DNA from: Amphiscolops sp. MND2022
Lineage: Eukaryota
Length of the DNA stretch: 64,000 nt
Direction of reading: 5' to 3'
Assembly: GCA_964187785.1 (NCBI GenBank)
Contig: OZ076409.1
Span: forward strand, 43,588,001 to 43,652,000
Shown here: piece after piece, positions 1 through 64,000 of the stretch
How positions within the stretch are numbered: the stretch's first letter is position 1
Layout of the letters: each line of letters opens with the position of its first letter
Position numbers and translations under genes: made by a program
The notes under the pieces: model-generated
Database searches by the model: none
What the model was told of the DNA's origin: nothing
Seen by the model: the letters and a program-made list of their open reading frames with translations, nothing else

Positions 1-220
1 GAGAAGTAACTTGAGCAGAAATTCCCAAATATAGCCAATCAAAGGTCAAATACATGACAATCAAGATAGAACAGCAGATAATTTATCAATCTTTTAACAT
101 TTTATAGCAATTTTACCAATTTTGCTATTTTCGCGAACTTTTTGATGAATTCAGAGCAGTTGTATTTCCATCTAAAATTTTCGTTGTCAAAGCAGATTCT
201 ATTTGTGACATGCTCAAACA
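1..220 (-). repeat. 3' LTR of BEL-A (runs off the window start)
   Basis: Minus strand starts TGTTTGAGCA at 220, preceded by a degenerate G-rich PPT-like tract (GAGGCGTGCGGTA). Aligns with 5811-6030. Confidence 0.85.
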
Positions 221-320
221 TACCGCACGCCTCGATCAAATTGAACCATTAGGAGAAAACAAAGCGATTAGAGTTTCAACTAGAATAAGAGCAATTGGCC
301 TGACTTTTGGTAGTATTTTT

Positions 321-3300
321 TTAAATGACGCGTGAGCCATCAAAGAGGGGAAGTTTTTTGAGTTTCTTGACAAGACGATTGTATTCGCCAGTTGATGTTC
401 TTTTGAGCTTTACAACACGAACAAAATTGTCTGGTCCACTATGCACATACGACACTCGAGCCATGGGCCATTGTAAGGGAGCCGCGTTCTCGTCCATGAC
501 ATGTGCATCATCGCCCACTTTGAGATTGGAGCTCTCTTTCGTCCATTTAGTTCTTTCCTGGAGAGTGGATACATATTTTTTTCCAGCTATTCCCGAAATG
601 ACATAAGACATTTTGTATGTGAGTCCATCGAGCAGTTGCAGAGCAGCATTTCAAATCGGATGTCTGGAATGACTTCTCAGCCGGGTAGCTTCACAGTTTT
701 GATCCACTTATCAGGTGCCCAGGAGTCAAAATGACTTCGTCTTTCGGATCATCTGAGACTAATCCTATGGGACTTGAATTTAGCACGTTTTTTACTTGGC
801 AAAAAAGGGTGGAAAGCTCTTCAAAACTGAAAATATTTTTACCCATCATTCCAAAAATGCCTTTCTCTGCTGTTGACGCACAAGAACATCAGTAGCGTTC
901 TTAAGTTCTACTGAAAGTCTGGAATTTTGTTTTCCTGTTTTGTTTCTCACGTAAGTTTTCGATGAATCGCAAAACGAAGGCATTTATGCGAGTCACTTTT
1001 CGAAACGAGATGTGCTTCGAAAGATCAATAATATCTATGAACGTGTCGTTCGACAATTGAACCGCCATCACGGTTATGTTTTGAGAAGACTTTTTCGTTT
1101 CTTCTTTCGTTCCTTCTGGTTTGAATAGAACGAATGGTTCATGAGTTTGCACTTGAGTCCAAATTCTTAAGATTTTGTTCTCTTGAATTTTAGCAATTCG
1201 ATTGGCTACAAAAGTTGCCCGAACGCTTGGCTGATAAGATATTCAGTTTAAAACAATAGTAGAGTCAGTCCAAGCGTATTGTGATTGAATTTTCACATTC
1301 ATTTTGTTAAGGCTTTCGAGAACTGATTTAACTAATTGACATCCCAGAAGGGCTGTGCAAAGTGCAAGTCTGGGTATTGATTGCGTTTTTAGAGGTGCAA
1401 TTTTGGCTTTTTGCTATGAGTAGAGTCAAACTCCGCCCGCCTAGCTCATCTTGATGCAAGCAGCCTTTCCGATCTCTGAAGAATCACAGAAGAGATGCCT
1501 GAACACGGTATCTGCTTGTTCTGTTTTCAACACAAAACGTTGTAGTTTTATCTTGCGAAGCGCATGTAATTTGAATCGTCATTCGATATACGATTCCATA
1601 TTGTCAGAGGGTATTTTATCATCCCAGCCGACATTGGTGTGCCATATAAGATGCATGATATGCTTCAATTTCAGCGTGACCGGCGAAAGCCAGCTGAAGG
1701 GGTCAAAGATTTTGGCGATGTCACTAAGGACTTTCCTTTCGTCTTATATGAATTATTCAGCTGTTGATCTAACTGCTGAATTTTGAAGCTGAAGTTATCA
1801 TGAGAAGGGTCCCTGACAAGGCCTAAGGTTTTAATGGTAAGATTTGTGCCAAGAAACTCAAAATGACTCATTAGCTTCTCGATACTCGGGCGGTAGAGAA
1901 AGCGTGAGCGGCGAATCACTACGGGTGTAATTTCGTAGGTGGAATTTGTTTCGTTCCAACCCGCTGATCAAACCTTTCTGTAGTTGCTTTGCTTGTTCAA
2001 CAGGCGGAGCACCTGTCAGAAAGTCGTCAACGTAAAAGTCACGCTTTATAGCCTCTTGAACGTCAATTGATACATTTGGCTGATTAGCGCACTCTGTCAA
2101 TGCTCGAATGGAATGATAGGAGGCTGCGTCGTTACCGTACGTTACCCTAGTCAACCGAAGAGTCTGAACTGTTTGCAATGAATTTGATCGCCAGAGTATT
2201 CTATGGAAGTCACGATCTTGTCGATATAGTTCAACTTGTCGATTCATTTTGGAAAAGTCTGAGCTAATAGCTATTTCAAAGAATCTGAAGAGCACAAGAA
2301 TGTTGAAGTGGTCATCTTGTAACTTCGGCCCCGCGAGGAGACAGTCTTTCAGAGAATGACCAGATGTCGTCCTTGCGCTGGCGTCAAAAACGACTTTCAA
2401 TTTTGTTGTTGTGCTCTCTGTTTTATGCACACAATGATGAGGGAGATAATAACAATTAGATTGTTTAATTCATTTTCGGGACACATGTTCCATATGGCCA
2501 AGTTCAATGAATTCTTGTATGAATGCAATGTATTTTTTTGAGTTCAGGATTGGCATTCAACTTGCGCTCGAGACTAAAGAAACGCTTCAACGCGCTTGCT
2601 CTGCTGAGGCCTAGTTTGATGTCACTTGGCCGAAACGGAAGTTGGACGACGAACCTGCCATCTGGCTTCCAAATAGTTGTGTCATTAAAGTGTTTTTCAC
2701 AGGCTGCTTCTTCTTCAGTCAAATGTTTCTTGATTAGTATATTCTCTAACTCCCAAAACTTCGATAGGAGGTCATCCGTGGTCTCCGAAACTACAGACAC
2801 ATTGCTGCTAATGGCATAGTCCAATAGGTTGCTAACTTCATTGACGGGACCAGATATTACCCAACCAAAAAGTGATTCTCGAATTACAACTCCATTGTCT
2901 CGGATTCGATTTTCCAGACAAATGTCTTCGAGGACGTCAGCGCCAAAGAAAATGTCAGTTTTTCCGGGCACGATGAAAATTGGGTCTGCTAAAGGGAGGG
3001 TTTTCACATTATTCAATTGGGAAATGTCGATATGTTTCTCTAGCAATGTATTCGTAATTTTAGGAATATTGTGCAAAATAGTGTCAAGAGTCTGATTCAG
3101 TCGAGTGGGTAGAACGCCCAGAGTCTTTTGGGCCTTCGCGGCACCTAGAGGACTGATTGGCGTTTGCGTCCGGACTATTTTCAACATTAAGGCTTTCGCG
3201 TTGGACTCTTTGATGAAGATAGCCTGTGACCCAGAATCAAGAAAAGTGCGCATTTGAATATCTTTTCCTGAATGACCTTGAATTTTTACCGTCACCGTTG

Positions 3301-4340
3301 AGAGAAGAACAGTGCTGGTGTTCGTGGCTTTCGCACAAAAGCCTTCAGCAGCTTGATTCTTTTGCGTCTCATTGCAATTTGGTTTCACATCACTTCTGTA
3401 CCCAAATTAGACTGATCATTTCTTTTTCGATACGAATTTTTGGGTTGATACTGTGGATGGCTTTTCACGATGTATTAGCGAATGATGCTTTAGCTTACAT
3501 TCTCTGCAAGTGAATTTTGAAGTAAATGAACCAACATTGTGGCCTGCATGAAGACAGTTGAAACAAACTTGTTTTTGTCGTGCATATTTCTGGTGACCAA
3601 AGGCAGGCATTTTGAGAAACAATGGGCAAGATGACAACCTGTGATTGTCTTGACAAGTATCACCACATACACTGACGATGGTATGGGCTTTTGATTCGAC
3701 TGAGTTTTCACGGAAATCGGATTTTGGATGAGTTCTTTAACAGCACCCATTCCAAGGGCACGACTTCGCGTGTCCAAAAATCTTGCCAAGTCTTCCCATT
3801 TCGCAAGCCAACGACGGATTCACTTTGCATAGGCGGTTGCGTCCAAAGGGCTTTCAAATGGGCTTGGACTATGCAACGCTTGTTTTCATTGCTTTCATTG
3901 AGAAGTTTCATGGCTATTGAGTAGTTCGCATTCGTTATTGTGACAGATGCTATCAACTTGGCAGCATCGTCGACCAAGCAGTCCTTTAGGTAATTCAACT
4001 TTTCAGAGTCGCTCAGTTGATTGTTACCATCAACTGATGCTCTGGACAAGTCAATGGATGACATCCATTCAGTATACAAGCCAGTGAAACTGGGTAATTG
4101 GAGTTTCGGCGATCGCTTTTTACGGGTAGAAGCTGAATTCGAAGAACTTGGCGTTGCTGCCATGTTCTTTTTATAACTGGCTATTAATGCTCACCTTTTC
4201 ATCAAACAACAAATTGGTTTCAATTTCAGTAGATAGTTCGTTTCCAGCCTCGATAAGTGTTCAATATCGGCATCATAACGATGCACAATTTGGGATTTAC
4301 CTTTAAAAGTCGAGAGCAAGTCTTATTCTTACTAGACTAG
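321..4340 (-). pseudogene. BEL-A gag-pol, frameshifted, integrase core largely deleted
   Basis: DUF1759-like gag KLQLPSFTGLYTEW; Zn knuckles CFNCLHAGH..C..C...HH; protease FLDSGSQ; RT KLKVVFDASA...DFYVDDFLTGA; C-terminal LQERTKW...PLQWPMARV (DUF5641-like). Many stops and frameshifts. Confidence 0.93.
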
Positions 4341-4786
4341 CTTACGTACATCCTGTCTGGGATTAGTTTCGCGGGATGCTTCACCGGGAACTTGTGCAGT
4401 TTCATCCGATATTTCAGAAAGTTATGATTGAAAAAAGAAAATCCGACTTTGGGACGTGTTTCCAATAGAGTTTTGAAGAGTCGAGTAGGTTTTGAAAGGC
4501 AACAATTGAGTGAAAGAACACTCACGAAGACGTCAGGTAAAATTTATGGGAGAAATTTGAAATTGCAAAAAACGTTCTTTTACTCAGTAACAATCGAGCG
4601 AGATAACACCCAAGAAATCACAGAGTGAAAGTTTTTCTTCGCTTTTTCTAGAGTAAAATACTCACTTCTAAGTCTTCTGCTGTTTCTTTCTCCGCCTTTC
4701 CTTACGATACATGTCCCGCAAAAGTGGAAAGTGATCACTTGGTGTAAATAGTATTTCGGGTAAAATAGTCAATTACTGTAAATTTG

Positions 4787-5389
4787 TCAAAGACTGTAGT
4801 AATCCATTAGTGTAGTGGTGCAGCAATGTTGAGGTAATTTTTTTCTCACTTTCGATCTGTTACGCCTGAGCAATTGACTCAAGTTTCTTTGTGTTGTAAG
4901 ATAATTTGGAGTAGGTGTAGCTCTATGAATTTGTTCGGACGTAACCCCAGAAGCTCTTGAGATCTTTTCTGATTTTTTTTTGCGGTTGGATAAAAGGTGT
5001 TGTCTAGGATTGATTGTCAAAAATTTGGCAGTGATCAAATGTTTTTGAATGAAAAGAGTTCCGATGGGTTGATTGTACACAAGCACTGATACTTGTTTCC
5101 GGGAAGGTTCAAAAATTTCTACTATTTATTCAAGTGTTGACCTTCGATTTCCGTTGCTTTTATGCGGATAAAGAGGAATATTTAGGAGGTCGTGCCAGAT
5201 CACGATGTTACTTCGTGTTTTGAGACATGTTTCCAGAAGGTGGTGTAACTGTGTTTTATGGTTTTTCGCAGTAGGATGCAAGCTTACACCTGGGTGTGCA
5301 AAGTCCTTGCCTTGTATAAGTTTTCGTAATGTAGTAGGTGCTTTGTCAACTGCCCTTCGCAAAGAAATTGCTCCAATTACATAAACCAT
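4787..5389 (-). pseudogene. Extra ORF between the 5' LTR and gag of BEL-A; weakly SGNH-hydrolase-like
   Basis: Two in-frame ORFs split by one stop. VYVIGAISLRR sits at the block I position, HPGVSL at block II, IVIWHDLLN at block III, and EQIH late. Motifs are non-canonical. Confidence 0.45.
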
Positions 5390-5695
5390 TAATTCAATTT
5401 GGTTTCCAAAAGATTCACACTTTTGCGTTTCACAGTTTTTCTCAGTTTTTTCATACCCAAAGGGTAAAGGGTACTAAGCTTTTCGATTGACGATCTTCTG
5501 TTGATGTTGTCGGGTCCGCACACCACTCGGTCCGCGCCGATCCTGGTGTAATTCGGAATCCTTATCCTTGCAGCGGACGAGACTGGCTTTCCAGCCAGAT
5601 GAAAAAGTTCTTTGGAAAAAAAGAAAGTTTCAGTGAATTCAGAGAATGAGGGTTAAATAATTATGAAGAACGTAGCTCCTTTGGTTGCCAATTGT

Positions 5696-5731
5696 GGCTA
5701 AGATTCGGCTAAGATTCGGCTAAGAATCGGC
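5696..5731. repeat. 11-bp tandem repeat GGCTAAGATTC x3
   Basis: Read directly, in the 5' leader of BEL-A. Confidence 0.9.
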
Positions 5732-5772
5732 ATAAAGCGGGAAAGCACCGAAGAGAGATAGCTCGAAAGCCT

Positions 5773-6030
5773 TGAAGCATAATATGAAACGTATCAAGTT
5801 TTAATTGGTGGAGAAGTAGCTTGAGCAAAACTTCCCAAATATAGTCAATCGAGGGTCAAATTCATCACAATCAAGATATAACAGCAGATAATTTAGCAAT
5901 CTTTCAACATTATACAGCATTTTTACAAATTTTGCTATTTGCGTGAACTTTTTGATGACTTTAGAGCAACTTTAGTTTCATTTGAAAAATTCGTTGTCAA
6001 ATAATTTTCTATTTGTGACATGCTCAAACG
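5773..6030 (-). repeat. 5' LTR of BEL-A (~258 bp) followed by a degenerate PBS
   Basis: Matches 1-220. On the minus strand it ends ...ATGCTTCA, then AGGCTTTCGAGC, which resembles the BEL PBS TGGTCCTTCGAGC. Confidence 0.8.
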
Positions 6031-6540
6031 TTATTGTTTTTCTTTTTGAATTGATGGTTTCTACAAACTGGTTTTCTACAAACTGTTTCCACACCACCTG
6101 GAACCGTCTTAGAGTGGGTCCACGCTAATTATGAAAAAAGAATGAAATAAGTTTAGTTAATATCAAACACAAATTCGCTTTCAAATGTGAGACTGATATA
6201 TCTGATAGAACCCTGGATCGATTTCTGGTTAGATGTTTGAGAAATTCAACGTTGTCGTTGGCTTCTCTATAATCGGGGGGTAGCGAGAGAACGAGCGAGG
6301 TTTCACTACATGTCCACGTTCAGGGTCAAATTTAACATGCTTCAGTTCCTGAATCAAATCATTCTGTAACTCCTTGGTTTCGCCTACAGAAACGGCGCCA
6401 GTGAGTATATCACCCAGGGAAATCAAACAGTTAATTTTTTAAAGTTTGAGTGGAAAGTTTGAGTTTGGATTTGAGTTTGGCTCAAACAGGGCTGCGAAAG
6501 CTTGAGTTTGAATCTAATCTAAAATGTTTGACTGAATTAG

Positions 6541-7144
6541 GTCCAACTTGTAGAATACCAGTTTGTAGAATTCTACAAACTGGTCCTATAAAGTCCAATT
6601 TGTAGAATTTTTTTGAAACAAACTGGATCAGTGAATTCTACAAAGTGGATCATTAAATTCTACAAATTGGACATCCTGCACACAAGATCCTGAGAGGTCC
6701 ACTGCCTAAGATCTAAAGGAATAAGATCTAAAAACCAAAAGGCGTGACGTATCCGATGTATGCACGCTCTCACTCACCGTCGCAAAAACCAGCTCTCACT
6801 ACGATCGCTTAGCGATCTCCGTTCCCACTGAGTCTTTTATCCTGTTCGACCTTGCTTAGTATGATGGGAACATAACCGGCCCCAATGGGCTGCAGTGCAC
6901 TAGAGGAAATCGGGACATATCCGACGCACGTTTTATGTTTTGCATCATTCCTACATTATTGGTCTTATCGTTTTTCTTCAATTCCAGAATTCGACAAACT
7001 GGTACTCTACAAACTGGACCTACCCAGTTTGTAGAATACCATTTTGTAGAATCCAGTTTGTAGAAAAAAACTCTACAAACTGGACTTCACTTTTCTGCAA
7101 ACTGGATTCTACAAACTGGTTTTCTACAAACTGGTTCCATACCG
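6541..7144. repeat. Non-autonomous element with arrays of TTCTACAAACTGG in both orientations, nested in the hAT; a second end fragment lies at 6059-6097
   Basis: Many copies of CTACAAACTGG / CCAGTTTGTAG at 6541-6672 and 6990-7136, around a unique core. Confidence 0.7.
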
Positions 7145-7188
7145 TTTGACTACATGAAAAACAAAAAAGCTTTCATTTTTTTATTGAA

Positions 7189-8166
7189 TTAGAAGTAAAA
7201 CCAAACGTTTTTTGACAACAATGATATATTTTTCTTCGAGAACACATTGCAATTGTGATTATCAGGCGTAAGTCGACTTTGTAGGAAATTTTTTGATATT
7301 GGTTCCAGTGAAAAAAGACGTTCTGTATCACCACTTGTTGGTCGAAAATTGGTCATCATAAGGTTCACGTCAAACTCATCAATAAATTCACTTGCCACAG
7401 ACGATGAACACGAGATGGGCTCCGACGTGTATTCATGGTCAGATGATGAAACTTGAATGCCATCTTGTAATTGATGCATAGACTTGAAATGCTCGTTAAA
7501 TTCCCCATGTTTGTACAATATTGCATCAACAATCGAATTGCCAACAATGTCATTCTTCGAAATGGTTTTTTGGGAGAGTTTAATGTGGGATCAGAATTCG
7601 TAGGATGCTTCAGAAGTTTGATCGCTTTAATAGCCATTGAGACGCCAGCATTTCCACCTTGCAGTAACAAAATAAGCTGTTATGGCTTCAAGATGTTGCT
7701 AATTTTCACTAGTTTTGTTCAGCCGAAACTAAGGGGTAATAAATCCGTGCTTACTATAAACGGGATAACAGGGTTAAATTTCAAAAGTCGTTCGAGCATT
7801 GAGACTATCTCGTAGCGTTCTCTTTTATAATATGAAGTTGCGGCAATTTAGCAGTTTTCTGAAATTCCAACAGTTCATCCAATAATTTTGGTTTCCCGTG
7901 TATGAATTGTAGGGGGGTTGTACCAGAATTCGGGCACTTAAGTTTCTCACCACACTTCACGCATTTACGGACCCTGGTTCGTCGCCCATTGATAAACTCC
8001 ACATAAAAGTGCGGGTTCACAGGATTGGAAGAGGTGTCTTTCGAAACTTTGTATTCCACTGCATTTTGATTGCTTTTGGCAAAACTTGTTGCGCATTGGA
8101 AGTTGATGATTGTTGTACCTTTGACTGCTCAGATGTCACAAGCACTTGCACCTCGCTGTCGGACAT
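7189..8166 (-). pseudogene. hAT transposase remnant (BED zinc finger plus C-terminal dimerisation domain)
   Basis: BED-like HF..KCVKCGEKLKCPNSGTTPL..H and hAT dimerisation motif RPTSGDTERLFS. The catalytic middle is missing. Confidence 0.85.
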
Positions 8167-11100
8167 TGCAAATCTGAAAGACAAATACAAGGTATGATAC
8201 CAACACAATAAATAATGATAAATATAATAGAATATGCTATATAATAAAAGTATTAAACAAGCCAAAAAAATGTATTTGAAAAAACGTAACAGACAGTTTT
8301 CCATAGTTTTGAAGTTCCAGTTTGAAATCAACGAGGCAGAAGTTCGATTTTAAATCGGGGAAAGTTGAGTTTCAGTTTGAATTTTCGGGTAAAAAAAGTT
8401 TGAGTTTGTGTTTGATTTGCAATAGTTTGTGTTTGAAGGCTACTGATTGGGTCTGAGTTTGAATTCCCTGATATCATCAACATACAAGTCTCTTTCTCTT
8501 GATTTTGAGATGCAGGAGGAATGCCTTCACGATTTGCGCACTCAACGAGCGACCGAATGCCGTGGTAGGAATTGCTTGCGACACAGTAAGTTACGCGCGT
8601 CATTGTTTTGATGGCGTCGATGGGTTGCTGCTTGTCAAGCGCCAAAATATTCGATGATTGTCTCTATCTCTTTTGCAGAGTTCCATTTGAAGATACATCT
8701 TTGCAATGCCTGATGACATGGCAATTTTGAAGATTCGAAACCTGAGCAAAATGTCGGAGAGGTCTTCTCGAACCTTGGAACCGACAAGTGGACATTCGTT
8801 CAGAGGGACACCTGTAGTTGTTTTTGAGCTTGCGCCGAAAACAACACGCTATTTTGTCGTCGAGCTGTCTTCCTTCAGCACACAGCGATTTGGGAGGTAG
8901 TAGTTTGTGAAAACAATCAGTTCCAGGCTTTCTATTTTTTCAAGATGACCAAGGTAGAGAAATTCTGGATCAATTGCAGAGCATTTCCTGAGGAGAGACT
9001 CGTCTCGATGCTGAGTCTGCTCCAAACGGAGGGATCGCTTCATTGCATTTGCTTTGCTGTCGCCAACCCTTTGTGATTCTCCTTTGGTTGGCATTTGGAC
9101 CACAAATCTTCCCTCAGTAGTTCGTTGAGTTGTGGCTTTTTAATGCTCTTCACACTTGCGCTTTTCAACAGTCGTTTTTGCTCGGGGAAGCCTTCTAATT
9201 CCTAAAATCTGGATAACAACTGGTCTGAATCTGCTTCAGAGGAAATTACCAGATGTGTTTTGATGCAGTTTGCATCCGAGGTTGCGACTGGACCCGATAC
9301 AACCCAGCCAAGAATAGAGCCCCCAGATGTAGTCCATTGTCTTTGATTTTGTTCTCAAGGAGGATTTCTTCACCAGCATCGGCTCGTAGAAGTATATCGA
9401 ACTTGGTTGGAATGTTGAAGCTCGGGTCTGTTAGATTCAGATTGTTGATGTGCCTCATTTGTGAGATATCAATCTCGAAGAGGGTATCACATTCGTAAGT
9501 TTTGAAATCAGATGCAAATTGACATCTACTGCATCATTGATTGTGGTCGACCAAATTCAACAAGTCTTATGGGTCTGTGTCGAGCCAAGTATTGTAATCG
9601 TAGCTTGACTACTTCTTGGCGAAAGCATTAGAGCCTTGGACTTGATTGCAGTAATAAAACTGGCTTGGGACCAGGATTCCAAGAGTGATCGCATCTCGAT
9701 TGGCTTGCCACTCGCATTTCGTATAGAGACAACTACAGTGGAAAGAGGTACTCCATTGTTCTGATTGTTATTGTTCAAATGCCCTGTTGTGAACTTAGAG
9801 TTCGAGTCTTTGTGAGACGCCGATTTTAAAGTTCGAGTCATTCTGAGACGCCGAACTACCGCTCGCTTGAAAAGCGTTTCTCCCGTTATCACCGACCGTG
9901 GTGGATTGGGAGGTCCTTGAGTTCGTTGGTGGTCTTTGAGTTCGAGCAGCGCGTGGTGGTTCATCTTGCATTTGCGGCAAGAGAACTTTGACTGGAAATC
10001 TTTCGAACAATGATCAGGATGGAAACAATTGAAGCAGAGTTTCTTCCCTTTGATGATGTGATGTCGATTGGCATCTGACAGAGCTTTGAACTTAGGACAA
10101 GTATTCAATTTAGGATCCTCACTGCAGTCTTCGCACGATTGACTAGATACCGCGTATGATTGGATTCGCTGTTCAGACCGTTGGGCGTTTCGAGGTGGGT
10201 CTACTTGACTTGATTGCTTGCAGCCACCAACCTTGAGTGCCCGGCTTTGAGTGTCGGGGAACTTTGAAAGCTGTTCCCGTGATAGGAGGTCTGTTTCGGT
10301 GGGGTAGTTCAGCTGTCACTGCTTGTGTGACTCCGGATGTATCCTCTCAGACAGAAAATGAACGAAAATAGCATGCCAGTACTCCACTGGTTGTCCCAGC
10401 TCCGTCAAGGCTCGTTTGTTGTGTCAAGTAGTTTTCTCAGACCGGTTGAGGACTCAGACTTAAGTGAGTCTTGAGACCAAATTGCTTGTATGTGGCCTTC
10501 TACAGTGCTCCGCTTGTTCTCATAGCGTTCGTGCAGAAGTTTCCAAGCGATTTCGTAGTTATAATCAGTGATCGTAACTGAGCTTTACAGCTTGACTGTC
10601 CCTCTCTTGACACAAGCCTTCAAGTAATTCAACTTCTAAGACTTCGATAATTGAATGTTGGAGTTGACTGATGCTTTGAAAAGGTCGGCGAAGCTCATCC
10701 AATCCGTAAACGAACCTGTAAATGATGGAAGTTGAAAAACGGGAGCTTTAGTCTGCTTGAAATCAGGCTCCTATCGTTCGAAGATGTACTTGAAGAGTTT
10801 CCCCTGATTTCTGATGCCCTTTTGTAGTTGTCAATTGGGGCTGACAGGCGTGCAACAGCTACACTTGCGTTGTGAAGGAACTGTGTCGAAAGCTCCATGT
10901 CTTGAGACAGTTGATCATCATCGAGAAGTAGTTCTATCTCAGTGTCATACCAATGCATGACTTGGATCTTGTCTTGAAGCGTCTTTAGAGGTGCTTCGGC
11001 TTCAGCCAGCTGATTTGGCGTTGCAATCACCGTGGTTAAGAATAAACCACTTTCTTTCCGAGCGTTGTGAAAGCACCCTTGAACCCACCCTAACTCTTGA

Positions 11101-11468
11101 AAGTCGTTTTCCGTCAGCTGGTAAGGGATGGGATGGATTAATGGGATTCTTCATGATTGAAGCTGATCAACTGGTAGCAAGGGGCTATGATAATGGTTTT
11201 TCCAGGCGCGATAAGCTTTCATCAAATCAAATTGCGACAGTAAAATATTGAGGTAGTAATATGACTCCACAAGCATTATATAAGATGGCTTTTCTCGAAG
11301 AAGTCTTGATGGGCAGAGCTACTGTCAAATTGATGAGATATATGTTGGAACCTCAAGGTAACCTGTAGCTACTCAGACCAGCAAAAAGACAAAAATCCAA
11401 CTGTGAATTCAGTAAACAGAACTTCAAGGTAACTTTTAAATGAAAGCAAAAGTTGAAACTTTTAAACA

Positions 11469-12120
11469 TTAAAGGTTGTGACATAGAGCTTCACCAGTTC
11501 CTGCATCTCTTTCACACTCAAAGACTTCATCATTACCGAGCTTGTTTAGGTCCTTGTTGTATTTTTTGTACAGGAGTTTATCTTTGAAAAGAGTTCTGAG
11601 TTTATAGAGACCGTCTTCGTTGAGGTGGGTGGCGTATTTGCGATTAAAATAGAGGACCCAAGTGATGTATCGGGTCACAGTTCGGTACCTCCAAGTAACA
11701 AGAGGCTGGTCTTTGGTCTTGCGCTCTTTTAATGATTGCAAGAATGCGTTTACTTGCTTCGAACGTACTTTATTTTCGTTTCGTTGAGGTACGCCAAAAA
11801 AGATAACTAACATAGCACAATGACACAAGAGGTTTGCAAGTTCTATAATCTCCTGAGTTTTTTAATTTGCAGGTGTCGTAGTTGGTTTCTCAATAAATCA
11901 CAAGTCGTTTTCCCGACAAAAAGAATGATGATGTCAAAAAAATCCTTGGGAAAATGAAATTGTAGACGTGCCGATCACTAGCACAAGAGATAAAAAATAT
12001 ATACCAATTTCTTGCCTCTAAATTCCTTGCCTCCAAATTCCTTGCCTGTGAGTCAGCAATCAAAAAGGGTTTCGTGGATGAGGTTCTGTATACATAATAA
12101 GGTGACTGTTGTGGTGCGTG
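11469..12120 (-). pseudogene. SGNH/GDSL hydrolase-like ORF upstream of BEL-B gag (frameshifted)
   Basis: My translation: PFLIADSQARN (block I, Ser codon 12051-12049); FDIIILFVG-ND-L (block III, 11901-11917, frameshifted); GVPQR; VNAFL; YATHLNEDG (block V DxxH with GAC>TAC). Confidence 0.8.
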
Positions 12121-12301
12121 CAGACCTTCAGAAACCTCTGCAAATGGTCATTCGGAGTAGGGTATCGGATATTTGTTGAGAAGATGTTAACTTTCAAAAA
12201 ATGATCCTTATTGCATATAAACTTGTCAATAAGTCTAATTGCAACGAACGAATAAGTTTTTGAAGACGGATTCCAGGATTAGCGCCCTAAACGGAATCGT
12301 A

Positions 12302-13458
12302 TCCATGGGGGTATAATAGATTTTACTGGGGCGATGACACAAATCGAAGCGTGAAAGTTAAAAACGAGGCGATTTGGGCTGGCATTATAAAATGCGCATA
12401 TGAACACCGCTCAATGTATATGAAAAGAGATCTCAAATGATTTGGGTGCGTGCTAGTTTTGTAAAAATCGGATTCAATCTAGACAAGGAGTAATTTCTTT
12501 GACTATCGATTTTGACTGTAAATGTATACAAATCGAGACCGAAACGGTAGCAAAAACAAGTGCTAATGCTCTAAAAGTGATACATAAGTGTTAAATTTTG
12601 GGACTGTAGTCTTCAGATGTCCGGGGAGGTCGGCGCACCAATAAATGGTATCGCCGATGCTCAAGTATAATACTCATAGACTCTTGTTTTCTTCAAATCA
12701 GAAATTTCGTTTCTTGATTGTCTGACTTCATTTGGTGTACTTCCGAAAACTTTCTGTGGCACTCATAAAGATGGCAATACTCTAGATATTATACTTTGTA
12801 ACAATGATCTTTGTGCATCCAGCTTTGTAGTTGATAAAAATTTTCTATCGAGCCACCATTTCCCGATCACTTTCCCGATCACTATTCCATGGGGGTATAA
12901 TAGATTTTACTGGGGCGATGAAACAAATCGACTGGTGGAAGGTAAAAATGAGGCGATTTGGACTGGCATTATAAAATGCACATATAAACACCGCTCAATG
13001 TACATGAAAAGAGATCTCAAATGCTTTGGGTGCGTGCGAGTTTTGTAAAAATCGGATTCAATCTAGACAAGGAGTAATTTCTTTGACTATCAATTTTGCC
13101 TGTAAATGTATACGAATCGAGACCGAAACGGTAGCAAAAACAAGTGCTAATGCTCTAAAAGTGATACATAAGTGTTAAATTTTGGGACTGTAGTCTTCAG
13201 ATGTCCGGGGAGGTCAGCGCACCAATAATGGTATCGCCGATGCTCAAGTATAATACTCATAGACTCTTGTTTTCTTCAAATCAGAAATTTCGTTTCTTGA
13301 TTGTCTGACTTCATTTGGTGTACTTCCGAAAACTTTCTGTGGCACTCATAAAGATGGCAATACTCTAGATATTATACTTTGTAACAATGATCTTTGTGCA
13401 TCCAGCTTTGTAGTTGATAAAAATTTTCTATCGAGCCACCATTTCCCGATCACTTTCC
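12302..13458. repeat. Tandem duplication, ~584-bp period, with junction microduplications
   Basis: 12302-12875 is repeated at 12886-13458. TTTCCCGATCACT is doubled at the junction and a ~40-bp piece recurs at 13483-13523. Confidence 0.95.
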
Positions 13459-14110
13459 AGATTTTCCATCGAAAATTCCTCGAATTTTCTATCGAGCCAC
13501 CATTTCCCGATCACTTTCCAGATTCGTTTTTCTGCTTCTTGGGTTGTTTCTGGAGACTGTCTAACTTCACATTATTTCTTCAACAATTTGAGAAATATTG
13601 ACTCTTTCGTGAACTGCTGATAAAACTTCCACTTTGACATCGCTAGACTCGCTATCTGGAATTTCTCAAATGGTTTGATAGCAAATGTAGAAAAGACCAA
13701 ATGTCTCTTACTCACGAGTGATGTTTCAACTCGATCTTGATTGCAAATGGACAAATCATATCAACAAAAAACACAAATCAAGCAAAGCCTTCTTCCTTCT
13801 GAAATCAACTATTCCTTGGTGCACGCCATCCTATTTCAAATACAACTTTCATTTGAATCCGGTCCTATCAATCATCTTTTATCGTTTGCAAATTTGGCGT
13901 GCAAACATGCAGATGCTTAGAAAGTTAGAGAAATTTCAAAAACTTTGTTTCCAGTGGATTTTTGGCTTTAGTTTGTCCTAGTCAGAAATGCTGAACCAAA
14001 ACACAAAGCTTCCTCTGGCAATGCATTTCCAGCTGAGTCTAACTTGCGTATTTATTGATATTATTTCGAATAAGTACATCTTCAGTCTTAGTGAACATGT
14101 CCAGGTTAGA
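12680..14110 (+). mobile_element. Deleted APE-type LINE (endonuclease end, present twice, plus RT C-terminus)
   Basis: THKDGNTLDIILC...SSHHFPI (APE SDH motif) and WTNHINKK...KAFFLLK...QIW...LEKFQKLCFQWI. Confidence 0.8.
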
Positions 14111-14139
14111 CTGAATTGGTATATCTAGTGAGTCTTATA

Positions 14140-15360
14140 TTTCTCTCTCTCTCATGAATCTTTTCCTTTTGCCTCTCAAAGCAATGAGCGCTGTACGAAT
14201 TATGGCAGATCCGCTTTTGAATGAACGTGATCGCTTCGACGTGTGAGGATTTAGTTTTTCACTCAAAAGTTCAGCCAAACTTTGTGAAAATGAGTTGCCG
14301 CTTGACCTGTTGCACTGTTATTGCTAAAAACGACTGGGATGAAACTAGCGTTTGCAATTTCCCGAACACGTTCGTTATACTGGGTTCAAAATGTTACTTT
14401 TTTAATTGTTCCGTTTTGTTTAAGGATTGTTTTCAGGGGTTTATTAACGTGACTGGGACAGTTTGGATGTATTACTTTGACGTCGAAGAAAACTTTCTTG
14501 AGGCATTGCCAGAGAGTCTGGCAGGAGACGTCAAGTCTCGCATTTTCATTTGTATTAGCTGCGTGAGAGGAATATCTCATAAGTTTAAAGGCATCAGAGC
14601 CGGTTCAATCTCAAGGTTTTTGCATACGTTCGATAGCCACTCCGCATCGAGATCACGTATAGCGTTATGCCTTAGGATGACACATCTGCCGAGTTGACGA
14701 GTCAGCGCGTGATCGTTGCTAATGTCCCTTTTGCATTCGCATAAGCGGGGTCTGTCGTTAATAGTCCAGTCGTATCTCAATTGGCTAGCATCTTTGAACT
14801 CTTCTCTGTTGAAGTACTTTCCTTGTTGCATGGATGGCAATGATGTTAGCCATGTTGAGGTTTCTTTTAATTGCAGTAGTTCCCAGTGTCTCTTCGTTTT
14901 CTCATCAGCTTTCCCCGGTACTTCCTTCGTAGAACAGTTTCTAGATGACTGCGGTATGTTTTCATACTTTCAATTTTTTGTCATGATGATGGGCGTGTCC
15001 AAATAATTGGCTCCTTGTATTTTTTAGTTAGAAAATTGGAATTGCGATTTTGCTGCTGGCAATGCAGCGCCGGATTTGAAGTTCCCGTACCCTGCCGGGT
15101 TGGTACGGCAGTAATATCTATCCATGTCAGACATGTCCGTACGTGCTGTAATAATTTAACGATGTTGAGACCTAATTCCTGTAAGGGTTTCATTAGATCG
15201 GGCACGTTTTTGAGTGTTCTCTGGAGATACTTCCATCGGTCCTGGAGATTGTGTGTGTATACTATGTAGCTGAAAAGGGGCTCGGATTGCGCGACTTGTG
15301 AAAGGGATTTGACTTGATTCGTTTGGGTATCAATTTTCCCCGTGCAAATCTTTGGCATGA
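14140..15360 (-). mobile_element. CRE-like REL-endonuclease non-LTR retrotransposon, 3' fragment
   Basis: CECK...HAL...RHNAIRD...EPALMPL, ARLDVS, FFDVKVIHPN, then HEREKYK. Confidence 0.8.
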
Positions 15361-16614
15361 GTTCAGTTCACCAATAGGGGGTCTTGAGTAATTCTGCGCA
15401 GCTTGAGTGATGTTGATTTCGGTGTTTTCGAAATTCCACGCTAATTATGAAGCTTCTGAATCTGCTTCTGGATTCTGTATGGCCAAACTACCAAACGATC
15501 ACCCAAAGTTTTACATGAATTGTTGCACTCGTTGTTGTTCTTCTTGAACGAGTCATCGAAGAATATTCCAAAAGATCTTGTTGCATTCGAAAATTTGGAT
15601 GCGAATTGATCGAATTGTCTAAGGCAATTAGCAGTATTTCGCTGTTGAATTAAAAGTACCCTTGTTTCGACCAGTCTTCTCCTTTTCATCAAGTGTGGTT
15701 ACATTTCATAATTTTCACGTTGAGATCACTATTGCACACGCTATCAAGAAACCTAATTTTTCGAATCTCCAAACCGAGGTGTACAGCAAACGTCCGAGTC
15801 GTCGCAACCCTTGGAGGTAGGTCATAAAGTCTTCATCAATAATATAATTTTAATTCGTTGTAATTTGTTTCGAAGTGAAAATACAGATTTTTCAATATTA
15901 AGGACTTTAGGTTCTTTGAAGTTGATGCCGTCGTTCGATAGAAACGGACAACGAAGTCTGCTTTTCCATGTTCGAATAAAACTTCATCTGATGACCGGAT
16001 TGGCCTTCATGGTACTCTAGGAAAGACGTAATTAAAGGCTCAAAAATAAAATTTCATTGAAACATTTCCGAGAACATCAACAGGGAAAATCTAACTTCGG
16101 TGCAGCAACTTCCCAAAGTTGCTACTGGAAGAGTTTGGATTTACTCTGATGCCTATGTTAATAAATCAACCAGAGTTTTAAAAAAACGCTTCTTCATTCA
16201 TCATGTGCCTTCAGCCCGGGTGACAAAAAATCCACCCAACATAGGAAACATACCAAATTAAGGAACGAGATCATGCAACCAGAGAGTTCAATGGACCCGG
16301 GACAAATCTCAATTTAGAAAATCAATGAGGCTCGTGACATGGTAATAATTACAAAGCAAAGACATATTTCCTGCTGAAACACAACGGACGTTAATCGCAG
16401 ATTTACAAGTAGTAAAGTTCGCTCAAGTGGTCTTCGTCCCGAACCGTTCCAACTACACTGGCCGCATTGACTGCTTGGAATGCGACAGAGAGTCTCGGCC
16501 TGAAAAACGACCCGGCTTTATTTTCGTTGGTGCACTCGCGCAATTTTTCACAGAGGTTTTTCAAGAACGAAGACGTGGAATGTCCGACTTTTTCCGGAAT
16601 TTCAAAGGCTAAGA

Positions 16615-16900
16615 GATGGAAGATGTATCTTTAGTCAGTCCAACAAACGTACTTGAACGTTTTCATCCTCCGCTGCTGTGCCTGGGTTGCCAACAGACCC
16701 GTTCTCTATTCTGCTGGGCGCGAGAAGATTGACACAAGTAACATCCCAAACTAATTGCTTTTTCGTCCTCCCCGGTCGCAAGGGTGATTCCATCTGGGCA
16801 CTTTCCGTCTGTTCGAGTCAAACCATTTGGTTCCACAATTGAGGAAGCTCTCATGGATTTCGGCGCCTGTTTCACGAAAGTAATGAGGTTGTGGTGCCTC
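16615..16900 (-). mobile_element. CRE-like REL endonuclease fragment
   Basis: EPNGLTRTDGKCPDGIT (PD-D/ExK-type motif). Confidence 0.7.
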
Positions 16901-16999
16901 CAGAAACGTCCCGCGCACAGGAAAGACCATGATATACGTTGACTTCGACAAATTTACCACAACGGCAAGAGTGTTTCTCGCAATTTTTAAATGAACGTA

Positions 17000-19900
17000 T
17001 TTCCAGAAAACATTACAAATAAGAACAAACAAAAAGAACGAAGTTTAAATGGTGATAAATTAACGTATACAAAAAAATCAAACAACTAAATAAAACACAG
17101 CACCGGAGGGGATCCTCCAAAGGTTGTCCTAAACCGTGGGCCTTCAAACACAGGGCAGCAGCAAAAGACAACGTCTGCCAGACGTTTGCAATTTATTTTG
17201 CTTTTGTTTTCAAAGAATATGTTTTCGTCTCATTTTCACGCATACATTTTTATTTGCGTCGTAACATCTTCGTTTTTAGTAGATGATTCAGTAATAGAGT
17301 TCCGCGATGTTCAAGTGATTTTCGACTGATTACTGTTTGTACTTCAAGCACATGGAACATATTGAAACAAACACTCCGAGCAAAAGCGGGTAAACTTTTA
17401 TGGACATGCAGGGGTTTGATAATGGGCAGTTGACTTCCTCTATCTGTATGCACGGAGAACTTCAAGAGTTCAAATACATAAAGGTCAAAAACATTCATGA
17501 TTTGGCTTCTTTTGAACCTTCGTCAGAATTATATCTTCGGTTTTTAAAAACCAGAAAACGGAGCGTTTTTTCTGAGTAACTACTGGTGAAATGTCTCAGA
17601 CGGTTGATAACAGATATATGTTTGGCTAATTCATTCAATACTCGTTGGACGTGGAACACTAAAGTTTTTATCAAATAAGACACCGAGATATTTGACGTAT
17701 TCAGGACAAAATCTTTCAGTCTTATTAAATACTAAGTTGTCATCTTTCCAGTTTAAGAAAAGGATCAATCAAGTTTTAGGAATGTTTTGACTAAGTTTAT
17801 TCTTGGCCATCCACTCAGGAATGTGTTCAACTTCATCTTGCAGTGAACATGAATCCTTTTTTTCTCACGTAAAGACAATTAGCGTCATCAGCGAAAAGAA
17901 TCGAAGTTATGTTTTTACATGAGTTCGGGAAATCGTTATCATAAATAATAAAAAACATTAGTCCGAGAATAGATCCTTGAGGAACACCACAGTCAAAAAG
18001 CAATGGGCTTGAGACTTTACCATTTATGGAAACACATTGACTCCGTTCACTTAGATATGCTGTAAACATTCCCATACAGACCCGTGTGACACCATATGCT
18101 TCAAGTATGTACAAGAGATACTCATGGTTTATTGTAACAAAAGCCTTTTGTGAAACAAGCAAAATACAAGAATTAATGAGCTTAGAATCAACTCTAATCA
18201 TTCTGTAATGTCAACAAGAAATTGGATGAGGCTGAGTTTTGATCTGATTCCCAACGGTCTTGAGTAAAAGATAATTTTTATCCAAACAGTTATATAATCG
18301 ATCATGTACAACATGTTCAAATGTTTTGCTTAAAACTGACAAAACAGATATAGGTCTGCAATGGTCACGTTAAAACTTCTTGGCGGATCTGTATATCGGT
18401 GCCACTCTCGCAGCTTACAAAATCTGATAAATTGTTCCACTTTTTAGCGATTCATTACCAAGATAGGTTAAATTTCCGACTAATATATTTGAACTCATTT
18501 TTAGTATTTCTGCAATCAACCCATCTAGGCCAGGTGATTTAGGGTTCTTCAGAATTTAATAATTCCCAAAACGTTCGCCCAATCAGCTGGATAGAAAAAT
18601 AGTGATTTTTCCTTCCTTCAAAACCTTCAGTCGTGAATGGGTCGTTTTCATTCGAAGCAGCTAAGGTCCTACGCACTAAAACAAACTTTCATTGAATGAT
18701 TTGGCCATATCAAAGCCATCAGTAATCACTTCATTCTTATCGTACCTAATAACAAAATTGGGATTTTTTTTTGTATTACCGGTGACTTTGTTAACATTGA
18801 ACATCAATTACTTGAAACCTTTATGAATTTTGACAAGTCTACTCAGACGTGAATCGTAGTCTTCGCATTTGCATTTTCAAAGCTGTCAGTGCACATTACT
18901 TCTGTCGCTTGAATAGCCTTGTTTGTTATGATGGGTTTTACAGCGCTTGTATTGGTGGAATGTGTAATTCCTGCGAATTAGAATTTTTCAATTTACTCTG
19001 TGAACCAAGGTCTCACGGTATCTAGAGTTTTCGATAGTTTTTCTACATTGAAAGCATTTACTGCTTCCGATATTCGGCAAAAGATTCGGCAGATGTGTTG
19101 ATGTCTTTCCCTAAATCTACAAGTCCCGGGCAAGGATTTAGGTATATAAAATAGAAATATTTGGCGTTACCGTCTCGGAGAAAGGGTCAACTTTCGAAAC
19201 ATGTTGAGAACGAATGGATTTCTTTACTTTCATTTCAACCTAAGTTGCAAAATGTTCTGTTATATACGTCTTGATAACTCCAAAATTCAGAGGGCTTCGC
19301 TAGTCTTTGTGGAATCATTGATCAATTAGGATGCTGAGTCGTGCGTCACACTGATTGGTTCTTCGATTCCGCGACCGCAACCATGACTTTTCAACAAGTT
19401 GAGATACCTCTTCGCTGCAAGACTGAATTCCTAGAGGTCAATAATATCGCCTAAAACTTAAGAGTTCTAAATTTTACTAAGTTACTAAGGGACTCAAGAA
19501 GTAACTCAAACTGATCCGAAATATCCTGTTTGTTTACGGAAGGTGAATTGTATAAACATACAACGATAAATTTTTCCTTGTTCTATTTGGTACAATTTAC
19601 TCCATTGAAGTTCAAATTTGGAATAGAATATGTTTGTATGCTAAACTCCAACGGTTCGACTACATCGATTCGTTAACATATATTGTGACCCCTTCTTTTC
19701 TAGTTGAACCAGGTTCCAGTTCAATTAGCGCTTAGGAGGTTATTGAGTATGCACTTTTGGCTGAAGATTCAGTCATGCATTTCTAGTTATTCAAAATGAT
19801 TGTCGATAGACCATATGTTCGAAGTGAATATCCTTTTGTACTTTTAGGTTCTCCAATTTTTTACGTTTCATGGGGTGAACCAGAGGGCCCCTTAACAAAA

Positions 19901-20620
19901 ACACAAATAACTTTTGCAAATGAAGTAAACAAAATCCGGGTTCCAATCGTACAAATTAAAGACATAACAAAGTACAATTTGGGATTAATTTGCTTGACAG
20001 ACCACAATTTTTATAATATTCATATTGACAAAAGTTACATCCTGACGTGACAAAGCCTTAGCCAGCCTTGCTCTCAATTAAGTAAGGTCGTCATTAACGT
20101 AGATTCGCTTTTTACATTCTTTGACTTTTTTGCCTCTGCACACACTTTGAATAATTGAATGCATTTGGCGAGGGTTCACAGTTTTGTTATCTACTCTGTG
20201 ACAGATGCTGATGTCCGTTCTGGATACTTGACTTCCTGCTTGTTTGCCAACTTGATCACCGTTTGATAGACATTCTCATTTTCTTCCTCCTGTACCCCAA
20301 GTGTTCGTACATTGACCAATCTTCCATACTGTTGGTTGGAACCTGCATTACATAAACTACTCTCCATTGAACTGAGGCTGTTTTGATTGCAACTCGGCAA
20401 GCTCAGATGCTGTACAAAAGCACACAAAATGGTACGATTGATGAAACCCTTGCGAATCTTTTTCGGAAGCCATGTAGGAACCCATGAGATGCATCCATTG
20501 CCAGTTTGCCCTTTGCACGTACACTTAATCAAATGGGCGGACCCTTCTTCATCATTGGTGGTTGAACCAGTGCTGGTATTATGCATTGCTCTGGAACTAT
20601 TCAATAGGTTTATCACGACA
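17000..20620 (-). mobile_element. Near full-length degenerate CR1/L2-like LINE (ORF1, APE, RT)
   Basis: ORF1 has a Cys-rich PHD-like part and QQYGRLVNVRTLGVQEEENEN...NDDLT. APE remnants lie at ~19200-19790. RT has YRPISVL, GVPQGSILG and LFADD. Confidence 0.85.
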
Positions 20621-21329
20621 ATTAGGATACTACTACTTTCGACTACCGCAGCAATTGATCCACTTCAAGCAACTAATGGTGGGCAGTTTCCAGGTTTCTT
20701 GAACACTCAACATTGGCGGAATAGCACAAGCTTTCACGAAAGAAACTAGTGGGACCATTTACTTATACGGTTACAAGACACTTGGCTTAATACCTTTCGG
20801 CTTCGTCTTTTTTTTCGAGTCATTTAGCTCTTGAACTTTAGGCCGAATGACTTTAGAAATAACATTTCTTTGGGTTTAAGAAGTAGTATAGAGTGTCCTT
20901 GGCAAGATGTTCCTGTTGGTCACTGCGTAGTGAGGTGGTGACAGTGTTTCCTTGTGTTCGGATGCTTCAGCTGATTCTTCGTCGACAGAAACCTTCTAGA
21001 ACCTGACTAGGGAATGAAAGGTACCTAAAAACAGCACGTTGGAATAGATTGTCAGCCCTGGACTTGCAACTCATTCCTCTTATTCTTTTTGTTCTCCCTA
21101 CAACTCTGCTAGATTTACTATGATTATTAACGGAGTTCCTGACTTATATGATAAGTAGTGAAAACCAACTGAACACGATACCATTTCGTAAAACAAAACC
21201 TTCAAACAAATCACATCTGCGAAACGACTTGGCAAGAAGTACAACTTCGGAGTACTTCAACAAGTCTTTAATATCCTTCCCCAACAGCTCTAGTTCAGTT
21301 AAGATGGCATTTCGCCGGAAGATTGGAAA

Positions 21330-21748
21330 CAATTGACTGGCGAGGCGAACGGGCTACCTTGTCTGAATTTTCTCAAAGACCTAACCAAACTTGTGAAGGT
21401 AATTCTTGAGGGAAAAGTACGTTACGAACATCGACCGTATGTCATTGGGTCGAATTTAATTGCGCTAAAAAACCCGATGAAGGACTGCGTACGATCGCTC
21501 TAGGCCATACTTTCCAGTTGTCCGCAAAATGTGCCTGATGTGATGTCTTCGAATCACCTCAAGCGAAAAGCGGAAATGGACAAGTGGGTGTAGGCACCGA
21601 AAGGGGCGCTGACTTGGCCTCACATGCTTGCCGTTCCTGATGAAGAACCTGCAGAACAAAGAAAACCTAATGCTAAAAATTGACTTTGAAAACGCTATCA
21701 ACTCGACAAATCAACAGTTCATGCTCGAAAAAGCTTTCGAAATACACC
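21330..21748 (+). mobile_element. CRE-like LINE RT fragment, cut by the LTR element at 21749
   Basis: GSNLIALK, Q.GVG and LMLKIDFENAINS motifs. Confidence 0.75.
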
Positions 21749-22595
21749 TGTTGGCTCCAGTCATCAGCAGGCAAAAATTTCAATTTGGAACGTGGTGGTT
21801 GAGAAACAAGACTTAAACTCCTAAAAACTTAGAAGAAATTTTGAAGAAACATCAAGCATCACAATTGGGGAAAACACCCCAAATGGGTTTTCTAGAAGAC
21901 TTCTAGTCATAGAGCCGTGAAATTTGGCACACAATTTGGTAACTGATACGGACACACCGGACAAGTTTCAAGGTCATCTCTCTACTATAACCAACTTTAC
22001 CCCTCACATGTGCGATGTTCAAGGTCATTGAGCCAAAAAGTTAACTTGGTTATTTACCCATATGACCATGTTAGAATGTAACTCTGTTGAAATTGATGAT
22101 ATTTACATAGTTTAAACATGCTTTTGAGCCTACCTTACCAACATGCCATATCCACCACATACTTTGTTTACATAGCCAAAACCTTTAATTTTTTACTTAA
22201 ATGTCATTAATTTATACTTCATATTTTGACCTGTATTTATCGAATAATAGTGAACGATATGCATACCATAATTAATAGGACACAAATTGATTGGAAAGCT
22301 GTATTCAAGTTGAGTCTCAGTACCATTTCGATTCTCAATTCAATTCTTCACCTCTTTTCAACGTTTCGCCAAAGAATTAGGACGACTAAGTAAGTTACTC
22401 TCAACTTGTCGAGAGCTGGACCCTTTAAGAGACAAGGAAGAAGTGCAATTCGTGATCATTTGATACTACTTAGTCAAGATATAGTCCTTTCTAATCTAAG
22501 AAGCAAGCAGTGTTCGGTAACGATCCGCAGTGTCGAGCACCGAATTCAGGGCGGCGTTAAGTTTGGTCAAGTTAAGGGATCAAGCAGCTGTTACA
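21749..22595 (+). repeat. 5' LTR (847 bp)
   Basis: TGTTGG...GTTACA; direct repeat of 26946-27792. Confidence 0.95.
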
Positions 22596-25500
22596 TTTGG
22601 TCCGCCGACCCGGACATCATCAGTTTGAGGCGTACATCACAGTGGCAGTGGACATCATTCTGGATGGACACTGCAAGACGAACGCTGTCTCCTTCGTGTT
22701 TGGATTACATTCGTGGTGGAAGACACGTGAGCAGTTAGAGTCATCAAAGGGGTGACACAACATCTATCTGTTCAAGTGGCAGGAAGCTCGACGAAAGCTT
22801 CCGTGCTGGTTTCTGTGGCAAACCAGAGGGCTAGAAAGACAAGCCTAATTGTAGGGAAATCCTAAACCTAAAAGTGGCGACGGGTAATCCTGTTTGCACA
22901 GCAATCGAAAAGTATTGCAAGAGTCGTCGCATCTGAACGGAATCGCGACTGGTAGCTGAGGCGGCTATTCACGAACAACAAGAACTGTGGAGACGGGGTC
23001 TACAGGTGGTGATTGGAACTCTGGGAAAGTGTACACTGGGGCTTTGGCATTGGACTATTGGGCGATTTGGAACTGGATTGGTTGTGTACTTTGAGAGTTG
23101 GGCTTTAGCGGAACTCTGGAGGCAATTGTGCTCAAATTCCAGTTTGGGACGAATTGTGTCCTTGGGAAACCTATTCCAAATTGAAATGAAAGGTATGAAA
23201 CACGACGTCGCTGCAAGTATATCCACCAAATAAAGCAAAGGGATCCAGTCATTGGGACGAGATCCACCGAAACAATCAAGTTCGTCAAAGAAGGCGAGCA
23301 TAATCGACATTTTTGGGTTGATTCTTCGTTATTTTTCAATTGAGTTCTGGGTTGAGCAATTGACACCTCGGATCTAACAAATTGCTGAACTTGGTAAAAG
23401 TGACAAAGTCGAAAAGAAGCAATTTTGTTGTCAGAAAGCCCTCAGTGAAGCAAGAAACTGAGCTAAATAGAACAATCTGAACAAATGAAAGCCAGAATGA
23501 AAGAATGCTCGAGGTGCAGCATCAACGAATGACAAACTTATTTGATCAAAGAAACACAAGGCAAAGCCACATATTGATGGAACTCAGATCAATAGATCTG
23601 GAAAATGATTTCGACTGGTATGTGTGGCGCTTTTATATGGATGCTGTGGTCACGGACTCTGATACGGACTCTATATTGATACGGACTCTGATCAAAGAAT
23701 TGCACTACAAGCTTGAGGAACAAAGCGCTACCCTTTGCAAAGGCAAATTGAATGATCGGGTATTCGAATATCGCGAAAACGAACAAGTATTACTGCATAA
23801 CGTAGATCTCATGTTGGACCTCACGAAAGAAGACAGCTAAGTCAAAGTGTGACTGAATGGGAAGAGTTCTTTGCAGAATTAGAAGCCAGATGGTGATATT
23901 GGTTCCCTGATGTAAAGACAATGTTGAAGGGTGCAGAAGAGAAGATAAACAAAACGAAACTTCTCCAAATGGCAAGTGGAGCCTCTACAAGCGCGGCTTT
24001 GAGGTGCCCTCATACAAGGAAGCTCAGGCAAAGTAGCTTCAATCCAACAAACCCAATTGTTCAGTGGAAGCAACTAGTGGAAACAAATCACTGGCTCAGT
24101 AAAGCAGGGTAGTTGGTGAAAGACGACGGGTTGTTGGAGTATCCAACCCTTCTGATGCGATTAACTCAATCCGTGATGTGGAAGTGTTACCCAAACAAAG
24201 CAACAACGGGTCAGTCAAAGCCACCTCGAAGCAAAACAGAACAAAAGTTAGTTCTAACTCATCAAACGCAAAACAAATACGTCTTTTAGAAGTGGAAGCA
24301 ATAAAAAAACAAGATGAAATTGATGAAGAGCTAGCTGCAGCAAGACACAAAGCTGAAATTCGAAGGAATAAAAATGAAAATAACACCCTCACAGAAGAAC
24401 TCAAAATTGCTAAACTTGGGAAAGTCGTGAAGACCAAACACGTCTTCAACCGCGAGAAGGAATTAGCGCGAAATGGAATTCAGCTGAGACCGACTGTATC
24501 ACAGACAGTGACAAAGCAATTGCAATCAAGCAAGGAACCGCAGAAATGTTATCGGACCTTCAAGGCATCCTCAACCTCAACAAAGCCTCCTACAGGAACT
24601 GAACCTCGTGGGCAAAAAGCTTACTCTCAGAAGGACATAAGTGGAATGACGAGCAAAGCGTCACGCCTGAGAAGCAACAAAGGACTCTGTTTTGGGCACA
24701 TTGATTCAAAGAGTATTGTTGGATAACATTGGCGCTCGAACCATGAAAGCGTTGAAAGTAGTTCAATGATGAGTACTGTGAAGCAAACTCAAACAAGGCG
24801 CAGACTTCGCGCAAAAAAATTAAAGCGATCGCAAGGAATCGCTGAAAAGAAAAGACGAATTTATGTTCGAGCGAGAACAAACGGCTTTGCAAAAAACTCC
24901 TAACCAGAAATTAAAAGGAAAGTGTACAATGAAAAAATGGAAACCTGAGCAGATGAAGTGTTTAAACGTGTGTCAAAACTATGGAAAAATGCGAGTCAAA
25001 TTTATCGATTGTGAGTCATTTGAGGACTCAAATTTGTCAAATGAGGAAAGCGAGGCAAAGAAAGGAACATCGAAGTTTTTCACAGCAGAATGGATGTGGA
25101 ACTGGCCAGAAACTTTCGCTGTAGACGATGGATGGCAAGACTTCCGTTCCGAAACCCTCCTCGTGGATATAATAAACACTTTGGAAGATGAGATTCACTT
25201 GGTCATGAGTGATCACTTGATAGAGCAAACAGAGGAGAACTTGGAGTACACAATGACTGAAACAATGAAAGAGCATCAATGCTTAGCATTCGCATCGAAA
25301 AATGAAACTTCGGAAGACCCGAGTGTACAATTTGAACTGCTGCAAGAGCGTGCAGAAGTCACCACTGGACTACAGAAGGTACAGCAAAGGAAACTATTCC
25401 AAATGACGATGTTCTATGTCGTTACTCTACTCCTTGAAGAAGAAAACAAATGACTTGACTTGAACAAAAGTTATGGGTTTGAGAATGAGCAGCAATATAC

Positions 25501-26945
25501 AATGCCAGAATATTTGAATGGAACAGCCATGTATCAAAGGTTATGCGTTGGTGTAATGAAACATGACAAACCAGTGAATGACGATACCAAAAGCGAAGCA
25601 CAAGCCATGAAAGCTCATTTTGGAAGAAAGCTGATGTTGAGTTCAATGTAAGCCTTGTTAATGACACTATCCCGATTCATAGTATTTTATGGAACCATTG
25701 GACTGGCAATGGAAACTCTGGGAATGATGCAGTGGCACAAGCTAACTGCATTGATGAAACGCAATTGAGCAACGGCTATCGCAATCAACCGAAGAAAAGA
25801 ACTTGGAAGATTGAACCCATCTCAAACCTGCTACATGAAATGGATGAAAGATCTCAGTTGAGCGTGATTGCAATACGAGACAACAGATTTGGTCTACATG
25901 ATTCAGAGACAACTTGTTGATGGCAATGACGAAAATGTGTTCTTTGAAAAAACCAACAACAGCAAGTTGGAGTAACGGGTCTTGCAATGGGACGGCTATA
26001 CTTTTAAGAAAATGTGGACTCTGTGTGAGTCGCTTGGTAAATTGGAAGTTTCAGATGATCATTTGGAGCTTGAGAGAAACCCAGATTATGAAATGTTCGA
26101 ATTTTGTGATGAGAGAAGCACGGTAGCTTTCTTCAAACAGAAGCGAAAGCCAAACTCCACAGAATGGCCCTTGCTGGGTGAAAACACGAGTGAAGCTACA
26201 AACAACAACTTGTGAGAAAGGAAAAAGCAAATGGAGCGCAGCGATTGAGTTTAAAACACCAATATTTCCTATTGGATGCATAGAGAACATTTAAAACAAA
26301 GGAAAAAATCTTCAGTCGTTGTAGTGTGGAATATTCTCTTTATCTACTGATGGTGCTGATAGATGATTCAACGATTATTCACAAACGCCAACTTAAATGC
26401 CTGATTATGGAAAAATTAGAGAACGTAATCTTTTTGACATGTCTCCCCATGGTCAGTCAACTTTGGTGACGAAAATTGTAGCAGAGCAAATCTTGGAAAA
26501 GTGGTTGGAGATATTTTCGATAATCCTGGAAATCTACTCTTTGAATTTTGAAGCAATTATGGAAGCTGAGTTAAAGGAACTGAAGCATTTTTGTACCATG
26601 CCTTTTAAAGATTGAAAAGAAATTCACTTGATCGAGTACAATGGTTGTCGGATTTTGATGAAGAAGTTTGGAATAATTGGGAAAACTATGACTTCAAATG
26701 ATAAAACAGTTTTTCGGAAACATTTAGTTAGTTATGTGAGTATGTGGAAAACAACTTATTGTCAGCGAATATGGGCTAGAAAAGTATTGCAGCAGAGGAA
26801 GAACACCGCAAACAACTCAAGTTTGACTATGAGACTGGAGTTCTCATAAAGACAACGACGATTGGTGACAAACTCAAAAGACCAGTAATAAAACTGGCAC
26901 CCTCTTGTTTGAAAACGTTTTTTGGCAGAAAAACAGGGCCAGCGA

Positions 26946-27792
26946 TGTTGGCGCCAGTCATCAGCAGGCAACACAACTCAATTTGGAACATGATGGTTGA
27001 GAGACAAGACTTAAACTCCTAAAAACTTAGAAGAAATTTTGAAGAAACATCAAGCATCACAATTGGGGAAAACACCCCAAATGGGTTTTCTAGAAGACTC
27101 CTAGTCATAGAGCCGTGAAATTTGGCACACAATTTGGTAACTGATACGGACACACCGGACAAGTTTCAAGGTCATCTCTCTACTATAACCAACTTTACCC
27201 CTCACATGTGCGATGTTCAAGGTCATTGAGCCAAAAAGTTAACTTGGTTATTTACCCATATGACCATGTTAGAATGTAACTCTGTTGAAATTGATGATAT
27301 TTACATAGTTTAAACATGCTTTTGAGCCTACCTTACCAACATGCCATATCCACCACATACTTTGTTTACATAGCCAAAACCTTTAATTTTTTACTTAAAT
27401 GTCATTAATTTATACTTCATATTTTGACCTGTATTTATCGAATAATAGTGAACGATATGCATACCATAATTAATAGGACACAAATTGATTGGAAAGCTGT
27501 ATTCAAGTTGAGTCTCAGTACCATTTCGATTCTCAATTCAATTCTTCACCTCTTTTCAACGTTTCGCCAAAGAATTAGGACGACTAAGTAAGTTACTCTC
27601 AACTTGTCGAGAGCTGGACCCTTTAAGAGACAAGGAAGAAGTGCAATTCGTGATCATTTGATACTACTTAGTCAAGATATAGTCCTTTTATTCTAAGAAG
27701 CAAGCAGTGTTCGGTAACGATCCGCAGTGCCGAGCACCGAACTCAGGGCGGCGTAAAGTTTGGTCAAAAGAAGTGATCAAGCAGCCGTTACA
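26946..27792 (+). repeat. 3' LTR (847 bp)
   Basis: TGTTGG...GTTACA; direct repeat of 21749-22595. Confidence 0.95.
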
Positions 27793-28679
27793 ACATACTA
27801 AAGTTTAAAAGTACTCACACTCGACATTCGGTTGACCAAGCTTCAGTTTTTGCAGTGATTCAGTAAGCAAATCTTCTGATGGGACCCAACAAAAAGATAC
27901 TGATTCTACAAATTTTTTCGGATACCTTTTTGAATCTAATTGACTGTTTAGAGTCGAAAATAAGCTCATGGTAGCTCGATGATGGAAAAATTGTTGAAGC
28001 TGAAGAAACGCTGTGACTCAAAATTAAACCCACGAAGTTTGAATTGTTTTTTTTTGTTGACATCACTGGAAAACGACGGTCGACATTTTTATTTCGCTCT
28101 TGTTCACGGCTAGTCCCGGAATTGCCGTCAAGTCTATTGGAAAGAAAATTGATGAGCTGTAGAGAGGTAATGGAAATGTTTTTTGTTGAAAAACTGTTTG
28201 AGTCTACCAAAGTTGTTGTACTTCTTGAGAACTAGTACATGTTTAAACTATCCAACCCTCTTTGAAACGTATGAGTATACCGTACGTGACGGGCTTTAAA
28301 AAGTGAGTAACCTGAACTTGGACATTAGTTCGAAAACTTCGCTGGTTTTTCATGCTGAAAGGGATTGTCTTGGGTTTTCATCTGTATCATTATTAGCACT
28401 TTCCGCCTTATTGGCCTCAACTTGTAGAGAATTTTTCACGACGCTTTTCTCGGAAACGTTCGAAGATTTTTCGTTCATGAAAGCGCTTGAGAAGTGACTG
28501 AGTTTGACGAATGAACAGAAAAATTCTCTTGATACAACCCGAAAAAACTCGATCAAAACTGTCTATGTCAAATCCGACCAAGATTGAATTTCTAGAATGG
28601 ATGACAAACGTTCGAACGTTTTCAACACTCATCATAGAGAATTCAGGTTTTAGTGGCTGAACGTTGTCCTTGCAAGAAC

Positions 28680-29330
28680 CTGGAACTAAAATGAAATGAT
28701 CAGCAGCTTCAGATTTGGAATGGTCAATGTCTCGGAGCCAACATATGTGTTGCGCATACCTGCCACTGTGGTGAAACAATTTAACTGGCCGGTTCACACC
28801 GTCTTCGGTTCACCAAGAATGATTGTCGCTTCTCACGTCATGCTACTCTCACTTCTCTCCGAAAGCAGACGTTGGAATCTCTCGACTTGCCTTCAATGCT
28901 CGAAATGCGTGGACTGTACCGAAGTGATGTCAATCGTCCATTTGGTGTTACCATGATTCCTTGGGATATGGGTAAACAATTGGTGTGCGATGTCCCTGTT
29001 GCGGATTCTCTAGCATCCAGTCGCCCGAATCAAGGCTGCTTAAGCAACCGTGAAACCACCGCCACCGAGACTGAAGCACGTAAAACTGAGAAGTATTGCA
29101 ATTTGATAGACAAGGGACACATTGTTCAACAGGTGGCCATGTATGGTACCGAATTCTCTAGGCGAAAGCATTTATGCTTTCGTTACGCGTCGCTGTAAAA
29201 TGCTCTGTCCTTCTAAGATGATCAACAAGCTGGCAGCTTATTGAAGCAACGGATCGCAATGGCTCTTCAAGTTGGCAATTAGGACTGGGTTCTAAGAACG
29301 GCATGCAACAGATTCGTTTGAAGAAACGTA
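28680..29330 (+). mobile_element. CRE-like LINE 3' fragment (Zn finger plus REL endonuclease)
   Basis: LGANICVAHTCHCG...RFSRHATL and GLYRSDVNRPFGVTMIPWDMGKQLVCD. Same strand as the 21330 RT fragment, so possibly the same copy. Confidence 0.78.
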
Positions 29331-32300
29331 TTCGACAAAATACTGTTTGTAGGGACCAATTTGTTGCCTTGCAACTCAAAATTTAGATTGTGTTGTTTTT
29401 TTTTGTGTTGTATCGTTTCTGTCGGTCGACTGTGATAGTGGCCGATATGGGAAGGTTGTTGGTCGTTTTCATTTTGTTGATACCTGTCTACTGAGATTGT
29501 GGCTGGGATGGGGGTTCCTCCGTCTGCTGCAGACCACGTGTGAGTGCGTCTTCTCGCTCCAACATGATGACACCCATTGATGCACTTGATTGATGACGAA
29601 GATTCTTGGTATCTGATAGCGGAAAGAAAATTTGTACTTTATTGTATTTGTCGTAACCATCATCACTTTGTTCAGAGTCTACTGAACTTTCTCTACAGTG
29701 ATTATTGGGGTTACTTCTAGTTTTCATCGAATAGGCGAAATTGCTTCAAGTTTTCTGAGGTATTTGGCTAAATTTACTCAAATGCTGTCTATCTGACCGA
29801 GCATCGCACATCTGTGCTATTTCGTCGCCTCTACACGAATGCAGTTCATCAGACCTTAAGTCGCGTTGCTTATCTGTTTGGTCATCCATTTCCGGAGCAG
29901 TCTGTTTGACCTAAGGTCACACTGCTGGACCAATTGATCATTTCTTCTCAGGTGCAGTCCGTCTGACCTAATGTAATGTCACGATGCTTAGTCATTTGGC
30001 CAACTTTACCCATTTTGTCCCATTTTGTATTCAGATTGGATTTAGTCGGCTTCAACGCATTTTCTACTGATGGAAGTACCATAATAATTACCGAGACGTT
30101 GATGCAATCTCGGAGTTAATTGCATCCAAAATCTGTGACTTTAGATCAGTTTTCAGGTTTTCTAGGTGTCTTGAAACTTGGGATGATATTTCAGAATTTA
30201 TCGCTCTACTAGTTTTTTTCCAGTCAAACTACTATTCTCACTCAGATTAGTGTTTACGTAAGACTTGAATTCACTAACATTATGGTTCAATCCTTGATCC
30301 TGTCTTTTTTCCTCTTGCACTCCACAGGTATCCCTGTGATAACCGTATCATTACATCGAGATTTTCAATATCCGACATATCGTCAAATTGTCTACATCGT
30401 TTCTACCTCGCTTACTGTTTTTTAGTTGAAGGCATATTTAAAAGAGAAATTTAGTTTCAACAGTGAACTGTCAGATATAACAAATTGAACAGTTTCGTGT
30501 TTTGAGTGTAGGTAGTGTTATTAATCGATCCTTTTAGCAACGAGTTCCTCGTATATACAGTCTAAACAGCATGACGCGCATAAATTTGTGCGTCAGGTAG
30601 CTAAATTTAGGGTGAGATTAGTCTATATTTAACTTTAGCCCCGATATTAGGTCACACGTTCTAAAAATAGATCGAGTCACTGCACTTATGTCATATTGGA
30701 TGAAGAGATATAAACAGCATCAAGTGAATAATGTACTAGCTTGCATATTACCAATTCAAGGTTGAAACCAACATTTCATGTAACGATAGCATCAATATTC
30801 AGCAAAACGCTAATTCGGACCAAGCGTCAGTGTGACTGCAGTGAATGGTTCTCGCTGCGTTCTAATTGCTTGAGAATATGCTTGGTCTACACGTCATCCT
30901 GACTGCAGTGGCGAGTAGGTTGAACGCGTTTTCCAGCTTTATGACATGTTTTACAAAGTAATAAAGCACCTTTCAGCTTGTTCTACAACACAATCACGAA
31001 ACAATTGCACTAAACACATTTGACGCAACGTATATCTAAAAGAATCATCAAGCAAAGTAGTACAAAATAGTATCGAAACCAGTATTCGGGACAATTAAGT
31101 ATAAGAAGGCTGTAAAGATGAACTTCGGTCAATTTTTAGAAATTACTGCATGTTGCTTGAAATCATAATCGTATTTACTTTAACAGTACAAATACGTGTT
31201 AGTTTGTTCTTTTACTTCTTCGGACCTTAATAGTCTGACGTGTGATCCTTCAAGATAGCCCAAACTGGTTTCTTCTCTAATTTCGGGGAAATACTTGCCG
31301 CATATCACACATCCTGTGTGATACGCGTCGTTGGGCTGCCCGCAGGAAGCGAACGCTGTGATTGGTAGACCAGTGATATGCGGGTTATGTACACAATGGT
31401 TGTCATTTTGTTCATGTTGTTGTTGATTTTTGCACTAAAAAATTGCATTTGATCAAAGAGCGGGGGTGAAACTGGCGATTCAACCACTGGGTTGAGTTGG
31501 CTGCCCCCTGCAATTGGATGGTTCCGAACTGCTTGATTGGAATAGGTAGGGGGTGGATGACCTACCGCCCAGTTGATCAGCTCGTCGGGGTTCCGTAAAG
31601 GTATTGATGGTAACTGGAAAGGAATCGGCCAGCAGACTCAAGTCATCAAGACCTTGAGTCAATTCTTTCGTCATGACTCTTCCATCTTCCATTTGTAAGT
31701 TGTGGGGGGAACCGAGGGTTTTCGTAAAACAGGCCAATACTTGTAGTTCATCGTGTCCGACTTCTCTTTCCAGTAGATCTTGCACTGACGTGACAGAATC
31801 GACATCCATTTCCTATTCTGAGGACGCATATGACAAGCAGACCAGCGATCTGGGATGTTCTTCCATGTCAAAATGAAGGGGCATGTTCTCGCTGAAGCGA
31901 TTAAGTGTTTCCTTGCATTTTTGATTTGTCTCAAGTAGGGACGTCTGGTTTCTAGAAAGTTTGTGAGTGATGGTGAATGGTGTGATGCGGTCTTTATGAC
32001 CTAAGGTCTGACCGTATTTTTGCGGGAGATCGAAGCGGGAAGTTTTCCTAACCATTCCTTAATCTTCCAAATTCGGTTGTCGTCCCCTATTAGAATATCG
32101 ATCATCGGTAAATTTCTGTCACAAGTAGCTTGACTCTATGCCACTTGAGATTGTTTTCTCTTCATCTTCAAAGCTGTTGTTAGGCTAATAGAGTGTTTAC
32201 GATCACTAACTTTCTGTTAACAAACTTCATCAAAGACTCGCAAACAGCCTCACTGCAGTCTCAGGGCTGGCCAATCAAATTGTTTTGATGGGCTCATGAT

Positions 32301-34309
32301 AAAGTTGAATGAATTTGAGTGAAATGACTGATTATACGGAAGTACTTAATCTACATGAAATGATTTGTATTTGAGAGAAACTAAACGACAAAAACTCAGC
32401 GAAATAGTTAGGTTGACGTTGAGGGTCAAAGTTGAGCTATGAAGTAGCAGACTTAATCAGATACCCCACTGGCAGGTTCAGTACTTACATGTGACAAAAG
32501 GGTTAAATAATAGTAAAACTAGAAGTGTTCAAATGTTGATGCAAGTGAAAACAATTTACATGTAGCCACGACATCCAATAATTAGTGATAATTAACGTCT
32601 TGGTTACCTAAAGTAGTAGCAGAGAGCATCTGTTCGAGTATAGTAAGTATCTGCAGTTGATGGTAATGTCGTGAAAGTAAGTGCGTATAGTCAGAAGTAC
32701 CATTGGTCTAACTGCACATGTACTTTTGATTACATAATTGATTGCAGTCAAGTGGACGTTGTGTCAGGCTGAGTAAATAATACCTTCTCGCGTGAAAACG
32801 TTCAGTTATTTGTAGTATTATTGTATGTATTAGCGAAATGTGTTGACGAATGATTTGTTCCAAGTAAATAATTGCGCTTCAGGTCCATTCCATTGTTGTG
32901 CGTTGTTTCATTTTGCGTGTTATAATCAGATTTCCAAGCAGCATCACTTGAGCTATACTGACTTGCTTCCTTCTTTCAGTGTAGTCTCTCTGACCTTGGG
33001 TTCTTATCAGTTTCGACACTAATTCACACTATAGTCAAATTGACTTTGTGTCAACTTTGATCGCAATAAACATACACACCACTCTACTTTTCAACTGCAT
33101 TTGTCTCATTATCTTGAATGCTGGAAATATTAAGTAGAAAACTAGTAACAATTTTGATCCGACTTTTACGCAGCTCAAGCAGTCCAGGCTGAAGCAGAAG
33201 ATATTGAGCAACTGGAAGCAATGTTTGATCAGTCCTTCGGTCCAACAACTTCCAGTCAAATCAACGGCTCAATTCAAGAATTTTCGTCATGGAAAGTCCT
33301 TCAGGTTGGTTCGTTTGAACGTGTTAAAATTCAGCGTGATCGGAGGTTTCATTTAACTGAACTACTTCCTCCATCGTGAAAAAAAATGATGTGTGAATAT
33401 TTAAACTTGGTTCCGGAAGTCTATAAAGCTGCTAGATGGATGTTTTTGCAGGCGAGTTTTCATATCTTTTCCTTTAGATAATGGAACAGATGGCCAACCA
33501 GACAGTGAGTATGAGGAAGCAATGGATACAAGTCTTGTGACTTTAGACGTTCCCGATCATTTGAGTACCACTTCTAGCGGCGTCATAAGGGGCTACGAAA
33601 TTACCTCTCCTAGTCCAGAGCGTACTGAACCCATTACTGAGCAAACTGATGTCAAATCAATGAAGCTGGAACCAGAAGTCTCAACGTTCCAGTTGTATTC
33701 AGAGATTTTTCGAAGAGGCGGATTTTCTGTCAGCAGTAGTCGGTCTGATGAAAGCTGCTGGGCTTACATTGCCCGCAAGTTAGAGGCTTTAGAATCCACC
33801 CAAGAAAACCTCCCCGACATTGCGTCGCACGATGAAGTTAAACAGAATGAGAGTGAACGACTGGAGGTCTTCCCTAACTTCGAGTCATCTAACGCCCCTA
33901 ACGAACATACTGTTGAAACATCAGCTAATTTCTTCCGGAACCTACAAGACTGTTTTCCAGCCTCCGCGATGATAATTTCTGCGATAGTCACAAGAAAGGC
34001 AGTGTCGCGATTAACGATAATGAAGACGATTTGGAGTTTTCACCGGCGTACGAGCACCATTCCCTCTGAAGGACTTGGACGTCTAGTCACGCTGACCCAG
34101 TGATTGTTAGTAGTCCTGGTCACGAACCTAGCACATCCGATTTGAACAGTGAAATGGGAGAATCTCATCCGCCTGATCAAGTGTCAAATCGTGATGCAAG
34201 ATCAACACTCGCTGATGCTTCGGCTGCTCCAGCCCACAAATTCACAGAACGTTCTGGTCACGTTCCGTTCTTTTACTCATCAGACGACGAATCCAAATAT
34301 TTTGACAAT

Positions 34310-34375
34310 ATCGGGATTCGAACCCACGATCTTTTGCCTTGACGGCTAACGCGCATCGTTTTTCGCCCAACTGCC
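34310..34375 (-). other. tRNA-like segment (B-box GGGTTCGAATCCC) near the start of the BEL-C 3' LTR
   Basis: Minus strand reads TTAGCCGTCAAGGCAAAAGATCGTGGGTTCGAATCCCG. No complete cloverleaf. Confidence 0.45.
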
Positions 34376-37300
34376 ATATTTGTTTATTTCAAACTAACGT
34401 TATTGCTACCGCAACATCTTTCGGGCCCAAGGAGGTAAGGAAAGTTTTATAGTCACAACAATTTTTTTTTCACTATTTTACATGTTCTTACTTGAAAATA
34501 TTTTTTTCATACATGTTGATACATGGAGCATAAATGTAGGAAGTTGAGGAAACAGAACATTGTTCATTCGGGAAGGGGAAGGACGGGAGCGAGTTTGATT
34601 ACTGGGCGTACAAGGTTACCAGATGCTGTTCTGACTTCGGGGGACCTGGCGACGGCGTCTGTGCCGAAGTTAAGCTTTACGACACGAGCTAGTGGACAGT
34701 GCCCTCTAAGTGAGTTCGGTTCATCAATCCACACGAGATCTCCGGTCTTAAGATCTCTGTTTGGGTGCGATGACCACTTCGAACGGCGGTTCAGAGTACT
34801 CGAGCGTAACGCTTGCGATGGTCGACGTCTGCTTGTTGATGCGAATGCAGTACTGTACTTGAAGTTCCATGTAGAAAATGATTTGGAGCTAAGGCGTCGA
34901 AATCGGTCGCATCTGCACTTGCAGGTATTAACCGTTGTGCATTCAAACCTTGTTCTACGAGGCAGAACGTGGTTGCAAGATTTTCAGCTGTCAGACGTCT
35001 ATTTCCGAGGACAGCGTAGAACACGTGCTTGAAACTACGGACTAAACGTTCCCAAACACATCCATATTGCGGAGCACTGGGTGGGTTAAATTTCCATTTG
35101 ATTCGTTTCTTCACAAGTGATTCTGCGATGACTTGTTGAATCCAGTTTCTGATGTTCTGTGAGAGTTCTTTGTCACTCGCTATAAAGTTGGTGCCGTTGT
35201 CTGACCAGAGAACTGATCGAGTGCCTCGTCGGGCAGCAAATCGTTCAATTCCCATCACACAACTACTGGTGTCCATTGATGGCACAACTTCACAATGGAC
35301 GGTGCGAGTAGTTAGGCAACTGAATCCCCAGCGTTTCTGAGTAGAACGTTTCATGGACACGTAGAATGGACCAAAGTAGTCGACTCCAGTGTTGCTGAAT
35401 GGAAGTTCTCTACATGCGAGTCTCTCCCGTGGAATATTGGACATCATTGGAGCTAACGTCTCAGCTTTGCGTTTAAGGCATGTGAAGCACCTGGATACAA
35501 TTGATCTCAAGGTTGGTCTCAATTTGACAATTGCGTACTCTTGTTGGATCAACGCCCTCAAGTATTCAACACCTTGGTGGCATTGATTTCCTCGAAAGTT
35601 TTCCAGGAGAACTCGAACTAATGGATGACGGGTATCTAGTAGAAATGGGTGTTTCATGTCAAATGAAGTAACACCCAGCTGTTTTGTGCGACCAGAAGCT
35701 CGCAATAGGCCATTAGGTCCAATGAAACGGAAAAATGCAACAATTTTAGAAGACTTGCTGAGGGGGGATGACTTCAATAAGCATTTCTATTCAGTATTCA
35801 AGGACTCGAGTTGTACCAGATGGAACAATCGCTGTTGGTCATCGTCGAGTTCAGCTGGATCGCTAATGAATCAAATGTCAGTGCGCTTGGATTCGTTCTT
35901 GGGAAGGAGTCGCAACATGTAAGCCACAATCCGCAGAAGTTTCTCGTGAGAACTGTACTTCGGTCATTCGAAAGTTGTTGCAATTTCGATTACTGTTGCA
36001 AAAATTGTACTACAATGATATTCTTTAGTTTCGATAACTTTAGTGGAATCAGCGCTTTTGTTGAACTTTAGTTTCTGACGAAAATCGTCTGGCGATTTGA
36101 TGGGGAAGTCGGATGTTTCTAAAAAGTTCCGTCCAGTCAGCCAACAACTGTTCAAAGAGCAGTTGCAGACAATCCACGGGTGCCCGCATCACCTAGGTTG
36201 TGAGCTGTAGGGACGTAATGCCACCCATTGCATTGCAGTTAACTGCAGAATCCCGCATACTCGGTTCGCAACAAGTATGGGTTGCTTTTCTAAGGAAGTT
36301 AACAACTGAAGCACAGTTGAACTATGGCTCCACATAAAAGTTTTGTCTATCGTCAAAGACAGTGCACAGAGGAGCTTGTCACGAAGTCGTGCTGCAAGTA
36401 ATGCGGCTTCTAGTTCCAACTTTAGAACAGTCAGTGCCTCCATAGGGGCGACTCTCGCTTTCCCAAAGACGAAAGCCAGTTGCGTCACAACACCGTGGTC
36501 GTTTATTAGTTTTCCTCGCAAGCAAGCGTTTGCGCTGAAAGCACCTTGTGAGCTATCACCAACCACGTGTAGCTGAATCGTTTCGACAGTTTGACAGAAG
36601 TAACTTTTTGGTATTGAATCTCATTCAAGGTTGAGAACTCTTTGCTTCACCCAGGAAATTACTTACAATTTTGTCTGGCAAGTTGTCGTTCCACTGCTGG
36701 CCACTAAGCCTCCAAATGTCTTTCAAAAGCAAGCGCCCATTGATGGTGAACGGCGCGAGGGGACCAATTGGGTCGTATACAGCGGATACCAAACTCAGAA
36801 CAACACTTTGAGTAACAGTTCTGTCGGTTTTTGGACTTATTCCTCTGCTAACTACTAGGGTGTCTGTTGAGTGATTCCATTCCAGTCCAAGAACTTCTGA
36901 GAGTTTCTCTGCAGTTGGAATTTCTTTGTTTTCCGTAGTTCTGTTGTCGCTGTTCGGATCCACCTCGATGGGGATGCTTCGTACATTAAACACCAACTTT
37001 GTCAGTTTAAACCCTCCGAAAGTAAGCATTTTAACAAGATCCTTCGCTTTGTTTGAAGCTTCGAGGCTTCGTTAGCTGTAGCACTTGATTCGAGGTAATC
37101 GTTCATATAAAAGTTGTTGTGAACGCTTCGTGCTGCATCCGGAAAGTTGGCTTGGTTATCTGTGGCAGTTTGTTTCAGAGCGTAGTTAGCGCATGTTGGC
37201 GAATCTTTGGAGCCGAAAATATGACGAACATACTAGATCACAAAAAATGTAGCTGCTGGGTGCTCCCGCCATAAAAATCAGAGTGAAGGTCTGTCAGGTG

Positions 37301-40300
37301 GGATAACTCCAACTTGGAGAAACCTTCCTTCGACGTCCGCAGATACAGCAAAAGGATATTGACGGAAACGGAAAAGAATGTGGATTAGGCTCTGCCGCAA
37401 ACATGGTCCTGCTAAAAGAGCACTGTTCAAGTACTGACCACAAATTTTTGCGGCTCCATTAAGAACCCTACAGACTTTGCCAGGCTTGTGAGGATGCACG
37501 ACCGGATGGTGCGGTAAATACAATTCGCGGGGCTGGTCTACTTTAAAACATTCAGCTTTTTCTACTCGAACAAAATAACTTTTCGAGAAGTCATCCCTAA
37601 TTCTTTTCGCGTAGCTGTCTTTCAAATTGGTGCCCTTTTGAAGACGTCGCTCTAGCGATTTCAGTTGAACGAGAGCAGAAAAAAAGTAATTGTTTGTTAA
37701 ACAACTTTTGTCATCGGCCCACAACTTACCAACTTGGTATCGGGACCCATCGTGGTATGTTGTTTCATCAAGTATCTTCGTCGCTCTCGTGTCGGTTGCG
37801 GAACGGGAATCCACTTGTTTGTACGCGCCGTATGATTCAATGTCGTACCAGCTTCGAAGTCGGTCGGAGAGTGTACAATCGTGCTCTTTCTGGGTAACAG
37901 TTTTCAAGCATGTCGTAAACAGACCCGTGGTCGACGGAAAGGGTCCACTCAGTACCCAGAACAACAGTAAACGGACAGGAACTGGGGTATTTCGGCGGTC
38001 GGATTCGAAATACTCCAGTGGACGGATCGGGTGGAAAACGTACTGACCAAGAATCATTTTCACATCATCTACGTCAATTACATCACTTCCAATAGTCAAT
38101 TGATCTCGCACATCAGGTTTGACAGTAAAGGAGGAGCAAAAGCCACCCGAGTGAACCGGTGTCAATTTGAGCTCGAGCATTTGAGTGTCAACAACCTTAT
38201 TGGAGTTAATTCCGTGTACAGTCTATTTTGTAGGTGTGCCGCACACGTCAAATTTGCGAGCAAGTTCAGAGGAAATCCAAGAATGACTACACGCTGAGTC
38301 GCACAAAACTAAAACCTTTTCAGATTTCTCTGAATCTCTGAAGGTTGCAATACCACTTCCAATGTTTGTAACAATCTTTTTACGTCAGACAGAGACGGAA
38401 GGGAGGCATGAAGTTACTTCGTTTTTCTTTTGGGTCGCTGTCGTTACGCTACATGTAGTTGTTTCACCGTTGCTCCCTTTCCCGGATTCAGGTTTCCTAG
38501 GGAAAATCCTTTCTGCACCATGTAGGAAAGTGTTGTGCGTATTTCCACAGCCATCTTTGGTGCATTTCCGGGGATGGGGACAATTGCGGAACGATTTTTG
38601 TCCATTAAAGCATAAGAAGCAAAGTTTGTTCTCGGCAACAACTTTCGCTCGTTCAGTTGGAGTCTTCTTTCGAAACGCTTGACATCGCCACAATGGATGT
38701 TCATCTTTGCAAACTACACAACTGACTTAGGATTTCTGGGTTGACGGCTTGGTTGCCATGATATTTCTAGTAGAAGTTGCTGTTGCAGCGAACACTTCAG
38801 AATTGGTCTTGGGTTTCGTTACGTTTCTTCAACTTTTGTTTTTCCAGAGGAAGCTTTCATCCTCTCGTGAGCTTCAGCTTTGCCCTTCAGCCAATTGTTG
38901 AAGTCAATCAGAGTCGGTCGGTTCAAAATCGCGCTTCATTGTATGCATTAACCATCCTCGTTTCAAGTTGGGTGGAAGCTTTTGAACCGCTTGACCGATA
39001 GGAGTAGCGCATAACACGCAGTTATGGCATTGAAAAATTCGTTTTGAACCTCATGCGGACAGTCAAGTCCGGACACAGTCCAAAACTGGGAGGAAAGTTG
39101 TTGCGACTTCAACCTGACAATGAAGGCTGGACACTGTCACAACAACGAAGCGTTTGGGAGGAAGAAACTTCACTCTGTTTTGAAGCAGTGCTCGTCAAAG
39201 CCTTACGGGCATGTTTACTCAGGTCGCTAAGGGCGACGTTTGGCTGTAATCTGCGCTAGATCGGTTTCTTGTCGTAGACGGATGTCCAAATTTTTGAGCT
39301 CAAACTCAGGGCTCTGGTGTATTGCCTCCAATTTGTTCAAAATTTTCGGATCGTTTTGCTTTCTTGTCGAAAAGAAAACGAATTCAATTCGGAAAACAGG
39401 AATGCTTTTGGTTTTTAGAATATCAGGAACGTCGGGCGTTCGAATTCGGTGGCAATACACACGAGCCTGGAGTTTGCTTTCTACAGATTTCAATTCAATT
39501 ATTCTAGTAACTCAGATACAGAGAGCGCTCGAAAATTGTTGCTTTTATGTTTCGACAAGCTAACGTTCAGCACATCATGCCAGATAGCAACCTCAGTTGT
39601 TTCAGCGAAAACTTTTCGCAGCGAATTTTGAACAATATTTTGCGGGTTTTTCGCGTGACTATTCAGGCTAAGGCCCGGAAAATTTTTTCGTTGAAGGCTT
39701 TTTTTCTGGGGTTTAATGTATCATGAGCGTGATGCAACGAGCTGGCTCCCGAAATGAACACCATCAAATAAAAACTGATGTCTTTTTGTGTAGATTCTAA
39801 ACCGTTTTTCATCAGCTTCAACTCAGTTTGAGAAGAAACACTTGAGTTTTTAATCGTTTTTTCGAAACGAGTCGTGAACATGAGAGGATGAGTTTCTTTA
39901 AGCATATGATATTTTTTCATATACGAAAGAGAGTTCTCAACGAGTTTTTTAAGGTAAGACGGAATTTTTTCAAAAATCTGGTTAGAAAGCTTTTTAGGTG
40001 CTTTTTGTGAAAGGATGCAATCAATATTTTACGGGTTTTTTCGATTAGATTCAAAGGCCTCGCTATAAATGAAGCACCAAATCAACAGTTTTGAAAATTT
40101 ATCAAATTCGGTGTTTTTTTCAAAAAAATACCAGTTGGTTGTAGTAGTCGGGTTTGAGGGTCACATTTCTCAATTGAGATCAGTGTTCTTCCCTTTCCGG
40201 GATCAAGTGCGGGTTCACTTTCGGTGGTGCCGTGGATTGCCTCGTCTGTGTAGGCGGGGTGGGGCACTTTCGTCTGCGCGGGTCACCTTCGTCTTTCTGT

Positions 40301-40715
40301 AGGTAGAAACACCCTCAACTGTGGGTGGAAACACACTCGACTGCAGGGGGGGGCTAATTAAGAATATTCGGCTCTAACGAAGGAATGAAACGTAATTTTC
40401 ATTAGTAAAAACTAAAATTCAACTAAAATTATAATCAGTAGTGAAGTAAAAACTTTGATGACCAACCAGAGTTCTGAGGTCGTCGGCAAAAAACAAGCTT
40501 TGCAAAAATTCCTCGAGACTGGATTAGGCCTCTCAAGGGCCCGAAAAATCTTTAGATGACTAAAGTCTATTAAATTAGGATTTCAAAGAATTGAAGTAAA
40601 AATAATATTAACCGCCAAGTCAAACTTGATCACAAAATATAAGAATATGACTCACATGTCGCCAAACTGCCATTACATTTGTTCATTTAAAATTAACGTT
40701 ACTGCTACCGCAACA
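34360..40715 (-). mobile_element. Third BEL/Pao element (BEL-C), degenerate, gag N-terminus deleted
   Basis: LTR starts TGTTGCGGTAGCA at 40715 and 34416, but the two match for only ~55 bp. pol lies between them. The downstream extent of the 3' LTR is undefined. Confidence 0.85.
34570..39000 (-). pseudogene. BEL-C gag-pol (Zn knuckle, protease, RT, RNase H, integrase, DUF5641)
   Basis: CFLCFNGQK; LYLPHHPVVHPHKPGK; FYMNDYL; DPIGPLAPF; GKARVAP; TGVDYFGP...SDNGTNF...WERLVRSFK; RPVIKLAP. Confidence 0.95.
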
Positions 40716-43700
40716 GATATGTTTCCTTATTTGTAAAAAAATTGTTTGCGTTTCATAGTATCTTGCCATTGGTTGATGATACATTGAGCTAGAATCGAGA
40801 TTATACTGGCCGTATACTTTCTAAGAAAAAAGTAGAAGAGATTTCTCATCTGACAACCGTTTTATCTGATTTTATCTAGAAGTATTACATGGCGCAATCA
40901 GCAGTTTTGAAAACTGATTGATTTTATTGAATCAAAGAAATAAACAAAGTTGAAGTACCGAACCTCGAGGCCACATCAGATTAAAAAATTTTCACACCGA
41001 AACAGTGGCTCGAGAGATTCAGACAGAGCACATAAAGAAAGTTCAAATTAGACATCGCAGAACTAATATGGGATGTTGAAATGGCATAAAACAGTTGGAC
41101 CGACAAAGAAACGGAAATACAAGAAAATTTCATAATGGGCATCGGTCCCGAGGCTCTGTACCAAATGACACTGGCAGAATACAAAACAGAATCCGACAAG
41201 GTACAAATAAAAGGTTTCATCAGATTATTCGATGAAAATTTCTTACCAAAAAGCAACACTGACCACAATTGCAGAGAACACTTCTGGACAAGACAGAGCG
41301 TAACCGAAACACCAGAAGACCTATGGCGGCGATTGATAGAAATTGAAAAAATTGCGCATTTGAAGGAATAACAGCCGAAGACCTACTCACCTCAAACGCT
41401 TTGACCGCAATTAAGGACATGAAACTCCGAGACAAGTTAATGGAAGAAACGAAATTAAAACTGAACAAAACAATCGAAGTGCTTAACAAAACACATACGA
41501 AAGAAAAAAATCGGAAAAAGGGAATGCTGGAAGCCCTAATCAGAAACCTAGAAAAAAATGGAAACTTTCGGTACAAGATCGAACAATAGAACCACAAACG
41601 ACAAACCATGTAATTTCTGCAATGCACCAAACTGGAATCCATCAAACAAAAACCTGGCGTTAGGTAAATTATCTAAAAAATATGGGAAAATCGGACAATT
41701 TGCGAGAGCATGCAGACAAAATTATAATTACAAACCGAAAAAAACGAAACGTAACCGAAGAAAAGATCAGTTGGAGAAGTATCCGACAAACCAGAATCAA
41801 GCATAAACCGAATTGAGAAGAAAATAGAATCACCGACAAAAATACTTGACAACGATAGTGAAAACAATTGGTACGGAAAAAGAATTCACTTTAGAGACCG
41901 GTTCACCGATTTCGATAACGCTGGCTGACAACAACATCTTGAAGAAAACCGCAATTGAGATAGTGATACACCGATACCGAGATGACAACAAAGACGCAAA
42001 ATTCTGCAAACAAATACCGGCAGATTTTGAATACGAAAACAACAAACAGAAAACACTGATCACCGAAAGAGATGATATAACACCGCTGCTCGGATTGGAC
42101 TGGATGAAGAAATTTAATCTAACAATCAGAAACATCTGCTGGGAAGAAAACAACCAATCGGAAAAAGGGAGTGATTGAAAAGTTCCCGGATCTGTTCAAG
42201 AATAACACTACATTGAAAGAATTTGAAATAAACATACAACCTAAACCGGGACATCATCCGGTAAAACAAGAAGCGAGACCAATACCATTACATCTCCAAG
42301 ATGAAGTCGGTAAAAACTAGGAAAAACTAAGAAAAACGGGACATCTGGAGAAAGTGAAACATGTAGACAAGTTTGTTTTGTATCTCCCGTAGAAATTACG
42401 GTAAAGAACGACAAGTCAAAAAAAATGCATTAGACTCAAGAAAATTGAACGACGGCTGCATAAAAATCTGACCACACATGCTCAACGTGGAAGAGTTGTT
42501 CCACCAAATTTCGGTAGAAATCACAAGAGATCGAACAACGAAAATGATGATATCAACAATTGAGTTATACTACGCATATGGTCAGATGGAATTGTCAAAA
42601 GAAACAAGTCAACAATGTGTATTTGCAATAACCGGGGAAAATTTAGCGGTTATTACAGTTTCGAGAAAAGTTTTTACGAACCAGCTGATATCCTGACTGT
42701 TTTCGAAGAAAAGATAGACCGATTATTAGAGTATTCAACACCGGCCTGGATAGACGACATAATTGTAGTGACTCACCCAACGAGACCGGGATGAACACGA
42801 AAAGAAATTGTTCGATGTACTGAAGAACTTCAAAAATCCAGGATATCGGGCAAAATCTAAAGTTTACCAGCTAACTTAGTAGAAATCCGGTAGAAGAAGC
42901 GGCGGTCGAAGACGTATACGGTGAGCAAAACGTAATTAATTTCCTCTCCGAACAAGCCGAATTAAAGATTAAACACGGTTCATTTTTCGAAAAACAATCA
43001 CACAACGTTACCGGAAAAAATGATACAACTGAAGTAAAATTTCGTAACGAAATAAAACAGTAAAACATTCGATAACAACCGAAATGTGAACAAAATGTGC
43101 AAACCAGCGAAATTTACACCGAATTACACATCAATTTCTAAACAATTCATTAAACCTACCTCTATTTGAGAAAGCCATGGATCGCGAATACTTCCTATGG
43201 GAGGCCACGATCGAGAATATGTGGAACTATTCAGAAGAAAAAGATAAAGCCCGGAAACTTTGAGTTCGACTTGAATGACCAACGACTGATTTGTGCTCCG
43301 TCAAGGCGCAACAAAAGAATCTGTGAGAAACGGCAGAGATAGACGGCGAACTGCTAAACCGTGCAAAAGGATTTCAACTGTTCGAAGAAAGAGCAGAAGA
43401 AAACGAACAGCCACAAGAAGAATTAGGAGAAAACCAGCTCAAAAGTGAAGGCGAAAGCCAAATATTCAGAGGAGATATTTTAGCGACTGTACACCTAAAG
43501 GCCTTTAATACAGAAGGAAAAGAAGCACAATTCATACAAACAACCAAATTATCGAAGTGATGACCGGAGACAAAAAAACCACCGAAGTGACAATGAATGA
43601 AGCGGAATTCAATTTCATGCTGGATATACCAACGCTTATTGCACAGTCTGCCACTGATGCCAAACATTACCGTGTCAAAGATGATATACGAAGAGACAGA

Positions 43701-45678
43701 AAAACTCACGGCACCGGAACAATATCGACCACAATTTGAAAAACTGTCCCCTAATGGGTCCTAACATATAACGATGAGAAGAGAGATGAGAAAAAACCTA
43801 TGGAGACTCTGCATTTTGGTCACGCCGGAACGACCAAAATGTTAGCGGATTCCTGAATATTCTGGAAGGCGAACATTTCAAAAGAAATCGAAGACCGAAC
43901 GAAATTTGCGTAGCCTGCATGGCATCGGGAAAGAATTTGAACAGTCAAATACCAAAAAATGAAACACGAAAATTGAAAGCCCTAATTGAACCGGGACAGG
44001 AAATACGAAACGATTTTTCCGGGATTTTGAATAACCAAAAACTAAACAATTATCACCAAATACTAATCGCCGTAGACAGATTCAGTAGTCGACCAACCGT
44101 AAAAATCTTTAAATCATCAAAAACAAGAGAAGTATTAATTTCTCTAACACGAAATTTCAATTTATACGGACTCCCAGAAAAGATTGAAACGGACAAAATT
44201 AATATCAAAAGACTACAAAGAGTTTTAAAAATCCCGAAATTGAAGTAGAATACAGCACACAAAGAATACATACCGGGACCGGAGCGCTAGAACGCGCTTA
44301 ACATACAATAAAAATATTAATTATCGCAAACTTGGAAGACAACTTATGTATAACCGAATGTGTAAATAGAGCATTAAAAGTAATGCGATTCAAGACACAT
44401 ACGGGATTGAAAAAAACACCATTCGAACTACATCACGGTCGCAAACCCAGAACCAAACTAACAAATCTAATTAAAGACAGTAAATCATTCTTATCTTATT
44501 GGTCGGAATTATCAGTTTCGGCTAAAAGAGGAACAACGATACCGATCTATGTGTCCTGAAACAGTGAGGATGAGGTATCAAATCACATGGTCATAGCCCG
44601 GACAGAAACGGAGTACAAAGCAATGACGGAAAAACCACAGGAAAAAAATTTCGGTTAATGAGTATCCTTTTAGACTCTTCGAAAAGAATCACAATAAAAA
44701 TCCCTAAAAGGCAGATTTCAGATAAGTTACAAACCGCAGTAATCGGAACCGAACATACTTTAACCATCGAAACCGGATCAATAATACACAGAAAATTTAT
44801 TTTGGATCCATTTACATTTCCAAAGAAAGGAAAACAGAGAGCACCATAGATCGCCATAGATCGGACACATCATAGCTCCGAAAAACAGACATTGCACGTG
44901 AGGAGTCGATGGCAAATACAACCAATGGAACGAAATCCTAAGGGATGTATCAAACGGAAAACTTAAAATCGTACAAAACGAGAAGGCCGAAACAGGTTCC
45001 GGAAGTGAAGAAGGAGAGATCGAAGACGAAGAGAGCGATTTCGACAACCATGACACTTCCGAAAAAGACGGGTATCGTCCCATCACAACATCACCAGAGG
45101 ACAATTTATAATCTCCACACGGATGGTGAATTAATTACTAGTGAGAGCAAAGCAAAAATAATAATTACCGGAAACCAAAACACTAGACGGTCAAACCGTG
45201 AAAGCAAACACCCGAAGAGATACAGGGGTAACATATGCACAAAACGAAATTGTTGGGTGTGAAATAACAAATGTAAATGTTACAGGAGACAAGTGGAGCA
45301 GCAGAAAAGGGACACCAATGCCCGTACACAAGCCGACGTCTTTCAAACGGGAGAAAACACCTACACCGAGAAATTACAAGATGTAAACGGGAGAAAACCC
45401 AGAAGGGGGAATGTTGTACGGTGTCAAATACCGAACCGAATTAATTTGATGAAGTACCAATCAAAACTCTGATTGCTAAAGACTAGCAATAATCAAGTGG
45501 CATTTTGTTTTCTTATTTGTAAACAATCTTTTGAGTTTCATGGTATCTTGCCATCATTTGATAATACATTGAGGTATAATCGAGATTGAACTGGCCGTAT
45601 ACTTTCTTAGAAAAAAGTAGAAGATTTTTCTTTCTTATCTGACAATTGTTTTTTCTGATAGTATCTTGAATTATTACA
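40716..45678 (+). mobile_element. Ty3/Gypsy LTR retrotransposon (Gypsy-A), degenerate
   Basis: Truncated 5' LTR 40716-40889 plus PBS TGGCGC. gag with CCHC-like motifs, protease LETGS, RT WIDDII, integrase HFGHAG..VDRFS..ETDK. PPT AGAAGGGGGAA precedes the 3' LTR at 45412-45678. Confidence 0.92.
45412..45678 (+). repeat. 3' LTR of Gypsy-A (267 bp)
   Basis: TGTTG...TTACA; its 3' portion aligns with 40716-40889. Confidence 0.88.
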
Positions 45679-46246
45679 CAGATCTCCTATTAATTCGAAC
45701 AATCCTGATCATGCCAAAACCAAAACAAAGTTCTCAAGAGTCACTTCATGAAATAAGGCACTGAGGTTTAAGGAAGCGATGCGCACTCTCAAACAGAAGC
45801 ACAAAATCTCAATCTTCAAACAGTATAATTAAAATCTGTTACTCACCAATTAAAATCGGTTACAAATTACTCCATTTTTTTGTCTCAATTGATGGTTAGT
45901 TACTTTCAACCATTGTCCTTGTACAATCTCCATTTTGTGAACATTTCACATTCTTGCTTCGTTTATATGTCAACGTAGTGTCAGTGTATAATGTACTAAT
46001 GTACGTGCTCAAATGTGGTTCTGCAACATGTACCATTGACCAAATCGAAACTTTAATTGCTACTAAATTTTCTTGACAGGTTGTCAATTCTTTCTTTGTC
46101 AAATTTCCCATCCAGGCGCCTGCGCTTGTCCAAATGTGTCAAAAATGGAGAGCGGTTCTACAATTGTTTTGTTGTCATTTTGACACATGGTGTTAATATT
46201 GGTTAGTTTTGGTTTGTTGTTGTCTCAGAAGATTGGATTAATTTGC

Positions 46247-46475
46247 AAGTGAAAACGTTCAGCTGTTTTTATTGTAATTTCTGAATCATAGATGGCGAGT
46301 CAATCAGTTTTGATGAATATGATGATTAGTCAAATATGATTCTTCGTGGTTTTTGTAATCCGATTACAAAAACCACGAAGAATCATATTTGACTAATCAT
46401 CATATTCATCAAAACTGATTGACTCGCCATCTATGATTCAGAAATTACAATAAAAACAGCTGAACGTTTTCACTT
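46247..46475. repeat. Perfect palindrome, 114-bp arms, 1-nt spacer
   Basis: 46247-46360 is the reverse complement of 46362-46475; centre C46361. Confidence 0.97.
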
Positions 46476-46528
46476 TTTTGGTTAACTTTCAAAGAGTTGA
46501 GTCAACTCTTTGAAAGTTAATCAAAAAA
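46474..46528. repeat. Second palindrome, 27-bp arms (1 mismatch), 1-nt spacer
   Basis: TTTTTTGGTTAACTTTCAAAGAGTTGA-G-TCAACTCTTTGAAAGTTAATCAAAAAA. Confidence 0.95.
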
Positions 46529-47054
46529 GGATCTGTGATTAGAATCAAAGGTCAATATTTATATTTTTTATGCACCTTTTTTAGTCGGCGCTTTTTGTTG
46601 AGATTAAGTTTCTTGGACAATTACGTCACTATCATTTCTTCTCGTTCTTTAAGACAGGTACTAGTGCAGAAAAACTGATATGGCGGTCCATATGGCAATT
46701 GTGGTTTATTGGTTACAAAGTAGGCTTTCAATTCCATTCCTGCTGTGGTCCAATTTTTTGCTCAGACTTTGAGGTATTCTCAACATTTTACGGGAAATTG
46801 GTCTTTATTTTCCTCGATGTTGCTCTGAAAACCCGCCGAATTGTATATAAAACCTGATAAATACCTGAAAAAATAGCATTGCATCAGAGAATTTTTTTGC
46901 ATTATTGGTTCTCTATGAAACTTCCAAAATCGTGCTGAAAAATGCTTGGCAGCCTATGAAATTATGTAAAAGTTTCAAGTATTTTCCACTAGGGTACTGT
47001 CTCTCAAGTGCGGCCCATTGATGGAGTTTTTTCAGCATCTTCTGCTCAAATCTA

Positions 47055-47729
47055 CAGTGGTGTGAAAAAAGAATGCGACTTAGTTGCTCAAAAAGGCTAA
47101 TTTTGCAGTCGCATATCTCCAAAACTATTAAACATGGTTCGATTTGGTAAAAACAAAAGTTTCTTGAATTTTCGCTATAAATACAATAATTTTTGTTTGA
47201 AAATTCAACCATCATTGTTTCCGAAGTTAGAAACATGTGATTTTGGGAGGAAAATATTTAAAATTGCTAATTTTTGAGAAAATATCAGTGATCCATTAAG
47301 ATTTTTTGACAAATTTTGCCTTGCAGATACACTCAAATCTCTCGAAAATGAAGATGAAATTTGATTTTGGATATATTTGGAAAATGTATATTGGTGGGAG
47401 TTTTTGCCAAGTGAAGGTCTGAAAGTCCTATCTTAATACACGTATTTCCAATTTTACTGAACGAAAAAGTGCTCCCGTTTTTGTTTTCTTGGTGATTTCC
47501 ACAAACAAAAACTATCATGGGATTGAGAAAAATCAGAGAAATTTTTTGGTATTATTCCCATGTAAAAATTATCCCCGAAAGACAGAAAAATATTGAAATA
47601 CTGATTTTTGCGAGCAATCGAGGCTCGTTAAACCAATGAGATTTGAGCAGCGAGGCTTTGTGGACCAATCAGATTAGAGAATTCTTTGCATTCTGAGCAA
47701 CTAAGTCGCATTCTTTCTTCACACCACTG
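47055..47729. mobile_element. Tc1/mariner-type MITE
   Basis: 36-bp TIRs starting CAGTGGTGTG (1 mismatch), flanked by TA on both sides. No transposase. Confidence 0.88.
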
Positions 47730-47766
47730 TAGTGTCAGAAAAACAGAACTAGTGTCAGGAAAGAAA

Positions 47767-47840
47767 TTAGCGGCGAGCAACATTCGAACCTGCAACCTCG
47801 TACTTGAAAGGCCCCATTCTAACCACAAGGCAAACTCTCT
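47767..47840 (-). pseudogene. tRNA-derived sequence (SINE head or tRNA pseudogene)
   Basis: A-box-like TGTGGTTAGA and B-box GGTTCGAAT at tRNA spacing; stems are broken. Confidence 0.6.
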
Positions 47841-48069
47841 TAGTGATTGTAGTCTGCAGGAAAATCTGATGAAGAAGTGAACTTTTCAGAAACTAAGAAA
47901 TGTTTATTTTTATATTTCCATTTATGCTATTATTTTCTCATTTACCGTAAACTTCAAATAATATTGGCCCCTAATGGCATTTTTTGGCACTGTGCACATT
48001 TTCTGTTTAGAAATTTCTATCCAACCAAAAAGTTTACCCTCTAGTTTTTTTTTCATGTCAGAAAACGTT

Positions 48070-48390
48070 ATCTCTCTCAACTCACCATTGTTGGGCCTCG
48101 AGCAAGTCTTTCATCTCTAGCTTAGTGGTATTGTCAGTGACAAAAAATAACGCATTTGGCGGAGAAAAGCAAAATAAAAAGAGCAACGGTGAGCAGTCAG
48201 AGCTTTGTGACCTTGAGCAAGTGACTCTGAAACCAGTGACAGCTTCAAGTCCACCATTGCTTGACCACTTGGCTGCAAATATGGTACCATAGCTTGCTAT
48301 GGGGAGATAGTATCCGAAAGGGCGCTGACTTAGAAAAGCAAAACTGCTTATTCGGCGTCCACCCCGCGGAATTGGGAAATAAACTTTCTT
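48070..48390 (-). repeat. SINE-like interspersed repeat, copy 1
   Basis: Inverted homologue of 49452-49642 plus 50404-50488. Has A-box-like AGCCAAGTGGTCAAG and a (GA)n tail. Confidence 0.65.
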
Positions 48391-48722
48391 CTCCTTCTGT
48401 TATCGGATTCAAATGTTATCGAATCGTCGGGTTTTTGGCTGTCGTCTACAAAAAACATTCTTCACCGATTCGGGCTTTCTGATAGGCTCAGTTACGGACT
48501 TTACAGAAGTTTTTATTGGACCGTTTTGAGCGTATTTAGAAGACCTGGCGCTTTTTGAGCCTCAATGGTTGCACCGACTTGAGACGTTCTCATCTTCTTA
48601 TTTCAACAAAGAGTAGCCTATGACATTACAACATTTCATTCTGGATGCCCCGCAGATAATTTGGAAAGAATAAAACTGTCTGCTTTAAAAATTAAATTAA
48701 AGAGTAGTAATCACTTTGTATT

Positions 48723-49318
48723 AAAACAAGCCTGGAACAGCACAAGTCCGCGCCATATCTAAGGTTCAAAAATAGCAAAAGGACATGAAAGTGTCAAAAA
48801 AATCAAAGTATCAAACTCACAAAAAGGGTATCAAACTCACAAAAAAACCCAAACGACCGAACTGGCATGTCAGGTAAACGCTATCGCGGGCCTCTGGCGC
48901 GCTAAAAGTGGGACCTTTTCGGATTTTCAAACATCCATTGTTGCAAAACATCAAAAAATTGAAGGGGACCCTTTGGGGAAAAAGTCGGGAAAAAGTCTCA
49001 CAATGCCGAAAAAACTGAAAAGGAGGACCTTTTGGGATTTTCCAGCATCCATTCTGTCGCAAAACGTCAAAAATATTGAAGGGGACCCTTTAGAATTTTT
49101 TTCGAAAAAAGTTGCAGGGGCCCGTAAGTCTCGCCCAATATTGTATGTTACGCCGAAAAATAGGAAAGACCTTTTTAGTTCAGTTCTCTAGGTCAAATGG
49201 TTAAATTTGACACCATAATATTTCGTAGAACTTTTGTAGAACTATGTTGGTCAGTTCGTGTGGATTGAAAAAAGAATCACTATAATAGTCGCGTTTCACC
49301 TCATGAAGCGCCGACAAA
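48723..49318 (-). mobile_element. HINE/DINE-1-like (Helentron-associated) repeat, copy 1
   Basis: Minus strand runs TTTGTCGGCGCTTC ... GGCGCGGACTT ... CTTGTT (subterminal inverted repeat, T-rich ends) with internal GAAGGGGACCCTTT subrepeats. Homologous to 52851-53476. Confidence 0.65.
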
Positions 49319-49451
49319 TAACGAAGTAAGTTGAGACTGACTTGAATCGGTTTGAGTCTGGGGCGTCAAAATGAGTTATCTAGGTTAGGTTCCTAGATTA
49401 CAAAAACGTCTTCAAAAACGCATGCAGCACCGCACTGATGAAGAAAATTAG

Positions 49452-50488
49452 TTTCCCTAATTCCGCGGGGTGGACGCCGAATAAGCAATTTTGCTTTTCG
49501 AAGTCGGCGCCGAGCTATGGAACTATATTTGTAGCCAAGTGGTCAAGACAATGGTCGACTTGAAACTGTGGTTTCATGGTGACTTTCTCAAAGGTGACTG
49601 CTCATCCTCGCTCTTTTTGTTTTGCTTTTTTCCGCCAAATGCTGTAACGGGACCCTCTGGTACAGCAAAATCAACTGATTTTGGAATTGTGACATGTTCA
49701 GAAATTTATTCAAATATTCTAATTCGATGTGTGACGTGGCACTGAGCATGTGATTGCTCTTTTCGCTGTTTTCGCCATTTCCAATGGAAAACGAAGACGG
49801 GAGCAGTCCGAGAGAGACCGAGCGGGAACACGGAATAGACTCTAAAATAGACTCTTTTTGAGGTGCTAACCCCGGTTTTCATCGATTTCAGCATTATGCT
49901 ACCCTAAGTGGCAGAAACCGGTGAAATGCTTAAAGTCTTTTTGCTTAATTGTCCTTGTTTGGTGCTTGGAGCCCCTGCGTCCCAGCTTGTAGCTGTGTGG
50001 TTTGCCAATCCGATGTGTGCTTTGATGTACTTCTGCTGGATTTAGCCATTTGAACTAGCTCGAGCGCTAGTTTGTGCAATTTTAGATCTTATTCCCCATT
50101 TTAGATATTATCTCGATATCAGCCCGAAGATGGAAATTTACACAGTTTATTTTGGCATTGCTTTTAAAGGCTGTCTAAACGGTGGTCCGAGGCGAAGGTC
50201 CGAGACGGATGCCCGTTATTCTCAGCAATTAAAGACTGGGACCAGGCCAGAGAGCATCCTATAAGACGGTTCCCCCACTCTGGGACTGGCTCCCTTGGAG
50301 GCAAAATGAGCTAAGGCCGTGGAGATCTAAGTCCCGGATCATATTCACAGTTCTAGTTCCTCCACTTTTAAGTTTCGATTAAGCGCCAGCGCTTGTCGTT
50401 ACATGCGTTATTTTTGTCACTGACACATACAACTAAGCTAGCGATGAATGGCTTGATTAAGGCTCAACAATGGTTAGTTGAGAGAGAC
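49452..50488 (+). repeat. SINE-like repeat, copy 2, split by a solo LTR
   Basis: The two halves rejoin (CCGCCAAATGC / GTTATTTTTGTCACTGAC) to match the reverse complement of 48070-48390. Confidence 0.7.
49643..50403. mobile_element. Solo LTR (~761 bp)
   Basis: TGTAAC...GTTACA termini, (A)TGC duplicated at the junctions, and a clean insertion into the SINE-like repeat. Confidence 0.8.
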
Positions 50489-51319
50489 TAGAACCTGAAG
50501 CCCCATTACATGTCGAATGCTACACCATACTCACCCGACCACTACTACATAGTCACCCTGGTAAAATCCTTTGGTCACCTTTTTATCACTCCTACTTTCC
50601 TAACAAATCCAAATAACGACAGTAGTAAAAGAACCCTTTTGAATAAGTTGCAACTTGAATTATTTTGCGACAACGTCTTTTAACGCTGTGGCCAATACGG
50701 CCACTGCGATATCATGGATGAACCAACCTTAACCATGAATGAAATTCGAGAGCGCTTCAAAGCCTTAAAAAAACAGTTCCAATAAGGAGCAATTTTCGAG
50801 GTCTCCAAATTGATTTAGCATCATCTAAACTTTGGAACATGGGCCATTTCTGGCCATCAATAGACAACCTTTGCCATGGATCAAGTTTCAAGTTTCTTCC
50901 AAAGTTCAAAATCTCTTTGGAGCAAGATTTCAAAATCTCAATTTATATTTGGAGCGAGAAACTTTTGAAAATGTCGACGTTTTTCCATTTTTTTATGTTA
51001 GTCTCGGACATTTTTCAATAGATTTCACTTTCAAAAAAAAGTACACGAAGGACCGAATAAGTTTGTCGTTGAATTCAGGGTATCCATAATCACAAAAACA
51101 TTAGAAAATTGTACAAAACTTGTATACACGGTCACACACTGAAAAATATATCTGCTAAGTTTAAAATTCCAATATGGCAAAGATGAGGAAAATCGCGGTG
51201 GAGACCTTATTTTTTGAAGAATTTCAAAGATTTTTCTTTCGGGTCGATAACTTCATCCGAATTACTACTATATAACGGAATTGAGCTTTGTAAATTAATA
51301 ATCTGCTAATTTTTCTAGA

Positions 51320-52723
51320 ATGGATGTTACCCAAACTCTGAATTTCCTCAGAGTGAAAGGAATACAGATTCTTTCCTGCCTACTGTGTCTTGTTCTGTTT
51401 TCTATATTTTGCATGGATGTTTTACAGCAATATCAAGAAATGGATCCTATAACGATCACTGAATTTGTCGACATCACAGCTACTACTAATGACCTCAAAG
51501 TCAAAATATGCAACAACGTTTTCATGGATCCTCAAAAAATTTTGAGTTACAATGGAAGTGAAATTGATTATGAATCCTACAAGTTCCTCGCTGAATCTTT
51601 CAGAAGCAATGATATGTTCGAAGGGAAAGATTGGCATACATATTCAACACTGTCCTCTGATAGATTCATTTTGAGTTCCAGAATATTAGAGGAGTTCAAT
51701 TTGGATTTGCATGAATTTATGATTGCTTGCCAAGTTGGAACCACTAACACATGTACCAAACTTTTCAAGCCTGTCATTGACAACTTCATGTTTTGCTACG
51801 AAGCAGTTATAACAATCCATGGTATTGGGCTGGAATCGGCGATCAAAATTTCAATGTACTTTGACCCTGAAATCAACCTTGGGAAACATACTTCCTATTT
51901 GGGCGCAATTATTCTGGCATCCCACCCAGAAGATTACTTACAAGCGGTGGGCAACGGTATTTTCTTGCTTCCCAATGAAGCAGCTCTTGTCGACGTCTCT
52001 AGCACTTACAGAACCCAGACCCAATCTTTCCCAAATGCCCCTTGTGTTGATAAGAAAGGACTTGAGATGCACAACTTCACAGGGAAGCCTTTTTACACTA
52101 CTTACAGCATTGACAGTTGCATGCAAATGTGCTATTCGAAAGTGTTTTACGATAACTGTAATTGTGCTCCGTATACTTCATGGAATGTCACCAACACGGA
52201 ATGCTTGGAAGATCGAAAAAACTGGGAGTGTATTCGTAAGTTGGCCTACGATAAAGAAGCTATGGCAAAAATGCCAAAATGCGCCACCCAATGTGCACCA
52301 ATGTGTGAACAAAAAATGTTTGATGTGAGATTTCAGAAGAAATCAATAATTTCACGCCAGAGCCACCGTGACAGTTGGCCCATTAGAGTCTACTTGAATG
52401 AATTCATCGAAGACGGAAGTGCATCTTCCTTAGCACCCAAGCTGTTGGAAAAACTTGAGAAAGGCGCCAGCGAAAACATATCCGAAAATATTGGTTTTGC
52501 GCAAATATGGATGAAAAGTCCGACTGTAACCGTCTTGACAATCGAACCTAAAGTTACCTTCGTCGTTTTCCTCAGCAATGCTGGGGGGCTGTTAGGAATG
52601 TGGCTCGGAGTCAGTGCTTTGTCTTTCTTGACGTTCCTGGAAAGTTTTATATACAAAACAGAACTGAAGTTCAGAAAAACTGGAAACGATGACCCGGAAA
52701 ATCGCGCAACTGAGCAATCATAA
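51320..52723 (+). CDS. DEG/ENaC/ASIC-family (amiloride-sensitive sodium channel) subunit, divergent, single coding exon, 467 aa
   Basis: Intact ORF. TM1 ILSCLLCLVLFSIF; post-TM1 KVKICNN; Cys-rich thumb YSIDSCMQMC...NCNC...C..C..C..C; TM2 FLSNAGGLLGMWLGVSALSFL with a GxS filter; AATAAA at 52798. Confidence 0.93.
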   Translation: MDVTQTLNFLRVKGIQILSCLLCLVLFSIFCMDVLQQYQEMDPITITEFVDITATTNDLKVKICNNVFMDPQKILSYNGSEIDYESYKFLAESFRSNDMFEGKDWHTYSTLSSDRFILSSRILEEFNLDLHEFMIACQVGTTNTCTKLFKPVIDNFMFCYEAVITIHGIGLESAIKISMYFDPEINLGKHTSYLGAIILASHPEDYLQAVGNGIFLLPNEAALVDVSSTYRTQTQSFPNAPCVDKKGLEMHNFTGKPFYTTYSIDSCMQMCYSKVFYDNCNCAPYTSWNVTNTECLEDRKNWECIRKLAYDKEAMAKMPKCATQCAPMCEQKMFDVRFQKKSIISRQSHRDSWPIRVYLNEFIEDGSASSLAPKLLEKLEKGASENISENIGFAQIWMKSPTVTVLTIEPKVTFVVFLSNAGGLLGMWLGVSALSFLTFLESFIYKTELKFRKTGNDDPENRATEQS

Positions 52724-52850
52724 TGTTTGAGCGCAAGCTTCAACCGTCAGTCAGTTTTTAGGACTCAAAATACTTGAAAAGTAGCAGCTGAAGAGTGAAT
52801 AAAAACACTGAAAGCGGCCAAATGTACAAAATGAGTTACTAATATGTATT

Positions 52851-53476
52851 AAAACAAGCCGGGAACGGCATACTTAAGGCTCAAAAATTGCAAAAGGACT
52901 TCGACGTGTCCAGTATTTTTTTCGATAGTACCCGAAAAACCCAAAGGGGGACAAAACTGGCGCGCCGGGGCCCCGCTAGCTCGGGCCCCTGGCGCGCTAA
53001 AAGGGGGACCTTTGGAATTTGTTAACATCCCATTCTGTTGCAAAACAAATTGAAGGGGGACCCTTTAGAGACATTGAAAAATTTTTGAAAAAAAATGGAA
53101 AATAAAAATTTTGAACTTATTAGTGCCGAAAAGTCTCATAGTGCCAAAAAATGTGAAAAGAGGCCCTTTGGGATTTTTCGACATCCATTCAGTCGCAAAA
53201 GATCGAAAAATTGAAGATAGGCCTTATGGAGACATTTAAAAAATTTTCCAAAAAAAGTCTCACAGCCCCGAAAATAATTGAAAGGGACCCTTTCGTCTCG
53301 TCCGGTTTTGTATGTTAAGCTAAAAAAGGAACAACTACTATAGTTCAGTTCTTTGGGCCAAATGGTACAAATTGGCGTCTTAAAATTTTGTAGAATTATT
53401 TTGGTCAGTTCGCGTGGATTGAAAAAAAGAGTCACCATTATAGTTGAGTTTTACTTCATGAAGCGCCGACTAAAAA
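52851..53476 (-). mobile_element. HINE/DINE-1-like repeat, copy 2
   Basis: AAAACAAGCC ... CATGAAGCGCCGACTAAAAA, homologous to and co-oriented with 48723-49318. Further fragments at ~46577 and ~48430-48600. Confidence 0.65.
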
Positions 53477-54464
53477 CCAATTTTCATGAAGGTTGTGTGA
53501 TAAATTGAGTTAGTTGAAATTTAGAGACTTTTAGAAATGTGCAAATCACCCACTTTATACTCATTTTACTTTTCACCATTCCCCAATATAAAACCTTTTC
53601 CTTCGAAAGCTTGAATGAGTAATATTTTCGTATCAACATATTCAACAAAAGTTTTACACGACTTGTTTTGCTTCTTCCGATACTTGAGCTATACTTCTGA
53701 TTTCGGAAACTTACGATCAACATTGTCAGAGGTATGTTTTGTTCGGAATATAATTTTCAATCTACTTTCGCATTCATTCACTTCACTTTATTGAGAAACT
53801 TTCGTTACACTAGCTGATGAACAGGTGTAATTTCGTGATTACCTCTAGCAAATCAGTATTAAAAAGCACTTGAATATAGATGATGCTGAATTTTTGAGTG
53901 TTTGTTTCTGAGATTAGGAGTATTGTGTAAACACAAATTTTGGAAATCACCCTTCAGAAATAATGATCATCGAATTCAAAGAAAAAGTCACCATGGATCA
54001 CCTCAGGTCACAATATGAAAAATTCCAATCAAATTTGGATTCAACTATGATGAAATATTCAAATGTGCTATTCTTGAGAACTTTTCCCCACAAAATTTGG
54101 GGAAAAAAGTTTTCAAGTTGACAAAAGAAATTCTCTCCAGTCCTCCGATGCTTTTAACGAAAACTTCATCTCTTAGATCGCTACGAAGAGTTTCATTATA
54201 GAGTTTCTTTTTAAAGGTTTTTGGCAAATTCTTTTTTTGCCAAAGTTTTTCAAAAAAATACTCATTAGGTCGAGAAACTCTGTCGAAAACTCAAATGACG
54301 AATTCTATAAGTCAAAAAAGGTAGGAGACAAGATTCCATAGAGATAAAAAGCTAAAATGACCCTTATTCTTTTGCAGCACAACGTCACAGAGCGTTTTAA
54401 AACTCGTTTGAATGTTGAATAAGACTTCAAACAGTGTTACGAAAACTACTGAGATTTTCCTCAC

Positions 54465-57400
54465 TGTCGCAGGCTGCCGCATGTGACGGTACCAGGTTTA
54501 CGACTACGACTTCCGGGCAAGAGGCCGTACCCGGCACTTTACCGATATTTTAAAAAACTGTCATTAGGAATAAACTTTTGCCATATGTACTATTGCGCTT
54601 TTATGTTCTATACACAAGATTTATTAGTCTGTTAACATAAGCTTGCTATTTGAAATGCTGTAGATGTAAATTAATGCGAGAGCAAAATGTGAAAGTTGAC
54701 TGCAAAGCAATACGGAAACGAGTTCAAATGATTTTCCGTACCTTTGCGGCAATGTCGCTTAGTAGTACGATTTAACCAATCGCAAGCCTTCATTAGTGAA
54801 GTGCAGTACAATTATTTGCCGGTTATTGCTGTTTGCCTGAGATTTGGTAATTCACTTGCGCTGTTTAAGTAAATGGCCGGTTCCGGCCGATTAAAGCAAT
54901 GCACTTTTAAAATGCTAATACTCAGTATGATAGATTATTGATGCATACTTGTTTAATATAACAGCTTTTAAAGGATGAAAAGGATTGTTAATGATGCTTT
55001 GAAGTGTTGATTCTTGGTTTATTATGATAGTAATGAAGATTGATCTCCGGTTCTATTTCGGTCTTTAATTACTTGATGATATTGAGTACGCCGGCCCTAT
55101 TAGGCCTATTTAATAATTATCCACCACATGTAAAGTGTTTCACCCATGTTCCACTTTGAATCTCACGTGCCACCACGTGCTCGAAACTGATATTACATAT
55201 TTTGAATATTTGTAACTCAGCAGTATTGTGATGATGACATGTTGACAACATGAAGTATTAACCAGGAATGTTCAGTATTTAGTTGTTTTGATATTTTGTT
55301 TTGACCGATGCTTTGATGTAGTAGTCCCATTAACCGCCAAAGTGAAAGCATTCACCGATGCTTCCTTTTGATCGACCATGTGACCAGTTAGGGTCACAAC
55401 CAACTTGTGATTTCTCTTAATTGAAAATGTAAAGAATGTGAGTGTCACTCTCTCGGCGGTATAAAAACCCACATCTCTCTTGGGAGAGACACTAATTTCC
55501 ATTTCTTACTTCGATAAAGATACAGTCAAATCAGTTCTTTGTTAGTTTTCCGAATATATAGATAACTCAAGTATTTATACTCGGATTCTTGATGCCTACG
55601 ACAAGAAAACAGAAAAAAGGCAAAAAAATCCAGAGGATTAGAGATACTCTGGGATAGTGAAAGTCTAGACGTAACGCTAGGTGAAAGGCATTCTGAAAGA
55701 GAGGAAAGTGCAAATAGTAACTCAGCAAGAAGACCAGAAAGTGTCACTAGTGATATGTTTGAAAACAATGCTGAAAACATTTACTTGAATAATGTTGAGG
55801 CTAGACCAGGTGTTAGTACCAGTCAGGATCAGAATTCAGAAAGCGTTAACTCTAACGCTGGGATCAACAAAATGTCGAGTGAACTTAACTCAAGGCTGTC
55901 TACGGAAATGGATGATATGATGAATAGTGTTAATATCCAAATTTAGAGGGCAATTAGCGATGCTATTAGCAATCAAGTATTGCCCCAGATACAAAACGCT
56001 TTAAAGGCCGGGTCATGCCACTTGACACAAAATCGATGGAACGTTCCGGTTGAGAGACCTGAACTAAATTCCGAAGATTGACGCAGTGAGAGGATTTAAG
56101 GCAACTCGAGAAGTGAGCCAGTCCGTTATTGTTTTATTGACAATCACCACGACCAGGCTTACGATACAGGAGAAAACGAATCTCCAATCCTAGTTCCCGA
56201 GTTTCTCACGGGACGAATCCTATCGCGAATTCATCTCAATCAACATGACGACGAACCTAATCCCTTACTCGACACAACGATCCCAGCACAAGAGAGAACC
56301 GCACCGGCTGCAGAATCAGACCCAATCAACAGACAAACTGACGTCTTGACAAGTATGCAGAATCGTCCGACAGCTCAGCAACTCACTATCCGACCGGTCA
56401 ACTCTAATACAATGACCTTTGACGGCAACAGTGAAAAATTCGAGCTGTTCGAAGATCTTTCCCATACAATGATCAAGATGCAGCCTGAGATGTCTGAGCA
56501 GATGAAGATCAACCACTTCCACTCACGTTTGATGAAGAATGCGTTGCAGACATTCAAAAACATTAGCACAGCCAATAGACAAATTCTTGAAGACGTATTA
56601 ATCATTTCTAGACGAAAATACGTCAAGCCTGAGTCACAAGCGACTGCTAAACACAAATGGCACCGCTTGGTTTTTGACCCCAATACCATAACGTTACAAG
56701 ACTTCCTTGAGGAATTGAATCAAGGCGCAGAAGAAGCGTTCGAAGACAACGCCCAAAAAATGATTGACAGTCTCCTTCATGCAAAACTACCGCCGAAATT
56801 GAAAAGATCAGTCAACATGGCCAGATTAGAAAACGGCTCATATGACGAGATAGTTGCTCATTTAAAGAGAGAACTCGAACTTAAAGCCCTTGAGGAGTCA
56901 GATGACCTACCCATAGCAACGATGACCTCCTCATTTTTTAAGCCCAAATCCCCTCTCTCCACTAGGCGAACGTCAGACATTACCTGCAAATATTGCAATG
57001 AAAACGACTGTATGGTCAAGAACTGTGAAAAACTGAAAAAGAAAAAAGAGAAAGATGCCCAACAAGGCAAACCGACCCACAAAAAACTTATCCCAAAAGC
57101 GGGACTCCCCTAAACCTAAGCGCATCAGGCCCGAGGATTCATCTGATAATGATCCCGATTCAAAAGCTTCAAAACCCCACCATAACCCAACATCGTCCAA
57201 CTCGCAGTCTTCATCCAAGAAAGACGACTCAAAATACCAGCTTCGCCACGACTCCAATATAACCAATTAGTATCAGTCCGACAATACATCAGGTCGGATC
57301 CTCCAACAAAAACTTTTCATAACTATCAACAAAAATTAATGGGCTATCCCTCTGTTGTCTGGCAGCAACAGATGGAAAAAGTTACCATTATTACTTACAG

Positions 57401-60400
57401 CAACACTCATTTGTATCAAAAACCAATCCCTGTTCGGACCCTTGTTACACAACAACGTTCACTAACCGATTCAGGCCCATTCCTTTGATTGACGATTACA
57501 ACCCAACGTATATCGACCCAGATAATGGCAGAGACCCCTATTTGTACACTTCGATCTACAATCAGTAACTATTACAAATCCAATTTGCCCTAGATGACAT
57601 TGAACACTACCAAACAACAGTCCACGAAAACCCTCCAATAACACACGACAAGAAAACTCGAGCACTGATTGTAAATTGGCAAATGAATAATGGCACTAAT
57701 CATCCAGTGTTCCCAAACCCATTGGGAACCGAGACCCCTGGAACCTCTGAATAGACGCCTACAAAATCCCTATTGGATGAGAAACAATTCCAAAACGTCC
57801 TTATCACCAAAGACGGTGAACCAGACTGTATACCGCTATCGACTAATATCAACCTCAAATGTAAGAAGCGGAGGTTGTATTTCCCAATGGACTTTGGCGA
57901 ACTGACCATAGACGGCCTAATCGCCACTGGAGCTTAATCCAGTGCAATCCCTGAAATGGACCTCCGGAAAATCCGATTCTTATCCCCACAATCTGTCATC
58001 CGGGAAAGTCCGCCTCCAAATTTCTATATCATGGTCGCAAATGGACAATTAGAAACACCTAAAAGCACAATTGAACTTTTATTTGAGGTCGGAGACATCG
58101 AGTTCTATGAAATTTTCATAGTAATGGAATATTTGACAGGACCAATCATCGGACTAATGTTCCTACAGCGAAATCATACAGTACTGGATATGCGACAAGG
58201 AATTTTGAATTTCCCGTTCTTCTCTATGCAGCTAAAAAGAGCTGACCACCGATATTCCAGTGTTTCGGAACCAATCCTCAATCCAAAGGAAATAACCATT
58301 GCACCGAATGACAGAGTCCTAATTAGGACAAACTCCTTACTTTACCCTGGAAATGCTGTCACTGGAATAATGCAACCGAGCGACCTTTACCTTTTGCCCA
58401 GCTTTGGTCACTCTGAACGATGGCAATATATCGATACCTGTGAATAAATTCAGGGATCACTCCTATAAACTCAAAAAAGACTCCATATTGCTTGCTTCTC
58501 TGACATGACGCCAGAACAAATGAAATACGTCAAACAAGTTGATCCGGCATCGACATGGCATCTTTTAAAAGAACATGCATCCCATTATGTCAGTAGCCTC
58601 ATCAAGACCAATAAAAACCCTCAAAACTCTGAAAATTATTAGTTTCCAACTCCGGATAACACAGGCAACCCAGATGAGCACACTCCCATCGAGAGAAGGA
58701 TACTACGGGAGCTACAGGCCTTACAGGACCTAGAGACACTTGGCCCTACTAATGATGAAGATTGTAGAGCAAATTTCTTAGGAAACTTCGATTGGAAGGA
58801 TTCCACTCTCAGTCTTGATGAAAAACAGAAAATCGAAGAATTACTAGTGGAATTCCATGACATCTTTGCAAGACACCGATTCGACATAGGCATGAACGAG
58901 GAATTCAAAGTGAAACTGACGCCTAAAGATGATTCCCCAGCCTACAGTCAGAGCCTCTCAGCACCAATAAACTTGAAGGAGGACATCTTAGTCAAAATAG
59001 CCATGTTGCACAAATAAATCACTACGCTGCCTTTTTTGAAATACGCAGCCTAATTTCTGCCCAAAAGAAGCCAAATAGAAATTTTCGTCTACTAGTTGAC
59101 TTGAGAAAAATCAACAACCTCTTTTCGGACGATTACATAAACAACTATCATCCTGTTAGCACACTCGTCGATGCCGCCCAACACATGGCAGGCAAAAAAT
59201 TATTTTGCAAACTAGACTGTTCAGAGGCATATCCTTTCCTCCAGATGGCTGACCAACGATCTATTGAGATGTTGGCATTCAATTTTGCTAGTCGCACATT
59301 TGCCTACAGACGTTTGACACAAAGCCTCAGCCGGTCACTGTCCGCATTTTCGAGCTTTTTGAGGGAATATCTTGACAAAGTCCTTAAAGCGGATCAGTGT
59401 GCCCAATATGTTGACGATATCTGCATCGCAGCCAATGATGCTGATCACCTCATGGCCAACTTGAGAGCAACATTCAAATGCATTCAGGAAAAAGGCCTCA
59501 AACTGACGATGCACAAATGTCACTTTGTTGCTACAGAAACCACAAGGCGTCAAACCCCAGAAACAAAATGTACAGAACTTCCTTGAAAAAACCAAATTTC
59601 CAAAGTTTCCGAAAAAGGCTTTGCAATGTTATTTGGGATTTTCAAACTACTATAGAAACTACGTCCCAAGACTGTCCGAGCGCCTTGACCCATTCTATAA
59701 GACGCTGAAAAGCGACGAAAAGGTCCTAGTATCGAAAAAATTGGTTCAACAATTTGAAGAAATCAACGAAGGACTTGACAAATGCTGCGATCTGTCCTTA
59801 CAATAACCCATCCCGAATATACAAATCGCACTAATGACAGACGCGAGTTTTGGAGTAGCGGGATACGCAGTCTTAATTGAAGACGACCCGAACCAGAAAA
59901 TCACCTCACTCCAAAAATCATATGCACCGGTTGCTTATGGTTCAAAAACTTTCACCGCATCTCAGATAAAGATGTCCATCTACGCGAAAGAATTCCTTGC
60001 ACTCTATTTTGCATTCAAAGAGTTCGGGCAAAGTTTCTGGGGTGCACCGAAACCGGTCTTTATCCTAACTGACAACAAAGCCGTCACCCGGTTTTCCAAT
60101 TGAAAATTGTACCCCCAGCTCTGTGGAATGCTTGCGACGATGTAATACAATTGAATTTTGCCATAGCGCACCGCCCAGGAGCACAAAACATGGCAGCAGA
60201 TTACTTGTCCCGTCTGGAAGCTGACCCGAAGGACAAATTAGTTATGAAAATCAGTGAGGGCGTACAAACTGTCCCGGTTGAAATAAAGTTCCGTTCGGCA
60301 GGAGTCTCATAGGAAGAATAAATCCTTTACACAAACAATGACGATGAGACAGAAGAACAGTATTGGGCGAGAAAAGAAGCAATCGGGAAAAATCCCGCCA

Positions 60401-62291
60401 CAGAAGACCCCGCTGTAACAAAGCACACACTATCTACAAATGTGGTCAAACAACAACCCGAATTCCAAGCCCGGAAGACGAACCAGATATTTATTGAGCA
60501 ATCCAAAGATGCAGTACTCCAACAATTAAAGGCAAAAATTTTTCATGGAGATTATTCAGAAAACGTACTTCAACAGGACGCTCGAAACAGACATTATGCC
60601 AATAATCTAGAACGGATTCTAATCAAGGAAGAAATCCTGACCAGACAATACTTCGATGAAACAGGGAATGTAAAATACCATCAAATTCTACTCCCGCAGC
60701 ACTTGCTTCAGTCCCTTCATGAGACAGCACATGAGCACCCTGGAATATCAAAGATGTTACAGGAGATCAGACAAAGGTAATACTACCCCAGCATAGCGAA
60801 GCATGGTAAAAAGTGGGTAGAAGGGTGCGAACAATGCGTAAGAGACAAACGAGTCCCTGATGCAAGTATCACACCTGAACTACTTAACCTGCCGAAATGG
60901 GACCTTGGACCTGAGATCGCTATGCAAATCAACCTACTGCCGAATGTTCCCCCAAGTGGAGAATATGAAAATGTTCTAAATGCAATTGATGTTTTCTCTC
61001 AAAATCTGTTCGTTTATCATTTTACGGACGCATCAGCGATCAATGCGGCAAAAGTACTCATTGACATCATGACTAAACATGCATACCTACCAACAACGCT
61101 TGTTACCGACAAAGGAACAGCATTCACTTCCACGAATATTGCGGAAATTACGCAAAATTTGAGAATTACGCTCATATGTGCAACGACTAAACATCCGCAA
61201 ACAATCGGGAAATTGGAGCAAACATATGCATCAATAAAAACAAACCTGAAAATGGCATGTGGGGAATATCGCTGACTATGGCATAAATATTTGCCATTAG
61301 CAGTTCTGAATCACATGGATCACAATCTTGGAAACAACCCAAACGAGCAGATCACTCCCACAACTGAATTTGCAGAAAAAAACCAGAATCGGACAAAACT
61401 CCTAATTGGCAAAACAAAGCACAATAGAATGCAGTCTTACGTCAAATACAAGGAGTATTATGACCGCAAAGCGAAAGCAGCTCCACTCAAGGAAAACGAT
61501 TACTGTTTTGTATTGCAGCCGGAAGCAGATCATCAAGGATCAAAGATTCCGTTTAGAGATTAACTTTGGGTTGGACCATTTATAGTCCAAAAAAACTTTA
61601 CTTAACAAGAGTTACATTGTCCGCCGACTCAACAAAAATAAAACTCAAGTTTAGCATTGAATTCGCCTTGAAAAGTTTGTTACCTATCAGCCGCTAGTAC
61701 AATTTCCAAAAAGAGCGCGCACAGCCCGATGAAGAAATTATCATTCCGCAAGACGACTTGTATACAATATTGTGGGAAACGAACTTCGGTGAACAACTAA
61801 CTACGAGAGACAACGAGACTATTCCGACTAGCTTGCCGAATGCCGACCAGCCGATTACGGCAGATGCGAATTCAAATGACGCACACGAGGATGAAGCGGA
61901 ATATTTAATCACGACTGATAGTCCGAATGACATCAACGACCTGGCGCAACGACAAATTGGAAGAATGAAAAGTGATGTCAGCAACAGAAATAATGCTAGT
62001 GAAACTGCTAGATGTAAAAACTCTGATTGGCCGAATCCGGCCGTTTCCACCAAAAATAGAGCAAAGTTCTCGGCGAATCTGTCCGAAAGACAGGAAAAGG
62101 ATACAAACGTTTCGGAAAGACATTCCACTAATGAAAACGATGCACAAAATTCTCCAAAAGAGGGGGATGATGTTGTCGTTCCCGAAATATCCCAAAACGA
62201 TGATAGAAATGAAAGTCTGAGCCCTAGAGAAGGGAAATATAATCTCAGGCCTAACCCTAATCCTAACTACTCAGAAGATTTCAGATACTAA
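54465..62291 (+). mobile_element. Ty3/Gypsy element (Gypsy-B), degenerate gag-pol; 5' boundary tentative, 3' LTR not in the window
   Basis: gag MTFDGNSEKFELFEDL plus a CCHC-like motif; protease LI[D>A]TGA; RT KLDCSEAY..YVDDI; RNase H MTDAS; integrase HPGISKM..C..C and TDKG; terminal YNLRPNP. Confidence 0.93.
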
Positions 62292-62519
62292 GAAATGGAT
62301 TCTTCCCGAAAATGGGAATTCTGTTGTTTTTTATCTTTCATTTTTTGGTCCCCTTTTTAGTGTTTTGAATAAATAAGTGGGCACTTCAACAAGGATCCCG
62401 TTGCAGAGCGAATAAAAATGGGCTCAAGAAATCAAAACAAAAGAAAATAACAATCAATAAATACAAACAGAAAATGGACAAAGTTTACAGTTCAAGTGTA
62501 CATATATACATATGCACAG

Positions 62520-63960
62520 TTAGTCATTAGAACTGCCGGCACTGGGATCCACTAGAACAGAGGAAGAACTTGATAGGAAAAGGCGGCTCCTATCCATCCG
62601 CCTCCGCTTGCTGTCACTAGGCAGTTTAACAGCAGGTGCAACATTTACGTGCAACTTCAGTATCAACAATTGCAGCACTCTTAGCACACTCATCTGACCC
62701 AAAGATAGCAGAACGATGGGAAGACATAAGGGATTTGTAAATGGACGAGCGTCCAAAAGTGTCCACATATGTCCATGGGTCATAATCAGGGGTAAATCCA
62801 GACTGTCCAAACGAAGCTGGCTGAGAGAAAAGAGAATTTGTCGAGAATGACATCGGAACAACAGAGACCTAAGGAATCAGGAACCTCGGACAAATAACTC
62901 TGGCAGGGTAACACTACATCTGCTACTCGGGCCTTTGGTATCTTTTTTCCCATGACTACGGCTGGGTACTGAGGACTAGCGGAAATCAGGCATAAACAGC
63001 ATAGTTTGAAGAGGTAACAATTATGCTCATGTGAATGAAAGAACGCCAACTAAATTAGAAACTCTACAAGGTCAAGGGGTCCACTAGTAAGGCTAAAGTC
63101 AGAAGAATGGTTCGTCCGGAGGTAGTCCAAAATTGCTAGGTACTCATCCCTGCAGGAGGCCTCGTTTGTAGCCGAAACAAAGGAGCGTAGCTGAAAAGTC
63201 GAGTATAGATTGCCGAAATGACGAAGGGCCACCTCGGTGGGTCTCTTTAACATGATATGAGGGTCGAACGCTGCCAACCCTTTGACGATATCGGAACTGA
63301 GACCAGTGTGCTGAAGAACAACCCGCAGTAAATATTCGATGAATCTTTTAGCGCTGGTAACAAAGTCAGTCTTGGCCGCCTCAGCTGTCTTATCGATGGC
63401 CGCTTTGCTGGACTTTTTGTTGAAATTAAGCCCGGCAGCCTTCAAATTACTGGCAGCAGCCACCTCATTGGTCATCTTAAGTCGAATCAAGAACTCGTCT
63501 TCTTCCATGAAAATTTTCTCACTGGTCCTGTAGTCCAAATGGCGGAACCAAGCATTCTCGAGAGGGACTGTATCAGGGATTGTAGCCTCCCGTCTTTGTG
63601 CAAGATTGGTGGCAAAACTTGAAACGTCTGAAACATAGAACCAAGAGTCCAAAACCGGACAATCGACTGAAACGTTTTGAGATGTGGTATACTTACAATC
63701 ACTGACGAGGCGTTGGAAGAATTCTAGTCTGACAGCGAATAAATCGTCGGATATCAAGGACCACTCGAAACTTTGGACCTTGTTGTGGACCCCTTGGTTC
63801 TCTTGTCGGCGGGAATGGACCGTCAGATAGCGAAGGACTGCTTTCCACCGCTTGAGCAAGTCCTGGCATAGGTCAGGGAGTTTGTCAACTTCTAGCTTGC
63901 AGGTAGCTACAGCCTAAGCAGGTGTTATGACAAAAGGGCGGTCCTGTCTTTTTAATCCCT
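62520..63960 (-). pseudogene. Long antisense ORF downstream of the Gypsy-B pol; unknown function, weak hAT-transposase-like pattern
   Basis: 269-aa open stretch that continues after one stop and a frameshift. Patterns LLKRWKAVLRYL, F..YLL...L..GLAAFDP, LFKLCCLCL. Confidence 0.5.
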
Positions 63961-64000
63961 ATCCATCCCCTTCCGTTCTCACATCAAAGCAGAGCAAAGG

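Follow-up and report, generated by a model that had tools for sequence, protein, structure and literature searches.

SGNH hydrolases recur as cargo in unrelated retroelements; the locus described here adds BEL/Pao elements and a new position to this pattern. Among LTR retrotransposons, the gypsy-like Vesta elements of bdelloid rotifers carry a GDSL ORF (ORF3) after pol; within the genome this ORF is reported not to deviate clearly from neutrality, nor to be linked to copy number (PMC5408684). SGNH esterases are also found in the ORF1s of non-LTR elements (CR1, L2/ZfL2-1, RTEX) and in Penelope-like elements, and the esterase of ZfL2-1 has ester-hydrolysing activity and binds liposomes as well as anionic phospholipids (PMC3905857). 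Ngaro tyrosine-recombinase retrotransposons carry an SGNH ORF (PMC9210276). Two other element classes are on record: Terminons carry SGNH/GDSL genes as cargo (PMC6431247), and a Helitron-borne SGNH gene is described in platyfish (PMC4021074). Canonical BEL/Pao elements consist of gag-pol and rarely env; the BEL/Pao survey mentions env alone as an extra gene, and the word esterase does not occur in its main text (PMC3118150).

The window (the whole stretch of DNA analysed, 64,000 nucleotides) holds four LTR elements of importance here, A to D. There is strong support for reading element B as a dead member of a family of BEL/Pao LTR retrotransposons, and equally for its order: primer-binding site, leader, stand-alone SGNH hydrolase, spacer, gag-pol. 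The features are:

12623..12640, minus strand: primer-binding site; begins TGG, with the motif found after the 5' LTR of element D
12124..12622, minus strand: leader of 499 nt with six ATGs
12123 to about 11492, minus strand: decayed SGNH/GDSL hydrolase gene (211 aa in intact relatives)
11155..11491, minus strand: spacer of 337 nt
9900..11154, minus strand: broken BEL/Pao gag; ATG at 11154, DUF1759 region at about 10758-10435
8520..9900, minus strand: broken protease region and start of RT, colinear with the pol of element A at 28-54%
12302..13462, strand not assigned: tandem duplication of about 584 bp, 96.7% over 578 nt; a later event
12680..14020, plus strand: what we take to be a probable LINE remnant, with endonuclease-like and RT-tail-like motifs (by eye)
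1-6029, minus strand: element A, BEL; LTR pieces 1-219 and 5811-6029 at 85%
34363-40717, minus strand: element C, BEL; Peptidase_A17 and DUF5641, LTR starts 86% over 57 nt
21749-27792, plus strand: young LTR element D; LTRs 97.8% over 848 nt, primer site

Like Vesta, the family of element B is an LTR element with a separate SGNH/GDSL ORF, intact catalytic residues and no membrane span, and a membrane role has been suggested for the Vesta ORF too (PMC5408684). However, the Vesta ORF lies after pol and is about 1.3 kb as amplified, whereas element B has a 0.63-kb ORF before gag, in a BEL/Pao host. The esterases of non-LTR and Penelope-like elements share the location 5' of the replication genes, the basic surface and the conserved active site. 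There, the esterase is a domain of an ORF1p which has a coiled coil and replaces Gag; here, it stands alone before a true Gag and has a Cys-rich tail. Ngaro is similar in that a gag/RT element contains an additional SGNH ORF whose function is unproven, but its ORF follows a recombinase, its repeats are split direct repeats and it has no integrase; no recombinase is seen in B. With canonical BEL/Pao elements, B shares a DUF1759 gag, remnants of protease and RT in gypsy-like order, and the primer site that follows the 5' LTR. By analogy, the hydrolase may work like the esterase cargo of other retroelements without being a member of their arrangements. What is new, as far as searched, is the BEL/Pao host, the stand-alone ORF between primer site and gag, and the Cys-rich tail. 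No published case of a BEL/Pao element with an SGNH ORF was found in titles and the first parts of abstracts; Repbase, Dfam, GyDB and subscription journals lay outside the scope of that search. To the sequence-only reading, such an architecture was not known to have been described. This stands for the host and for the position before gag, within the same search; it does not stand for GDSL ORFs in LTR elements in general, which are already in print for Vesta (PMC5408684).

The hydrolase gene of element B is heavily decayed. The intact relative P0023 aligns to the window (tblastn) in three pieces with a joint E of 9e-63: residues 1-70 at 12123-11902 (56%), residues 54-66 at 11950-11912 (92%) and residues 64-202 at 11921-11505 (65%). 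A profile of 37 relatives, run on all 858 six-frame chunks of the window, gives strong matches solely at this locus (best iE 7e-34; best match elsewhere iE 0.17). The SGNH motifs quoted in the sequence-only reading are all on the minus strand, in the order given there and in three frames. The gene has no Met at the start position and contains a 15-nt unit in 2.8 tandem repeats (12006-12047). Frameshifts separate blocks I and III, two in-frame stops directly follow block III, and there is a further frameshift near 11505. The catalytic Asp, present in 55/64 rows of relatives, is replaced by Tyr, just as the earlier reading had it. This copy is dead. Its end was first placed at 11469, which is a run-on past the late frameshift; the gene ends at about 11492. 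From the hydrolase stop to the gag ATG at 11154 there are 337 nt, in agreement with the description of an ORF in gag sense a few hundred bp before gag. By itself, the window copy matches no SGNH Pfam model at E <= 1; it is identified as SGNH through its relatives.

A search with the longest window piece (stops read as X) gave 16 relatives among 26 candidates; two of these are whole 211-aa proteins, and one of the two heads a cluster of 17 members. Seven intact 211-aa copies are 95-100% identical, and many other copies are broken. Across 1.84 billion representatives there are 194 related clusters at 50% identity (E <= 0.001), and nearly all of the 150 that were listed are shorter than 260 aa. 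No longer, fused form occurs among 772 candidates of 371-2000 aa, which is weak evidence, and no related locus was found in the metagenome contigs or viral contigs searched. Three relatives (P0041, P0195 and P0044) lie on contigs of 915, 948 and 1254 nt, which may be transcripts or short metagenome pieces.

Pfam places these proteins only loosely. Intact relatives match Lipase_GDSL_2 weakly (E 1e-4 and 6e-4, below cut-off), and 18 of the 37 aligned relatives match it at E <= 0.01 (best 1.5e-8). Every Pfam SGNH match is below the curated cut-off, for Lipase_GDSL_2 and Lipase_GDSL alike; the scores shown are 16-25 bits against cut-offs of 32.9 and 23.6. The Pfam comparison bears out the proposed family only through the relatives, all of them below cut-off, and not through the window copy (nothing at E <= 1). 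A phmmer search of one relative against PDB gave no match, and the hydrolase profile against PDB gave E 0.03 at best. The predicted structure is clearer. The AlphaFold2 model of P0023 has a pLDDT of 91.4 and a pTM of 0.89. PAF acetylhydrolase and sialate O-acetylesterase rank first in Foldseek (E 7e-7 to 1e-5). Comparison with 48,161 chains by VIA-align gives a GDSL protein at Z 16.2 (rmsd 2.2, 152 aligned), and the top 50 rows are GDSL/SGNH-type esterases and relatives, judged by title. The SGNH fold first read from motifs is thus recovered in the model. Atlas feature matches of two relatives are to eukaryotic GDSL-like clusters (score 0.93-0.94) and serve as leads only. The ZfL2-1 esterase is at Foldseek rank 25 with a TM of 0.37, so no special kinship with it is shown. 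H191 and S228 of that esterase are transposon-specific residues. Placed by predicted fold and by residues, the hydrolases are a divergent SGNH branch.

The catalytic residues are well kept. The residue counts leave out 17 young or own-locus proteins; their rows, some of which are fragments, were gathered on the basis of similarity to intact P0023, which favours conserved motifs. On these terms, Ser is kept in 99/108 rows, Gly in 105/124, Asn in 112/127, Asp in 55/64 and His in 52/64. His10 is present in 73/89 rows, and the three tail cysteines in 32/41, 30/32 and 29/31. Ser, Asn, Asp/Glu and His occur jointly in 27 of 37 full-span rows, nine of which are young near-copies. Mean column identity in the alignment of relatives is 27%. 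His10 and the three cysteines, Cys199, Cys204 and Cys206, might form a metal site, or lipid might be attached at them; this is a guess. All eight proteins tested are basic (pI 8.6-10.0, net charge +4 to +12). Their highest 19-residue hydropathy is 0.86-1.75, with no clear membrane span and no evident signal peptide. The 211-aa product has no coiled coil, no RNA-binding partner domain and no ORF1 domains.

We consider it likely that this is a BEL/Pao architecture in which the SGNH enzyme has a selected role, a judgement that leaves a lipid target aside. The intact protein would be a basic, cytosolic acyl-hydrolase that is active and is maintained by selection acting on the element. It would bind anionic membrane lipids by charge and cleave an acyl chain; Gag particles would in this way be anchored and then released at membranes, or loaded into vesicles. 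This would be an accessory role in place of an env gene. Such a membrane role is proposed from the analogy of the ZfL2-1 esterase. The most likely job may be to anchor Gag particles at membranes and release them, with a chance a little short of even. For expression, a pyrimidine run ending in CAG at 11184-11171, 17 nt before the gag ATG, is a candidate splice acceptor. The hydrolase would be read from unspliced RNA and gag-pol from RNA spliced at this putative acceptor; the model is weak, and we regard it as doubtful. The family lends itself to tests: the enzyme is small and stands alone, seven intact copies are near-identical, about 190 diverged clusters can serve to analyse selection, and a true Gag adjoins, so that the membrane targeting of particles can be asked about directly.

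The same architecture could serve another job. The enzyme could deacylate or deacetylate a host protein, a lipid messenger or a glycan, and so weaken defence or change the cell surface. Its closest solved folds include PAF acetylhydrolase and sialate O-acetylesterase, the full catalytic set is kept, the product lacks a coiled coil or RNA-binding partner domain, and deacetylation and depalmitoylation are named as options (PMC3905857). However, a shared fold shows no substrate. The lack of an evident signal peptide or membrane span speaks against surface glycans, and the uniformly basic charge fits the binding of anionic lipids. A host target is a real but unlikely possibility.

The hydrolase could also be passive cargo, a gene that entered the leader in a single capture and is carried from copy to copy with no gain for the element. 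Many copies are indeed broken, variation in the Vesta GDSL ORFs is described as near-neutral (PMC5408684), and BEL/Pao elements elsewhere work without a hydrolase (PMC3118150). Yet the catalytic and Cys positions are kept in the 194 clusters while the remainder drifts to 24-50% identity, and the seven intact copies are 95-100% identical. Passive carriage is accordingly improbable, and the small probability left over from these three jobs falls to a wrong architecture or to other roles. The conservation argues for selection on the gene and not yet on its place in BEL elements, a placement that appears to hold for the close relatives and may not extend to the distant clusters.

The primer-binding site of B was identified by comparison with that of young element D. 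The 13-mer from element D matches at 12628-12640 with one mismatch. With up to two mismatches there are four matches in the whole window, where 0.42 are expected: D itself (by construction), 12640, 13224 and 61617. The first B match and its duplicate at 13224 are on the minus strand; the match at 61617 lacks the TGG start. The 15-mer from D, with up to three mismatches, gives four matches against 0.36 expected; in element B it covers 12626-12640, and it adds a site at 5525 in element A. The matches in B (12640), A (5525) and D (22598) are each in element sense. The tandem duplication copied the primer-binding site (second copy 13212-13224) together with part of the leader. The proposal that the hydrolase lies between primer site and gag agrees with these positions: a leader of 499 nt separates the site at 12640 from the hydrolase, and gag follows with its ATG at 11154.

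Downstream, the next gene in sense is the BEL gag; there is no endonuclease-RT ORF2 in this place. A search with the first part of gag gave 14 relatives among 228 candidates, one of them the window's own. They are 55-73% identical and begin at window position 11154; two of them (P0180 and P0182) match DUF1759 at E 1e-38 and 2e-35. The gag of B is 55% identical to the DUF1759 region of element A and contains three Cys/His knuckles at about 10140-9960, read by eye. It was also considered whether a separate spacer ORF had been fused to gag by a deletion; this was rejected, as gag in the relatives has its start at 11154 and the reading ahead of it shows no conservation at the protein level. Element B stops near 8520, inside RT. 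RNase H and integrase were not found in B (queries from A and C match A and C only), and its own three frames give no Pfam match at 0.1. No LTR of B, 5' or 3', and no LTR pair was found in the window; both ends are disrupted. No tyrosine recombinase is visible by eye in the upstream frames, and no recombinase family matches the 79 relatives with flanking extensions. The region where B is cut off (6055-8450) contains short sub-terminal repeats (6055-7148) and ORF remnants at 7189-8128 on the minus strand. By eye, these remnants look like a hAT/BED transposon; they give no Pfam match at 0.01.

Other copies are known here from called proteins alone, and their relation to the window comes from alignment of translations. 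P0156, on another contig, begins with translation over the primer site and is colinear with 12625-11660, into the hydrolase. The leader is shared by P0168 (from 12205), P0102 (from 12175) and P0025 (from 12151). On the other side, P0025, P0035 and P0014 extend beyond the hydrolase stop to 11368-11323, and two more, P0188 (from 11266) and P0185 (from 11234), continue into gag. Entering from either side, these five read-through ORFs account for all but 57 nt of the spacer; none of the copies extends all the way from hydrolase to gag. A near-identical twin of the broken locus (P0002 and P0189, on a contig of 123,855 nt) is 97% identical over the hydrolase piece and may be an allele, a haplotig or a recent duplication.

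Hydrolase and gag also appear to occur together on other contigs. The sample comprises 43 contigs with a total of 46 hydrolase relatives, and 17 contigs with gag relatives, with 16 of 141 new representatives entered; the contig of the window itself, the near-twin contig of 123,855 nt and, as distant hydrolases, P0034, P0036, P0171 and P0198 were left out. Same-contig status rests on exactly equal nucleotide size of the hydrolase and gag contigs, and the counts cannot tell 5' from 3'. Six of the 17 gag-relative contigs also hold a hydrolase relative, with 0.18-1.66 expected (P 6e-9 to 2e-3, for assumed genomes of 1 Gb to 100 Mb); the expected counts ignore clustering of elements. On contigs of up to 130 kb, four of ten match and at most 0.29 are expected. 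The pairs are P0021/P0177, P0022/P0191, P0023/P0192, P0039/P0178, P0012/P0181 and P0007/P0184. The remaining 11 contigs, which have no hydrolase relative in the sample, represent sampling gaps or copies without the gene. In the young gag cluster, three of four members share a contig with a young intact hydrolase. Pairwise identities of hydrolase and gag are correlated over six loci, namely five matched pairs and the window (r 0.91, 9/720 permutations, p 0.0125); one pair was dropped as its hydrolase is too short. Three of the six loci are near-identical, and the correlation mainly shows equal age of both genes per locus.

Together, P0156, the read-through ORFs, the contig matches and the correlation make a one-off insertion unlikely. 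They support the hydrolase, at the level of sequence, as a family trait of this BEL/Pao family and not a stray LINE fragment. The suggestion that a BEL lineage had acquired an esterase accessory gene fits well: by P0156, the contig matches and the primer site, the gene is an internal part of the family. An unrelated LINE ORF1 fragment inserted nearby had been named as the opposing case, and copies on different contigs instead have leader and spacer in common.

The most general form of that opposing case is that the hydrolase came from another element (a LINE ORF1, a Penelope-like or an Ngaro piece) which inserted in one BEL copy, or that the contig matches reflect segmental duplication of a composite formed in this way. 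All three groups are known to carry SGNH domains. The LINE-like motifs, read by eye, lie directly upstream of the hydrolase on the other strand, where the 5' LTR of B should be. However, the remnant is antisense and outside the primer site, and it gives no Pfam match, no PDB match and no match to the other LINE in the window. Several copies on different contigs share leader and spacer, young intact hydrolase and young gag are on the same contig in three of four cases, both genes are of equal age at each locus, and the product is a stand-alone ORF of 200 aa without ORF1 domains. An origin by such an insertion is very improbable. That the hydrolase is the antisense partner of a LINE was rejected separately; P0156 and B have DNA in common from the primer site onwards, and no search supports the LINE reading itself. 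P0171 is a distant relative in which, by eye, an apparent LINE RT tail is joined in frame to the second half of a hydrolase, with no RT Pfam match. It can be counted in favour of an origin in another element, and it hints that some distant clusters lie in or near LINEs. The last alternative makes the hydrolase the 3' ORF (in env position, as in the known LTR precedent, Vesta) of a tandem copy lying upstream, with the 337-nt spacer as an LTR common to both. It could draw on same-contig counts that are blind to 5' and 3' and on a 57-nt spacer gap that no one copy bridges, but it is largely refuted and can hardly be credited. The spacer contains neither a primer-site match nor a purine tract ahead of a TG, so that it cannot be read as a tandem LTR. 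In B and in P0156 alike, a primer site is placed 500 nt before the hydrolase, and there is no integrase end upstream.

An internal hydrolase of the BEL/Pao family can be compared with the other elements in the window. Element A, with DUF1759 and DUF5641 (E 3e-16), has an extra ORF at about 5390-4990, between its primer site at 5525 and gag. Element C has extra ORFs at about 40030-39200: a relative of the extra ORF of A at 39705-39529 (39%, E 1.5e-8) and a second ORF remnant, before a gag whose start seems deleted. The hydrolase profile misses the extra ORFs of A and C, and Pfam gives nothing. Their motif spacing resembles SGNH by eye only; an SGNH assignment is not supported, as a local profile comparison gave equally high scores for 7 of 40 shuffles. 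Judged by sequence comparison, they appear to be a second family, with no detectable relationship to the hydrolase. An extra ORF before gag is present in each of the three pol-bearing BEL elements recognised in the window, which suggests that standard gag-pol annotation misses a layer of accessory genes. A broader reading would make the place between primer site and gag a regular accessory-gene slot in the BEL/Pao elements of this host lineage. Many families would carry an active SGNH lipase with a His/Cys metal site or lipid-anchor tail there, and others the unrelated ORF family of A and C; the lipase would substitute for env and move particles through membranes or vesicles between cells. This is a speculative extension, and quite unlikely as a whole.

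Element D contains a 119-aa ORF (23481-23840) and gag-like ORFs (24103-25453). It has no pol ORF of 120 aa or more and is probably non-autonomous. A decayed gypsy-like element lies at 56100-62291 on the plus strand (RVT_1, E 3.5e-17); its first ORF has a weak DUF1759 match (E 0.002). At 51302-52723 on the plus strand there is an uninterrupted 473-aa ORF of an ENaC/ASIC-type channel without introns, which matches nearly the whole Pfam ASC model (E 4e-36); like the BEL elements, this gene marks the host as an animal. It is flanked by 500-bp repeat copies at 48843-49325 and 52935-53480, which are 69-76% alike. A perfect 114-bp inverted repeat with a 1-nt spacer, at 46247-46475, is either a young foldback element or an assembly artefact.
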